Shown: positions 1 to 32,000 of the stretch, piece after piece
How the letters are laid out: the number at the start of each line of letters is the position of its first letter
How positions within the stretch are numbered: the stretch's first letter is position 1
Source of the DNA: Trichodesmium erythraeum IMS101
GTDB taxonomy: Bacteria > Cyanobacteriota > Cyanobacteriia > Cyanobacteriales > Microcoleaceae
Direction of reading: 5' to 3'
Assembly: GCF_000014265.1 (NCBI RefSeq)
Contig: NC_008312.1
Span: forward strand, 3,750,001-3,782,000
Length of the DNA stretch: 32,000 nucleotides
The notes under the pieces: generated by a model
Database searches by the model: none
Told to the model about the DNA's origin: nothing
Seen by the model: only the letters and a program-made list of their open reading frames with translations
Position numbers and translations under genes: made by a program

Positions 1-896
1 CATTAGCAAAAGCAGGAAAAAAGATGAGCAATATTTGGATATAGAGCTACTGATTATAATTTGATAGAATTTTGAGAAGATTTAATGACAATTAATACTA
101 AAAAAACTACAGCAGAATAGTGAATAAATTGTACAAAATGTGCTCCGGGGTATTCGGAGCAAAACCTTGTTAAAGATATTTAGTAAAAAGGTACAAATTT
201 CATTATTGATGTACTAAAATAGGTTTAATATATACTTAAATATTTTTTTGATTGTACTGCAAATTACCGTAATTCATGACATTAAATTATCTAGAATTAA
301 GGCTACAAAAAAGTTGTATAAATACCTAGAAAATTGGAAAATATGTGACTACTCTCTCTCTTATTTTTACACTCCGATCAATAGGATTTATAACTAAATT
401 AACCTCATATTTATAAACAAATACGCTTATTATGTATATCTATTAAATCTAACAATTTTCGAGACTCATAGGTTTTTTATTAATATATTTTCTCTCATAT
501 TCCAAAGCCAAAATACTTTTTTTCTACTTATATTGAGTTTTTTTAAAGTTCGCTACATTATTGGTACACTAACTTTTATTGCTGCCTGACTTCTTAAATG
601 CTGGGATAGTTTTTTAGATAAAGACTTACTTAACTTTCGTTCTTTATAGATTCTCTAAAAAAGGCTACTTCTTAATTCGTTTCTTTAATGGTAATGGTGC
701 TTTAATTTTTTGACTATGTACGAACACTCTTATGCAATGTCACTACCGTAGCAAAAATTTAAATTCCGAAACCTATACTTAGCTAATGCTAAAACTATTT
801 TTAGTTTTCCAATTTTAGGGTAGTTAGTGACTTTATGTTTAACTACTTTAAATCCAGTAGATGGTAAGTAAATCAGCACAGTTTGTCCGTGAAGGT

Positions 897-1370
897 ATTA
901 ACATAAGTTGGGTAAGTTACCCTAACCCAACTCGTTTTTATTGGACGTGAGACTTTCTACCTCATCCTGACTCCTTTCCTAGACATTCCTGATCATGGGT
1001 ACATCCTAATTTGGTGAGTTAACATACCATCAACCCATATATAATTTTCCCGTAGGTTCCATGGCTTACATTTCAGATATGCCTTATTACCTGATACAGT
1101 TTTACAGTCGTGGCAATTTTGCTAGAACAGCTATTTATTCTTGTATGTGTTGTCACCACCCTCAAACCTTTGTTTTCTGTGGTCTACTTTCATGAGGTCT
1201 GTTGGTTTGAAGTTTCGTCCACAAGATGCCCATTTATTCTTTTGCGGTTACTGTCATTCCAAACCCTGGACGTGTAATTTCCAGCATTCCCCCAGAAAGC
1301 CTTGCAAAAACAGACTTAACCAAATAAATTATGGCGTTGATTTTTATCCCGTTGTGGGATAGATACAATA
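897..1370 (-). mobile_element. Solo 3' stump of a group II intron (decayed domain V/VI plus remnant of the HNH end of the intron-encoded protein)
   Basis: The minus strand of ~897-1370 aligns by eye with the 3' end of the intact intron at 8399-8815. Examples are ggtaagttaccctaacccaactcg vs ggtaagttaccctacccgactcg, and acgtgagactttctacctcatcc vs acgtgaggctttcacctcatcc. The plus-strand shadow ORF 1141..1362 (SPPSNLCFLWS...RPQDAHLFFC) parallels shadow ORF 8579..8815 (SPPSDLGFIWS...NPQNAHLFFC). The domain V-like segment (~938-973) has AGC changed to AGU and a broken basal stem. No RT region follows. Confidence 0.6.
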
Positions 1371-1593
1371 CTTCAATCTAGGGAGTCATAATTTGACTTT
1401 TTAACTAACATTTAAAAGAACTTATCTATGAAAAACAATCAACTAAAAAGTTAGCCAAGAAAGATAAAAATTTTAACCCAGTTTTTCAGCTATCTAGCTT
1501 TTTTATTAAGAAAAACTATCCTAAAGGCTAAAATTAAGACAAATTTTATTTTAGTTAATACTATTCTTTAAAAGAAGAGGTAATTTTTAATTG

Positions 1594-3021
1594 TCATGTT
1601 GTTAACTTTGGAAGTGTTGCTATTCGTTCTGGTAAAGTATCTTTACTAAGTAAATCTTGATAAGTTTCCCTCTGTAAAATTATATTAACCTCCTTTTCAG
1701 CAACCAAAACTGCTGCTGGGCGTGGCAAACGATTATAGTTAGAAGCCATACTATAATTGTAAGCACCTGTAGCCATAACTACAAAACAATCTCCTGGTTG
1801 AGTTACTGGTAAGGTAGCATTCTTGATCAAAATATCACCAGACTCACAATGTTTACCAGCAATAGTAACTACTTCTGTGCTTGGCTTAGATAATCTATTA
1901 GCTACAATTGCTCGATAAACTGATTGATAAGTAATTGGTCGAGGATTATCTGACATTCCCCCATCTACAGATATATAAGTTCTAATTTCAGGAATTTCTT
2001 TTTGAGACCCTATAGTATAAGCTGTTATACAGGCAGGCCCAATTATTGAGCGTCCCGGTTCACATAATAGTTTAGGAAGTGGTAACTGTCTAGCTTTACA
2101 AACATCTACCATTGCTGTGCTTACCTTATGAACCCAAGTTTCAATACTAGGGGGGTCATCTGTTTCAGTATAACGGATTCCTAAACCACCACCAATATTA
2201 ATTTCTTTGATTGGCAAGTTATGTGACATGGCAGTTGTCATTGTATCTACCATAACAGTCACTAAATCTTGATGAGGTTGAACTTCAAAAATCTGAGAAC
2301 CTATATGAGCATGAACACCAATAAGTAGTAGTAATTCTTCTTTACTTATGAAGGCAAAAACATCATTTAGTTGACCTGGATCAAATCCAAACTTGCTATC
2401 TAGATGACCTGTACGAATATATTCGTGGGTATGGCATTCAATACCAGGTGTAAATCTTACCATTATTTTTGTCGGATTTTGTACCTGATCTTTTTGTTGC
2501 TTCTTTAAACCTGCTAATGTTTCTAATTCTAGCCAGTTATCTACAACAATTATACAATCTGTTTCAATGGCAAAAGTTAATTCTGCCAGAGATTTATTAT
2601 TGCCATGAAAATATATTTTGTCAGGATTAACACCTGCTTCTATAGCTGTATATAGTTCTCCTCCAGATACAACATCTATACCTAAGCCTTCAGAGGCACA
2701 TAAGGCACATACTGCTAGACTACTCCAAGCTTTGGAAGCATAAAGTACTAAAGATTCTCCAGGATAGTACTTTTGAAGTCCATCTCTATATTGGCGACAA
2801 GCTGTTCGGAGAGTATATTCGTCTATAATATATAGAGGTGAGCCAAATTTTTCTACTAATGCTGGGATATCCCAACCTCCAATTTCTAAATGGTCTAAGT
2901 TGTTGACTTTAGCAGTAAGTGGTAAAAGTTCTTGATTGGGCGAACTTTGTCCAACAGAGTCTGTTGATTTTGGCAAATACTGAAGTCCAGAGTTTACTTC
3001 TACAGATTGGATTGATACCAT
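1594..3021 (-). CDS. lysA: Diaminopimelate decarboxylase
   Basis: 475-aa ORF with the hallmarks of a PLP-dependent group IV decarboxylase: YASKAW (PLP lysine), HAHIGSQ, GGGLGI, CEPGRS, CESGD and GAYNYSMASNYN. Confidence 0.92.
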   Translation of the reverse strand: MVSIQSVEVNSGLQYLPKSTDSVGQSSPNQELLPLTAKVNNLDHLEIGGWDIPALVEKFGSPLYIIDEYTLRTACRQYRDGLQKYYPGESLVLYASKAWSSLAVCALCASEGLGIDVVSGGELYTAIEAGVNPDKIYFHGNNKSLAELTFAIETDCIIVVDNWLELETLAGLKKQQKDQVQNPTKIMVRFTPGIECHTHEYIRTGHLDSKFGFDPGQLNDVFAFISKEELLLLIGVHAHIGSQIFEVQPHQDLVTVMVDTMTTAMSHNLPIKEINIGGGLGIRYTETDDPPSIETWVHKVSTAMVDVCKARQLPLPKLLCEPGRSIIGPACITAYTIGSQKEIPEIRTYISVDGGMSDNPRPITYQSVYRAIVANRLSKPSTEVVTIAGKHCESGDILIKNATLPVTQPGDCFVVMATGAYNYSMASNYNRLPRPAAVLVAEKEVNIILQRETYQDLLSKDTLPERIATLPKLTT

Positions 3022-3128
3022 AAGTGCTATAAAAATTTATACTTTAGTGGCCTATATAATAAATACAATTTATTATACTTTGTCAATTCTTGATTAATTT
3101 TTTATCTAAAATTAAGACTATCGTAAGT

Positions 3129-3734
3129 ATGGCAATTATTACTGTTGAAAAAATGAGTCCAAAGCATATTTCTAGTGTGATTGAATTAGATAGACTTTGC
3201 TTTGGCGGACTCTGGAGTGCTCAAGCTTATCAGCGAGAACTAGAAAGTCCCAATAGCGATCTGCTGATTTTAGTGATTAATCATCATACTAAAGATAGAA
3301 ATGAGGAAGTTATGTTTAAATCCTCTAACTTTCAATTACAGATTAACTATAGTCATCAATCTATAATTGGTGTATGTTGTTTGTGGGCTATCTTAGAGGA
3401 AGCACACATTACTATTTTAGGAATTCATCCCCAATACCAATCTTTGGGTTTTGGTCAACTCCTACTATACACTTTAATGAGGTCTGCATGGGAAAGAGGG
3501 TTAGAGAGAGCTACATTAGAAGTCGCTGCTTCAAATGTTTCAGCATTGTCTTTATATTATAAATTTGGTTTTCAATATGTAGGCCGTCGTCGAGGATATT
3601 ATCAACATACTGGAGAAGATGCTCTAATTCTCTGGCTTAGTCATTTGCATGAACCAGAGTTTGAGCAAACTTTGTCTGAATGGTATAGAAAAGTTGTTGA
3701 TCGTATTAATGGTTATGAATTGATTAGGCATTAA
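3129..3734 (+). CDS. rimI: GNAT-family N-acetyltransferase, ribosomal-protein-alanine acetyltransferase (RimI)-like
   Basis: The ORF is 3090..3734. Position 3090 is TTG, and the first ATG (MAIITVEKMSPKH) is at 3129. The acetyl-CoA motif HPQYQSLGFGQLLL and the C-terminal SNVSALSLYYKFGF are typical of RimI-type GNATs. The start codon is uncertain; 3153 is also possible. Confidence 0.72.
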   Translation: MAIITVEKMSPKHISSVIELDRLCFGGLWSAQAYQRELESPNSDLLILVINHHTKDRNEEVMFKSSNFQLQINYSHQSIIGVCCLWAILEEAHITILGIHPQYQSLGFGQLLLYTLMRSAWERGLERATLEVAASNVSALSLYYKFGFQYVGRRRGYYQHTGEDALILWLSHLHEPEFEQTLSEWYRKVVDRINGYELIRH

Positions 3735-3752
3735 CGATAGCACTTATCGGTG

Positions 3753-3776
3753 CCCGTTAGGTATACTTTTAACGGG
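3753..3776 (+). terminator. Stem-loop just downstream of the rimI stop (possible terminator)
   Basis: cccgtta (3753-3759) pairs with taacggg (3770-3776) across a 10-nt loop. A second small hairpin, cgata/tatcg, lies at 3735-3749. There is no clear U-tract. Confidence 0.3.
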
Positions 3777-5803
3777 TAAGATAATTTTAATATAAGGGTT
3801 TTACTATTCATACCTTGTGTATATAATTTAATGTCTAATTTAATGTCCAATACGATACTGTAAAACTAATAAAAATTAAAAATTAAAAATTAAGAGTCAA
3901 ACTACTGAGCTCTCTAGATTAATAGACAGGATAAGACTATCTAACTATTACTGAAATGATTGACACTAAGCTCTAATAGTTATTGACAATAAATCTACTA
4001 GCTATGTGGATGTAATAGTCCATAAAGTTATTGATCTTAAGCGTTAAAGCCTTTAGATTTAATGAGGTAGATTTGTTTTCAGGTAAAAATGTGATTAATT
4101 TAGCTTGAAGTTTATTATCCAGAGCTTTCCGTTGTTATCAGGTACGGTTACGGAGCGAAGGTGCTGACACTAAATAATTTTTTACTATTTACTACATACA
4201 TCATTTGCCCGAAATATGCTGTATGTTTAGTTACAATAAAATAGATATCTACTACAAAAAAATAAACGGTCTCAAGTTGAGGTCAAAAAGAGCAACAGTT
4301 ACGAGGATTATTTAATCCTATATCAATGGCTGTAAATTTACTATCTAACTTAATTTGTTTAGGTTCTTTTTTAAAACTTTTTTAACGACATAATATTTAC
4401 CATAACTCGATTGGATTATTCTGACTTCATTTATTTTAGTTAAATTAGTAGAAATTTTCAGATTTAATCTAAAAGTATTGATCAAATCAATATCAGCAAA
4501 GTAAGAAAATCCGAGAAAAAGCTTGATAATTATAATTGACTAAATTTTTACCTTTTTTCTTATGTTTGTATTCTGATAACTGAGGCTGGCCTCAAAACTT
4601 TTCCGGATTTTTTGGTATTTTTTTTATACTGAAAAATCAGATTTTAAGACTTTTAATACCTCCTTAATTACCAGTGGCGCTACTTAAGTAGGTAAACTTT
4701 TATAATCATCACTATTGTTCAGGAGATTCAGAAAGGTTTTGAAATGGTGATAGTTTTTGAATATCAAAAAAATGATGGCCGACAAATATAAACTCTGCAA
4801 TTGCATAAGTTTTGAGAAGCAAAACAAGTGCAATAAATTTATTGATAATTTTTATTCTTTGGTTGAATCTAGTGTTTTTGTTCTTGTGGCATTTGATTTT
4901 TTATTTAAACAGTATTTAAAGAGTTAATAACTAACCTGAGGCACTCATTCAGATGTTAATTTTTAGTAGTTTTGCCTGAAACCTATTTTCCGTCACATAA
5001 GTTAAATAATTAAAACCTGCTCTAGTTAATCTATTTTTATTTTCTACAACTATATTTACTCTCTTTGTGCAACCAAGGCGTACAAAACTATTAAAATCAT
5101 CTCATATTTATGCAACCCAGTAGGCGATAGACGATTAATTTATAAATTTATAGTAGATTAAAATTTTTAACATAGTTTGTTACTAGTATCCCAAGTTAGT
5201 TATATGTTAATCTGCTTTAGATTTGTCAAAAATTAAAGTTATAGATCAAAATTTTGAAACTATTATTTATGTTGCATATCTTCTATATAATCAGGCTGAG
5301 GACTTCTATTTTGTTACAAATAATGTTTGATTGATTGCTTGAAATAAATGATGTTGAATGAGAAAATTTTATAATTTCTTAAAATAAATAGATGGTTTGA
5401 TCATCAGCTATTGTAAAAACTTGAGCTATAATTGAGAAACCAAAACTACATAGTTAGCTTACAAAAAAGTAACTTTTAATACTATTAATGGTAGATAGAA
5501 GAAAGCAAAGGAGTAAGAGGGTCAGATAGGAGATTCCCCTACCTGAATTTTTTGTTTCTTGAGTTAAACTGTCTAGATAACAGCTCCAAATAAACTCATA
5601 AGACTATTTTGTTTTTGAGTAGCTTGGTAGAAAATGTTATTCACTTAGAACTTTGTTATATTACTGGCAAGATTACTATCGCAAAATAAATTTACATTTT
5701 GATAAGTATTTCTAGTCTAAATAACGAGAAGTGAAAAACAGCCTTGGTATACAATGTCACGCTAGAATAAGCTTAAGAGCAATTTAAGAGATAGGAACTA
5801 ATT

Positions 5804-8281
5804 ATGTTTGAACGCTTCACGGAAAAAGCAATCAAAGTGATAATGCTGGCCCAAGAAGAGGCTCGTCGCTTGGGACATAACTTTGTAGGGACAGAACAAA
5901 TCCTCCTGGGTCTCATTGGAGAGGGAACAGGGGTAGCAGCTAAAGTTCTCAAATCTATGGGTGTTAATCTCAAAGATGCTCGAATTGAAGTAGAAAAGAT
6001 AATTGGCCGTGGTTCGGGATTTGTGGCAGTAGAAATCCCATTTACTCCCAGAGCTAAAAGGGTTTTAGAGCTATCTTTGGAAGAAGCACGGCAATTAGGG
6101 CATAACTATATTGGCACAGAGCATCTACTATTGGGTTTAATTCGAGAAGGAGAAGGAGTAGCTGCAAGAGTTCTAGAAAATTTAGGAGTAGACCTCACTA
6201 AAGTCCGGACTCAGGTGATTAGAATGTTAGGTGAAACAGCAGAAGTTACTGCTGGTGGTGGGGGTGGACGCACAAAAACTCCTACTCTTGATGAGTTTGG
6301 TTCAAATCTGACTCAAATGGCATCTGAAGGTAAATTAGACCCAGTGGTGGGAAGGCAAACAGAAATAGAACGAGTAATTCAAATTTTAGGTCGTAGAACT
6401 AAGAATAATCCAGTTTTGATTGGGGAACCTGGTGTGGGAAAAACGGCGATCGCTGAGGGTTTGGCACAACGCATTGCTAATAATGATATACCGGATATTC
6501 TGGAAGAAAAGCGGGTGGTTACTCTAGATATTGGTCTATTGGTTGCTGGTACTAAATACCGGGGTGAGTTTGAGGAACGTCTGAAGAAAATTATGGATGA
6601 AATTCGCTCTGCGGGTAATGTCATCCTAGTTATTGATGAGGTCCATACTCTGATTGGAGCTGGTGCTGCGGAAGGGGCCATTGATGCTGCGAATATTTTG
6701 AAGCCTGCTTTGGCTCGTGGGGAGTTACAGTGCATAGGGGCAACGACCCTCGATGAGTATCGGAAACATATTGAAAGGGATGCAGCTCTGGAACGTCGTT
6801 TTCAACCAGTAATGGTGGGCGAACCTTCTGTTGATGAAACTATTGAGATCTTATATGGTTTAAGAGAACGTTACGAACAGCATCATAAATTAAAAATTTT
6901 GGATACTGCTTTGGAAGCTGCTGCTAAGTTATCAGACCGTTATATTAGCGATCGCTATTTGCCGGATAAAGCTATTGACCTGATAGATGAAGCTGGTTCT
7001 CGTGTCCGTTTGATTAATTCTCAACTACCTCCTGCAGCGAAGGAACTGGATAAGGAGTTGCGTAGCATTCTGAAAGAAAAGGATGAGGCGGTTCGTTCTC
7101 AGGATTTTGATAAGGCGGGAGAGTTGCGTGACCGGGAAATGGAAATCAAATCTGAAATTCGTTCTCTTGCTCAAAATAAAAAGCTCGACTCTACTAATGA
7201 AGATGATTCTCCAATGGTGACTGAGGAGGATATTGCTCATATTGTGGCAAGTTGGACTGGTGTTCCGGTGAATAAGTTAACTGAGTCTGAATCTGAGAAA
7301 CTTCTGCACATGGAGGATACTCTACACCAACGTTTGATTGGTCAGGAGGAAGCTGTCAAGGCAGTGTCTCGTGCTATTCGTCGGGCAAGAGTGGGATTGA
7401 AAAACCCTAACCGACCTATTGCTAGTTTTGTTTTCTCTGGACCGACTGGGGTTGGTAAGACAGAACTGACTAAGGCGTTAGCTGCATATTTCTTTGGTTC
7501 TGAGGAAGCGATGATCCGTTTGGATATGTCGGAATATATGGAACGTCATACTGTTTCTAAGTTGATTGGTTCTCCTCCTGGTTATGTGGGTTATAATGAG
7601 GGTGGTCAGTTAACTGAGGCAGTTCGTCGTCGCCCTTATACTGTGGTGCTATTTGATGAAATTGAAAAGGCACACCCTGATGTATTCAATATGCTGTTGC
7701 AAATTTTGGAAGATGGTCGCCTGACTGATGCGAAGGGTAGGACTGTTGATTTTAAGAATACCTTGATTATTATGACTTCTAATATCGGTTCTAAGGTCAT
7801 TGAGAAAGGTGGCGGTGGTCTTGGTTTTGAGTTCTCAGAAAATGAGGCTGATGCTCAGTATAACCGAATTCGCAATTTAGTGAATGAGGAGTTGAAACAG
7901 TATTTCCGTCCAGAGTTTCTTAACCGTTTGGATGAGATTATTGTGTTCCGTCAGTTGACTAAGGATGAAGTTAAGGAAATTTCTGTTATTCTGCTCAAAG
8001 AAGTGTTTAGTAGGTTGACAGAGAAAGGTATTAAGTTAGAAATTACTGATCGTTTCCAGGAGCGGTTGGTTGAGGAAGGTTATAATCCTAGTTATGGGGC
8101 AAGACCTTTGCGTCGGGCAATTATGCGTTTGCTTGAGGATAGTTTGGCTGAGGAAATTCTGGCTGGCAAGATCAATGAGGGCGATACTGCTGTGGTTGAT
8201 GTTGGGGAAAGTGGTCAGATTATAGTTTCTAAGGGTGAAGAAAAAGAAAAACGAGAGTTGGTACCTCAAGGTGCTGAATAG
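5804..8281 (+). CDS. clpC: ATP-dependent Clp protease ATP-binding subunit ClpC (class I AAA+ chaperone)
   Basis: 825 aa. It has duplicated N-terminal Clp repeats ([15 protein letters not shown] and [15 protein letters not shown]) and two AAA+ modules with Walker A motifs GEPGVGKT and GPTGVGKT. It also has a UVR-like middle region and the C-terminal ARPLRRAI motif. Confidence 0.96.
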
Positions 8282-8321
8282 GAGTTAGTTTCTTTCGCTA
8301 AATTAGTCAATATCTAATGTT

Positions 8322-8355
8322 GAAACGGCAGTAAGTTTAAATTTACTGCCGTTTC
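8322..8355. terminator. 13-bp perfect stem-loop downstream of clpC (candidate bidirectional terminator or RNA-stability element)
   Basis: gaaacggcagtaa (8322-8334) pairs with ttactgccgtttc (8343-8355). It lies 41 nt after the clpC stop and 43 nt from the 3' end of the minus-strand intron. There is no strong U-tract on either strand. Confidence 0.5.
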
Positions 8356-8441
8356 GAGGTATTATATTATTTCGGAAGTATTATAGTATAGCAGTTGAGT
8401 TAAACTAAGCCAGGTAAGTTACCCTACCCGACTCGTCTTCA

Positions 8442-8475
8442 GAACCGGACGTGAGGCTTTCACCTCATCCGGCTC
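8442..8475 (-). ncRNA. Group II intron domain V (catalytic hairpin)
   Basis: The minus strand reads GAGCCGGAUGAGGUGAAAGCCUCACGUCCGGUUC. This is 34 nt with the AGC triad, a 2-nt bulge position and a GAAA tetraloop, matching the domain V consensus. Confidence 0.85.
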
Positions 8476-8496
8476 CTCTCTTAAACGTCCTTTTTT

Positions 8497-10330
8497 TCAT
8501 AGGTACATCCCTGTTTTTAGAATCAACATATCATTTACCCATAGGTATTCATCAGGTAAGTCCTGTAACTTAGGTTTTGTGTATGTTTTATTATCTAAAG
8601 CAGTTTTAGTATCGTGGCAGTGTCGGTGTAGCAGTTGTTTATTTTTAACTGTGTTGTCACCACCTTCAGACCTTGGTTTTATATGGTCAATTTCCATAAG
8701 GTCGTTTGATCTGAAGGTTAATCCACAAAATGCGCATTTATTCTTTTGCCGTTTTAACAGCGTTGTTACTTCTTTCCTTATGCCTGGGTGTTTACCGATT
8801 CTACTGCTCCAATAAGTCCAATCGCCGTCATAAGGGGATTTATTGCCCTTTACCTTGACGTGTCTTTTTATAGCTACGTCTGCGTGTAGGTTAAGTACGT
8901 ATTCGCCGTCATTAAGTAACCAGTTTCTGGTCTCTTTGCAGCGAGGGAAATACTTTTGTTTTACCCATTTGGCTGACTTGTTTGGATGCCGTCTACTTCC
9001 CCATCTCCATATCCTTTTCCACAGGAGGCAGTCTAATTTGCTGTATACCTCTTTACTGACTACAGTGGAGAAGTAGTTGGCCCATCCCCTGATTATCGGA
9101 TTTAGTTTAGCTATTAAAGCTTTCGTAGGGGCGGTTTTGTGGCAATCACATATATCCGCCAACTTCCGATAATGAGTTTTAATACTCTTAGATGATGGCT
9201 TAATCAGTGTCTTAAATCCTTGTTTGGTTGTCTTGACTTTCCATTGCCTTATTGTAAATCCTAAAAAATTAAATCCGGGTTTGTTTCCTTCATATTCTTC
9301 CAGGGTGTGGGCAATTTTAGTCTTTTCTGGTTTTAGCTCTAATCCTACCTGGTTTAACCATTCCTGTATTAAGGTTTTTGCTTGTATTAATACTTTGATG
9401 TCTTTGTGTAGGATTACAAAATCATCTGCGTATCTTATTAAGGATAATGCCTGTATGTTGTCATGCTTTCTCCCTGGAAGGGTTTTGGCAAATTCTTCTA
9501 AACATTTTTCCATACCGTGTAGGGCGATGTTTGCTCTTTCAGGGTGAGATAACCCCTCCCTGTGGCGTACCTTCCACAGTGTTTGAGAATTGTTTGTTGT
9601 CACACACTCCAGATTTTAACCATTGTTTGATTAATCGTCTGTATGGAGATTTTCCTATTTTTCTCAACAGTGCACCATGGTTAATTTGGTCAAAACATTT
9701 GGATATGTCAGCATCTAAAACATATTTTGATTTTTTGTTGATGCTTTTATAGATGGCTTCAATGGCATCATGTGCTGACCGACCTGGTCTAAAACCATAG
9801 CTATTAGGCTCAAAAAGTGCCTCCCATTCTGGTTCCATACCTAACTTTACCAGTGCTTGAAGGGCCCTATCATACATGGTAGGTATGCCTAGTGGACGTT
9901 TTTCTTCTCTACCTGGTTTTGGTATCCAGACTCTACGGGTTGGGCTTGCTTTAAGATATCGTGACCTTAACATTTCTACCAAGTTAAATCTTTGCATTGG
10001 GGGAAGACTTTTTATACCGTCTATACCCGCTGTTTTCTTTCCCTGGTTGTCTTGCGTCACACGCCTAACAGCTAGCAACCTAGCATAATAACTTTTGGTC
10101 AGAAGTTTTTGATACTTACGCATTTTGCGGATTTCGCCACGGCTGGATGCTCTGTAAATTAACTTTTGCAACTTAAATACATATTTTTCTACCTTTTTCC
10201 AGTTAATGTCTTTCCATTTAAGGTTAGGATTGACACTACATAGGTCTGGTATATCGTTTGTATCCCATGCTACGCTTAAAAATGGCTCAGGATTTTCTAA
10301 GTTTCTTTTTAGGGTTTTAGCTTTGTTCAT
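8497..10330 (-). pseudogene. Group II intron reverse transcriptase/maturase with HNH endonuclease domain, split by one frameshift
   Basis: ORF 9539..10330 carries RT motifs up to ...EGTPQGGVISP and then stops. ORF 8497..9603 continues in another frame with ...ERANIALHGME, the YADD box (IRYADDFVIL), the maturase X region and an HNH motif (CAFCG...EIDHIKPRSEGGDN...HRHCHDTKT). The expected SPLLANIAL junction is broken at ~9545-9550 by a shift of 1 or 2 nt. Confidence 0.85.
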
Positions 10331-11093
10331 AGCTAGTCATTACTTTACATTACGTCTAACAGTGAGTACGTCTGCATCTGCAATGCTTCTTACTCAATCC
10401 TACTCTCCTTAAAACCTACAACTTCTGTGTAGATTGACCTTGAATGGCTTCCTAAGTTTTCGACCTATTTACTTAGGTGTTTTTAAAGAGGTTTCCTCGT
10501 TCCCTTATTCCTTTATTGCGATTGATTTAGTGGGGTAAATTCTCCCGGGGGTTATGACATGGTTGTTGACATAAACTATACTATATTTATGTCCATTGGC
10601 CCCTGACCTTCGTCCAACATCCCATAGCTACCTTCGGAATGGTCCTTAATAACGAGAGTTTGATTACCTTCCTATTTGTCCACTTGTCAACCTTTGCTCG
10701 CGGTATCGTTCCTCGGTAACTGGTATTTTCCCGCTTTTAAACCAGCTTCAGGGATTGATGTTCAATCGCTACCCTGTGGTCTACGCTGTCAACCTAACAA
10801 CAAGGTGGATGGAATTACACCATCAAGGTAATAAGAGTTATTCACAAGTCGAGGTTTTCCTCATGTGGTGACTTGGAATGGTCATTTATACACAGTTTCC
10901 TGGTTTTAGTGACCAACGAGTCGCACAGTATAGGTTAAGACATTAATTTCGGTTATATTCCAAATCCGGAATAGAGAGAGTGTCCTAAGCTTTTGTTCGA
11001 TTGCTATAACTCTTTTTTTACCTGGGTTGTGAGTTAAATGGATTTAGATTTAGTTAGATAGCTGAGAATTTCAATACATATTTACTTAACTTA

Positions 11094-11813
11094 CTAAGAT
11101 TTGACATCAGTTTTAAAGCGATCAGCATTAGCACTTTCCGCAGTCGCGACATCCCCCTTACCAAAAAATGCAGGAAATGGTTTAGGGATTTCAAGTGCCC
11201 GTTGAGTTCTAGGTCTGTTGTCAATACATTCAAACCAAGCTTGAAGATTTTCTAGTCCATCTACTGATACTTTAGCCCAGTAGTAGGAGCGTGCCCAAGG
11301 ATAAGTAGCTATATCTGCAATGCTAAACTCATCTCCAAGCAAGTAGGTTTTACCTTCAAGTTGCTTATCTAAAACTTCGAGTAGTCTACGTGACTCTTGG
11401 ACATATCGCTTGATTGAAAATTCTTCATGATGTCCTTGAGGTTCAGCAATCCTTTGGAAGTACATAGCCTGACCCATCATTGGGCCAACACCACCCATCT
11501 GAAACATTAACCACTGAAGTGCTTGGGAGCGGGATTTTTCTTCTTTGGGAAGGAATTTTCCGTACTTTTCCGCTAGATACCAAAGAATTGCACCAGACTC
11601 GAAGACGACAAAATTATCATTGCTAAGATCTACGATAGTTGGGATGCGTCCATTGGGGTTAAGCTTCATATACCACTCAGATTTCTGATCCTTTTTGCTA
11701 AAGTCGATGGGTGTTAGGTTGTATTCGACTTCTGCTTCTTCAAGAAAAATTAAAGGCTTCCAACCATTCATGGTGGATGCTGTGTAAAGATGAATATCAG
11801 GTTGTGTTGACAT
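11094..11813 (-). CDS. Glutathione S-transferase, Nu-class (YfcG/YghU-like)
   Basis: 239 aa. The thioredoxin-like N-terminus reads NGWKPLIFLEEAEVEY, NPNGRIPTIVD and FESGAILWYLAEKYG, followed by a helical C-terminal domain. It resembles E. coli YfcG-type GSTs. Confidence 0.85.
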   Translation of the reverse strand: MSTQPDIHLYTASTMNGWKPLIFLEEAEVEYNLTPIDFSKKDQKSEWYMKLNPNGRIPTIVDLSNDNFVVFESGAILWYLAEKYGKFLPKEEKSRSQALQWLMFQMGGVGPMMGQAMYFQRIAEPQGHHEEFSIKRYVQESRRLLEVLDKQLEGKTYLLGDEFSIADIATYPWARSYYWAKVSVDGLENLQAWFECIDNRPRTQRALEIPKPFPAFFGKGDVATAESANADRFKTDVKS

Positions 11814-12115
11814 TATATCTCCTTTAAGCTTATTGATTATATTAACAAAAATAGAAACCTAGTATCCCTTTCTAAAAATTTATACAATCCTAGAAAGATT
11901 TTCTATCGGTGAGAGAAAGCTATTTTTGACTTAACCTTTCATCGCGCTACTGGCAAAAAAGAAGGTAAATTTTTCGTTCAATTGTCTTGGGTGAGAATTT
12001 CCTCTGGATTTTTCATAAATAGTGAAAAGTTTATGCTAGATTTCTCTGGTTAAAGCATTCTTCTCAAGTTTTAATTTGAAATCTTCCACGGCTGTTAGGA
12101 GCGAATATCATTACC

Positions 12116-12252
12116 GTTCCCTAGACCTAATGTGGGTTTACTTTTTATAGGTTGCTGTACCCACCTCTTTTTCTCCCTTCCCACCGAGGGTATCGGGGTG
12201 GGTTACGCTTGCCTGGTATATCAGTTTTTTGTTTTGGGCTGCCCGACCCGCT
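12116..12252. repeat. Copy A of a dispersed GC-rich intergenic repeat (GTACCCACC...TATCGGGGTGGGTTAC, plus inverted GCCCAAAAC)
   Basis: It shares colinear blocks with 20920-20990: gttccctaga/cgtccctaca, tgtacccacc in both, and ggtatcggggtgggtt/ggtcggggaaaggtt. It also shares an inverted block with 20865-20885 (tatcggggtgggtt). gtacccacc (12157-12165) can pair with ggtgggttac (12197-12206). Confidence 0.4.
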
Positions 12253-12502
12253 ACTAAACTAATTAATAGTTAGAATAACACATAAATTCAAAATAAACTA
12301 AACAGTCACCTTAGAAGGACGAAGCTTTAGACCCAATTTTTTTTTAAAAGCCCAATCTAACAACCTAGACATTTTGTAGATACTTTTTAAGATTACTTGA
12401 AATTTTAGACTTTTAATGCTTTCCTTAAGGTTCTATATCAATTTTTTAGCTAGTATTTTCTGACAACAAGAATCTCAAAAAGCGATATCAGTATTTCAGT
12501 AT

Positions 12503-13639
12503 TAGACCTCTCCAACATAAAAATTAAGGTAAAATTGTAATGGCTAATTATATATACCCTGTTTCCAAATGAATAATGTATTAGAATATATTTATAACTA
12601 TCCAAAAGAAACAAAAAGAATTATTGGTATTACAGATGAACAGCTAATGAAATTAATAGAAAACCCTCAAAAAGTTGAAAAAAAAAGACAGGTTAGTGCC
12701 AGCCAATAAAAAAGGTTAATCAAGGCAGGAGGAGGAAGAAAAAAGTCTTTAAGCAAGACAGAAGAGATAATGTTGACTTTATATTATTTGCATCATGTAC
12801 CAACATTTGAGTGACTAGGAGCAATATTTGGAGTTAGCTCATCAACAGCAAATAATATTTTTCAGGCTTTGGATAGATATTTTGAGAGAATTATTACTAT
12901 CTAGTTTACTAGAGGAATTCTCGGGAAAAGAAAACGAATATTTATAGATAAAAGAGGCTTTGACAGAAATATAATTTATAGTTGATAGTACAGAACAGGA
13001 TAGGAAAATGCTAAAACATGATGATAAAGAGAAAAAGTATTATTTAGGAAAGCCAAAAAGTTATAGGTTTAAAAATAAAATATTAATCACAGAAAAGGCA
13101 GAAAAAATAGTAGATTTAATAGGAGGATAAAGAGGTCAAGAAAGTGATACAAAGTTATTCAAAAAAAACACAAAAAAGTTGGATATAGAAAAAATATTTA
13201 AAGGATATAAGGGGTATAAAAGTGGTCAAAGATTAACATATCAAATAAAAAAAAAGAAGCCATAAAATATCAGAATAAGTAAAGAAATAGAATAAAAAAA
13301 AACTTAGAAAAGAATAAATATTTGTAGAACAGATAATAAGACTGATAAAAATATTTAAAATGGCACGAGAAAGATTGAGATTGAAAGAGAGTAATTATGA
13401 AAAAGTAATTTTAATAATATGTGCTTTATTAACATTAAAAAGAGGGAAATTAATATTATTTTAATTCATAAATTTTGCCATAAAAAAAGTAATAAAAAAC
13501 TAGATAAAAATGGTAAATAACTAACAGTAACTATCTGTAATACTATAAAGCCCGTAAAAAATGACTATCTGGTGGAGCTGGCGATCGCTCCCCAAAAGAT
13601 AGTTACAGTAAGGGAAGTGATAATTTTTGGAGATGTCTA
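12503..13639 (+). mobile_element. Decayed IS element (IS5-family, DDE_Tnp_4/HTH_Tnp_4-like transposase) with recognisable terminal inverted repeats
   Basis: The left end is tagacctctccaacataaaaatta (from 12503). The reverse complement of the right end is tagacatctccaaaaatta (ending at 13639). Reading from the ATG at 12569 gives MNNVLEYIYNYPKETKRIIGITDEQL...GGGRKKSLSKTEEIMLTLYYLHHVPTFE*LGAIFGVSSSTANNIF, then ...YYLGKPKSYRFKNKILIT..., interrupted by many stops and frameshifts. No ORF of 60 aa or more survives. Confidence 0.55.
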
Positions 13640-14908
13640 TTATTTATCTGTCAAAAACTCAAGTTTTGATTTTTCTCTGCTACTACTATAGCAGTTATAT
13701 AATTAGATTGAGAAATAAACTGGTGTAAATACTAACGATAAGCTTTTTTAATATCTTGATTAACACTCAAAAACTCTACAATGCACTCAGGACTTTGTAC
13801 TGTCAAGTAGTTTAAGTTCATGTTTTTTAAGTATAACTATGAGTTTTAGCTAAGTACAGGACAAAAAATTTAAACAATTAATAAATTCATTTTGTTTGAA
13901 ATTGATGTCAAGAACGATCGCTTGTAAATGATCCAGCCTATAGGGAAAAATACTTTTTGCCCTAGGATCGTGTTTTTTGATTTCTAAGGGTATTTGTTCA
14001 TATAACCATTCTCCAATTAAACTTCCCCAACTATAAATCCAAACTCATTAATAGCAGTAGTTTACTCAGTCTTTCGAGTTGATTAAAATGAGTTGGTTCC
14101 AAATTGAATTCTCTGGTGTTACATCCTGAACAGTGTTTCATTCCTCTATTAATGAGGATAAAATGTGAGCGCTATGAAAGCTGAATCATTGCTAGTCACA
14201 ATTAGTAATTCTCCATCATCTAACTGTAAAGCTGAAACATACACTTGTCTGCCCCAAACCTATTGTTTTTCTGAAAGAGTTTGAGATTCTCTTTTACCCA
14301 TCACAAATATTATGATCTGCTTTTGACTTTAGTCAAAAAGGAGTTTCAGGTTCAATCATTAATTAAGTTAACTACTCTTTATTGATAAACTCTCTATCAC
14401 TAGAAAGATAGAATACTTGAGCATTGGGAAAAATGTCCGAGAATTTATCTGAAAAATCTATTTTTTTACAAGTGTTGGAGTTCCCTTTATTTTTAAGATC
14501 GTCTAAGTTACAGGGAAAGCAACACCGTTATGGATAATTCCTAAAACGAAAATATTAAAACAATTACAGCCAAAAGACTATTGTGTTCTATCAATACTAA
14601 AAGTCTAAGGTTGAGGTATGTTTATTAATGAGACAATAGTTTTGGCTCCCACTGTAAAATCTAAGTCAAATTTAAAGTCAAATTTAGGAAAAAAATGTTG
14701 TGGTCTTTTGTGGCTATATTCTGGTTTAACGGATGTGGGAAAAGCCAGAGATTAATCAAGTTTACTGTACGAAGACGGATGAGTGCAATTAAAAATAAAG
14801 CTAAAAAATTAAGTCGAGCACTATGGCAAGGTAAATGTTTTTCTCAAGTGTGAGGAAGTAAGTTAATCTGATCCAGAGGAGGGTTGTTCTGAATATTGTG
14901 GTTAATTT

Positions 14909-15172
14909 CTATTCCGCTGCGCGATCGCAAATTACTTGTTTCAGCTGTTCTAAAGAATCAAAAACTTTATTCATAATTGATTCGTCTAGTAAGATCCATA
15001 GCCTCTCTGCAGGCTATAGTTTAGGAGAATAAGTAGGTAATAACTTTAAAAACAAACCCGGCGGAATTTCTAACTTATCTGTGATCCGCTATCAAGCTCT
15101 ATTGAGTACCAGTAACCCTTGATTATTCTGATTAATTCCCTGGGCTTGGGCAAAAGCTTCAAGAATCAGAAT
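14909..15172 (-). pseudogene. IS630-family transposase, C-terminal fragment with three in-frame stops
   Basis: The minus-strand translation is ILILEAFAQAQG...LLVLNRA**RITDKLEIPPGLFLKLLPTYSPKL*PAERLWILLDESIMNKVFDSLEQLKQVICDRAAE*. This matches the conserved IS630 block LVLDRAGWH...LP.YSPELQPAERLW. The N-terminal part is absent; the IS701-like element starts ~50 nt upstream. Confidence 0.6.
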
Positions 15173-15225
15173 TATTATCGGGAATTTAGTGAAACAACAT
15201 AAAAAAAAGGGTATTATATATATAT

Positions 15226-16270
15226 GACAACTATTTTACGTTAATTACTGCCCGGGAAAAGTTCGATGAAAGAAACAAATCCAGTGACCATACTATCTTG
15301 TTTCCATCGATGGTGCGATCGCTCAACTGGGTTAAGAGACTATATAGGAGGATTACTCTTGAGAAAGTCAAAGAAAAAACTTGTCTCAAATGTCGAATAA
15401 TACTATAGATATATCATACCACAAGTTACGGCATTTCTTAGTTGGAGCCAACTGGTCAATTGGTGCTGTCAATGAGCGTCGTCTTCAAGTTATGTGGCAA
15501 TGTCGTCAAACTAAACCCTCTTGTTCATTTGTTGTGATTATAGATGACTCGGGACATAGAAAAAGTGGTAATTTAACTGCAGGAGTGGGGCAACAATACA
15601 TAGGAGAAACTGGAAAAACAGATAATGATATAGTTGTCGTTATAACTCATCTTGATGATGGAGTAAAAAGTCTACCTTTAGATATAGCTTTATATCAAAA
15701 AGCAAATTCTTTACCTATAGGAAAAAAAGACCGAGAATAAGTTTAAGAAACCAGATGAGCGCAATATCTCTAGTTGACAAATGTTTGTCAGCCCGGATAT
15801 CAACCAGAAATTGTGTTAATTGATAGGGGATATGGTAATAATACATTATTCTTAAATCAACTAGAGAAAAGAAATTTAACTTATATAGGAGGATTAGCTA
15901 AAAATCGAAAAGTCCAAATCCCAAAACAGGATGATATTAAAGAGGAAATTAAATTAGAAAAACTAGCTGAGAGTATATCCCCAAAGGCTTTTAACTTAGT
16001 TAAACTAAGTACAAAAAAAATGCGGGGTGTGGGTAGCCATATTAAAAGTAGAACTATCTAGGATGTCAGATCGAAAAACTATAGCTATCGTTATGAATAC
16101 TAAAAATGTTTCTGAGGCCACTGATATTAACTATTATATTACTAATATTGATAGTAAATATGTAACTCCCCAGTGGATATTGTCTACTTATACTAAGAGA
16201 AATTAGGTGTAGGTTTTCTATAGAGAAGCCAAGGAATGGCTAGGGCTGAGAGAATATAAAATCAGTTTAA
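15226..16270 (+). pseudogene. IS701-family (DDE) transposase, fragmented
   Basis: ORFs 15381..15740 and 15774..16061 are consecutive pieces of an IS701-type transposase. The first reads ...VVIIDDSGHRKSGNLTAGVGQQYIGETGKTDNDIVVVITHLDDGVKSLPLDIALYQKANSLPIGKKD and the second ...GYQPEIVLIDRGYGNNTLFLNQLEKRNLTYIGGLAKNRKV. Further pieces (QWILSTYTKRN*V*VFYREAKEWLGLREYK) run to ~16266, with stops and frameshifts between them. Confidence 0.65.
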
Positions 16271-17594
16271 AAGGGATTTTATTTGAGTATGCAAGTGCTT
16301 AGACATTTATTATCTAACATCCGTTAACAGAGGGTATAATAAGATGTTATGATCACAAAACTTTAGAAGTATTTCGTATAGCAATATCTTACCATTTTAT
16401 CAAGTGTTTAGATTAAAAAAAAGACGTATTTACCGCTTATAAAGAGAGTTTGGGATTTGCTTTGTCTTGAAATTTGATAAGGTCTTGCTAAAGCCTTAAT
16501 GATGAACTGCCATCCTGTTAATGAAGCTACAAAATTCTGGTTGATATTTAATATAATTTCTTTAAATATTGTCTCAAAATTTCTGATAAATCTCCAAATA
16601 TTATCTACTTCAACTTTTGTTTTATTGGTAACCATAACCTCTATATCTGGTTAATTTATGTACAATAAATTAGTTGAAGTATGAAAATAATATTCTCAAT
16701 AATTATTAGGCTTAATGATTGATTATATCCATAATTATCTACTTAAATTATGTGTAAATTATTAGGGTAATTCTGGGAAAATATATCCTAAAATTTTTCC
16801 CCAAAAAAAAATTATCTAAATTACTAAAATCATAGAAAAAAAATCTCCTGAATAGAGTTTATGATAACCAATATAACCATAAATATTTATACTCCTATTG
16901 TTTAGTTTTTTTATCCTTGATTCCTTAGATTTCAGAATATCTAGTTTAACAAGACACACCATATTATTCAATGTTTTTATGTCGATTGTAAGTATAGTAT
17001 TAGTTTTGAGAAATACTATTAGCTGGTCAAATTTAAGAATCATTAACTAGTATGCACCATTCCCTAACTTTTAACGGAGAGTGTTTTTTTTCTACCGAGA
17101 ACTTTGTACCGTCCAGAATATTAATTGTTTAATTTTTTTGTCTTGTACTTAGGGCAGAAATATTTTCTTTTTGGCCAAAATTAATAGATCATGCAAAGCC
17201 TTGAAATTTTCTTAGGACTTCTGCCAAGAGACTAATGGTAGTGTAAACATCTAAAATAATTAGCAAAATACACCATATATAGAAGCATGACCTAAGTCTT
17301 ATTTCTCTAAAAAAAGCCTAAAAAAAGTAGCCAAGTTTTCAGAAAAGAATTATAATATTTTTAATAAAATTGTTGGGAATTAAGGGAAAAAAATGGCTAA
17401 AGCCAAAAATAAGTCCAGGTTACCAGGCGTGCTTTTGAGGTCTGAAATTATGAAAATTTTTAAGAGTAAGCTTTTGAGCATTTTTAGTTTTTCCCAAACC
17501 AAACAACTCTAATAATTACGTAATTGAGCAATCTCCTTTTCTATCCCCTCTTTATTTAGGGGCCTTGATTAATCTGATCATCATTTTAGTTATA

Positions 17595-17606
17595 CAGGAC
17601 TTACGC
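17595..17606 (+). repeat. CAGGACTTACGC dispersed motif, copy upstream of nadB
   Basis: An exact 12-mer. The same motif forms both arms of the palindrome at 19514-19556. It recurs in reverse orientation at 29104-29116 and, with one mismatch, at 30376-30388. Confidence 0.7.
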
Positions 17607-17796
17607 ATAACCACCATACCTAGTGAGGTATTTCATGTTCGGAGCACCTGCGCCTGGAAACTAACTATAGATGGTGTGTGATTTGATATGCTTGGGTAAC
17701 TTCTATTATAAATATTCCCTAAAATCAACTTTAGAAAAGACTTGTTCAAAAAATGTTGTACAGGAATTTATTCTATACAAAAATATACTTTTACAG

Positions 17797-19512
17797 ATGC
17801 CAAGATTAAATTCTCCAAGTATTTTTCCTCACTTTGACATTATAGTGGTAGGTTCAGGTGCTGCCGGACTTTATGCGGCTCTTTGTTTACCTGTTCATCT
17901 CCGAGTCGCCTTGGTTACTAAAAATACTATAAACATGGGTTCAAGTAACTATGCTCAGGGAGGTATTGCTGCTGCCATTGATCCTGCGGATAACCCCATC
18001 TTGCATCTAGAAGATACTCTCAAAGCAGGTGTAGGTTTATGTGACCAGGAAGCAGTAAGGTTTATGGTGGACAATGCGGCCAGAGCGATCGCTCATTTAG
18101 TAGAAATGGGAGTTGCCTTCGACCGCAAAGGAAAAAAACTGGCAATGACTCTCGAAGCTGCTCACTCTCATCCCCGGGTGCTTCATTCAGCAGATACCAC
18201 AGGTAGAGCTATTATTGATACACTCGTTATTGAAGCTCAAGAACGTCCAAATATTCAGATAATTTCCCAGGCAGTAGCATTAAATTTGTGGTTAGCCACA
18301 CAAAAGGCTCGGGTTCAAGGTATTAGTCTTCTTCACGAAGGTAAAATCCAGTGGTTAAAATCCTCTGTAGTGGTTTTAGCAACAGGTGGAGGCGGTCAAA
18401 TATTTGCCCAAACTACTAATCCTGAGGTGAGTACGGGGGATGGAATTGCTATAGCGTGGCGTGCCGGGGCAGTTTTGCGAGATTTGGAATTTTTCCAATT
18501 TCATCCTACTGCCTTAATTAAACCAGGAGCACCTCGTTTTCTCATTAGTGAAGCTGTTCGTGGAGAAGGAGCGCACCTAATAGACAATAAGGGAAACCGC
18601 TTTGCCTTTGAGTATCATCCGGCTGGAGAGTTAGCTCCTAGAGATGTTGTCAGTAGAGCTATTTTCCATCATTTGCACAAAACTGCTACCAAGCCTACCA
18701 ATGCTCATGTTTATTTGGACTTGCGAGCCATTGACTCAGACCGCGTTCGCGACAGATTTCCCAATATTATCAATGTCTGTCAAAAATGGGGTATTGATGT
18801 TTTTCAAGAACCTATTCCGGTTGCTCCTGCTGCTCATTATTGGATGGGTGGAGTGGCTTGCGATCTAATGAGTCAGACTTCAATTCCCGGACTATATGCA
18901 ATTGGGGAAACAGCAAGTACAGGAGTTCACGGAGCAAATCGTTTAGCTAGCAATTCTTTGTTAGAATGTTTAGTATTTGCTTCTCAACTATCTCAGATTG
19001 AAATTGAGCCAAATTTGGTGGCACCTGATGCTGATATTTTTCAGGTAAGTTCTAATTGGAATATGGAAATGGAACAGATAGAGGCTATCCGACAAATGTT
19101 ACCAAGTTTAATGTGGGAAAGTGCAGGAATTTCTCGTAAAGGAGAGTCATTAAGTCAGGCACTATATCAGGTGGCGCGCTGGCGAGATAGTTTAGCAAGT
19201 TTTGAGATAGTTAAGTTTTTAGCTAATCTCTTGCCTAACCAGACGATAAAATTAAATTCGACTAATGCTGAAGAGCAGTTGCGGATAACAGCAGAAACAC
19301 TCAATATTTTAGACTTGGGTTATTTAATTCTTAAAAGTGCTGCATGGCGAACTGAAAGCAGAGGTGGGCATTATCGCAGTGATTATCCAAAAACTTCTAA
19401 TGATTGGAAACTACATACTTTGGTTCAGGGCGATCGCTTATTAACTGGTTTTCCAAATGCCTCGCCCCCTGGCCAAGAGAGAGGGTCTTCAGTCAACATT
19501 GAAAAATTTTGA
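17797..19512 (+). CDS. nadB: L-aspartate oxidase
   Basis: The ORF is 17671..19512. I place the start at the ATG at 17797 (MPRLNSPSIFPHFDIIVVGSGAAGLYAAL), just before the FAD GxGxxG fold. Other motifs are HSHPRVLH, SEAVRGEGA, GLYAIGETASTGVHGANRLASNSLLE and ESRGGHYRSDYP. The product is 571 aa. Confidence 0.93.
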   Translation: MPRLNSPSIFPHFDIIVVGSGAAGLYAALCLPVHLRVALVTKNTINMGSSNYAQGGIAAAIDPADNPILHLEDTLKAGVGLCDQEAVRFMVDNAARAIAHLVEMGVAFDRKGKKLAMTLEAAHSHPRVLHSADTTGRAIIDTLVIEAQERPNIQIISQAVALNLWLATQKARVQGISLLHEGKIQWLKSSVVVLATGGGGQIFAQTTNPEVSTGDGIAIAWRAGAVLRDLEFFQFHPTALIKPGAPRFLISEAVRGEGAHLIDNKGNRFAFEYHPAGELAPRDVVSRAIFHHLHKTATKPTNAHVYLDLRAIDSDRVRDRFPNIINVCQKWGIDVFQEPIPVAPAAHYWMGGVACDLMSQTSIPGLYAIGETASTGVHGANRLASNSLLECLVFASQLSQIEIEPNLVAPDADIFQVSSNWNMEMEQIEAIRQMLPSLMWESAGISRKGESLSQALYQVARWRDSLASFEIVKFLANLLPNQTIKLNSTNAEEQLRITAETLNILDLGYLILKSAAWRTESRGGHYRSDYPKTSNDWKLHTLVQGDRLLTGFPNASPPGQERGSSVNIEKF

Positions 19513-19513
19513 A

Positions 19514-19556
19514 TACAGGACTTACGCTGGTGCACTACACCAGCGTAAGTCCTGTA
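19514..19556. repeat. Perfect 19-bp-stem palindrome built from two inverted CAGGACTTACGC motifs, 2 nt after the nadB stop
   Basis: tacaggacttacgctggtg (19514-19532), a cacta loop, then caccagcgtaagtcctgta (19538-19556). It lies between the convergent nadB and nadA and could act as a terminator or RNA-stability hairpin, although no U-tract follows. Confidence 0.75.
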
Positions 19557-19756
19557 ATAGTTACAGAGTTGAGATCTAGTTGACTTCATAAGAGGGAATT
19601 GGATGTGTTGGCGGAGCCTAACGGTAGCTATATCACAGCCTTGATGCAACCAAGCTACTTTTTGTCTAAAATAATCGACTAAATCACAAATAAAAGTTAT
19701 TAGGGCATTGGGAAAAATTTGCTAGAATTCTCTTGAGACAGAGAAGAGCATTTTTA

Positions 19757-20728
19757 TTATGTGAATGAAAGTTCCAACATCTTTTGAATAGGTTTTAATG
19801 CTGCTACTCGTGTTTCTTCAGGAATCATAATTTCTGGCGTCTTATTTTTCATTGCTAAATAAAGCTTTTCTAAATTATTCAGCCTCATGTGGGGGCATTC
19901 GTTACAAGCACAATTATTCATTGCGGGTGCGGGAATAAAGTTTTTCTTGGGTTCTCTCTTTTGCATTTGGTGAATAATTCCCGGTTCAGTTGCCACAATA
20001 AATTCTTGCTCTTGGCTTTCTTGGCAATATTTTAATAAAGCAGTGGTCGAACCAATATAATTGGCATGACGCAATAAATTTGGTTCACATTCTGGATGAG
20101 CAATAATCTCAGCTTCAGGATGTTCTATTTTTAATTGCACAATCTTTTTCTCAGAGAATGTCTCGTGAACAATACAACTGCCTGACCACAAAATCAAATC
20201 TCGTCCAGTTTGTTCCATGACATAGCGACCGAGGTTCTTATCTGGGGCAAAAATTATCGGTTGGTCTGTTGGTATTTGTTTAACTATTTTGACAGAGTTG
20301 GAACTGGTGCAAATAATATCACTCATTGCCTTAATAGCAGCAGTACAATTAATATAAGAAACTACTATGGCATCAGGATGAGCCGCCTTAAATTTGCCAA
20401 ATTCTTCTGGTGGACAACTATCGGCGAGGGAGCAACCTGCATCTAGATCTGGTAGCAGTACCAGTTTATTTGGGTTAAGAATTTTCGCAGTTTCTGCCAT
20501 AAAATGAACTCCCGCAAAAACTATTACATCTGCATCAGTTTCAGCAGCTTTTTGAGAAAGGCCAAGAGAGTCACCAATATAGTCGGCAATATCTTGAATA
20601 TCTGGTTCTTGGTAATAGTGAGCTAGAATAACAGCATTTAATTCTTTCTTTAGGTCGGCGATCGCTTCAAACAAATCATCTGGTATGCTATTAAAATTTT
20701 GGTTGATTCGAGTTTGAGTTGCAAACAT
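19757..20728 (-). CDS. nadA: Quinolinate synthase
   Basis: 323 aa with the motifs [46 protein letters not shown] and TEPGIIHQM, plus a C-terminal CACNECPHM cluster typical of NadA. Confidence 0.95.
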
Positions 20729-20864
20729 TATTAAATTAAGTTTCTCTGTAATTTATTTGTAACTAAGTGGCCAATTATAGTTACTTTAGATAGTTTGATG
20801 AATTATACTATAATTAGGGTTTGATACAATTAGAATTAAAAAAAAAAGTCTTTTAACGAGCAGG

Positions 20865-20990
20865 GAACCCACCCCGATACTCTCCAAACGGGAGAGTAAC
20901 TAGGAATGTTCCATAAAGGCGTCCCTACAGAATAACAGGAAATGTACCCACCCTTAAACCCTCCCGGTCGGGGAAAGGTTGGTAGTCGGA
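20865..20990. repeat. Copy B of the GC-rich intergenic repeat (partial inverted unit plus direct unit)
   Basis: gaacccaccccgatactctcc (20865-20885) is the reverse complement of the ggagagtatcggggtgggttc-type block seen at 12185-12206. The stretch cgtccctaca...tgtacccaccc...ccctcccggtcggggaaaggtt (20920-20980) is colinear with 12116-12206. The copy lies in the divergent nadA/methyltransferase intergenic region. Confidence 0.4.
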
Positions 20991-21013
20991 TATGTTTGTC
21001 CCTTTATTTTTCT

Positions 21014-21044
21014 GCCATGGGAATGCCCAAAATACTAACTTTTT
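21014..21044 (+). repeat. Left copy of a ~30-nt direct repeat (GCCATGGGAATGCCCAAAATACTAACTTTTT)
   Basis: It matches 30009-30038 (gccatagtcagcccaaaatactagcttttt). The 13-mer gcccaaaatacta is exact in both copies, and about 26 of 31 positions agree overall. Confidence 0.6.
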
Positions 21045-21485
21045 CATCCTTGTTGGAGCAAAAACCAGGCGCTTTTTTCAAAAAAAAAAGGTTAAGACCA
21101 ATATGAGTCAATACTTTTGGATTTAATACGCAAACTCTAATTAGTCAAAAACTTAAATTTGAGTAGATATTTTTCAAGTACTTAAACAATACTAAAAACT
21201 TTGCCATGTATAATTAAGATTTAGGGGTAGTACTACATAGTAATGGTCATTTCAGTTATTAGTACCTCGTGTTCGGGAGGAGGCTGGAAATACAGAATCT
21301 TCTTACAGAAATTAGGCAGTATGGGTATACTAGGTTGTATTTTTGGCTCCAGTTAAGATATTTACACTACAATAAGTGCCTTTGCCTAAGTCCTAATTTA
21401 AAAAAAATTATCTTTCCAACTTGTGATATGGTTACTAGGAAAATAACTTAAAAACTTTTTACTATCCACTTTAAATAGAAGATAA

Positions 21486-22319
21486 ATGACAGAAGCAGTA
21501 ACAATTGCTCAAAAATATTATGATAGTACAGAAACCGACAAATTGTATGCTGCCATCTGGGGTGGGGAACATATTCATTATGGAATATACACTAGACCAG
21601 ATGAACCTATCCACGATGCTTCCCTGAGTACAGTAAAAACTATCGCCCAAACTCTGAAAAAAATAGACCAAAATTCCCGAGTCATTGACCTCGGAGCAGG
21701 ATATGGAGGGGCAGCTAGGTATTTAGCTAAAACCTACGGCTGTTCTGTATGTTGTCTCAACTTAAGCCAATTGCAAAATCAACGCAATGGCCAACTCAAC
21801 CAAGAACAAAACTTAGATCCTTTGGTGGAAATAACTCAAGGAAGCTTTGAGGATATTCCCTACCCAAATAACTCTTTTGATATTGTTTGGTCTCAAGATG
21901 CTATTTTGCATAGTGGCGATCGCTGTCTAGTTTTTCAAGAAATCAAGAGAATTTTAAAACCAGGGGGCGAATTTATTTTTACTGACCCCATGGAGAGTGA
22001 AACTTTTCCCCCAGGAGCATTGCAAACTGCTTTTGACCGTTTGGGGATAAGTGACATGGGATCTTACCGCTTTTACAGTCAAACATTAAAAGATTTAGGT
22101 TTTGAGGAATTAAATTTTATTGACCTTTCGCAAAATGTAGCGATCCATTATCGGCGTTTTAGGGAAGAAGTACAGAAAAGGTACAATGAAGTAGTAAAAC
22201 TGACATCAACGGAATTTGTAGATAAAACTTTAGATAGCATTCAACCTTGGATCGAACGTTACGAACAGGGATATATGCAATGGGCGATTTTACACTTCCG
22301 TTTGCTGGAGAAAAATTAA
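21486..22319 (+). CDS. SAM-dependent N-methyltransferase, sarcosine/dimethylglycine N-methyltransferase (SDMT/DMT)-like
   Basis: 277 aa. The N-terminal YYDSTETDKLYAAIWGGEHIHYGIY block, SAM motif I VIDLGAGYGGAARYLA, the WSQDAILHSGDR block and the post-I/II motif ILKPGGEFIFTDPM closely resemble betaine-forming methyltransferases of halophilic cyanobacteria, as I recall them. The substrate cannot be read from the sequence. Confidence 0.8.
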   Translation: MTEAVTIAQKYYDSTETDKLYAAIWGGEHIHYGIYTRPDEPIHDASLSTVKTIAQTLKKIDQNSRVIDLGAGYGGAARYLAKTYGCSVCCLNLSQLQNQRNGQLNQEQNLDPLVEITQGSFEDIPYPNNSFDIVWSQDAILHSGDRCLVFQEIKRILKPGGEFIFTDPMESETFPPGALQTAFDRLGISDMGSYRFYSQTLKDLGFEELNFIDLSQNVAIHYRRFREEVQKRYNEVVKLTSTEFVDKTLDSIQPWIERYEQGYMQWAILHFRLLEKN

Positions 22320-22421
22320 GGACAAAAAAATAAACTTCAGTACTTCAAACTTTTGGCTGAAGCTCAAGTTTATATTAACGAAGTTCCTCCGAAGGAGGCT
22401 AACTGATAACTGATAACCAAA

Positions 22422-22862
22422 ATGACTATTTACTTTTTTGATGAAACAGAACAGCCTTATGGTTGTTTCTCCAACTTTTCCCCCCACGGTTTTGAACTAG
22501 ATGGACTTTGGTGGCCAACTTCAGAGCATTATTTCCAAGCCCAAAAATTTTTGGGGGTTCAGCATCTTGAAGAAATTAGATGGGCTAAAACTCCTGCAGG
22601 TGCTGCTAAAATGGGACGAGAGCGTAGTCGTCCCCTCCGCAAAGACTGGGAGGAAATAAAAGAGGATGTGATGGAGCGAGGTTTACTTTGTAAATTTCAA
22701 AGCCATAAAGATATTGGCGAAATTCTTCTGAGTACCAAGGATGAGTTAATAGTAGAAAACGCTCCTGAAGATTATTATTGGGGATGTGGTAAAGATGGGA
22801 GTGGTAAAAATCGTTTGGGAGAGATTTTAATGAAAGTGCGCAATAGGTTACAGAATAATTAA
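22422..22862 (+). CDS. NADAR-domain protein (YbiA/DUF1768 family N-glycosidase-like)
   Basis: 146 aa. The blocks YGCFSNFSPHGFELDGLWWPTSEHYFQAQKF, AAKMGRERSRPLRKDWEEIKEDVM and DYYWGCGKDGSGKNRLGEILMKVR align block for block with E. coli YbiA as I remember it. Confidence 0.85.
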   Translation: MTIYFFDETEQPYGCFSNFSPHGFELDGLWWPTSEHYFQAQKFLGVQHLEEIRWAKTPAGAAKMGRERSRPLRKDWEEIKEDVMERGLLCKFQSHKDIGEILLSTKDELIVENAPEDYYWGCGKDGSGKNRLGEILMKVRNRLQNN

Positions 22863-23151
22863 TAATTATAGGAACCCATGAGGATGGTAAGGTACAGTTG
22901 AAAATTAATCTTTATCTTTGTAAGAAAAGTATCCCACTTGTTGCCGGCTCGAAAGCTGTGTTGCCAAAATTACTAAATGAATTTTTGTACCTTACGCCCC
23001 TCCGAAATTGCTGTAATAATTCAGGTTAAAAGCCTCCCTTTTTAAGGGGAAAAAATATTTTTTTTTCCTTTTTAGTAAATCTTTTCCCTAAAAGTGAGAG
23101 GTAATTATTAATCGTTAATTACTGAAGGAATTTGTAGAATAAGCAAAAACA

Positions 23152-24237
23152 ATGACTCATTTAATGAATGCGGTTATTCTTACTGGATTTGGTGGACCAG
23201 AAAAACTGGTCTATACTCAAGTTCCTAAACCAACTCCAAAACCAGGAGAAGTCTTGATTAAAGTGGGAGCTTGTTCGGTAAATAATACAGATATTAATAC
23301 TCGCACTGGCTGGTATGCTGCAGAGGATAATTTTCAAGCTATCCTCCAAGATAACACAGAAAATGACCCCAATCATTCTGCTTGCTGGACACAACATGGT
23401 ACCCAGTTTCCTCGAATACAAGGTGCTGATATCGTTGGGAAAGTAATAGAAATTGGGGAAAATGTAGATTCTAAATTTATCCAACAAAGGGTTATAGTTG
23501 ATAGTTGGATTCGTAGTGAAAGTCCTAATAATTATCAATATATTGGCAGTGAATTAGATGGAGGTTTTGCTGAATATACAGTAGTTCCTATTACTAATGT
23601 TTATCCAATTAATTCTTCACTTTCTGATATTGAATTAGCTACATTTCCCTGTTCTTATTCGACAGCAGAAAATATGCTTACTAAAGGAAAAATTACAGCG
23701 GAAGATACTGTGGTAATTATAGGGGCTTCTGGTGGTGTTGGTAGTGCTTTAATTCAATTAAGTAAAATTAGGGGAGCAAAAGTTATTGCTATTGTTGGAG
23801 CTAATAAAGAAGCTTTTGCTAAAGATTTAGATGCAGATTATGTTTATCGACGAGATAATTTATTAGAGTCTAATTTAGCTCAACATAAAATTACTGTTGC
23901 TTTAGATGTCGTCGGAGGAGATTATTTTAATTTGATGATTAAATCTCTTGAGCCAAGAGGAAGATACGTTTCCTGTGGAGCGATTCGAAATCCAATGGTT
24001 TCTCTAGATTTACGAGATTTGATTTACAAAGATTTAGAGATGATTGGAGCAACACGCCTAGAATCAGATGTGTTTCAAAGGTTAGTTAGATACCTAGAAG
24101 CAGATTTATTAAAACCTCTGGTTGCTCAAGTTTTTCAGTTATCTAAAATAAAAGAGGCTCAACAATTTTTTCAAAGTAAAGGTTTCTTTGGAAAAGTTGT
24201 ACTTAATATTGAAGAACAAAATATTACAAAAAATTGA
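23152..24237 (+). CDS. MDR-superfamily NAD(P)H-dependent oxidoreductase (quinone-oxidoreductase/Zn-ADH-like)
   Basis: 361 aa. The GroES-like N-terminus reads GGPEKLVYTQVPKPTPKPGEVLIKVGACSVNNTDINTRTGWY, and the Rossmann motif reads VVIIGASGGVGSALIQLSK. It has a ~35-aa insert before FPRIQGADIVGKV. Confidence 0.8.
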   Translation: MTHLMNAVILTGFGGPEKLVYTQVPKPTPKPGEVLIKVGACSVNNTDINTRTGWYAAEDNFQAILQDNTENDPNHSACWTQHGTQFPRIQGADIVGKVIEIGENVDSKFIQQRVIVDSWIRSESPNNYQYIGSELDGGFAEYTVVPITNVYPINSSLSDIELATFPCSYSTAENMLTKGKITAEDTVVIIGASGGVGSALIQLSKIRGAKVIAIVGANKEAFAKDLDADYVYRRDNLLESNLAQHKITVALDVVGGDYFNLMIKSLEPRGRYVSCGAIRNPMVSLDLRDLIYKDLEMIGATRLESDVFQRLVRYLEADLLKPLVAQVFQLSKIKEAQQFFQSKGFFGKVVLNIEEQNITKN

Positions 24238-24248
24238 GAATATTAAGA

Positions 24249-25649
24249 ATGAATATTGTCTTAAAACTTGTTGATTGTACTCGGTCAAAACATAATTTGA
24301 CCTTGCTTTACCAATACAACGAAATAACTTTTACAACTACTCTTTGGTATTCAACAGTTGACTTTCATCAGCTAGAATCAGAATATACTCAAGAATACAT
24401 GGAGAAAATTTATTTCCATATTTTGTTATTTCATGGATTAAAGATATTAAGTTTAAAACCGACTCACCTTGACTTAGGAAAATATAGTAAATATTGGACA
24501 AGTAATCTACAAAATATTTGGGATTTAAGCGTCGAAGAATGTTTAGGACAGTGGCGTTATGAAACAAATAATTTAGATTATCAAGGAACTAAAATTATTC
24601 ATCAGGATATTACTCTTATAAAAAATTCAGCAGTAACTATTATTCCTGGAAAAATCCCCTTACTTGTTGGCAATGGTGGTGGCAAAGATAGCCTGTTAAT
24701 GGCTATAATTTTAGACGATAATCATATTCCTTTTGATAGTTTTAGCATCAATTTACATACTCATGCTAATCAAAACAAGTTGTTTGAAATGCATGAACAG
24801 CATCTTTATCAACTTAAAAATCCACCGGAAAAAGTTCACCGTCAGTACATTATTGAGTCATTCCTAAATTCTCCAGCAGCTCAACTTCATCGCGTAGAAA
24901 ATTTAGAAATTTCTGATATTAGAAATTATGAAGATTTACCCTTAGCTTATGGAATGTTTGGAATTTTGCCTATTATTCTGCAAGAGAAATATACGCAATT
25001 ATGTTATGGCAATGAAAAAAGTGCTGATAGGGAACAGGTGACAGTAGGGAATCAAAATATTAATCATGCTTGGTGTAAAAGTACCGAGTGTAAAGAAGTT
25101 TATGAAAAGTATATTCAAGAAGAATTTATTAGTAATTTAGTAGTCTTTAGTTTACTAAAACCATGTTCTGATATATTAGTATATCGAATTTTGGCTCACA
25201 AAGTTAAAAAAGGCGATTTAAAATTAGTTTACTCTTGTAATACTAAGCCGCCTTGGTGTAAATCCTGTCCTAAATGTGCTTATGTTTATTTATCCTATAT
25301 GGCTTATCTAACTCCAGAACAGGCAAATGAAATTGAACAAGTTTTAAACAAAGAAAATCTTTTTGATAAACCTGAACTACAGCTTTATTATCGACAACTA
25401 ATGGGGCTAAAAGCTCATAATGCTTTTGAATGTGTGGGTGAAATTGAAGAGACAAAAGTTGCTTTAGAAAAATGTCTGGAAAAAGGATTTACTGGGAAAG
25501 CAATTAATTGCTACACTCAAGAAGCGCGTTTAGATAAAGATGAATATCACAAGCTTTGGAAAGAATATCAACAATTAGATTTATCTTATCAGCGTATGCC
25601 ACCAAAATTAATGGAAATTATGATAGATGAATGTCAAAATTTAAATTAA
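24249..25649 (+). CDS. Protein of unknown function with a QueC-like PP-loop motif and Cys4 cluster (putative ATP pyrophosphatase-type enzyme)
   Basis: The ORF track starts at TTG 24234, overlapping the stop of the upstream gene. The first ATG is at 24249 (MNIVLKLVD), giving 466 aa. The motif LLVGNGGGKDSLL (24675-24692 encodes GGGKDS) resembles the SGGxDS PP-loop. The sequence CNTKPPWCKSCPKC (25236-25277) forms a C-x6-C-x2-C-x2-C cluster about 185 aa downstream. I could not recognise a named family for the ~140-aa N-terminal or ~120-aa C-terminal regions. Confidence 0.6.
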   Translation: MNIVLKLVDCTRSKHNLTLLYQYNEITFTTTLWYSTVDFHQLESEYTQEYMEKIYFHILLFHGLKILSLKPTHLDLGKYSKYWTSNLQNIWDLSVEECLGQWRYETNNLDYQGTKIIHQDITLIKNSAVTIIPGKIPLLVGNGGGKDSLLMAIILDDNHIPFDSFSINLHTHANQNKLFEMHEQHLYQLKNPPEKVHRQYIIESFLNSPAAQLHRVENLEISDIRNYEDLPLAYGMFGILPIILQEKYTQLCYGNEKSADREQVTVGNQNINHAWCKSTECKEVYEKYIQEEFISNLVVFSLLKPCSDILVYRILAHKVKKGDLKLVYSCNTKPPWCKSCPKCAYVYLSYMAYLTPEQANEIEQVLNKENLFDKPELQLYYRQLMGLKAHNAFECVGEIEETKVALEKCLEKGFTGKAINCYTQEARLDKDEYHKLWKEYQQLDLSYQRMPPKLMEIMIDECQNLN

Positions 25650-25802
25650 TAGGATTTACAAAAACTAACCAAAAAAAACAGGTTTATTCCTCTGATATTG
25701 CTATTAAAACCAGGAGATTTACTTCATCAACCCAGTTTCTGCATAAGTTCTGATTAATTTGTATTTTTTGATTTTGAACAACTAAAAAAATAGGAGTTTT
25801 CC

Positions 25803-26918
25803 ATGAAGAGTACAGCAACTTTAAATAAGACTTTTCTTACAGTCAAAGGCAAACGTTTTCACTATGTTTGGTTGCGGGATAATTGCTTATCTCCAAAATC
25901 TCGTCATCCAACTTCTTTTCAGAAACTATATGAAATGAAGCATACTTTATGCCCTGAACCATTATCTGTAGAAGAGAAAGATGGGGAACTGACTATCATT
26001 TGGAACGAAGATCCTCCTCACAAAAGTACATTCTCAATATCTTGGTTGTTGAGTCACGCTTACGATGACGGAGAGCAGGATAATGAAAATGAAGACTCTG
26101 AATCTAATTCTCAGAACCAGGAATTTTTATGGGATAAAGCTTGGATAGAAGCAAATATATCAAAGTTGCAGGAAGCTCTTTCATCCAATCCCGAATTGTG
26201 GCTCGAGCAGCTTTTTACTTTCGGATTCACCGTACTCCATAATATACCAGCCAAGGATTTGCAGGCTACAATAGAATCCATTGGGCCAATTTACAACGGT
26301 GACTACGGATTGTTCGCACCATCAAAGACTACAAATGAAGGAAAGGATTTAGCAGAGACTGGTAATGCGATGAGCTTCCATACTGACTATACTTATTGGC
26401 ACACTCCACCTTTGCTCACCAGCTTGTATTGTGTAGAAAATAGTGCTTCTGGTGGGGAGTCGCTGATCGTAGACGGTTTTCGAGTTGTGGATGATTTTCG
26501 TCAGCAACATCCGGATTATTTTCAGATTTTGACTCAAACTCCCATCCAGTTCAAACAGGTGTACACAAAATGGCAATACTTTTATTCCAGAACTCAGCCT
26601 ATATTAGAATTAGATGAATATGGAAAAGTGACTAGAATCAATTTTGCCAACTCTCACAGCTACACTTGGAAATTACCATTCGATCAAATGGAGGAATTTT
26701 ATGCAGCTTACATAACCTTCTTTCAATATGTAAAAAATCCAGTTTATGAATACTGCTTTAGTCTAGAACCGGGAGACCTTCTGTTGATGAATGACTCCAG
26801 GATTATGCATGGACGGAAAGCTTTTACAGGTAATCGACATCTGGAAATAGCCTGTGTTTCTTGGGATTTTTTGCAGGCACGGCAGCGCTTTCATCAAAAT
26901 AAACATCTTTTTATGTAG
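25803..26918 (+). CDS. Fe(II)/2-oxoglutarate dioxygenase, gamma-butyrobetaine hydroxylase/TauD-family-like
   Basis: 371 aa. The N-terminal DUF971-like block is FHYVWLRDNC. The facial triad reads MSFHTDYTY (HxD) and RIMHGRKAF (distal His plus Arg). A good RBS (taggag) lies 8 nt upstream of the ATG. Confidence 0.82.
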   Translation: MKSTATLNKTFLTVKGKRFHYVWLRDNCLSPKSRHPTSFQKLYEMKHTLCPEPLSVEEKDGELTIIWNEDPPHKSTFSISWLLSHAYDDGEQDNENEDSESNSQNQEFLWDKAWIEANISKLQEALSSNPELWLEQLFTFGFTVLHNIPAKDLQATIESIGPIYNGDYGLFAPSKTTNEGKDLAETGNAMSFHTDYTYWHTPPLLTSLYCVENSASGGESLIVDGFRVVDDFRQQHPDYFQILTQTPIQFKQVYTKWQYFYSRTQPILELDEYGKVTRINFANSHSYTWKLPFDQMEEFYAAYITFFQYVKNPVYEYCFSLEPGDLLLMNDSRIMHGRKAFTGNRHLEIACVSWDFLQARQRFHQNKHLFM

Positions 26919-27195
26919 ACTTTCAAAGTTATATAGCAACCCTAATCTCTCCTCCTAGAATGGGTTAGGGTTCTATACCAAGTTTATGGCTAAGGACGCT
27001 ATGATTTAATAGTTATAGTCATTGCAAAAAGAGATGGAAAACTTTTTCTGCTGAAACGCGAGTTATAGCAAGAAATACTTGTCTTAATCTAAATTAAAAT
27101 AACTATAAGTACTAACAAAAAATTAGTCCTTCCCGATTCAAAACTGATGAGATTTGAACAGAAAATCTCTTGAAAAAATAAGGATTAAAATAAAT

Positions 27196-27939
27196 ATGAC
27201 TACAACTCTAGCTACTCCTGATACTAGTTTAGCAACCATTCAAGCTGCTTTACCTATTGATCCACAGCCCTATATTATAGCCGATCGCCCTACCGGACTC
27301 ATAGTCGTAGATGTACTTAATGGTTTTTGCACTGTTGGTTTTGGACCATTAGCCCCCCAAGAGCCAAACGAACAAATCGCTACAATGGTCTCGGAAAGCG
27401 ATCGCCTAGCTCGTACTTTTGTAGAAAAAGGTTGGCCTGTATTAGCCTTTTTAGATACCCATGAACCAGGAAAACCCGAGCCTCCTTATCCACCACATTG
27501 TGAAAAGGGTACGGGAGAAGAAGAACTCGTTCCCGAACTTCAATGGTTACACGATAACCCCCTGGCAACATTGGTTTTTAAGGATTGTATTAATGGATTT
27601 ATAGGTTCTATTGACATAGATACCCAAGGTAATGTATTGTTGGATTGGATAAATAAGAATAAGCTTGAGGCCCTTGTTGTAGTTGGAATTTGTACTGATA
27701 TCTGTGTCATGGACTTTGTTGTTACTATTCTGTCAGTACGCAATCATGGTTTAGCGCCTACCTTAAAAGATGTGGCTGTATACGATCAAGGTTGTGCTAC
27801 TTTTGATATGACAGCACAAATGGCAGCCGAGAAAGGCTTACCCAAAACTGCTATTCATCCACAGAAAATATCTCATCATGTAGGGTTATATACAATGGCC
27901 GAACGTGGTGCATTTATTGCTTCTACTATTAAGCTTTAG
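27196..27939 (+). CDS. pncA: Isochorismatase-family cysteine hydrolase, nicotinamidase/pyrazinamidase (PncA)-like
   Basis: The ORF track starts at TTG 27154, but the ATG at 27196 (MTTTLATPD) is preceded by aagga. The motifs are VVDVLNGFC (catalytic Asp), FLDTHEPG...PPYPPHC (the D-x-H...H metal site of nicotinamidases; compare M. tuberculosis PncA KDFHIDPG...WPPHC), FKD (Lys) and VVVGICTDICV (nucleophile Cys). Confidence 0.72.
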   Translation: MTTTLATPDTSLATIQAALPIDPQPYIIADRPTGLIVVDVLNGFCTVGFGPLAPQEPNEQIATMVSESDRLARTFVEKGWPVLAFLDTHEPGKPEPPYPPHCEKGTGEEELVPELQWLHDNPLATLVFKDCINGFIGSIDIDTQGNVLLDWINKNKLEALVVVGICTDICVMDFVVTILSVRNHGLAPTLKDVAVYDQGCATFDMTAQMAAEKGLPKTAIHPQKISHHVGLYTMAERGAFIASTIKL

Positions 27940-28205
27940 AAGCTGATTCACTTAACTAGCTATTAGCTTTTAGCAGTCCTAGTTGAAATCACTAGTTTCT
28001 ATAAACCGAAAGGTTTAAGAGAGTTTTAAATACCCTTCTAAATGTTTATCGCCGAGGGCTTATTGTTAGAAATGAAGGTAGAATTTGGCGTTTGAAATAA
28101 AATTTTAAAATTTTAGACCTAGATGTTGAATCCTACTTTTATTAAATGAAAATAATATAATTCTTTTTGAAGATACCAACATAAAAAATAGAGGCAAAAA
28201 ATTTG

Positions 28206-29021
28206 ATGAATACTCAATTAGCAATTGTCACCGGTGCAGGAGGCGCTGTTGGATCTTGCTACCTCAAACACTTTTTAAAACAAGAAAATACAAAATGTGT
28301 GGCTCTTTCCCGAAGCCATTTAGAAACAACCGATGTTATACAATTTAAAGTCGATCTGTTAGATGAAAAAAGAACTAGGGAAGCGATCAAACAATTAGAC
28401 CTTAGTGAGGTTAATGATTTAATATTGGTGCATGGTGTAGGTAAATTTAAATACGAAGACCTCAAGTCTCTACCACACCTAAACCAGGAGCGGCACAAAA
28501 TAGATGATGAAGTATTCTCATCGAACTATCATACTTTTGTTAACGTAGTCAACCCTTTAGTAGAAAAACTTAATGAAGAACATCAGCGAGGGAGAAAAAC
28601 AACCCTCGCTCTTTGTGGTTTTGGTTCCATTAGTGATAAATACAAAATCCCATTTTGGCATTCTTATACTTATGCTAAGGATACTTTACGCCAATATATC
28701 AAAGACTTAGCTAAGTCAGAAGAGTGGCAAGGATTAATTAGGGGACGTTTTATTAATGTTAGTACCACAGATACAGGTAATGAAAATAAGTTGCGTCCTA
28801 ATGTCACCCATGAAGAAAAACAATATTGGTTAAAACCAGAAAAAATTGTTTTTCAATCTATGGCAGTCATTGAAAGTTTACAACCTCTATGGCAAGAAAT
28901 AGATGTTTTTGAAATATTGCCAGGATTTAATCCAGAAGAATATTACAATGATTATCAGACCATCAAAGAAAAATGGCAGCGTCAGATGGCGCTAACTAAA
29001 GTTGATGAGTGCTTGATCTAA
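28206..29021 (+). CDS. Short-chain dehydrogenase/reductase (atypical SDR)
   Basis: The ATG at 28206 is the second codon of the tracked ORF. The motifs are AIVTGAGGAVGSCY (TGxxGxxG dinucleotide motif) and SYTYAKDTL (YxxxK). The rest of the sequence is divergent. Confidence 0.62.
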   Translation: MNTQLAIVTGAGGAVGSCYLKHFLKQENTKCVALSRSHLETTDVIQFKVDLLDEKRTREAIKQLDLSEVNDLILVHGVGKFKYEDLKSLPHLNQERHKIDDEVFSSNYHTFVNVVNPLVEKLNEEHQRGRKTTLALCGFGSISDKYKIPFWHSYTYAKDTLRQYIKDLAKSEEWQGLIRGRFINVSTTDTGNENKLRPNVTHEEKQYWLKPEKIVFQSMAVIESLQPLWQEIDVFEILPGFNPEEYYNDYQTIKEKWQRQMALTKVDECLI

Positions 29022-29103
29022 ACTTTGACTTATTCTGATATAGCGCATATTCTTAGTGAAGTTGGCTTGATTCTATTTCCTGGTTTTTCTAGATAGTGTC
29101 TTT

Positions 29104-29116
29104 GCGTAAGTCCTGT
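29104..29116 (-). repeat. GCGTAAGTCCTGT motif copy immediately upstream of the nadB fragment
   Basis: An exact reverse-orientation copy of the CAGGACTTACGC motif, 25 nt before the start of nadB homology. Confidence 0.7.
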
Positions 29117-29140
29117 TATTGAAAGTCAATGACTAATAAT

Positions 29141-29968
29141 ATGGAGAATGCTGCCAAGGCGATCGCTCATCTAGTAGAAATGGGAGTTGCCTTCGACCGC
29201 AAAGGAAAAAAACTGGCAATGACTCTCGAAGCTGCTCACTCTCATCCCCGGGTACTTCATTCAGCAGATACCACAGGTAGAGCTATTATTGATACACTCG
29301 TTATTGAAGCTCAAGAACGTCCAAATATTTAGATAATTTCCCAGGCAGTAGCATTAAATTTGTGGTTAGCCACACAAAAGGCTCGGGTTCAAGGTATTAG
29401 TCTTCTTCACGAAAGTAAAATCCAATGTTTAAAATCCTCTGTAGTAGTTTTGGCAACAGGTGGAGGCGGTCAAATATTTGCCCAAACTACTAATCCTGAG
29501 GTGAGTACGGGGAATGGAATTGCTATAGCGTGGCGTGCCGGGGCAGTTTTGCGAGATTTGGAATTTTTCCAATTTCATCCTACTGCCTTAATTAAACCAG
29601 GAGCACCTCGTTTTCTCATTAGTGAAGCTGTTCGTGGAGAAGGAGCGCACCTAATAGACAATAAGGGAAACCGCTTTGCCTTTGAGTATCATCCGGCTGG
29701 AGAGTTAGCTCCTAGAGATGTTGTCAGTAGAGCTATTTTCCATCATTTGCACAAAACTGCTACCAAGCCTACCAATGCTCATGTTTATTTGGACTTGCGA
29801 GCCATTGACTCAGACCGCGTTCGCGACAGATTTCCCAATATTATCAATGTCTGTCAAAAATGGGGTATTGATGTTTTTCAAGAACCTATTCCGGTTGCTC
29901 CTGCTGCTCATTATTGGATGGGTGGAGTGGCTTGCGATCTAATGAGTCAGACTTCAATTCCCGGACTA
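29141..29968 (+). pseudogene. nadB: Internal fragment of nadB (residues ~90-366), duplicated, with a premature stop
   Basis: It aligns base for base with 18064-18894. A 3-nt indel and several changes sit at the 5' edge, and I counted 9 substitutions between 29171 and 29513, including CAG to TAG at 29330-29332. The last ~455 bp are identical. The fragment lacks the N-terminal FAD-binding fold and the C-terminal third. Tracked ORFs 29129..29332 and 29360..29986 are its two pieces. Confidence 0.92.
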
Positions 29969-30008
29969 ATAGAATTTATCCCTTGATTCAGCAACCCCTG
30001 AATTTGAG

Positions 30009-30038
30009 GCCATAGTCAGCCCAAAATACTAGCTTTTT
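30009..30038 (+). repeat. Right copy of the ~30-nt direct repeat (GCCATAGTCAGCCCAAAATACTAGCTTTTT)
   Basis: See 21014-21044. The orientation is the same, and the two copies are 8994 bp apart measured at the exact 13-mer. Confidence 0.6.
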
Positions 30039-30375
30039 GCACCGAAAAACTGGCACTTTCCTTTTTGGCATCTACCTACTAAACTTTTTTTTCTACCCTC
30101 TTCTTCATTAGTTAGAGTTTTGATATCTTTACCTATGGAGTTGCTTAGAAAAGCCCAATTTCTATGAATAATTTTCCGTTGGTACATTTTTTTGAACTGA
30201 GTAGTAAGACTTACACATTTTTTGGGGCAGAAAAATGCTTGAAAGTCACTGTAGACAAGGAAATTGCATCAAAAATCTAAAAGAGACTAGAACCCTTGGT
30301 GATAAAGGAATCATACCTTTTTCAAGTAAAAGCCTCTGGTTATATATATTTGAGCCTATTTTTGACTGCTTTTTT

Positions 30376-30388
30376 GTGTAAGTCCTGG
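30376..30388 (-). repeat. GTGTAAGTCCTGG, one-mismatch copy of the GCGTAAGTCCTG motif
   Basis: It lies between the nadB fragment and the 3' end of tgt. A weaker relative (gtaagacttacac) sits at ~30205-30217. Confidence 0.5.
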
Positions 30389-30470
30389 TGGTTAATTTTA
30401 CTACTTGACAAGGCTAAAACCAAACCGTAATTTCCAAAGTCTTTGATTATGGTTTTGAATCTCACTTCAA

Positions 30471-31574
30471 CTATCTTAGCCAACTACCAAACTCCGTAAT
30501 AAACCTATCTTTCAAAATAGCATCCCGAATACGTTGGGTAAAACTAATCAATTCTGTAACATTATGCAAAGACAAAAGAGTATAACCCAAAGCTTCCTTT
30601 GCTCTAACCAAATGACTCAGATAAGCTCGACTAAAATTTTGACAACAATAACAAGGACAAAACTCATCAAGTGGTCTAAAATCTTCCTTAAACCTAGCAT
30701 TCTTCAAATTCCACCTCTCACCCCTCACTAATGCTGCCCCATGTCGCCCCAAACGAGTAGGAATCACACAATCAAATAAATCTATACCCTCAGCGATCGC
30801 CCGTACCATTTCCCTATAAGTGCCAACTCCCATCAAATAACGAGGCTTATCCTCTGGCAAGAAAGGAGTTGTCACCTTCACAATATGATCTATTAACTCG
30901 CCTGGTTCTCCTACACTTACCCCACCAATAGCATAACCAGGCAGATCCAAATCTACCAACTGCCTTGCTGCTATAGAACGAAGTTCAGGATAAACACCAC
31001 CTTGAACAATACCAAACAAAGCTTGATCCTGACGTTGATGAGCCTCTATGCAACGCTGCAACCATCGATAAGTGCGATTTGTTGCCAACTCCACCTCTTC
31101 CCAACTCGCTGGATAAGGTGGACACTCATCAAAAGCCATAATTACATCCCCTCCCAATTCATTCTGAATTTGGATCGAGCGTTCTGGAGTTAAATCAATC
31201 ATGCTACCATCATGAGGAGAGCGAAACTTAACTCCTGCTTCGCTAATAGTTCGGATATCTCCTAAGCTAAATACCTGAAATCCTCCAGAGTCAGTTAATA
31301 TTGGCCTATTCCAAGCCATAAATTTATGTAACCCACCAGCACCAGCAACAATACTTTCTCCTGGTTGTAAGTGAAGATGATAAGTATTTGCCAAGATCAT
31401 CTGCGCACCTGCCGCCTCTAACTGAGCAGGTGTGAGAGTTTTTACATTTGCCAAGGTTCCCACAGGCATAAATCTAGGTGTATTTATACTCCCATGAGGA
31501 GTTATAAAAATACCTGCACGAGCTTTTGTATAGCTACAACGAGCCTGAGAATTAAAGGAAAAGTTTTGGGACAT
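30471..31574 (-). CDS. tgt: tRNA-guanine transglycosylase (queuine tRNA-ribosyltransferase)
   Basis: The motifs are [50 protein letters not shown] and PRYLMGVG, plus the zinc motif CPCYCC...H. The tracked ORF starts at a GTG at 31613. The ATG at 31574 ([10 protein letters not shown]) gives an N-terminus of the usual length. Confidence 0.92.
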
Positions 31575-31657
31575 AAGATCGATCTTAGATTTTAGTAAGC
31601 GAGAAAATTTCACCTATTTTCTCTAGAATGAGAAATTTAGTCAGAGCCAAAATTTGA

Positions 31658-31801
31658 TTTTAACTTCGCGCCTTCACGCCTTCAACCCTTTGTACCTTTG
31701 CTCCTTCTGATTTTAATCTTACTTCACCAGGGCGCTTCAGATATTCTTACCTCTCTTAAATTTACAATAGCAAGAATTTAACTTCGCGCTTTCGCCCCTT
31801 C
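31658..31801. repeat. Pair of ~25-nt direct repeats in the tgt upstream region
   Basis: The copies are tttaacttcgcgccttcacgccttc (31658-31683) and tttaacttcgcgctttcgccccttc (31777-31801). The first 13 nt are identical, and the copies are spaced 119 nt apart. Confidence 0.5.
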
Positions 31802-31846
31802 TTAGTTCAATAAACATCTCCTATCCCTTATATTTTTCCTTTCTCC

Positions 31847-32000
31847 TTAAAATGGGCAATCATCATCTAACTCTAGATCCCAGTTAGATGACAAGACTTG
31901 ATCCATTACTGCATCAAAAGCTGCAGCATTAATGTTTCTGCTATTTTCTTCTTGCAAGGGGTTTGATAGCGGAATTAGCCTTAACTGACGTCCTTCATTA
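31847..32000 (-). CDS. 3' end of an unidentified CDS running off the window
   Basis: An open minus-strand frame runs from the window edge to a TAA at 31847-31849. It reads ...NEGRQLRLIPLSNPLQEENSRNINAAAFDAVMDQVLSSNWDLELDDDCPF*. I recognise no family, and it is only 50 codons, so it could be chance. Confidence 0.3.
   Translation of the reverse strand, partial: NEGRQLRLIPLSNPLQEENSRNINAAAFDAVMDQVLSSNWDLELDDDCPF

Follow-up and report, generated by a model that had tools for sequence, protein, structure and literature searches.

The seven consecutive open reading frames at positions 21486-29021 of the analysed 32,000-nucleotide stretch of contig NC_008312.1 (the window) represent in Trichodesmium erythraeum IMS101 an operon that is conserved in marine filamentous cyanobacteria. 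With a rough probability of 0.4, we propose that this single operon serves the synthesis of N-methylated zwitterions, combining a probable homoserine-betaine methyltransferase, a tailoring set and a second substrate built on a pyridine ring. All seven frames are intact and lie on the plus strand without an intervening gene. Profile searches with each protein recovered the families assigned in a preliminary description of this DNA, and the coordinates given there held. nadB and nadA are located directly upstream of the cassette. No paper on the whole cluster was found in a literature search. The features of the locus are as follows.

17671-19512, plus strand: nadB, L-aspartate oxidase, intact copy (NF005636, TIGR00551)
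19514-19556, no strand: 43-nt perfect-stem palindrome between nadB and nadA (self reverse-complement match)
19757-20728, minus strand: nadA, quinolinate synthase (NF006878)
21486-22319, plus strand: SDMT-like SAM-dependent N-methyltransferase, MT (NF041675, PDB 2o57; ABG51659.1)
22422-22862, plus strand: NADAR / YbiA-type N-glycosidase (PF08719, TIGR02464)
23152-24237, plus strand: zinc-less MDR of the quinone-oxidoreductase / enoyl-reductase type (ADH_N and ADH_zinc_N)
24234-25649 (likely ATG 24249), plus strand: MurL-family, QueC-fold PP-loop ATP pyrophosphatase (PF26298/PF26299)
25803-26918, plus strand: Fe(II)/2OG dioxygenase of the GBBH/TMLH/TmpA family (TauD)
27154-27939 (likely ATG 27196), plus strand: isochorismatase-family hydrolase with nicotinamidase-type motifs (PF00857)
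28203-29021, plus strand: atypical SDR oxidoreductase (adh_short)
29142-29968, plus strand: nadB pseudogene fragment, residues 133-408 (98.4% identity to 18068-18894)

This set of genes, in unchanged order, was present in at least 10 independent loci of cyanobacteria belonging to six or more genera. The gene set is carried by Okeania, Symploca, Caldora, Moorena, Microcoleaceae and other cyanobacterial MAGs, and many marine metagenome contigs show exactly the arrangement of the window. Pfam contexts, tblastn (63-91% identity) and gene-family clustering all revealed that order and strand are kept. The suggestion in the preliminary description that the genes form one unit, to be examined by the recurrence of the families across genomes, is thereby borne out. 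In its compact form the cluster reads nadA-MT-NADAR-MDR-MurL-like-dioxygenase-nicotinamidase-like-SDR-nadB, often with nadC adjoining, and the dioxygenase slot holds a GBBH-like protein and/or PhyH. Compact versions display 4-nt overlaps of nadB/MT and MT/NADAR, and in Okeania and L012 the start of NADAR and the stop of MT share 1-4 nt. ProX adjoins one cluster variant. In comparison with Okeania, Ka/Ks was 0.10-0.21 for all seven genes, which are under purifying selection. Since all loci derive from related filamentous cyanobacteria, the synteny could be partly inherited rather than selected.

The large intergenic gaps that had cast doubt on a single operon (102-289 nt) are real in the window but peculiar to Trichodesmium, as spacing is operon-like elsewhere (-4 to 66 nt in L012 and L016). 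Promoter-like sites in the window were no commoner than in shuffled sequence and therefore do not speak for a single promoter. Both observations would suit seven unrelated genes that are neighbors by chance. Gene order kept in at least 10 loci, near-zero spacers, and overlapping stop and start codons effectively refute this explanation, which we regard as extremely improbable.

Wherever the flanks of a locus extend far enough, nadA, nadB and/or nadC adjoin the cassette, in varying arrangements (among the compared loci, nadA borders 6, nadB 7 and nadC 6). The association with NAD genes is hence real and stronger than initially claimed. Judged against curated thresholds these genes are bona fide, with 975 bits (NF005636) and 624 bits (TIGR00551) for nadB, 476 bits (NF006878) for nadA, and 328 bits (TIGR00078) for Moorena nadC. 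The window nadA exactly matches ABG51658.1 (Swiss-Prot Q112B6). The Swiss-Prot name carries no number, which suggests that this is the sole housekeeping copy and thus argues against NAD genes that are dedicated duplicates.

The Trichodesmium locus is rearranged, with expanded spacers, an inverted nadA, and the functional nadB upstream. Elsewhere nadA is co-directional and directly upstream of MT (8 nt in L012). The SDR gene is followed by an 827-nt internal fragment of nadB containing an in-frame TAA stop, which had been missed in the preliminary description. nadB comes after SDR in L008, L010, L012, L014, and L018, and the fragment is a truncated pseudogene of the original downstream nadB at its ancestral position. 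The palindrome that separates nadB from the convergent nadA (93% in the self reverse-complement match) may act as a bidirectional terminator.

Residues 3-272 of MT align end to end with residues 7-276 of the 278-residue SDMT model NF041675, and the alignment to PDB 2o57 (2e-60) also extends end to end. MT nevertheless differs from the GSMT/SDMT enzymes of glycine betaine synthesis in scoring 323 bits, below the cut-off of 550, in lacking a partner GSMT, and in its reported substrate. The protein is annotated "Methyltransferase type 11", and no other SDMT-like protein of Trichodesmium occurs among the best 120 matches. It is probably identical to Tery_2447, the "homoserine methyltransferase" that PMC5864184, citing Pade et al. 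2016, assigns to the synthesis of homoserine betaine and describes as salt-induced; homoserine betaine is the reported main compatible solute of Trichodesmium. If this probable identity holds, the earlier idea of an amino-acid betaine such as trimethylhomoserine fits, whereas trigonelline or homarine fits less. The published pathway, as cited second-hand, comprises the methyltransferase only, in contrast to the nine-gene context with NAD genes described here, of which no mention was found in the searchable literature.

The oxygenase (TauD, 154 bits) has TmpA, GBBH, and TMLD as best NCBIfam matches and aligns to TmpA (PDB 6npb) at 4e-47. It shares with the GBBH, trimethyllysine, and TmpA hydroxylases the fold, the HxD...H iron triad and 2OG arginine (H193/D195/H336/R345), and a GBBH-like N-terminal domain. 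It differs from them in three of the four GBBH aromatic cage residues (W181A, Y194E, Y366C), in both carboxylate-binding asparagines (N191D, N292A), and in the loss of two of the three N-terminal Zn cysteines. The cage and asparagine replacements are consistent among orthologues. A trimethylammonium carboxylate therefore appears an unlikely substrate, and the quaternary-amine theme of the preliminary description, although correct as to the GBBH-like family, is weakened for this enzyme.

The PP-loop/Cys4 protein, previously regarded as an orphan, belongs to the MurL family according to precomputed PF26298/PF26299 assignments and a match to NF041275 that covers only part of the protein (92.8 bits, cut-off 700). 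Its start was correctly placed about 11 nt from the reductase stop, as gene callers use ATG 24249, 11 nt past the MDR stop. GGGKDS (148-153) and C335/C342/C345/C348/C400 are invariant; the motif and the five cysteines are common to MurL. In the AF2 model (pLDDT 90.9) the fold is that of a QueC-like PP-loop protein, with Foldseek matches to QatC, QueC, argininosuccinate synthase, and TtuA. MurL converts ATP to AMP with unidirectional epimerization, for which alpha-carboxylate adenylation has been proposed (PMC8788868). The window protein, predicted to be a carboxylate-adenylating epimerase, is about 30-37% identical over its full length to proteins annotated as MurL. Unlike MurL it has no MurD2 neighbor, and it falls into a distinct subclade (at least 44% identity) found in small-molecule clusters.

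NADAR (PF08719, 147 bits) clears the curated threshold of the ribosylamine-phosphate N-glycosidase family (TIGR02464, 159 bits versus 73.7). The hydrolase (PF00857, 75 bits) matches PncA weakly (29.8 versus an equivalog cut-off of 174). Its alignment to M. tuberculosis PncA (3pl1, 8e-9) places D52, K143, C184, and LDTHE...PPHC in register, so that the PncA-type catalytic and metal motifs are kept, in agreement with the earlier nicotinamidase call. The MDR carries QGAD instead of the GHE motif, contains an NxxDxxxRxGxY motif, and has a protein of unknown function (4j6f) as best PDB match. The SDR is a marginal adh_short member (27.8 bits, cut-off 26.6) with TGAGGAVG at residue 10 and YTYAK at 155; in L006 an Fe-ADH takes its place. 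The oxygenase, hydrolase, SDR, and PP-loop protein all retain their catalytic residues. NadA, NadB, NadC, NADAR, and the hydrolase resemble de novo and salvage NAD enzymes and YbiA-type NADAR, but no characterized NAD pathway is known to interleave its genes with MT, 2OG oxygenase, MDR, SDR, and a MurL-like enzyme.

In paralogous clusters an MDR with 66-70% identity to that of the cassette is accompanied by an MR_MLE racemase, an MT, and a 2OG oxygenase, which in Dapis is a GBBH-like paralogue. The enolase-superfamily racemase occupies the place of the MurL-like gene, and an OpuA-type ABC transporter adjoins one of these clusters. NADAR, isochorismatase, and nad genes were all absent from the paralogous clusters examined and thus co-vary. 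The occurrence of close MDR paralogues without NAD genes suggests that the MDR may act on something other than a nucleotide. Enolase-superfamily betaine epimerases are known, and the 4-methylproline cassette consists of a hydroxylase, a Zn-ADH, and a P5C-reductase. The window cassette is alike in logic, uniting oxygenase, MDR, reductase, epimerase, and N-methyltransferase near betaine transporters. Apart from the MDR and the Dapis paralogue, the components of the related epimerase clusters come from other families, and these clusters lack the NADAR, isochorismatase, and NAD genes of the cassette.

The main rival to the proposed pathway, possible though doubtful, is that two modules are co-transcribed under common regulation, e.g. 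under salt stress, without a shared intermediate. One would tailor betaines or amino acids (MT for homoserine betaine, oxygenase, MDR, MurL-like epimerase, and SDR), and the other would supply and salvage NAD (NadA, NadB, NadC, PncA-type nicotinamidase, and NADAR as nucleotide or ADP-ribose N-glycosidase). The reported homoserine methyltransferase function and salt induction of Tery_2447, probably the window MT (PMC5864184), the recurrence of the tailoring set without NAD genes in paralogous clusters, the apparently sole housekeeping nadA, and the nicotinamidase motifs of the hydrolase are all in line with this explanation. Against it speak the interleaving of the two sets (nadA, MT, NADAR, MDR-MurL-oxygenase, hydrolase, SDR, nadB), the 4-nt overlaps between genes of different sets, an association with nad genes that survives many rearrangements, and the lack of both NADAR and hydrolase in the paralogous clusters that have no NAD genes.

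A supply line dedicated to homoserine betaine and insensitive to feedback would make use of the carboxylate-adenylating PP-loop fold and of both reductases. The PP-loop enzyme would adenylate the aspartate beta-carboxylate, as asparagine synthetase does, SDR and MDR would reduce the product via aspartate semialdehyde to homoserine, and MT would trimethylate it. NadB also uses aspartate, and ectoine clusters offer a precedent in their dedicated aspartokinase. Homoserine is moreover the reported substrate of Tery_2447, probably the window MT (PMC5864184), but the only characterized MurL-family member is an epimerase (PMC8788868) and a racemase stands at its position in paralogous clusters. The replaceability of SDR by Fe-ADH points to common alcohol/carbonyl chemistry and away from reduction of an acyl adenylate, and oxygenase, NADAR, hydrolase, and nadA/nadC are left unexplained; we consider such a supply line unlikely. 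Equally improbable is a simple aromatic pyridine betaine of the kind put forward first in the preliminary description, i.e. trigonelline or homarine formed by N-methylation of nicotinate, quinolinate or picolinate, with NADAR freeing nicotinate from NaMN and the nicotinamidase feeding nicotinate. The nadA/nadB/nadC linkage, NADAR, and the PncA-like motifs agree with it, and both compounds abound among marine metabolites, while the literature consulted names no microbial genes for their synthesis. However, two or three genes would suffice, making the most conserved core (MDR, MurL-like, oxygenase, SDR) superfluous. SDMT-type enzymes act on aliphatic amines, as does Tery_2447 on homoserine according to PMC5864184, and no literature link between Trichodesmium and homarine or trigonelline production was found.

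In the proposed single pathway, oxygenase, zinc-less MDR, MurL/QueC-type enzyme, and SDR would constitute the tailoring set, in parallel to the related clusters that pair an MDR with racemase, 2OG oxygenase, and methyltransferase. The MurL-type enzyme would adenylate a carboxylate at the expense of ATP and epimerize the adjacent carbon. Pyridine nucleotides are known to serve as building blocks, as in altemicidin from beta-NAD and the nickel-pincer cofactor from NaAD via LarB/LarE, the Lar pathway including adenylation of a pyridinium carboxylate by a PP-loop enzyme. The likeness is conceptual only, an NAD precursor being consumed as substrate; we know of no SbzP, LarB or LarC homologue in the cassette. 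The hydrolase does not fit this route convincingly, since the ligand of a nicotinamidase-type metal site is as a rule a pyridine nitrogen without substituent. Homoserine has no chemical connection to the pyridine ring; if it is the physiological substrate, a promiscuous MT is required. The most speculative step is the choice of the pyridine ring of nicotinate mononucleotide as second skeleton, proposed because this cluster type alone contains NADAR, the nicotinamidase-like hydrolase, and NadA/NadB/NadC. We infer that the N-ribosyl pyridinium might be reduced by MDR/SDR and hydroxylated, that the NADAR N-glycosidase might remove ribose-5-phosphate, and that this one SDMT-like enzyme might also methylate the freed ring nitrogen. 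A betaine of a tetrahydropyridine- or piperidine-carboxylate would result, and the operon as a whole would make N-methylated zwitterionic small molecules.

The seven plus-strand open reading frames of the cassette were all recovered from our ORF list at exactly the coordinates proposed in the preliminary description. Profile searches confirmed the proposed protein families one by one, the exception being the orphan status of the PP-loop protein. The cassette and the nad sequences at its edges are composed as follows:

17671-19512, plus strand, nadB, just upstream of the cassette
19757-20728, minus strand, nadA, just upstream of the cassette
21486-22319, plus strand, SDMT-like N-methyltransferase (MT)
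22422-22862, plus strand, NADAR protein
23152-24237, plus strand, MDR reductase
24234-25649, plus strand, MurL-like PP-loop protein
25803-26918, plus strand, GBBH-like Fe(II)/2OG dioxygenase (oxygenase)
27154-27939, plus strand, isochorismatase-family, nicotinamidase-like hydrolase
28203-29021, plus strand, SDR
29142-29968, nadB fragment of 827 nt directly after the SDR gene, 98.4% identical to the nadB-internal stretch 18068-18894

An exact-sequence look-up assigned ABG51658.1 to NadA, ABG51659.1 to the MT, ABG51661.1 to the MDR and ABG51663.1 to the TauD-type oxygenase.

Loci for comparison were collected from contigs on which a close homologue of the MurL-like protein is encoded and via a scan of species-representative (GTDB) genomes, in which Okeania gave the best match (91%); all loci were then searched by tblastn with the window proteins. 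The same genes in the same order and orientation were found in Okeania (two MAGs), a Microcoleaceae MAG, "Cyanobacteria bacterium J06592_8", Symploca (two MAGs), Caldora, Moorena (three genomes) and further uncultured cyanobacteria, with amino-acid identities of 63-91% across the conserved loci. Hence, the cassette families recur together, with conserved co-localisation and order, in at least ten cyanobacterial loci from six or more genera, and a chance neighbourhood of unrelated genes, named as an alternative in the preliminary description, is effectively excluded. Many contigs of marine metagenomes, some of them from Tara Oceans assemblies, showed the window arrangement as well.

In the compact archetype of J06592_8, accession JBCBCI010000027.1, the spacers are 8 nt between nadA and MT, -4 nt between MT and NADAR, 14 nt between NADAR and MDR, and 11 nt between MDR and the MurL-like gene; farther downstream, 66 nt separate the hydrolase and SDR genes and 59 nt the SDR gene and nadB. 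Symploca SIO2E9, accession JAAHGS010000133.1, carries nadA, nadB, MT, NADAR and MDR with spacers of 64, -4, 7 and 6 nt. The large intergenic gaps that had cast doubt on a single operon are a peculiarity of Trichodesmium, as the spacers in the latter two loci range from -4 to 66 nt. Every locus with enough flanking sequence had one or more genes of NAD de novo synthesis at the cassette edge, in differing arrangements. Clustering of all ORFs in the loci placed nadC, a bona fide family member (TIGR00078, 328 bits), next to the cassette in Okeania, Moorena and one MAG. Our main reading is that the cassette together with nadA, nadB and sometimes nadC constitutes one conserved operon, to which we assign a probability of about 0.9.

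Variation around this arrangement was observed in several loci. ORF clustering identified a PhyH-family oxygenase which in several of them joins or replaces the GBBH-like oxygenase. The Moorena cluster is split: nadA-nadB-MT-NADAR is located 24 kb upstream of hydrolase-SDR-nadC-MDR-MurL-oxygenase-PhyH-hydrolase, with PKS and other genes in between. A co-varying module in which Moorena would lack MT and NADAR (a "ribosyl-to-methyl swap") was rejected, because both genes are present on the same contig beside nadA-nadB. Genes for Uma2, XisH/XisI, DUF4058, IS605 OrfB/TnpB and group II introns were repeatedly inserted between cluster genes (loci L001, L006, L010, L012, L014 and others), among them a Uma2 gene after a truncated oxygenase in J06592_8 (L012). 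The operon tolerates frequent insertions while its order is kept. Beside the cluster, Moorena and Symploca (L005, 14650-16338) share a two-domain methyltransferase of 562 aa. The genes next to it in the Moorena locus (L030, 11953-17168) encode a soluble flavocytochrome-c/fumarate-reductase-like flavoprotein and a protein that corresponds to the C-terminal B12-binding/activation half of MetH.

The nadB fragment downstream of the SDR gene spans NadB residues 133-408 and contains an in-frame stop, a TAA at the codon for Gln196. Since related genomes carry nadB exactly at this position, the fragment represents the decayed ancestral nadB. The upstream nadB, which is intact, arose through a rearrangement in which nadA was inverted as well. 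The downstream copy of another Trichodesmium population extends further in 3' direction and carries the identical stop. On the metagenome or MAG contig L023 (1869-3710) the upstream nadB is otherwise intact and shows the same C-to-T stop as its sole difference from the window, which suggests that the nadB copies underwent gene conversion or that the assembly is chimeric across the repeat. The stop codon of nadB is directly followed by a near-perfect palindrome with an 18-bp stem (19514-19556), a candidate bidirectional terminator located between the convergent nadB and nadA; it was missed by a simple terminator scan because it lacks a T-run. Two adjoining DDE_5 transposase ORF fragments (15381-16061), a decayed insertion sequence about 1.6 kb upstream of nadB, lie close to the left edge of the rearranged region.

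Compared to Okeania, all seven Trichodesmium cassette genes are under purifying selection (Ka/Ks 0.10-0.21). The Ks values against Okeania were 0.22-0.23 for the MurL-like and oxygenase genes (24234-26918) and 0.60-0.79 for MT, hydrolase, SDR and nadB; the centre of the cluster may stem from a more recent exchange than the flanks. A consensus scan for promoters and terminators yielded no informative sites, the counts not exceeding those of shuffled sequence. An Rfam scan of the whole window found no riboswitch or other RNA within the cluster, the only hits being group II intron domains at 8399-8478. This domain V/VI (RF00029, RF04357) belongs to a minus-strand region (8399-10330) in which it adjoins a reverse-transcriptase/maturase ORF split in two (8497-9603, 9539-10330), and a 340-nt copy of the intron 3' region, 73% identical, is located at 911-1249. 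PADLOC returned no defence-system match, only generic MT and NADAR domain matches.

The MT is a class I SAM-dependent methyltransferase (Methyltransf_11, 76.6 bits; DLGAGYGG, a DxGxGxG-type motif, at residue 68). It aligned over its full length with the sarcosine/dimethylglycine N-methyltransferase model NF041675 at 323.1 bits, below the equivalog cut-off of 550 bits. Outside the cyanobacteria, Parabeggiatoa has an MT with 62% identity. Tery_2447 is the locus tag published as the homoserine methyltransferase for homoserine betaine, the main compatible solute of Trichodesmium. The gene was reportedly picked for its similarity to glycine-betaine methyltransferases, and the 120 best database matches include no other SDMT-like protein of Trichodesmium than the window MT. 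Thus, the window MT (ABG51659.1) is probably Tery_2447, the homoserine betaine enzyme. In a primary transcriptome "homoserine methyltransferase (Tery_2447)" was up-regulated at 43 ppt salinity (PMC5864184). That study reads the induction as fitting a role in homoserine betaine synthesis, citing Pade et al. 2016.

The oxygenase has a TauD fold, and its best curated matches were TmpA and the gamma-butyrobetaine and trimethyllysine dioxygenases. The GBBH-like assignment made previously stands with regard to the family, the iron triad and the 2OG-binding Arg: H193, D195, H336 and R345 align with H202, D204, H347 and R360 of BBOX1. It does not extend to the trimethylammonium cage. In BBOX1 this aromatic cage is formed by Y177, W181, Y194 and Y366. 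Aligned with human BBOX1 and TmpA, the window oxygenase keeps Y177 alone of these four residues, the other three being replaced (W181A, Y194E, Y366C; BBOX1 numbering). Both carboxylate-binding Asn are replaced as well (N191D, N292A), and all five substitutions are identical in the Okeania, Symploca and Caldora orthologues. Judged from these residues, the enzyme belongs to the GBBH family by descent and is unlikely to bind a trimethylammonium carboxylate. The N-terminal CxCxxC...H zinc site of the orthologues (CLCPKCRH) reads CLSPKSRH in the window oxygenase, in which two of the three zinc cysteines are lost, a loss confined to Trichodesmium. Residues 23-35 are WLRDNCLSPKSRH in Trichodesmium vs. 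CLCPxC(R/S)H in all orthologues, and the Trichodesmium protein sequence with the lost cysteines is fixed in many metagenome contigs.

Contrary to its proposed orphan status, the PP-loop protein has homologues that bear the Pfam domains MurL_N and MurL_epimerase_C, and it partially matched the MurL equivalog model, scoring 92.8 bits over residues 251-414 only (cut-off 700). GGGKDS at 148-153 as well as C335, C342, C345, C348 and C400 were invariant in 51 sequences. A PDB sequence search with the protein gave no match. Its AlphaFold model (pLDDT 90.9) matched QatC (E 1e-5), QueC (E 4e-4 to 9e-4, target-normalised TM about 0.6), argininosuccinate synthase and TtuA; therefore a QueC-type PP-loop ATP pyrophosphatase fold is predicted. 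MurL, the sole characterised member, converts ATP to AMP during unidirectional epimerisation of a C-terminal glutamate, for which alpha-carboxylate adenylation has been proposed as mechanism (PMC8788868). In contrast to MurL, the window protein falls into a distinct subclade from small-molecule clusters and has no MurD2 partner, as no MurD-like gene was detected in any compared locus. A second MurL-like clade, 48-65% identical to that of the window, belongs to a different conserved cluster found in Streptomyces sp. LZ34 (L002, 9327-15097) and in a cyanobacterium (L003, 6349-12352), which encodes a DUF3865 protein, an arginase-family enzyme, one or two methyltransferases, a nitroreductase and an exporter. 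Two other MurL-like relatives, P0021 and P0023, show 44-50% identity. A full-length MurL-family protein (P0031, 35% identity) is also annotated on a 16-Mb contig of the nemertean worm Tubulanus polymorphus, which would result either from horizontal transfer into an animal genome or from contamination.

The NADAR protein scored above the curated cut-offs of PF08719 (147.3 bits, cut-off 35.1) and TIGR02464 (159.3 bits, cut-off 73.7). For the hydrolase, the proposed PncA-like nature was supported by the catalytic residues but not by the equivalog score. In the alignment its D52, K143 and C184 correspond to the Asp-Lys-Cys triad D8, K96 and C138 of M. tuberculosis PncA, and the DxH...H metal motif is kept (LDTHE at residue 100, PPHC at residue 113); the PncA equivalog NF008623 gave 29.8 bits, below its cut-off of 174. 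By motif reading of the sequence, the MDR lacks the histidine of the Zn-type GHE motif (QGAD at residues 90-93) and has a QOR-type NxxDxxxRxGxY cofactor motif at residue 44. Its closest solved relative is 4j6f, which has no assigned function. The SDR contains TGAGGAVG at residue 10 and YTYAK at residue 155, matched adh_short marginally (27.8 bits, cut-off 26.6) and had no match in a PDB sequence search; its single-sequence AlphaFold model (pLDDT 52.9) was too low in confidence for a fold search. In one variant cluster an Fe-ADH occupies the SDR position, which points to ordinary alcohol or carbonyl chemistry.

Paralogues of the MDR with 66-70% identity occur in Dapis, with three tandem copies, in Okeanomitos and in Thiomargarita. 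There they lie beside an enolase-superfamily (MR_MLE) racemase, a 2OG oxygenase (in Dapis a 47% identical GBBH-like paralogue), methyltransferases and a P5C-reductase-like dehydrogenase. These clusters adjoin an OpuA-type betaine transporter or an NRPS (NRPS-PKS) and may encode cyclic amino-acid betaine pathways, and the set of oxygenase, MDR, epimerase, reductase and N-methyltransferase seems to be a recurring theme. The MurL-like enzyme takes the slot of the racemase, supporting a role as epimerase. No NADAR, isochorismatase or nad genes were found in the three paralogous clusters. The presence of the NAD genes thus varies together with that of NADAR and the nicotinamidase-like hydrolase, and this co-variation supports a pyridine-nucleotide link specific to the cluster type of the window. 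A ProX betaine-binding protein beside one variant fits a zwitterionic product.

We infer that the operon as a whole makes N-methylated zwitterions. A second substrate derived from nicotinate mononucleotide (NaMN) is possible, though rather doubtful. In such a pathway the pyridinium ring, activated via N-ribosylation, would be reduced by the MDR and SDR and hydroxylated, and the carbon beside the carboxylate would be epimerised by the ATP-dependent MurL-type enzyme. Ribose-5-phosphate would be removed by NADAR, which has characterised relatives that cleave ribosylamine phosphates, and the SDMT-type enzyme, from a family methylating secondary and tertiary amines, would quaternise the ring nitrogen. 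The strongest rival, itself not very likely, is a betaine-tailoring module and an NAD supply or salvage module that are merely co-transcribed; the MDR is highly identical to paralogues in NAD-free clusters and nadA is apparently a single-copy housekeeping gene, but the interleaved gene order and the overlapping stop and start codons speak against two modules. Two further readings, a supply line dedicated to converting aspartate to homoserine and a simple pathway to trigonelline or homarine, each account for only part of the gene set, and both are very unlikely. Taken together, the layered statement of operon, MT identity and NaMN chemistry is tentative, at somewhat less than even odds. That marine filamentous cyanobacteria use NaMN as building block for a tetrahydropyridine- or piperidine-3-carboxylate betaine of the arecaidine or nipecotate type, a new class of osmolytes or neuroactive deterrents, is improbable on present evidence.

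Our literature search found no paper on the whole gene set. The recently described catabolic hom operon for homarine is flavin-based and unrelated, and was rejected as a relative. One gene is probably characterised already and all families are known, but the conserved combination appears to be undescribed, above all a betaine-type operon into which a NADAR protein, a MurL-type enzyme and the synthesis of the NAD ring are built.

Trichodesmium ranks among the nitrogen fixers of global importance, and Okeania, Moorena, Symploca and Caldora are major marine sources of natural products. An operon that ties NAD ring-forming genes to betaine-type tailoring enzymes and is kept in all five genera points to an undescribed small-molecule pathway. 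It provides testable first functions outside known settings for a MurL-type ATP-dependent epimerase, a YbiA-type NADAR protein and a GBBH-family oxygenase without the aromatic cage. The cluster would be considerably more interesting if NaMN proved to be a building block, since NADAR and the MurL family would then have their first roles in small-molecule biosynthesis. If the MT is the homoserine betaine enzyme, osmolyte synthesis in Trichodesmium sits inside a larger uncharacterised unit, which may alter the reading of osmolyte regulation, nitrogen cost and exuded methylated amines.

Follow-up and report, generated by a model that had tools for sequence, protein, structure and literature searches.

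Gene content and conservation of the locus

In the window, i.e., the whole stretch of 32,000 nucleotides of Trichodesmium erythraeum IMS101 that was analysed, the ORF under study is surrounded by genes for NAD-precursor synthesis, methyl transfer, reduction, and oxygenation. The genes, and the motifs inside the ORF, are located as follows:

17671..19512, + strand: nadB (L-aspartate oxidase; Pfam FAD_binding_2, Succ_DH_flav_C), the true start being probably downstream
19757..20728, - strand: nadA (quinolinate synthase), cassette copy; orthologues in two related loci (L092 and L093) carry PF02445 NadA
21486..22319, + strand: SAM-dependent N-methyltransferase, a sarcosine/dimethylglycine N-methyltransferase paralogue (NF041675, 323 bits, below the 550-bit cut-off)
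22422..22862, + strand: NADAR-domain protein of the N-glycosidase family (Pfam NADAR, E 6e-43; TIGR02464, 159 bits)
23152..24237, + strand: MDR-superfamily reductase (Pfam ADH_N, ADH_zinc_N; PIG3/acryloyl-CoA-reductase-like NCBIfam matches)
24249..25649, + strand: MurL-family ORF, 466 aa counted from the ATG
24675..24692, + strand: PP-loop GGGKDS, residues 143-148 (ATG) or 148-153 (TTG), the predicted ATP pyrophosphate-binding loop
25236..25277, + strand: Cys4 motif C330-x6-C337-x2-C340-x2-C343, at the start of helix 341-353, a presumed QueC-like zinc knuckle
25425..25451, + strand: FECVGEIEE motif, residues 393-401
25803..26918, + strand: Fe(II)/2-oxoglutarate dioxygenase of the gamma-butyrobetaine/TmpA hydroxylase type (Pfam TauD, GBBH-like_N)
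27154..27939, + strand: isochorismatase-family amidase, nicotinamidase (PncA)-like (Pfam Isochorismatase)
28203..29021, + strand: divergent short-chain dehydrogenase/reductase, SDR (Pfam adh_short, 27.8 bits)
29142..29968, + strand: internal fragment of nadB, 827 bp, 98.4% identical to 18068-18894

The intact 466-aa ORF and its PP-loop and Cys4 motifs, described from the sequence alone, proved real, and the ORF is under purifying selection (dN/dS 0.12-0.22 against nine orthologues). An alternative TTG start at 24234 overlaps the TGA stop (24235-24237) of the upstream MDR gene; the ATG at 24249, which lies 11 nt past that stop, is the likelier start, since the alignment with orthologues begins at this methionine. 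Tight coupling to the reductase had also been claimed; of this, a co-operonic arrangement with conserved gene order is supported, obligatory translational coupling is not. In the four orthologous loci checked, the intergenic gap was 11-53 nt with no overlap.

Among the neighbouring genes, nadA showed tblastn identities of 82-84% in related loci. The best PDB match of the MDR reductase was 4j6f, and quinone oxidoreductases and the enoyl-reductase domains of PKS and fatty-acid synthases were also matched. The dioxygenase scored 239 bits against NF049936 (TmpA) and 234 bits against TIGR02409, both under their cut-offs, while the best solved relative of the amidase was PncA of M. tuberculosis (3pl1, E 7.8e-9); for the SDR, a sequence relative was not found in the PDB. 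The nadB fragment sits where related loci have the cassette's own nadB. The window further contains tgt (30471-31613), which has a counterpart in no related locus, and for this reason a tie between tgt and the QueC-like gene was discarded.

The operon follows the order nadA, N-methyltransferase, NADAR, MDR reductase, MurL-like gene, GBBH-like or PhyH dioxygenase, PncA-like amidase, SDR, and nadB. Every homologue that is at least 67% identical lies in this operon (Okeania, Moorena, Symploca, Caldora, and Hormoscilla), and these homologues form a monophyletic clade. Indeed, the MDR gene lies directly 5' of the MurL-like gene in 13 of the 13 related loci carrying it, and the N-methyltransferase, NADAR, amidase, and SDR genes are conserved in the cassette of related loci; in L092 and L093, nadA heads the operon and nadB closes it. 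Some genomes have nadC in the operon, a PhyH-family dioxygenase replaces or joins the GBBH-like one in some orthologous loci, and one orthologous locus carries the gene of an OpuAC betaine-binding protein. The MurL-like gene is a fixed component of one operon in marine filamentous cyanobacteria. The sequence-only reading had speculatively linked the protein to pyridine carboxylates, and this link is stronger than could be known from that reading, the cassette being conserved with nadA, nadB and/or nadC together with a PncA-relative amidase; for the NadE-like amidation suggested at the same time, no direct support emerged. Our literature search returned nothing relevant on a nadA/NADAR/methyltransferase cluster or on homarine or trigonelline genes in cyanobacteria, and no published account of the operon or of its product was found.

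Family, fold, and conserved residues

The product of the ORF is a full-length MurL-family protein, strongly diverged, with both Pfam domains of the family. It had been called an orphan, which was mistaken: there are 168 word-indexed matches and, in a profile search at E<=1e-3, 2,605 cluster representatives at 50% identity. Pfam PF26299 (MurL_N) and PF26298 (MurL_epimerase_C) occur on 120 of the 120 listed homologues, including one 99% identical to the target (P0001), and it was through these precomputed records that both domains were assigned to the target; a direct Pfam scan, made with a version that predates the MurL models, gave a sub-threshold TANGO2 match alone. The large N- and C-terminal extensions that had seemed unique are conserved family domains (MurL_N and MurL_epimerase_C). 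Nor are the two motifs the sole recognisable features, since the NCBIfam model NF041275 (MurL) matches the target with 92.8 bits (E 1.6e-26), over residues 251-414 only and against a curated cut-off of 700 bits.

The AlphaFold2 model of the target reached a pLDDT of 91.2 and a pTM of 0.91. Foldseek matched it to QatC, QueC, Cap9, argininosuccinate synthase, and YcfA (probability 0.99-1.00), and to TtuA and LarE (0.75-0.98); the best match was QatC (E 1.9e-5, 445 aligned columns), and B. subtilis QueC was matched at E 2.6e-4 with a target-normalised TM of 0.66. On the strength of these matches to a confident model, the core is assigned as a QueC-like PP-loop ATP pyrophosphatase. The adenine-nucleotide alpha-hydrolase fold is present in the model around GGGKDS, between a strand (138-141) and a helix (146-157), as had been guessed from the sequence. 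At the sequence level, a single-sequence PDB search with the target gave nothing meaningful, and the family profile aligned GGGKDS to the SGGKDS loop of TtuA (E 7e-4), the PP-loop regions of TtuA and NcsA being the only significant sequence-profile matches in the PDB. The literature search brought up nothing relevant on MurL structure or on a PP-loop assignment of MurL.

The QueC-like label stands for the fold, the spacing between motifs and, presumably, the Cys4 cluster, but not for membership of the QueC family; the protein belongs to the MurL family. The QueC domain PF06508 had zero matches at E<=1 in the target scan, and hhalign of a 57-homologue alignment (A1) against an eight-sequence QueC alignment (E. 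coli and seven phage QueCs) gave a probability of 9.8% (E 0.0033, 72 columns), with 14 columns aligned against E. coli QueC alone. Sequence-level membership was consequently rejected, whereas fold-level relatedness stands. None of queD, queE, and queF was found in the window.

The segments GGKDS and Cx(n)CxxCxxC are present in 57 of 57 sequences of A1 and in 19 of 19 of a second alignment (A2) that includes Mur-ligase-linked MurLs, which is far beyond chance. The unusual G in place of S at the first PP-loop position recurs in all 57 homologues of A1. The Cys4 segment reads CNTKPPWCKSCPKC (residues 330-343 in ATG numbering, 335-348 in TTG numbering); its four cysteines are invariant in both alignments, and the C-x6-C-x2-C-x2-C spacing is invariant throughout A1 (57/57). 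The distance between PP-loop and Cys4 is about 187 residues, close to the value first noted and comparable with roughly 175 in E. coli QueC, where the two motifs occupy positions 11-16 and 186-204 and the zinc motif is C(x)8CxxCxxC (PMC13329287). Furthermore, A2 has 26 invariant columns, including GGKDS, E256, S258, N272, H273, K277, the four Cys, C395, and E401; this core is common to the target and to proteins scoring 200-410 bits with the MurL model, one of which overlaps a Mur ligase gene. In FECVGEIEE, C395, G397, and E401 do not vary between the target and Mur-ligase-linked MurLs; the motif is a candidate catalytic acid/base or acyl-acceptor site.

Outside the cassette clade, MurL-family members have no MDR partner. 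Sister-clade cassettes differ, with DUF3865, arginase, and methyltransferase genes or with Asn synthase and PhyH genes, and a sister-clade member of Spirulina is preceded by an asparagine-synthase gene; with surroundings as different as these, the clade clearly does not share one substrate. Many other members of the family cluster with ergothioneine genes, and many are neighbours of genes for the betaine-forming EgtD and for OpuAC-type transporters; in the Egt-linked loci, C-S bond formation is already provided for by EgtB or MES. On MurL homologues in ergothioneine clusters, the literature search yielded nothing relevant, and Pfam scans of the ORFs on either side of the Nocardioides and Streptomyces gamaensis homologues told us nothing, ORF calling being noisy at high GC.

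Proposed function and competing explanations

Characterised MurL requires ATP and Mg, produces AMP, and acts in one direction, from L to D; the conversion of ATP to AMP serves to epimerise an amino-acid alpha-carbon, not to form an amide or a nitrile, and the enzyme has been described as having no known domains or cofactor sites (PMC5808125, PMC8788868). Such ATP/Mg-dependent one-way epimerisation is known only for the enzymes of Xanthomonas, Micromonospora, and Salinispora (PMC8788868). The ATP-to-AMP stoichiometry of MurL is explained once the family is placed on a QueC-like PP-loop scaffold. Moreover, the characterised family that the protein joins is not one of unrelated function, since MurL chemistry is related (carboxylate adenylation).

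The operon seems to convert vitamin-B3 (NAD) precursors to a small molecule. Taken as a whole, the data are best explained by a carboxylate-adenylating, possibly inverting, diverged MurL-family enzyme in a NAD-precursor operon, an explanation in which we place slightly more trust than doubt; most likely, what this enzyme adenylates is the carboxylate of a nicotinate-derived intermediate that has been reduced and N-methylated. Judging from the characterised family member and from PP-loop enzymology, GGGKDS would bind ATP, and the substrate carboxylate would be adenylated with release of PPi and then of AMP. By the weaker analogy with MurL, the acyl-adenylate may acidify the alpha-hydrogen and allow the carbon adjacent to the carboxylate to be inverted in one direction, after which the adenylate would be hydrolysed; the invariant C395, H273, and E256 could serve as base or transient acyl acceptor. 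More speculatively, the substrate might be a nicotinate- or NaMN-derived ring reduced by the MDR and SDR enzymes, a reduction that would create a stereocentre alpha to the C3 carboxylate; the methyltransferase might then N-methylate the reduced ring towards a betaine, of which the downstream betaine-type dioxygenase might hydroxylate the correct epimer. We count in favour of this explanation that the SDMT-like methyltransferase and the GBBH/TmpA-like dioxygenase both represent betaine chemistries, along with the OpuAC betaine-binding protein of one orthologous locus and the EgtD and OpuAC-type neighbours of many other family members. Against the epimerase part, the nearest structural relatives (QueC, QatC, and Cap9) form amides, not epimers, and a still unproven prior ring reduction is needed, because an aromatic pyridine carboxylate has no alpha-hydrogen. 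Against the explanation as a whole we count the identity of only 20-24% to Mur-ligase-linked MurLs, the confinement of the NF041275 match to residues 251-414, and the dissimilar cassettes of the sister clade.

Close to the sequence-only reading is a QueC-type ligase, in which ammonia or an amine would attack the adenylated carboxylate, the product being a carboxamide (or, further on, a nitrile) or a conjugate; in an intermediate derived from quinolinate or nicotinate, for example, one of the carboxylates might be amidated. The enzymes that match the fold best, QueC, QatC, and Cap9, form amides (functions: PMC13329287, PMC13279940), the PncA-like amidase is conserved in the cassette, and the asparagine-synthase gene preceding the Spirulina sister-clade gene points the same way; we nevertheless regard such a ligase as unlikely, considering the absence of PF06508 and the low hhalign probability, the sole characterised family member, which releases AMP while an amide is not formed, and the futility of amidating a group that the amidase would hydrolyse again. 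The invariable position of the MDR gene immediately 5' within the cassette clade suggests another outcome of the same activation, namely that the adjacent NAD(P)H-dependent MDR or SDR enzyme would in fact act on an acyl-adenylate, or on a thioester formed from it at Cys395, yielding an aldehyde or alcohol, or adding hydride to an alpha,beta-unsaturated acid that would not react unless activated. The solved relatives of the MDR enzyme (quinone oxidoreductases and enoyl-reductase domains) normally need an activated acyl group or enone, and C395 is invariant outside the Cys4 cluster. However, C395 is equally invariant in true MurLs, where reduction does not occur, and family members beyond the cassette clade lack the MDR partner; we are aware of no case in which a PP-loop enzyme works together with a carboxylate reductase of the MDR type, and activation for reduction appears improbable.

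An Fe-S-dependent sulfur transferase of the TtuA/NcsA/LarE type, with the cysteines binding an Fe-S cluster and the adenylated substrate being thiolated, would fit the significant PDB profile matches, which are confined to the PP-loop regions of TtuA and NcsA, the presence of TtuA and LarE among the fold matches, and the clustering of many family members with genes for the sulfur compound ergothioneine. This is more improbable still, since the four-Cys CxxCxxC arrangement fits the QueC zinc site and not the three-Cys Fe-S site of TtuA and LarE (PMC13329287), MurL activity was reported with ATP and Mg only, sulfur-donor genes were not found in the cassette, and the Egt-linked loci have their own EgtB or MES for C-S bonds. 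Finally, the target shares its Pfam domains with MurL and some databases give its relatives that name, but that it is a true MurL is hardly credible: it scores 93 bits where 700 are required, and is 20-24% identical to Mur-ligase-linked MurLs. A Mur ligase was not found among the scanned ORFs of the window or the recurrent neighbour families of cassette loci, whereas a control MurL (P0264) overlaps a gene with Mur_ligase_M and Mur_ligase_C domains, and it is NAD-precursor chemistry that the conserved neighbours represent. The gene being embedded in an operon of NAD-precursor, methyltransferase, reductase, and dioxygenase genes, the UDP-MurNAc dipeptide cannot serve as substrate.

The adenylating, possibly inverting enzyme favoured above can be extended to a broader proposal, which we regard as possible but doubtful in its entirety, joining a broad ATP-using class of PP-loop carboxylate-activating enzymes, a cyanobacterial pyridine-betaine pathway, and a sister step in ergothioneine or hercynine metabolism. 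The MurL family would then not be mainly devoted to peptidoglycan, and would activate, and probably stereo-invert, amino-acid-like carboxylates whose nitrogen is fully substituted and which are thus beyond the reach of PLP racemases. In bloom- and mat-forming marine cyanobacteria, an undescribed pathway might divert de novo quinolinate or NaMN to a pyridine-carboxylate betaine that is reduced, N-methylated, and hydroxylated and that would serve as a new osmolyte or signalling compound, while the sister group would perform an unrecognised step in ergothioneine or hercynine metabolism.

The placement on a QueC-like PP-loop scaffold points to catalytic residues that can be tested (K146, D147, S148, the Cys4 site, and C395). 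In addition, the gene is a marker for a conserved operon of nine genes, among them separate copies of nadA, nadB and/or nadC, and this operon offers a tangible starting point for finding new pyridine or betaine chemistry in marine cyanobacteria of ecological importance. The name MurL is spreading to clearly non-peptidoglycan proteins, the target and the ergothioneine-adjacent copies included, and this annotation needs correcting; the ergothioneine field may have overlooked a partner enzyme.

Comparison with known systems

The target resembles MurL of Xanthomonas oryzae (XOO_1319) in its two-domain architecture and similar length (about 450-470 aa), in the invariant GGKDS, Cx(n)CxxCxxC, and FECVG motifs, in a set of invariant polar residues, and presumably, by analogy, in the same ATP-to-AMP activation of a carboxylate. 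It differs in the first Cys spacer, which has 6 residues against 9-17 in MurL, and in lacking a partner Mur ligase of the MurD2 type.

With QueC it has in common the PP-loop fold (Foldseek E 2.6e-4, target-normalised TM 0.60-0.66), an xGGxDS loop that binds phosphate where the core begins, followed about 185 residues on by a C..CxxCxxC knuckle and, by analogy, probably carboxylate adenylation. Unlike QueC, the target is twice as large, with a conserved N-terminal domain (about 125 aa) and a C-terminal helical domain (about 110 aa), has GGGKDS where QueC has SGGxDS, and has a C(x)6 spacer in place of C(x)8.

QatC and Cap9 are QueC-family proteins of the QatABCD and type IV CBASS defence systems and, like QueC, are amide-forming (PMC13329287, PMC13279940). 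QatC is the best whole-chain structural match and is likewise a QueC scaffold enlarged by further domains, with a Cys motif that departs from the usual one, but the TM is only 0.41-0.44 and the identity 10%. A defence role suggested by this likeness was rejected, since the qatA, qatB, qatD, CD-NTase, and Cap10 partners are absent and the operon is conserved and metabolic. To TtuA, NcsA, and LarE, finally, the target is related through the PP-loop region at the sequence-profile level (E 7e-4) and through its richness in cysteine, but the similarity is limited to ~70 residues around the PP-loop, and the Fe-S site of these enzymes consists of three Cys in another arrangement.

The target gene and its family

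24249-25649, + strand: target ORF from ATG, intact, 466 aa

The sequence features of this protein are real and highly conserved. GGGKDS occupies residues 143-148 from the ATG (148-153 from an alternative TTG start possible at 24234), and the cysteine motif CNTKPPWCKSCPKC residues 330-343 (335-348 from the TTG); on recheck, the positions proposed in TTG numbering by the sequence-only reading matched exactly. The ORF coordinates likewise bore out that the TTG overlaps the stop codon of the preceding MDR reductase gene (TGA, 24235-24237) and that the ATG comes 11 nt past this stop. ATG numbering was adopted because residue 1 of the ATG form is where the alignments with orthologues begin. The gene is under purifying selection (dN/dS of 0.12-0.22 against nine orthologues), and is therefore functional.

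The protein had been called an orphan with unique terminal extensions, and neither description holds. A word-indexed search returned 168 homologues, and a profile search of 1.84 billion representatives returned 2,605 cluster representatives at E<=1e-3 (1,097 at E<=1e-30). Among the 168, the 120 homologues listed have ~450-500 aa each, with ~90-100% of the query aligned, and all 120 carry PF26299 (MurL_N) and PF26298 (MurL_epimerase_C); the N- and C-terminal extensions are therefore conserved family domains. A direct Pfam scan of the target gave no MurL domains because the Pfam copy used was without these two models. NF041275, the NCBIfam MurL equivalog, matched residues 251-414 only (E=1.6e-26) and scored 92.8 bits, far short of its 700-bit cut-off, and no Mur ligase partner was found among the window ORFs scanned or the recurrent neighbour families of the cassette loci. 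Consequently, a genuine peptidoglycan MurL is effectively excluded, and the target belongs to the PP-loop enzymes of the MurL family as a divergent, non-peptidoglycan member. A 468-aa homologue with 35% identity (P0031) is annotated on a 16-Mb contig of the nemertean Tubulanus polymorphus, where it may be either a eukaryotic copy or a contaminant.

Genomic context of the cassette

Among 85 related loci examined, every homologue at least 67% identical to the target was located in the same cassette, in Okeania (91-92%), a Microcoleaceae MAG (86%), Moorena, Symploca, Caldora, cyanobacterium J06592_8 and Hormoscilla SP12CHS1, and this clade formed a single branch in a neighbour-joining tree. The MDR gene was directly 5' of the MurL-like gene in 13/13 related loci having MDR. 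The window follows the cassette order apart from nadA, which is encoded on the opposite strand, and the full nadB, which precedes nadA.

Gene order of the cassette and its variants
L093 (most compact), one strand: nadA, methyltransferase, NADAR, MDR, MurL-like, GBBH-like, isochorismatase, SDR, nadB
Symploca: 562-aa double methyltransferase added
Moorena: nadC (QRPTase) directly 5' of MDR; GBBH-like and PhyH dioxygenases 3' of MurL-like
Other loci: PhyH replaces the GBBH-like gene (one also with Fe-ADH, Iso_dh and an OpuAC betaine-binding protein)

Insertions between cassette genes recur from genome to genome (L001, L004, L005, L008, L092, L093) and consist of small genes of selfish or toxin-like type (Uma2, XisH/XisI, DUF4058, IS605 OrfB); in L093 an adjoining Uma2 insertion truncates the GBBH-like gene to 144 aa. 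In the window, an 827-bp internal nadB piece is duplicated at 18068-18894 and 29142-29968 (98.4% identity, 11,074 bp apart), flanking the entire cassette, the latter copy lying where related loci have the full nadB of the cassette, suggesting that the region has undergone rearrangement, gene conversion or decay. The nadB ORF (17671-19512, +) has a ~42-55 aa N-terminal extension ahead of its FAD-binding domain, and its true start is probably an internal Met near residue 43. At 8497-10330 (-), a frameshifted or degraded group II intron reverse transcriptase/maturase comprises two overlapping ORFs (RVT_N+RVT_1; RVT_1+GIIM+HNH), and DDE transposase fragments occur at 15381-16061.

30471-31613, - strand: tgt (queuine tRNA-ribosyltransferase), just outside the cassette

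A link of tgt with the QueC-like fold was rejected as coincidental, since tgt is near none of the related loci.

Regarding the partner enzymes, the best solved relative of the amidase is Mycobacterium tuberculosis nicotinamidase PncA (E 7.8e-9), and by eye it retains the nicotinamidase motifs VDxxNxFC, D-x-H, PPHC and TDxCV. The methyltransferase is a paralogue of sarcosine/dimethylglycine N-methyltransferase (323 bits against a 550 cut-off), and the dioxygenase resembles the trimethylammonium-specific hydroxylases TmpA (239 bits) and gamma-butyrobetaine dioxygenase (234 bits), both below cut-off. The MDR lacks, by eye, the Zn-ADH GxCHxD signature; among its solved relatives are quinone oxidoreductases and enoyl-reductase domains of PKS/fatty-acid synthases, although the best match (4j6f) and several more carry an alcohol dehydrogenase annotation. 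NADAR proteins are N-glycosidases on ribosyl-nitrogen bonds (TIGR02464 description). Taken together, the operon looks biosynthetic, with apparently dedicated supplies of quinolinate/NaMN (nadA, nadB, nadC) and of nicotinate (PncA-like amidase, possibly NADAR), seemingly followed by N-methylation, two reductions, one or two hydroxylations and the MurL-like step. The cassette appears to encode a conserved, uncharacterised NAD-precursor-derived pathway.

Relatives in other gene cassettes

Sisters of the cassette clade in the neighbour-joining tree were found in other small-molecule cassettes; the nearest are from Hormoscilla OZ001293 (L002/L015, 65% identity) and Streptomyces sp. LZ34 (L003, 47%).

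Cassettes with other MurL-like genes
Hormoscilla OZ001293 and Streptomyces LZ34: DUF3865, arginase-family, methyltransferases
Spirulina: Orn decarboxylase, Asn synthase, MurL-like, PhyH, isochorismatase, AlaDH, SDR, methyltransferase
Metagenomic contig: DAO, MurL-like, PhyH, sulfotransferase, exporter
L051, L052: egtB, murL-like, egtD, OpuAC-type ABC transporter

Around 10001-11434 in L002/L015 and L003, the DUF3865, arginase-family and methyltransferase genes form a conserved set with an exporter, which looks like another uncharacterised small-molecule pathway common to a cyanobacterium and Streptomyces.

Furthermore, 19 of 67 distant loci (30-40% identity) had, within 10 kb, at least one gene of EgtB type (sulfoxide synthase, scored as DinB_2 + FGE-sulfatase), EgtD type (histidine methyltransferase, Methyltransf_33) or MES type (molybdopterin/cysteine-desulfurase fusion; described in PMC9516567). 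These genes often directly adjoin the MurL-like gene on the same strand, often as apparent operons, across many phyla (L025, L028, L030, L032, L039, L044, L051, L052, L063, L067, L079, L088 at 8001-9434, L090 at 8001-9398), and OpuAC-permease ABC transporters are also among the neighbours. No mention of this association was found in the literature, and the MES paper gave no match for neighbour, epimerase, ATP or 'unknown function' (PMC9516567). The linkage suggests that much of the 'MurL' family may act on betaine-type amino acids, e.g., hercynine or ergothioneine, and supports a betaine reading of the target's cassette. P0050 (L090) and several JGI/UniRef entries are named 'UDP-N-acetyl-alpha-D-muramoyl-L-alanyl-L-glutamate epimerase' though Egt-linked, probably an over-propagated annotation.

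Putative chemistry and comparison with QueC and MurL

The MurL reaction is one-way, requires ATP and Mg2+ and yields AMP (PMC5808125, PMC8788868), and its authors proposed alpha-carboxylate adenylation. By analogy with MurL and general PP-loop enzymology, ATP would bind GGGKDS and the substrate carboxylate would be adenylated; on the MurL model, the adenylate may then make the alpha-hydrogen acidic, the stereocentre may be inverted, and hydrolysis with AMP release would render the inversion irreversible. For such epimerisation to suit the cassette, the pyridine ring would first have to be reduced, presumably by the MDR or SDR, giving a stereocentre at C3, alpha to the carboxylate. From the N-methyltransferase and betaine-type dioxygenase one may suppose, speculatively, an N-methylated or quaternary intermediate; PLP enzymes would be unable to racemise it, which would explain the recruitment of an ATP-driven epimerase.

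The AlphaFold2 model (57-sequence alignment) was confident (pLDDT 91.2, pTM 0.91) and placed GGGKDS where strand 138-141 leads into helix 146-157, as is classical for a PP-loop. Among the best Foldseek matches in the PDB were QatC, the QueC-family protein of QatABCD (E 1.9e-5, 445 aligned columns, TM 0.41-0.44), and B. subtilis and Erwinia QueC (E 2.6e-4, target-normalised TM 0.60-0.66). The earlier QueC-like guess thus stands for the predicted fold, a PP-loop core with a Cys4 knuckle; QueC-family membership was rejected, as the profile match was not significant (hhalign 9.8% probability, E 0.0033, 72 columns), and QueC-like amidation by the target is unlikely. Activation of the carboxylate for reduction by the adjoining MDR, compatible with the invariable order of the two genes, seems improbable. 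Cap9, argininosuccinate synthase, YcfA, TtuA and LarE were further Foldseek matches, and a separate sequence search of the PDB aligned the family profile with the TtuA PP-loop region (E 7e-4; LvfcGGGKDSLv against LVAVSGGKDSAV in TtuA); an Fe-S sulfur transferase role is nevertheless very improbable.

The defining motifs of QueC are SGGxDS and the zinc-binding C(x)8CxxCxxC, which in the E. coli protein occupy residues 11-16 and 186-204 (PMC13329287). The target differs in its loop (GGGKDS) and its cysteine spacer (C(x)6), whereas the distance between its two motifs, ~187 residues, is close to the ~175 of E. coli QueC. For MurL, no structure or PP-loop assignment was found in the open literature, and the 2026 QueC-family survey does not mention it (PMC13329287). 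Ten representatives of 439-456 aa matched almost all of NF041275, at 200-410 bits; one (P0264) shares 8 nt with the gene downstream of it, which bears Mur_ligase_M and Mur_ligase_C, the MurL/MurD2 arrangement. From the target to these representatives, 26 columns were invariant across all tiers, including G144-S148, E256, S258, N272, H273, K277, S329-C330-N331, W336, C337, C340, K342, C343, G386, C395, G397 and E401. The PP-loop and all four cysteines are therefore also features of the biochemically characterised MurL clade, in keeping with its AMP-forming chemistry. Although only 20-24% identical to these representatives, the target has the presumed catalytic core in common with MurL.

Follow-up and report, generated by a model that had tools for sequence, protein, structure and literature searches.

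The window analysed here is a 32,000-nt stretch of the finished chromosome of Trichodesmium erythraeum IMS101. It carries a full-length nadB gene encoding L-aspartate oxidase (copy A), a convergent nadA, a conserved cassette of seven genes, a fragment of nadB (copy B) and tgt, in this order (Table 1). The open reading frame of copy A can start as early as 17671, the conserved start being at about 17797, and it matches the NCBIfam L-aspartate oxidase model with 975 bits at a cut-off of 723. Copy A is 88% identical to the nadB that lies next to an SDR gene in Dapis and it retains about 100-200 bp of its native upstream region. The paired CAGGACTTACGC motif found downstream of copy A is present 3' of nadB in Dapis (L012) and Okeania (L014) as well, and the hairpin that it forms may act as a bidirectional terminator.

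Searching with the second, housekeeping-type nadB of Dapis recovered orthologues in Okeania, Moorena and Symploca and none at high identity on the IMS101 chromosome or in named Trichodesmium. As no housekeeping-type gene was found on the chromosome, copy A is probably the sole nadB of T. erythraeum IMS101. A pncB salvage route is present in this species (PMC2330246, Table 1). The GC content of the DNA enclosed by copies A and B is 0.30-0.40, matching the remainder of the window, and its composition is ordinary. The Rfam scan returned a group II intron only, located about 8 kb upstream of copy A, and the only reverse transcriptase of the window is part of it. No tandem repeats were found at 11.8-17.7 kb.

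Table 1. Features of the nadB-tgt region (window coordinates)
Feature	Position	Strand	Remarks
nadB (L-aspartate oxidase), copy A	17797..19512	+	Pfam FAD_binding_2 and Succ_DH_flav_C; full-length
Repeat copy A, nadB codons 91-366	18068..18894	+	from alignment
Inverted pair of the dispersed 12-mer CAGGACTTACGC	19516..19554		between convergent nadB and nadA; hairpin
nadA (quinolinate synthase)	19757..20728	-	inverted relative to its orientation in relatives
Seven-gene conserved cassette	21486..29021	+	gene set and order as in relatives
SDMT-like N-methyltransferase	21486..22319	+	cassette gene
NADAR	22422..22862	+	cassette gene
Zn-ADH	23152..24237	+	cassette gene
MurL-like	24249..25649	+	cassette gene
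GBBH/TmpA-like dioxygenase	25803..26918	+	cassette gene
Isochorismatase/nicotinamidase-like	27196..27939	+	cassette gene
SDR	28206..29021	+	cassette gene
Spacer, SDR stop to relic	29022..29141	+	- strand copy of the dispersed motif, 29104-29115
Left edge of relic B	29142..29171	+	5 differences from A in 30 bp; apparently never homogenised
Middle segment of relic B	29172..29513	+	8 differences from A in 342 bp; apparently of mixed origin
Premature TAG, Gln154 to stop	29330..29332	+	CAG to TAG, codon 154 position 1
455-bp tract identical to A	29514..29968	+	includes bases derived in T. erythraeum only (18751 G and 18888 C in A coordinates)
Non-coding flank past the sharp right end of the relic	29969..30470		short dispersed repeats 30012-30039; motif variant 30376-30387
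tgt (queuine tRNA-ribosyltransferase)	30471..31613	-	right-hand neighbour of the relic

Local alignment and a repeat finder pair 18068-18894, inside nadB, with 29142-29968, both on the + strand, as an ungapped repeat of 827 bp with a constant offset of 11074. The initial annotation had described a duplicated segment of 831 bp with ~99% identity and a 3-nt indel; the duplication is real, yet it measures 827 bp, its identity is 98.4% (13 mismatches), and the indel does not exist, having arisen from over-extension at the left edge, where homology ends sharply. In A coordinates the mismatches are at 18072, 18078, 18083, 18084, 18097, 18180, 18256, 18340, 18351, 18354, 18372, 18378 and 18439. That the differences are confined to the first ~375 bp and that the last ~455 bp are identical had been seen correctly, as all 13 fall within the first 372 bp and the remaining 455 bp (18440-18894 versus 29514-29968) are the same in both copies. 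Chance would put all 13 differences into the first 372 of 827 positions with a probability of 3e-5, and with the rate of the left-hand part a stretch of 455 bp would be free of differences with a Poisson probability of 1e-7. Such a non-uniform distribution, 13 differences in 372 bp versus none in 455 bp, is what ectopic gene conversion produces. The last base of the repeat, 18894, is a boundary position and as such uninformative.

Beyond either end of the repeat the two loci are unrelated, and the homology of B to A and to the nadB genes of outgroups ends at the same bases on both sides, as expected of a truncated relic; the flank that follows on the right (29969..30470) has no nadB homology, the outgroup genes included in the comparison. 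Copy B starts 121 bp 3' of SDR on the same strand and spans nadB codons 91-366, so that, as was noted from the start, it lacks the N-terminal beginning of the FAD-binding region and the C-terminal third. The change of CAG to TAG at 29330, also reported initially, lies at codon 154 and is present in copy B of two natural-population (Tara) contigs, L103 and L105. Gln154, Trp186 and Asp215, the last within the TGDG motif, are invariant in the 12 nadB genes compared and all three are altered in B (Gln154 stop, Trp186Cys at 29428, Asp215Asn at 29513), which are disabling mutations and a sign of relaxed constraint. Past the TAG an ORF of 208 codons is still open, and a scan for promoters and terminators around B gave background level only. 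Copy B would thus be a nadB fragment devoid of function.

Gene order in related genera suggests where this fragment came from. A scan of GTDB species genomes, which returned no Trichodesmium, found its best match in Dapis (88%), followed by Okeania (82-87%) and other Microcoleaceae. In one of these loci (L024) nadA, the methyltransferase, NADAR, Zn-ADH, the MurL-like gene, the dioxygenase, the isochorismatase, SDR and nadB follow each other on one strand. Isochorismatase-SDR-nadB occurs in L012, L013 and L017, among loci of Dapis, of Okeania and of a Microcoleaceae MAG; the same order is seen in L019, with the methyltransferase, NADAR, ADH and MurL-like genes upstream, and in L011 tgt lies between isochorismatase-SDR and nadB. 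The order in Moorena and Symploca begins nadA-nadB-methyltransferase. Altogether, linkage of these cassette genes to nadA and nadB was seen in more than 10 related genomes. Three isiA-like genes come next after nadB in Dapis L011 and Okeania L013, and in the Trichodesmium lineage MAG_R02 the same three genes follow a nadB relic of 120 nt. The relic is therefore located where relatives carry an intact nadB, SDR-nadB or SDR-nadB followed by three isiA-like genes, and this synteny indicates that B marks the ancestral nadB site, 3' of the SDR that closes a conserved nadA...nadB cluster. As the order in relatives ends with SDR-nadB, and as A carries its native upstream region together with the hairpin motif, we interpret copy A as a relocated whole gene and B as the remnant left at the ancestral locus.

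Other Trichodesmium lineages, reached by exact-protein look-ups and represented by short-read contigs only, allow the relic to be dated. The MAG_R01-like contigs (L094-96) are ~97% identical to the window across the cluster and the MAG_R02-like contigs (L091, L097-100) ~94-96%. In all sampled Trichodesmium lineages nadB on the + strand is convergent with nadA on the - strand, and since this layout is common to all of them the relocation of nadB would be older than their split. The left junction of the relic, at which the spacer meets nadB codon 91 (...gaaagtcaa..actaataatat followed by ggagaatgctg...), is identical in T. erythraeum, in the MAG_R01-like contigs (L094-96) and in the MAG_R02-like contigs (L097-100), and the relic-type bases there are common to the three lineages; an exact-pattern scan of JGI metagenome contigs for this junction gave 0 matches. 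The shared junction places the left end of the relic before Trichodesmium speciation, as judged from sequence comparison. Copy B, first described as a duplicate located downstream, is on this evidence not a recent copy that was placed there.

The extent of the relic differs between the lineages. Homology to nadB covers 827 nt in T. erythraeum and 120 nt in MAG_R02, where 14 of the 120 positions differ from the lineage's own nadB and four concordant assemblies run on for kilobases. In MAG_R01 it ends after 38 nt; all three contigs stop ~150 nt further, and the shortness of this relic could reflect an inserted repeat instead of a deletion. By other deletions MAG_R02 has lost NADAR through the dioxygenase gene as well as SDR, and in MAG_R01 the reading frames of the MurL-like and dioxygenase genes appear disrupted; nadB and nadA are retained in both lineages.

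These losses bear on the consequence that had been drawn from the direct repeats. Recombination between A and B would indeed delete the 3' end of nadB, nadA and the cassette, and since no second nadB was found such a crossover would probably abolish de novo quinolinate synthesis. The geometry is right, but no constraint is demonstrated by it, and the proposed coupling of cassette loss to the loss of NAD synthesis is contradicted by MAG_R02, in which nadB and nadA remain although most of the cassette is gone.

The differences between A and B were polarised with nadB genes of Dapis/Okeania (five) and of other Trichodesmium (three). Copy B has the outgroup base at 18072, 18078, 18083, 18097, 18340, 18372 and 18378, and probably at 18180; at the two G-to-A sites, 18340 and 18180, the ancestral look of B could result from new mutations that match the outgroup by chance. 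Copy A has the outgroup base at 18256, 18351, 18354 and 18439, which are the sites of the stop, of a synonymous change, of Trp to Cys and of Asp to Asn in B. As A also changed from the outgroup state, the left-hand differences are not plain decay of a young copy. The derived bases of A at 18083 and 18340 are common to all sampled Trichodesmium nadB copies, those at 18372 and 18378 are common to MAG_R01 only, and the MAG_R01 nadB equals A across 18193-18439.

The differences are not of one kind along B. At its left edge B shares the relic-type bases G, T and AG with the relics of MAG_R01 and MAG_R02. Dapis and Okeania have the G, the T and the first A as well, and at the fourth site (18084) the outgroups disagree among themselves. 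This edge is nearer to Dapis than to copy A. In the middle segment B's own decay (the TAG, W186C, D215N and a synonymous change at 29425) is found together with ancestral bases kept at 29446 and 29452 and probably also at 29414 and 29254.

Three bases, 18153 C, 18751 G (Tyr319Asp) and 18888 C, are derived only in the nadB of T. erythraeum, as judged by comparison with the remaining Trichodesmium lineages and with most or all of the outgroups, and all three are present in both A and B. The C at 18081 is specific among the Trichodesmium nadB copies, the outgroups varying at this position. Substitutions that postdate speciation are thus shared by the two copies despite the older duplication, which is a hallmark of ectopic conversion. 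Since the relic is older than the lineages and yet T. erythraeum-specific bases are found in both copies, sequence must have moved between A and B after speciation, most recently over the last 455 bp. Of the two readings given initially, the recent gene-conversion tract is borne out by these bases and the two-step decay of a young copy is contradicted, as B keeps ancestral bases that were lost from A. Because the shared sequence encodes an apparently functional segment of the enzyme, the transfer was probably from A into B, and yet it is conceivable that the T. erythraeum-specific bases arose in B and moved to A.

Based on these data we propose, with a probability of about 0.8, that B is an old truncated remnant of nadB at its ancestral site that has been refreshed repeatedly by ectopic gene conversion with the relocated copy A. 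A complete nadB with ~100-200 bp of upstream sequence and the downstream hairpin motif would have been duplicated next to nadA before the sampled Trichodesmium lineages diverged. Codons 1-90 of the original copy would then have been lost, followed by its 3' part, and non-crossover homologous recombination between the direct repeats would have copied sequence repeatedly, probably from A into B. Accordingly divided, the relic would have three zones: an old one at 29142-29171 that was never converted, forming the outermost edge beyond the reach of conversion; one at 29172-29513 that was last homogenised around or before the split from MAG_R01 and that acquired one nonsense and two missense changes thereafter; and one at 29514-29968 that was overwritten from A very recently. 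Such a pattern of three zones is the expected signature of repeated ectopic conversion in a shrinking homology block. We infer both the number of conversion events and the mode of the first nadB duplication. No single rearrangement was found that yields nadB on the + strand followed by a convergent nadA on the - strand; this layout would fit a cluster duplicated in tandem that then underwent a deletion and an inversion of nadA. Trichodesmium is polyploid, and polyploidy would favour conversion events of this kind.

The sharp right end of the relic, at which the identical tract stops exactly, would also be explained if, in the T. erythraeum lineage, a break in or beside a short ancestral relic had been repaired by strand invasion of A from the homology on the left and copying of several hundred bases of A, with illegitimate end-joining at 29968/29969, in which case the right 455 bp would be newly copied sequence and not an old relic overwritten. 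The short relics of the other lineages (120 nt, and at least 38 nt) and the stepwise climb of divergence towards the left agree with such a repair. The middle segment of B, however, has bases older than the split between T. erythraeum and MAG_R01 (18372 A and 18378 G), which calls for a relic of at least ~370 bp by that time, and an extra illegitimate join is required. We consider this course of events unlikely, and it differs from repeated conversion of an old relic in the detail of the mechanism only, as both have sequence moving from A to B.

An overall identity of 98.4% is what one would expect of a recent partial copy of A, its left-hand differences having gathered through chance or local mutagenesis, and G in A versus A in B, the state at six of the 13 sites, is consistent with AT-biased decay. 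A recent copy should not have the outgroup base where A lacks it, as B does at seven and probably eight sites, nor should it share its left junction and relic-type edge bases with lineages that are 3-6% diverged; clustering by chance has the P of ~3e-5 given above. A young duplicate with uneven decay is hence very unlikely.

Could the exchange run both ways and be of use to a cell that is highly polyploid? Transfer of the TAG from B to A, turning nadB off in some chromosome copies or filaments, together with repeat-driven amplification or loss of nadA and the cassette, would make a crude dosage or phase switch for a quinolinate-derived pathway, and we hold such a switch to be highly improbable. 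Selection of B for any purpose, be it as a silent donor of the TAG, as a homology "lock" on the cassette, as a regulatory RNA or as a truncated protein, is given hardly any credence. It is true that the relic has persisted since before speciation, that two assemblies have the TAG in copy A and that an ORF of 208 codons is open past the stop. Yet those two assemblies are IMS101 outside the repeats, which indicates mis-phasing; the relic is worn to 120 nt or less in sister lineages, where the cassette was lost without harm to nadB and nadA; invariant residues are changed in B (W186C, and D215N in TGDG); and the open frame merely reflects the identity to A.

Assemblies of public data need to be read with care at this locus. 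In three assemblies (L001-L003) the two copies agree at all eight inner SNP sites, each assembly having a combination of its own, and in L001 and L003 the TAG is placed in the functional nadB. Outside three repeated regions, at 12.5-13.5 kb, at 15-16 kb and at the nadB repeat, all three assemblies match the window at 100%. As the differences are confined to repeats, we regard these assemblies as mis-phased versions of the same genotype and not as concerted evolution. A longer, unconverted relic in L102 and L104 was likewise rejected as a cross-species metagenome chimera, the sequence from 18406 on being base-for-base the nadB of a co-occurring MAG_R02-like species. Apparently longer conversion tracts in L101 and L107, which are B-type up to 18256 and A-type from 18340, are as likely to result from bubble-popping as from biology; they are not to be trusted because the switch falls in the widest SNP gap (84 nt) and because the A-type bases at 18340 and 18354 are common to all sampled Trichodesmium nadB. 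L103 and L105 are reliable, as SNP spacing below read length ties their haplotype to the unique SDR flank, and they are phased as IMS101, with B having the edge SNPs, 18180A, the TAG, 18340A, 18354T, 18372A and 18378G.

Given that short-read assemblies mishandle the repeat in this way, whether by making A equal to B at the inner SNPs or by splicing B to the nadB of another species, one may ask whether the second copy is a collapse or a chimera in the reference, as the initial annotation had asked. The reference, however, is a finished chromosome, and the order nadB, convergent nadA, seven-gene cassette, nadB fragment and tgt, with both unique junctions, recurs in independent NCBI, ENA, JGI and Logan assemblies from many samples. 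The Logan k=31 contigs that match the window at 100% break off at 18865 and 29201, at the edges of the repeat, and these breaks match the graph branching expected from an 827-bp repeat with the observed SNPs. With an orthologous relic in related lineages in addition, an assembly artefact deserves next to no credence. A diversity-generating retroelement was rejected, as the differences are not adenine-specific (six of the 13 have A in B, two have A in copy A and the rest are C, G or T).

Direct repeats of a host gene segment around an 11-kb block resemble the outcome of Campbell integration or the borders of a genomic island, and the cassette had been viewed as an accessory insert. This view is contradicted, as relatives, among them Dapis, Okeania, Moorena and Symploca, carry these genes next to nadB too: unlike an island, the block is ancestral, with synteny kept in related genera, its GC content is ordinary, and the ORF and Pfam survey found no integrase among the window ORFs of at least 80 aa and no att-like features. 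Since the cassette is not an insertion the question of a Campbell event is moot. The argument made at first, that a complete copy of nadB rules out a Campbell-type insertion, was faulty in itself, as insertion of a fragment that includes one end of a gene leaves one complete copy.

Ectopic gene conversion is known from bacterial tufA/tufB, from the homogenisation of rRNA operons and from human CYP21A2/CYP21A1P. The nadB pair resembles such cases of conversion between genes or between gene and pseudogene in that copies of the same orientation on one chromosome have a tract of perfect identity beside diverged sequence, that lineage-specific substitutions are found in both copies despite an older duplication, and that divergence peaks at the edge of the homology block. 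It differs from them in that B is a dead fragment, truncated at both ends, that is the apparent recipient, with no evident functional consequence. It also resembles relocation by duplication and degeneration, in which the intact gene resides at a new site and a truncated remnant with a stop at the syntenic ancestral site, eroded differently in different lineages; unlike in that process, the nadB remnant appears to have been kept "young"-looking by conversion. To Neisseria pilS/pilE and Borrelia vls there is a functional analogy only, namely a truncated promoterless fragment near an expressed gene and recombination between them. Here, in contrast, there is a single fragment without variable-region organisation, the silent copy is seemingly the recipient and a housekeeping enzyme the target; no sign of programmed switching was found at nadB and B.

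Relic B is therefore a new example of known processes, pseudogene decay and gene conversion. As we read it, it offers a clean and datable bacterial case in which a gene was relocated and its old copy, decaying in place, was partly rejuvenated by conversion. Trichodesmium is known for retaining non-coding DNA, and a relic of this kind fits that habit. An identity of 98-100% is misleading as to age, and similar "recent duplications" in cyanobacteria may be old relics. In addition, mis-phased assemblies that have a stop in the sole nadB (L001, L003) or a relic fused to the gene of another species (L102, L104) could prompt wrong calls of NAD auxotrophy.

Probably more interesting than the relic is the nine-gene cluster with nadA and nadB, conserved among marine filamentous cyanobacteria; our literature search on the relic, on the cluster and on the product of the cluster found nothing relevant. 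In MAG_R02 a NADAR pseudogene is located upstream of nadB, and it is part of a different mini-cluster, of the Lyngbya/Microseira type.

The nadA and nadB genes of the window belong to a conserved nine-gene cluster that recurs in marine and benthic filamentous cyanobacteria, its hosts including Trichodesmium, Dapis, Okeania, Moorena and Symploca among others. A literature search did not find this cluster described. The gene composition of the cluster (see the table) suggests an N-methylated product derived from quinolinate or pyridine.

Dapis carries, a few kb from the cluster, a second nadB and nadA of the housekeeping type, 60% and 75% identical, respectively, to their cluster counterparts. 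Orthologues are present in Okeania, Moorena and Symploca, and none was found in our search for Trichodesmium, which therefore seems to be reliant on the cluster-derived pair. In two other Trichodesmium lineages, MAG_R01 and MAG_R02, nadB and nadA are both intact and the seven-gene cassette that follows them is decaying: in MAG_R01 two ORFs are called for the MurL-like gene and the alignment of the dioxygenase is broken into three pieces; MAG_R02 has lost the SDR and the genes from NADAR through the dioxygenase, and the alignment of its methyltransferase is broken into two.

MAG_R02 also carries an NADAR pseudogene that IMS101 lacks. This pseudogene shares 73-79% identity with the NADAR from another mini-cluster, nadA-NADAR-isochorismatase-nadB, found in Lyngbya and Microseira (L028, L021), and it hints that the intact nadB landed in, or partly replaced, a second and older cluster.

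Public short-read assemblies mishandle the nadB repeat, that is, the intact gene and the truncated relic downstream of the cassette. In two of them the TAG of the relic is printed inside the sole functional nadB, which is split or left uncalled there, and in two Tara/ENA contigs the T. erythraeum relic is fused to the nadB of another species. Such errors create a risk of false calls of 'NAD auxotrophy'.

Apart from this repeat, the short-read assemblies differ from the reference only at an A-rich, ORF-poor stretch (GC 0.25, strong skew) and at a DDE_5 transposase broken into ORFs of 119 and 95 codons, and judging from this, both would be repeated elsewhere in the genome. Trichodesmium coding density is reported as unusually low, and the long stretches of the window that are devoid of ORFs of at least 80 codons (low GC, 0.25-0.33) are in line with it.

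Coordinates of the features discussed in the text
Feature	Locus	Positions	Strand	Remarks
Nine-gene cluster	window; also L024, L019, L012, L013, L017, L060, L042, L020	17797-29021 (window)		nadA, nadB, SDMT-like N-methyltransferase, NADAR, Zn-ADH, MurL-like, gamma-butyrobetaine/TmpA-like dioxygenase, nicotinamidase-like isochorismatase, SDR
Second nadB/nadA region	Dapis L012	12300-13937; 16467-17429	-; -	
Decaying cassette	MAG_R01 L094	5943-8602		
Decaying cassette	MAG_R02 L097	13719-16119		
NADAR pseudogene	MAG_R02 L097 (also L091, L098-L100)	9439-9789		two in-frame stops; adjoins nadB on upstream side
nadB with misplaced TAG	L001 (GCA_018457135.1); L003	11217-13058; 11217-13058		
Relic-nadB fusion	L102/L104	10367-end		
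A-rich stretch	window	12500-13500		
DDE_5 transposase	window	15381-16061		broken
Stretches with no ORF of at least 80 codons	window	3735-5803; 11814-15380; 16062-17670		
Group II intron	window	8399-10330	-	Rfam: 3'-terminal domain V region at 8399-8478
Intron ORF parts	window	9539-10330; 8497-9603		overlapping
Partial intron copy	window	993-1249		257 nt
CAGGACTTACGC	window	17595; 19516/19543; 29104; 30376		
CAGGACTTACGC	Dapis L012	11912/11991		
CAGGACTTACGC	Okeania L014	1170/1249; 12035/12116		
Another short dispersed repeat	window	30012-30039; 21025-21044		

The window also holds a group II intron whose reverse transcriptase/maturase/HNH reading frame is split into two overlapping ORFs and is therefore probably frameshifted; the 3' part of this ORF has a partial copy at 72% identity.

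The Trichodesmium/Dapis/Okeania group has a dispersed 12-mer repeat, CAGGACTTACGC, with five copies in the window against 0.02 expected. In this group it is often found as an inverted pair spaced by 27-80 nt downstream of genes, an arrangement that is REP/MITE-like or terminator-like. Another short dispersed repeat has two copies in the window.
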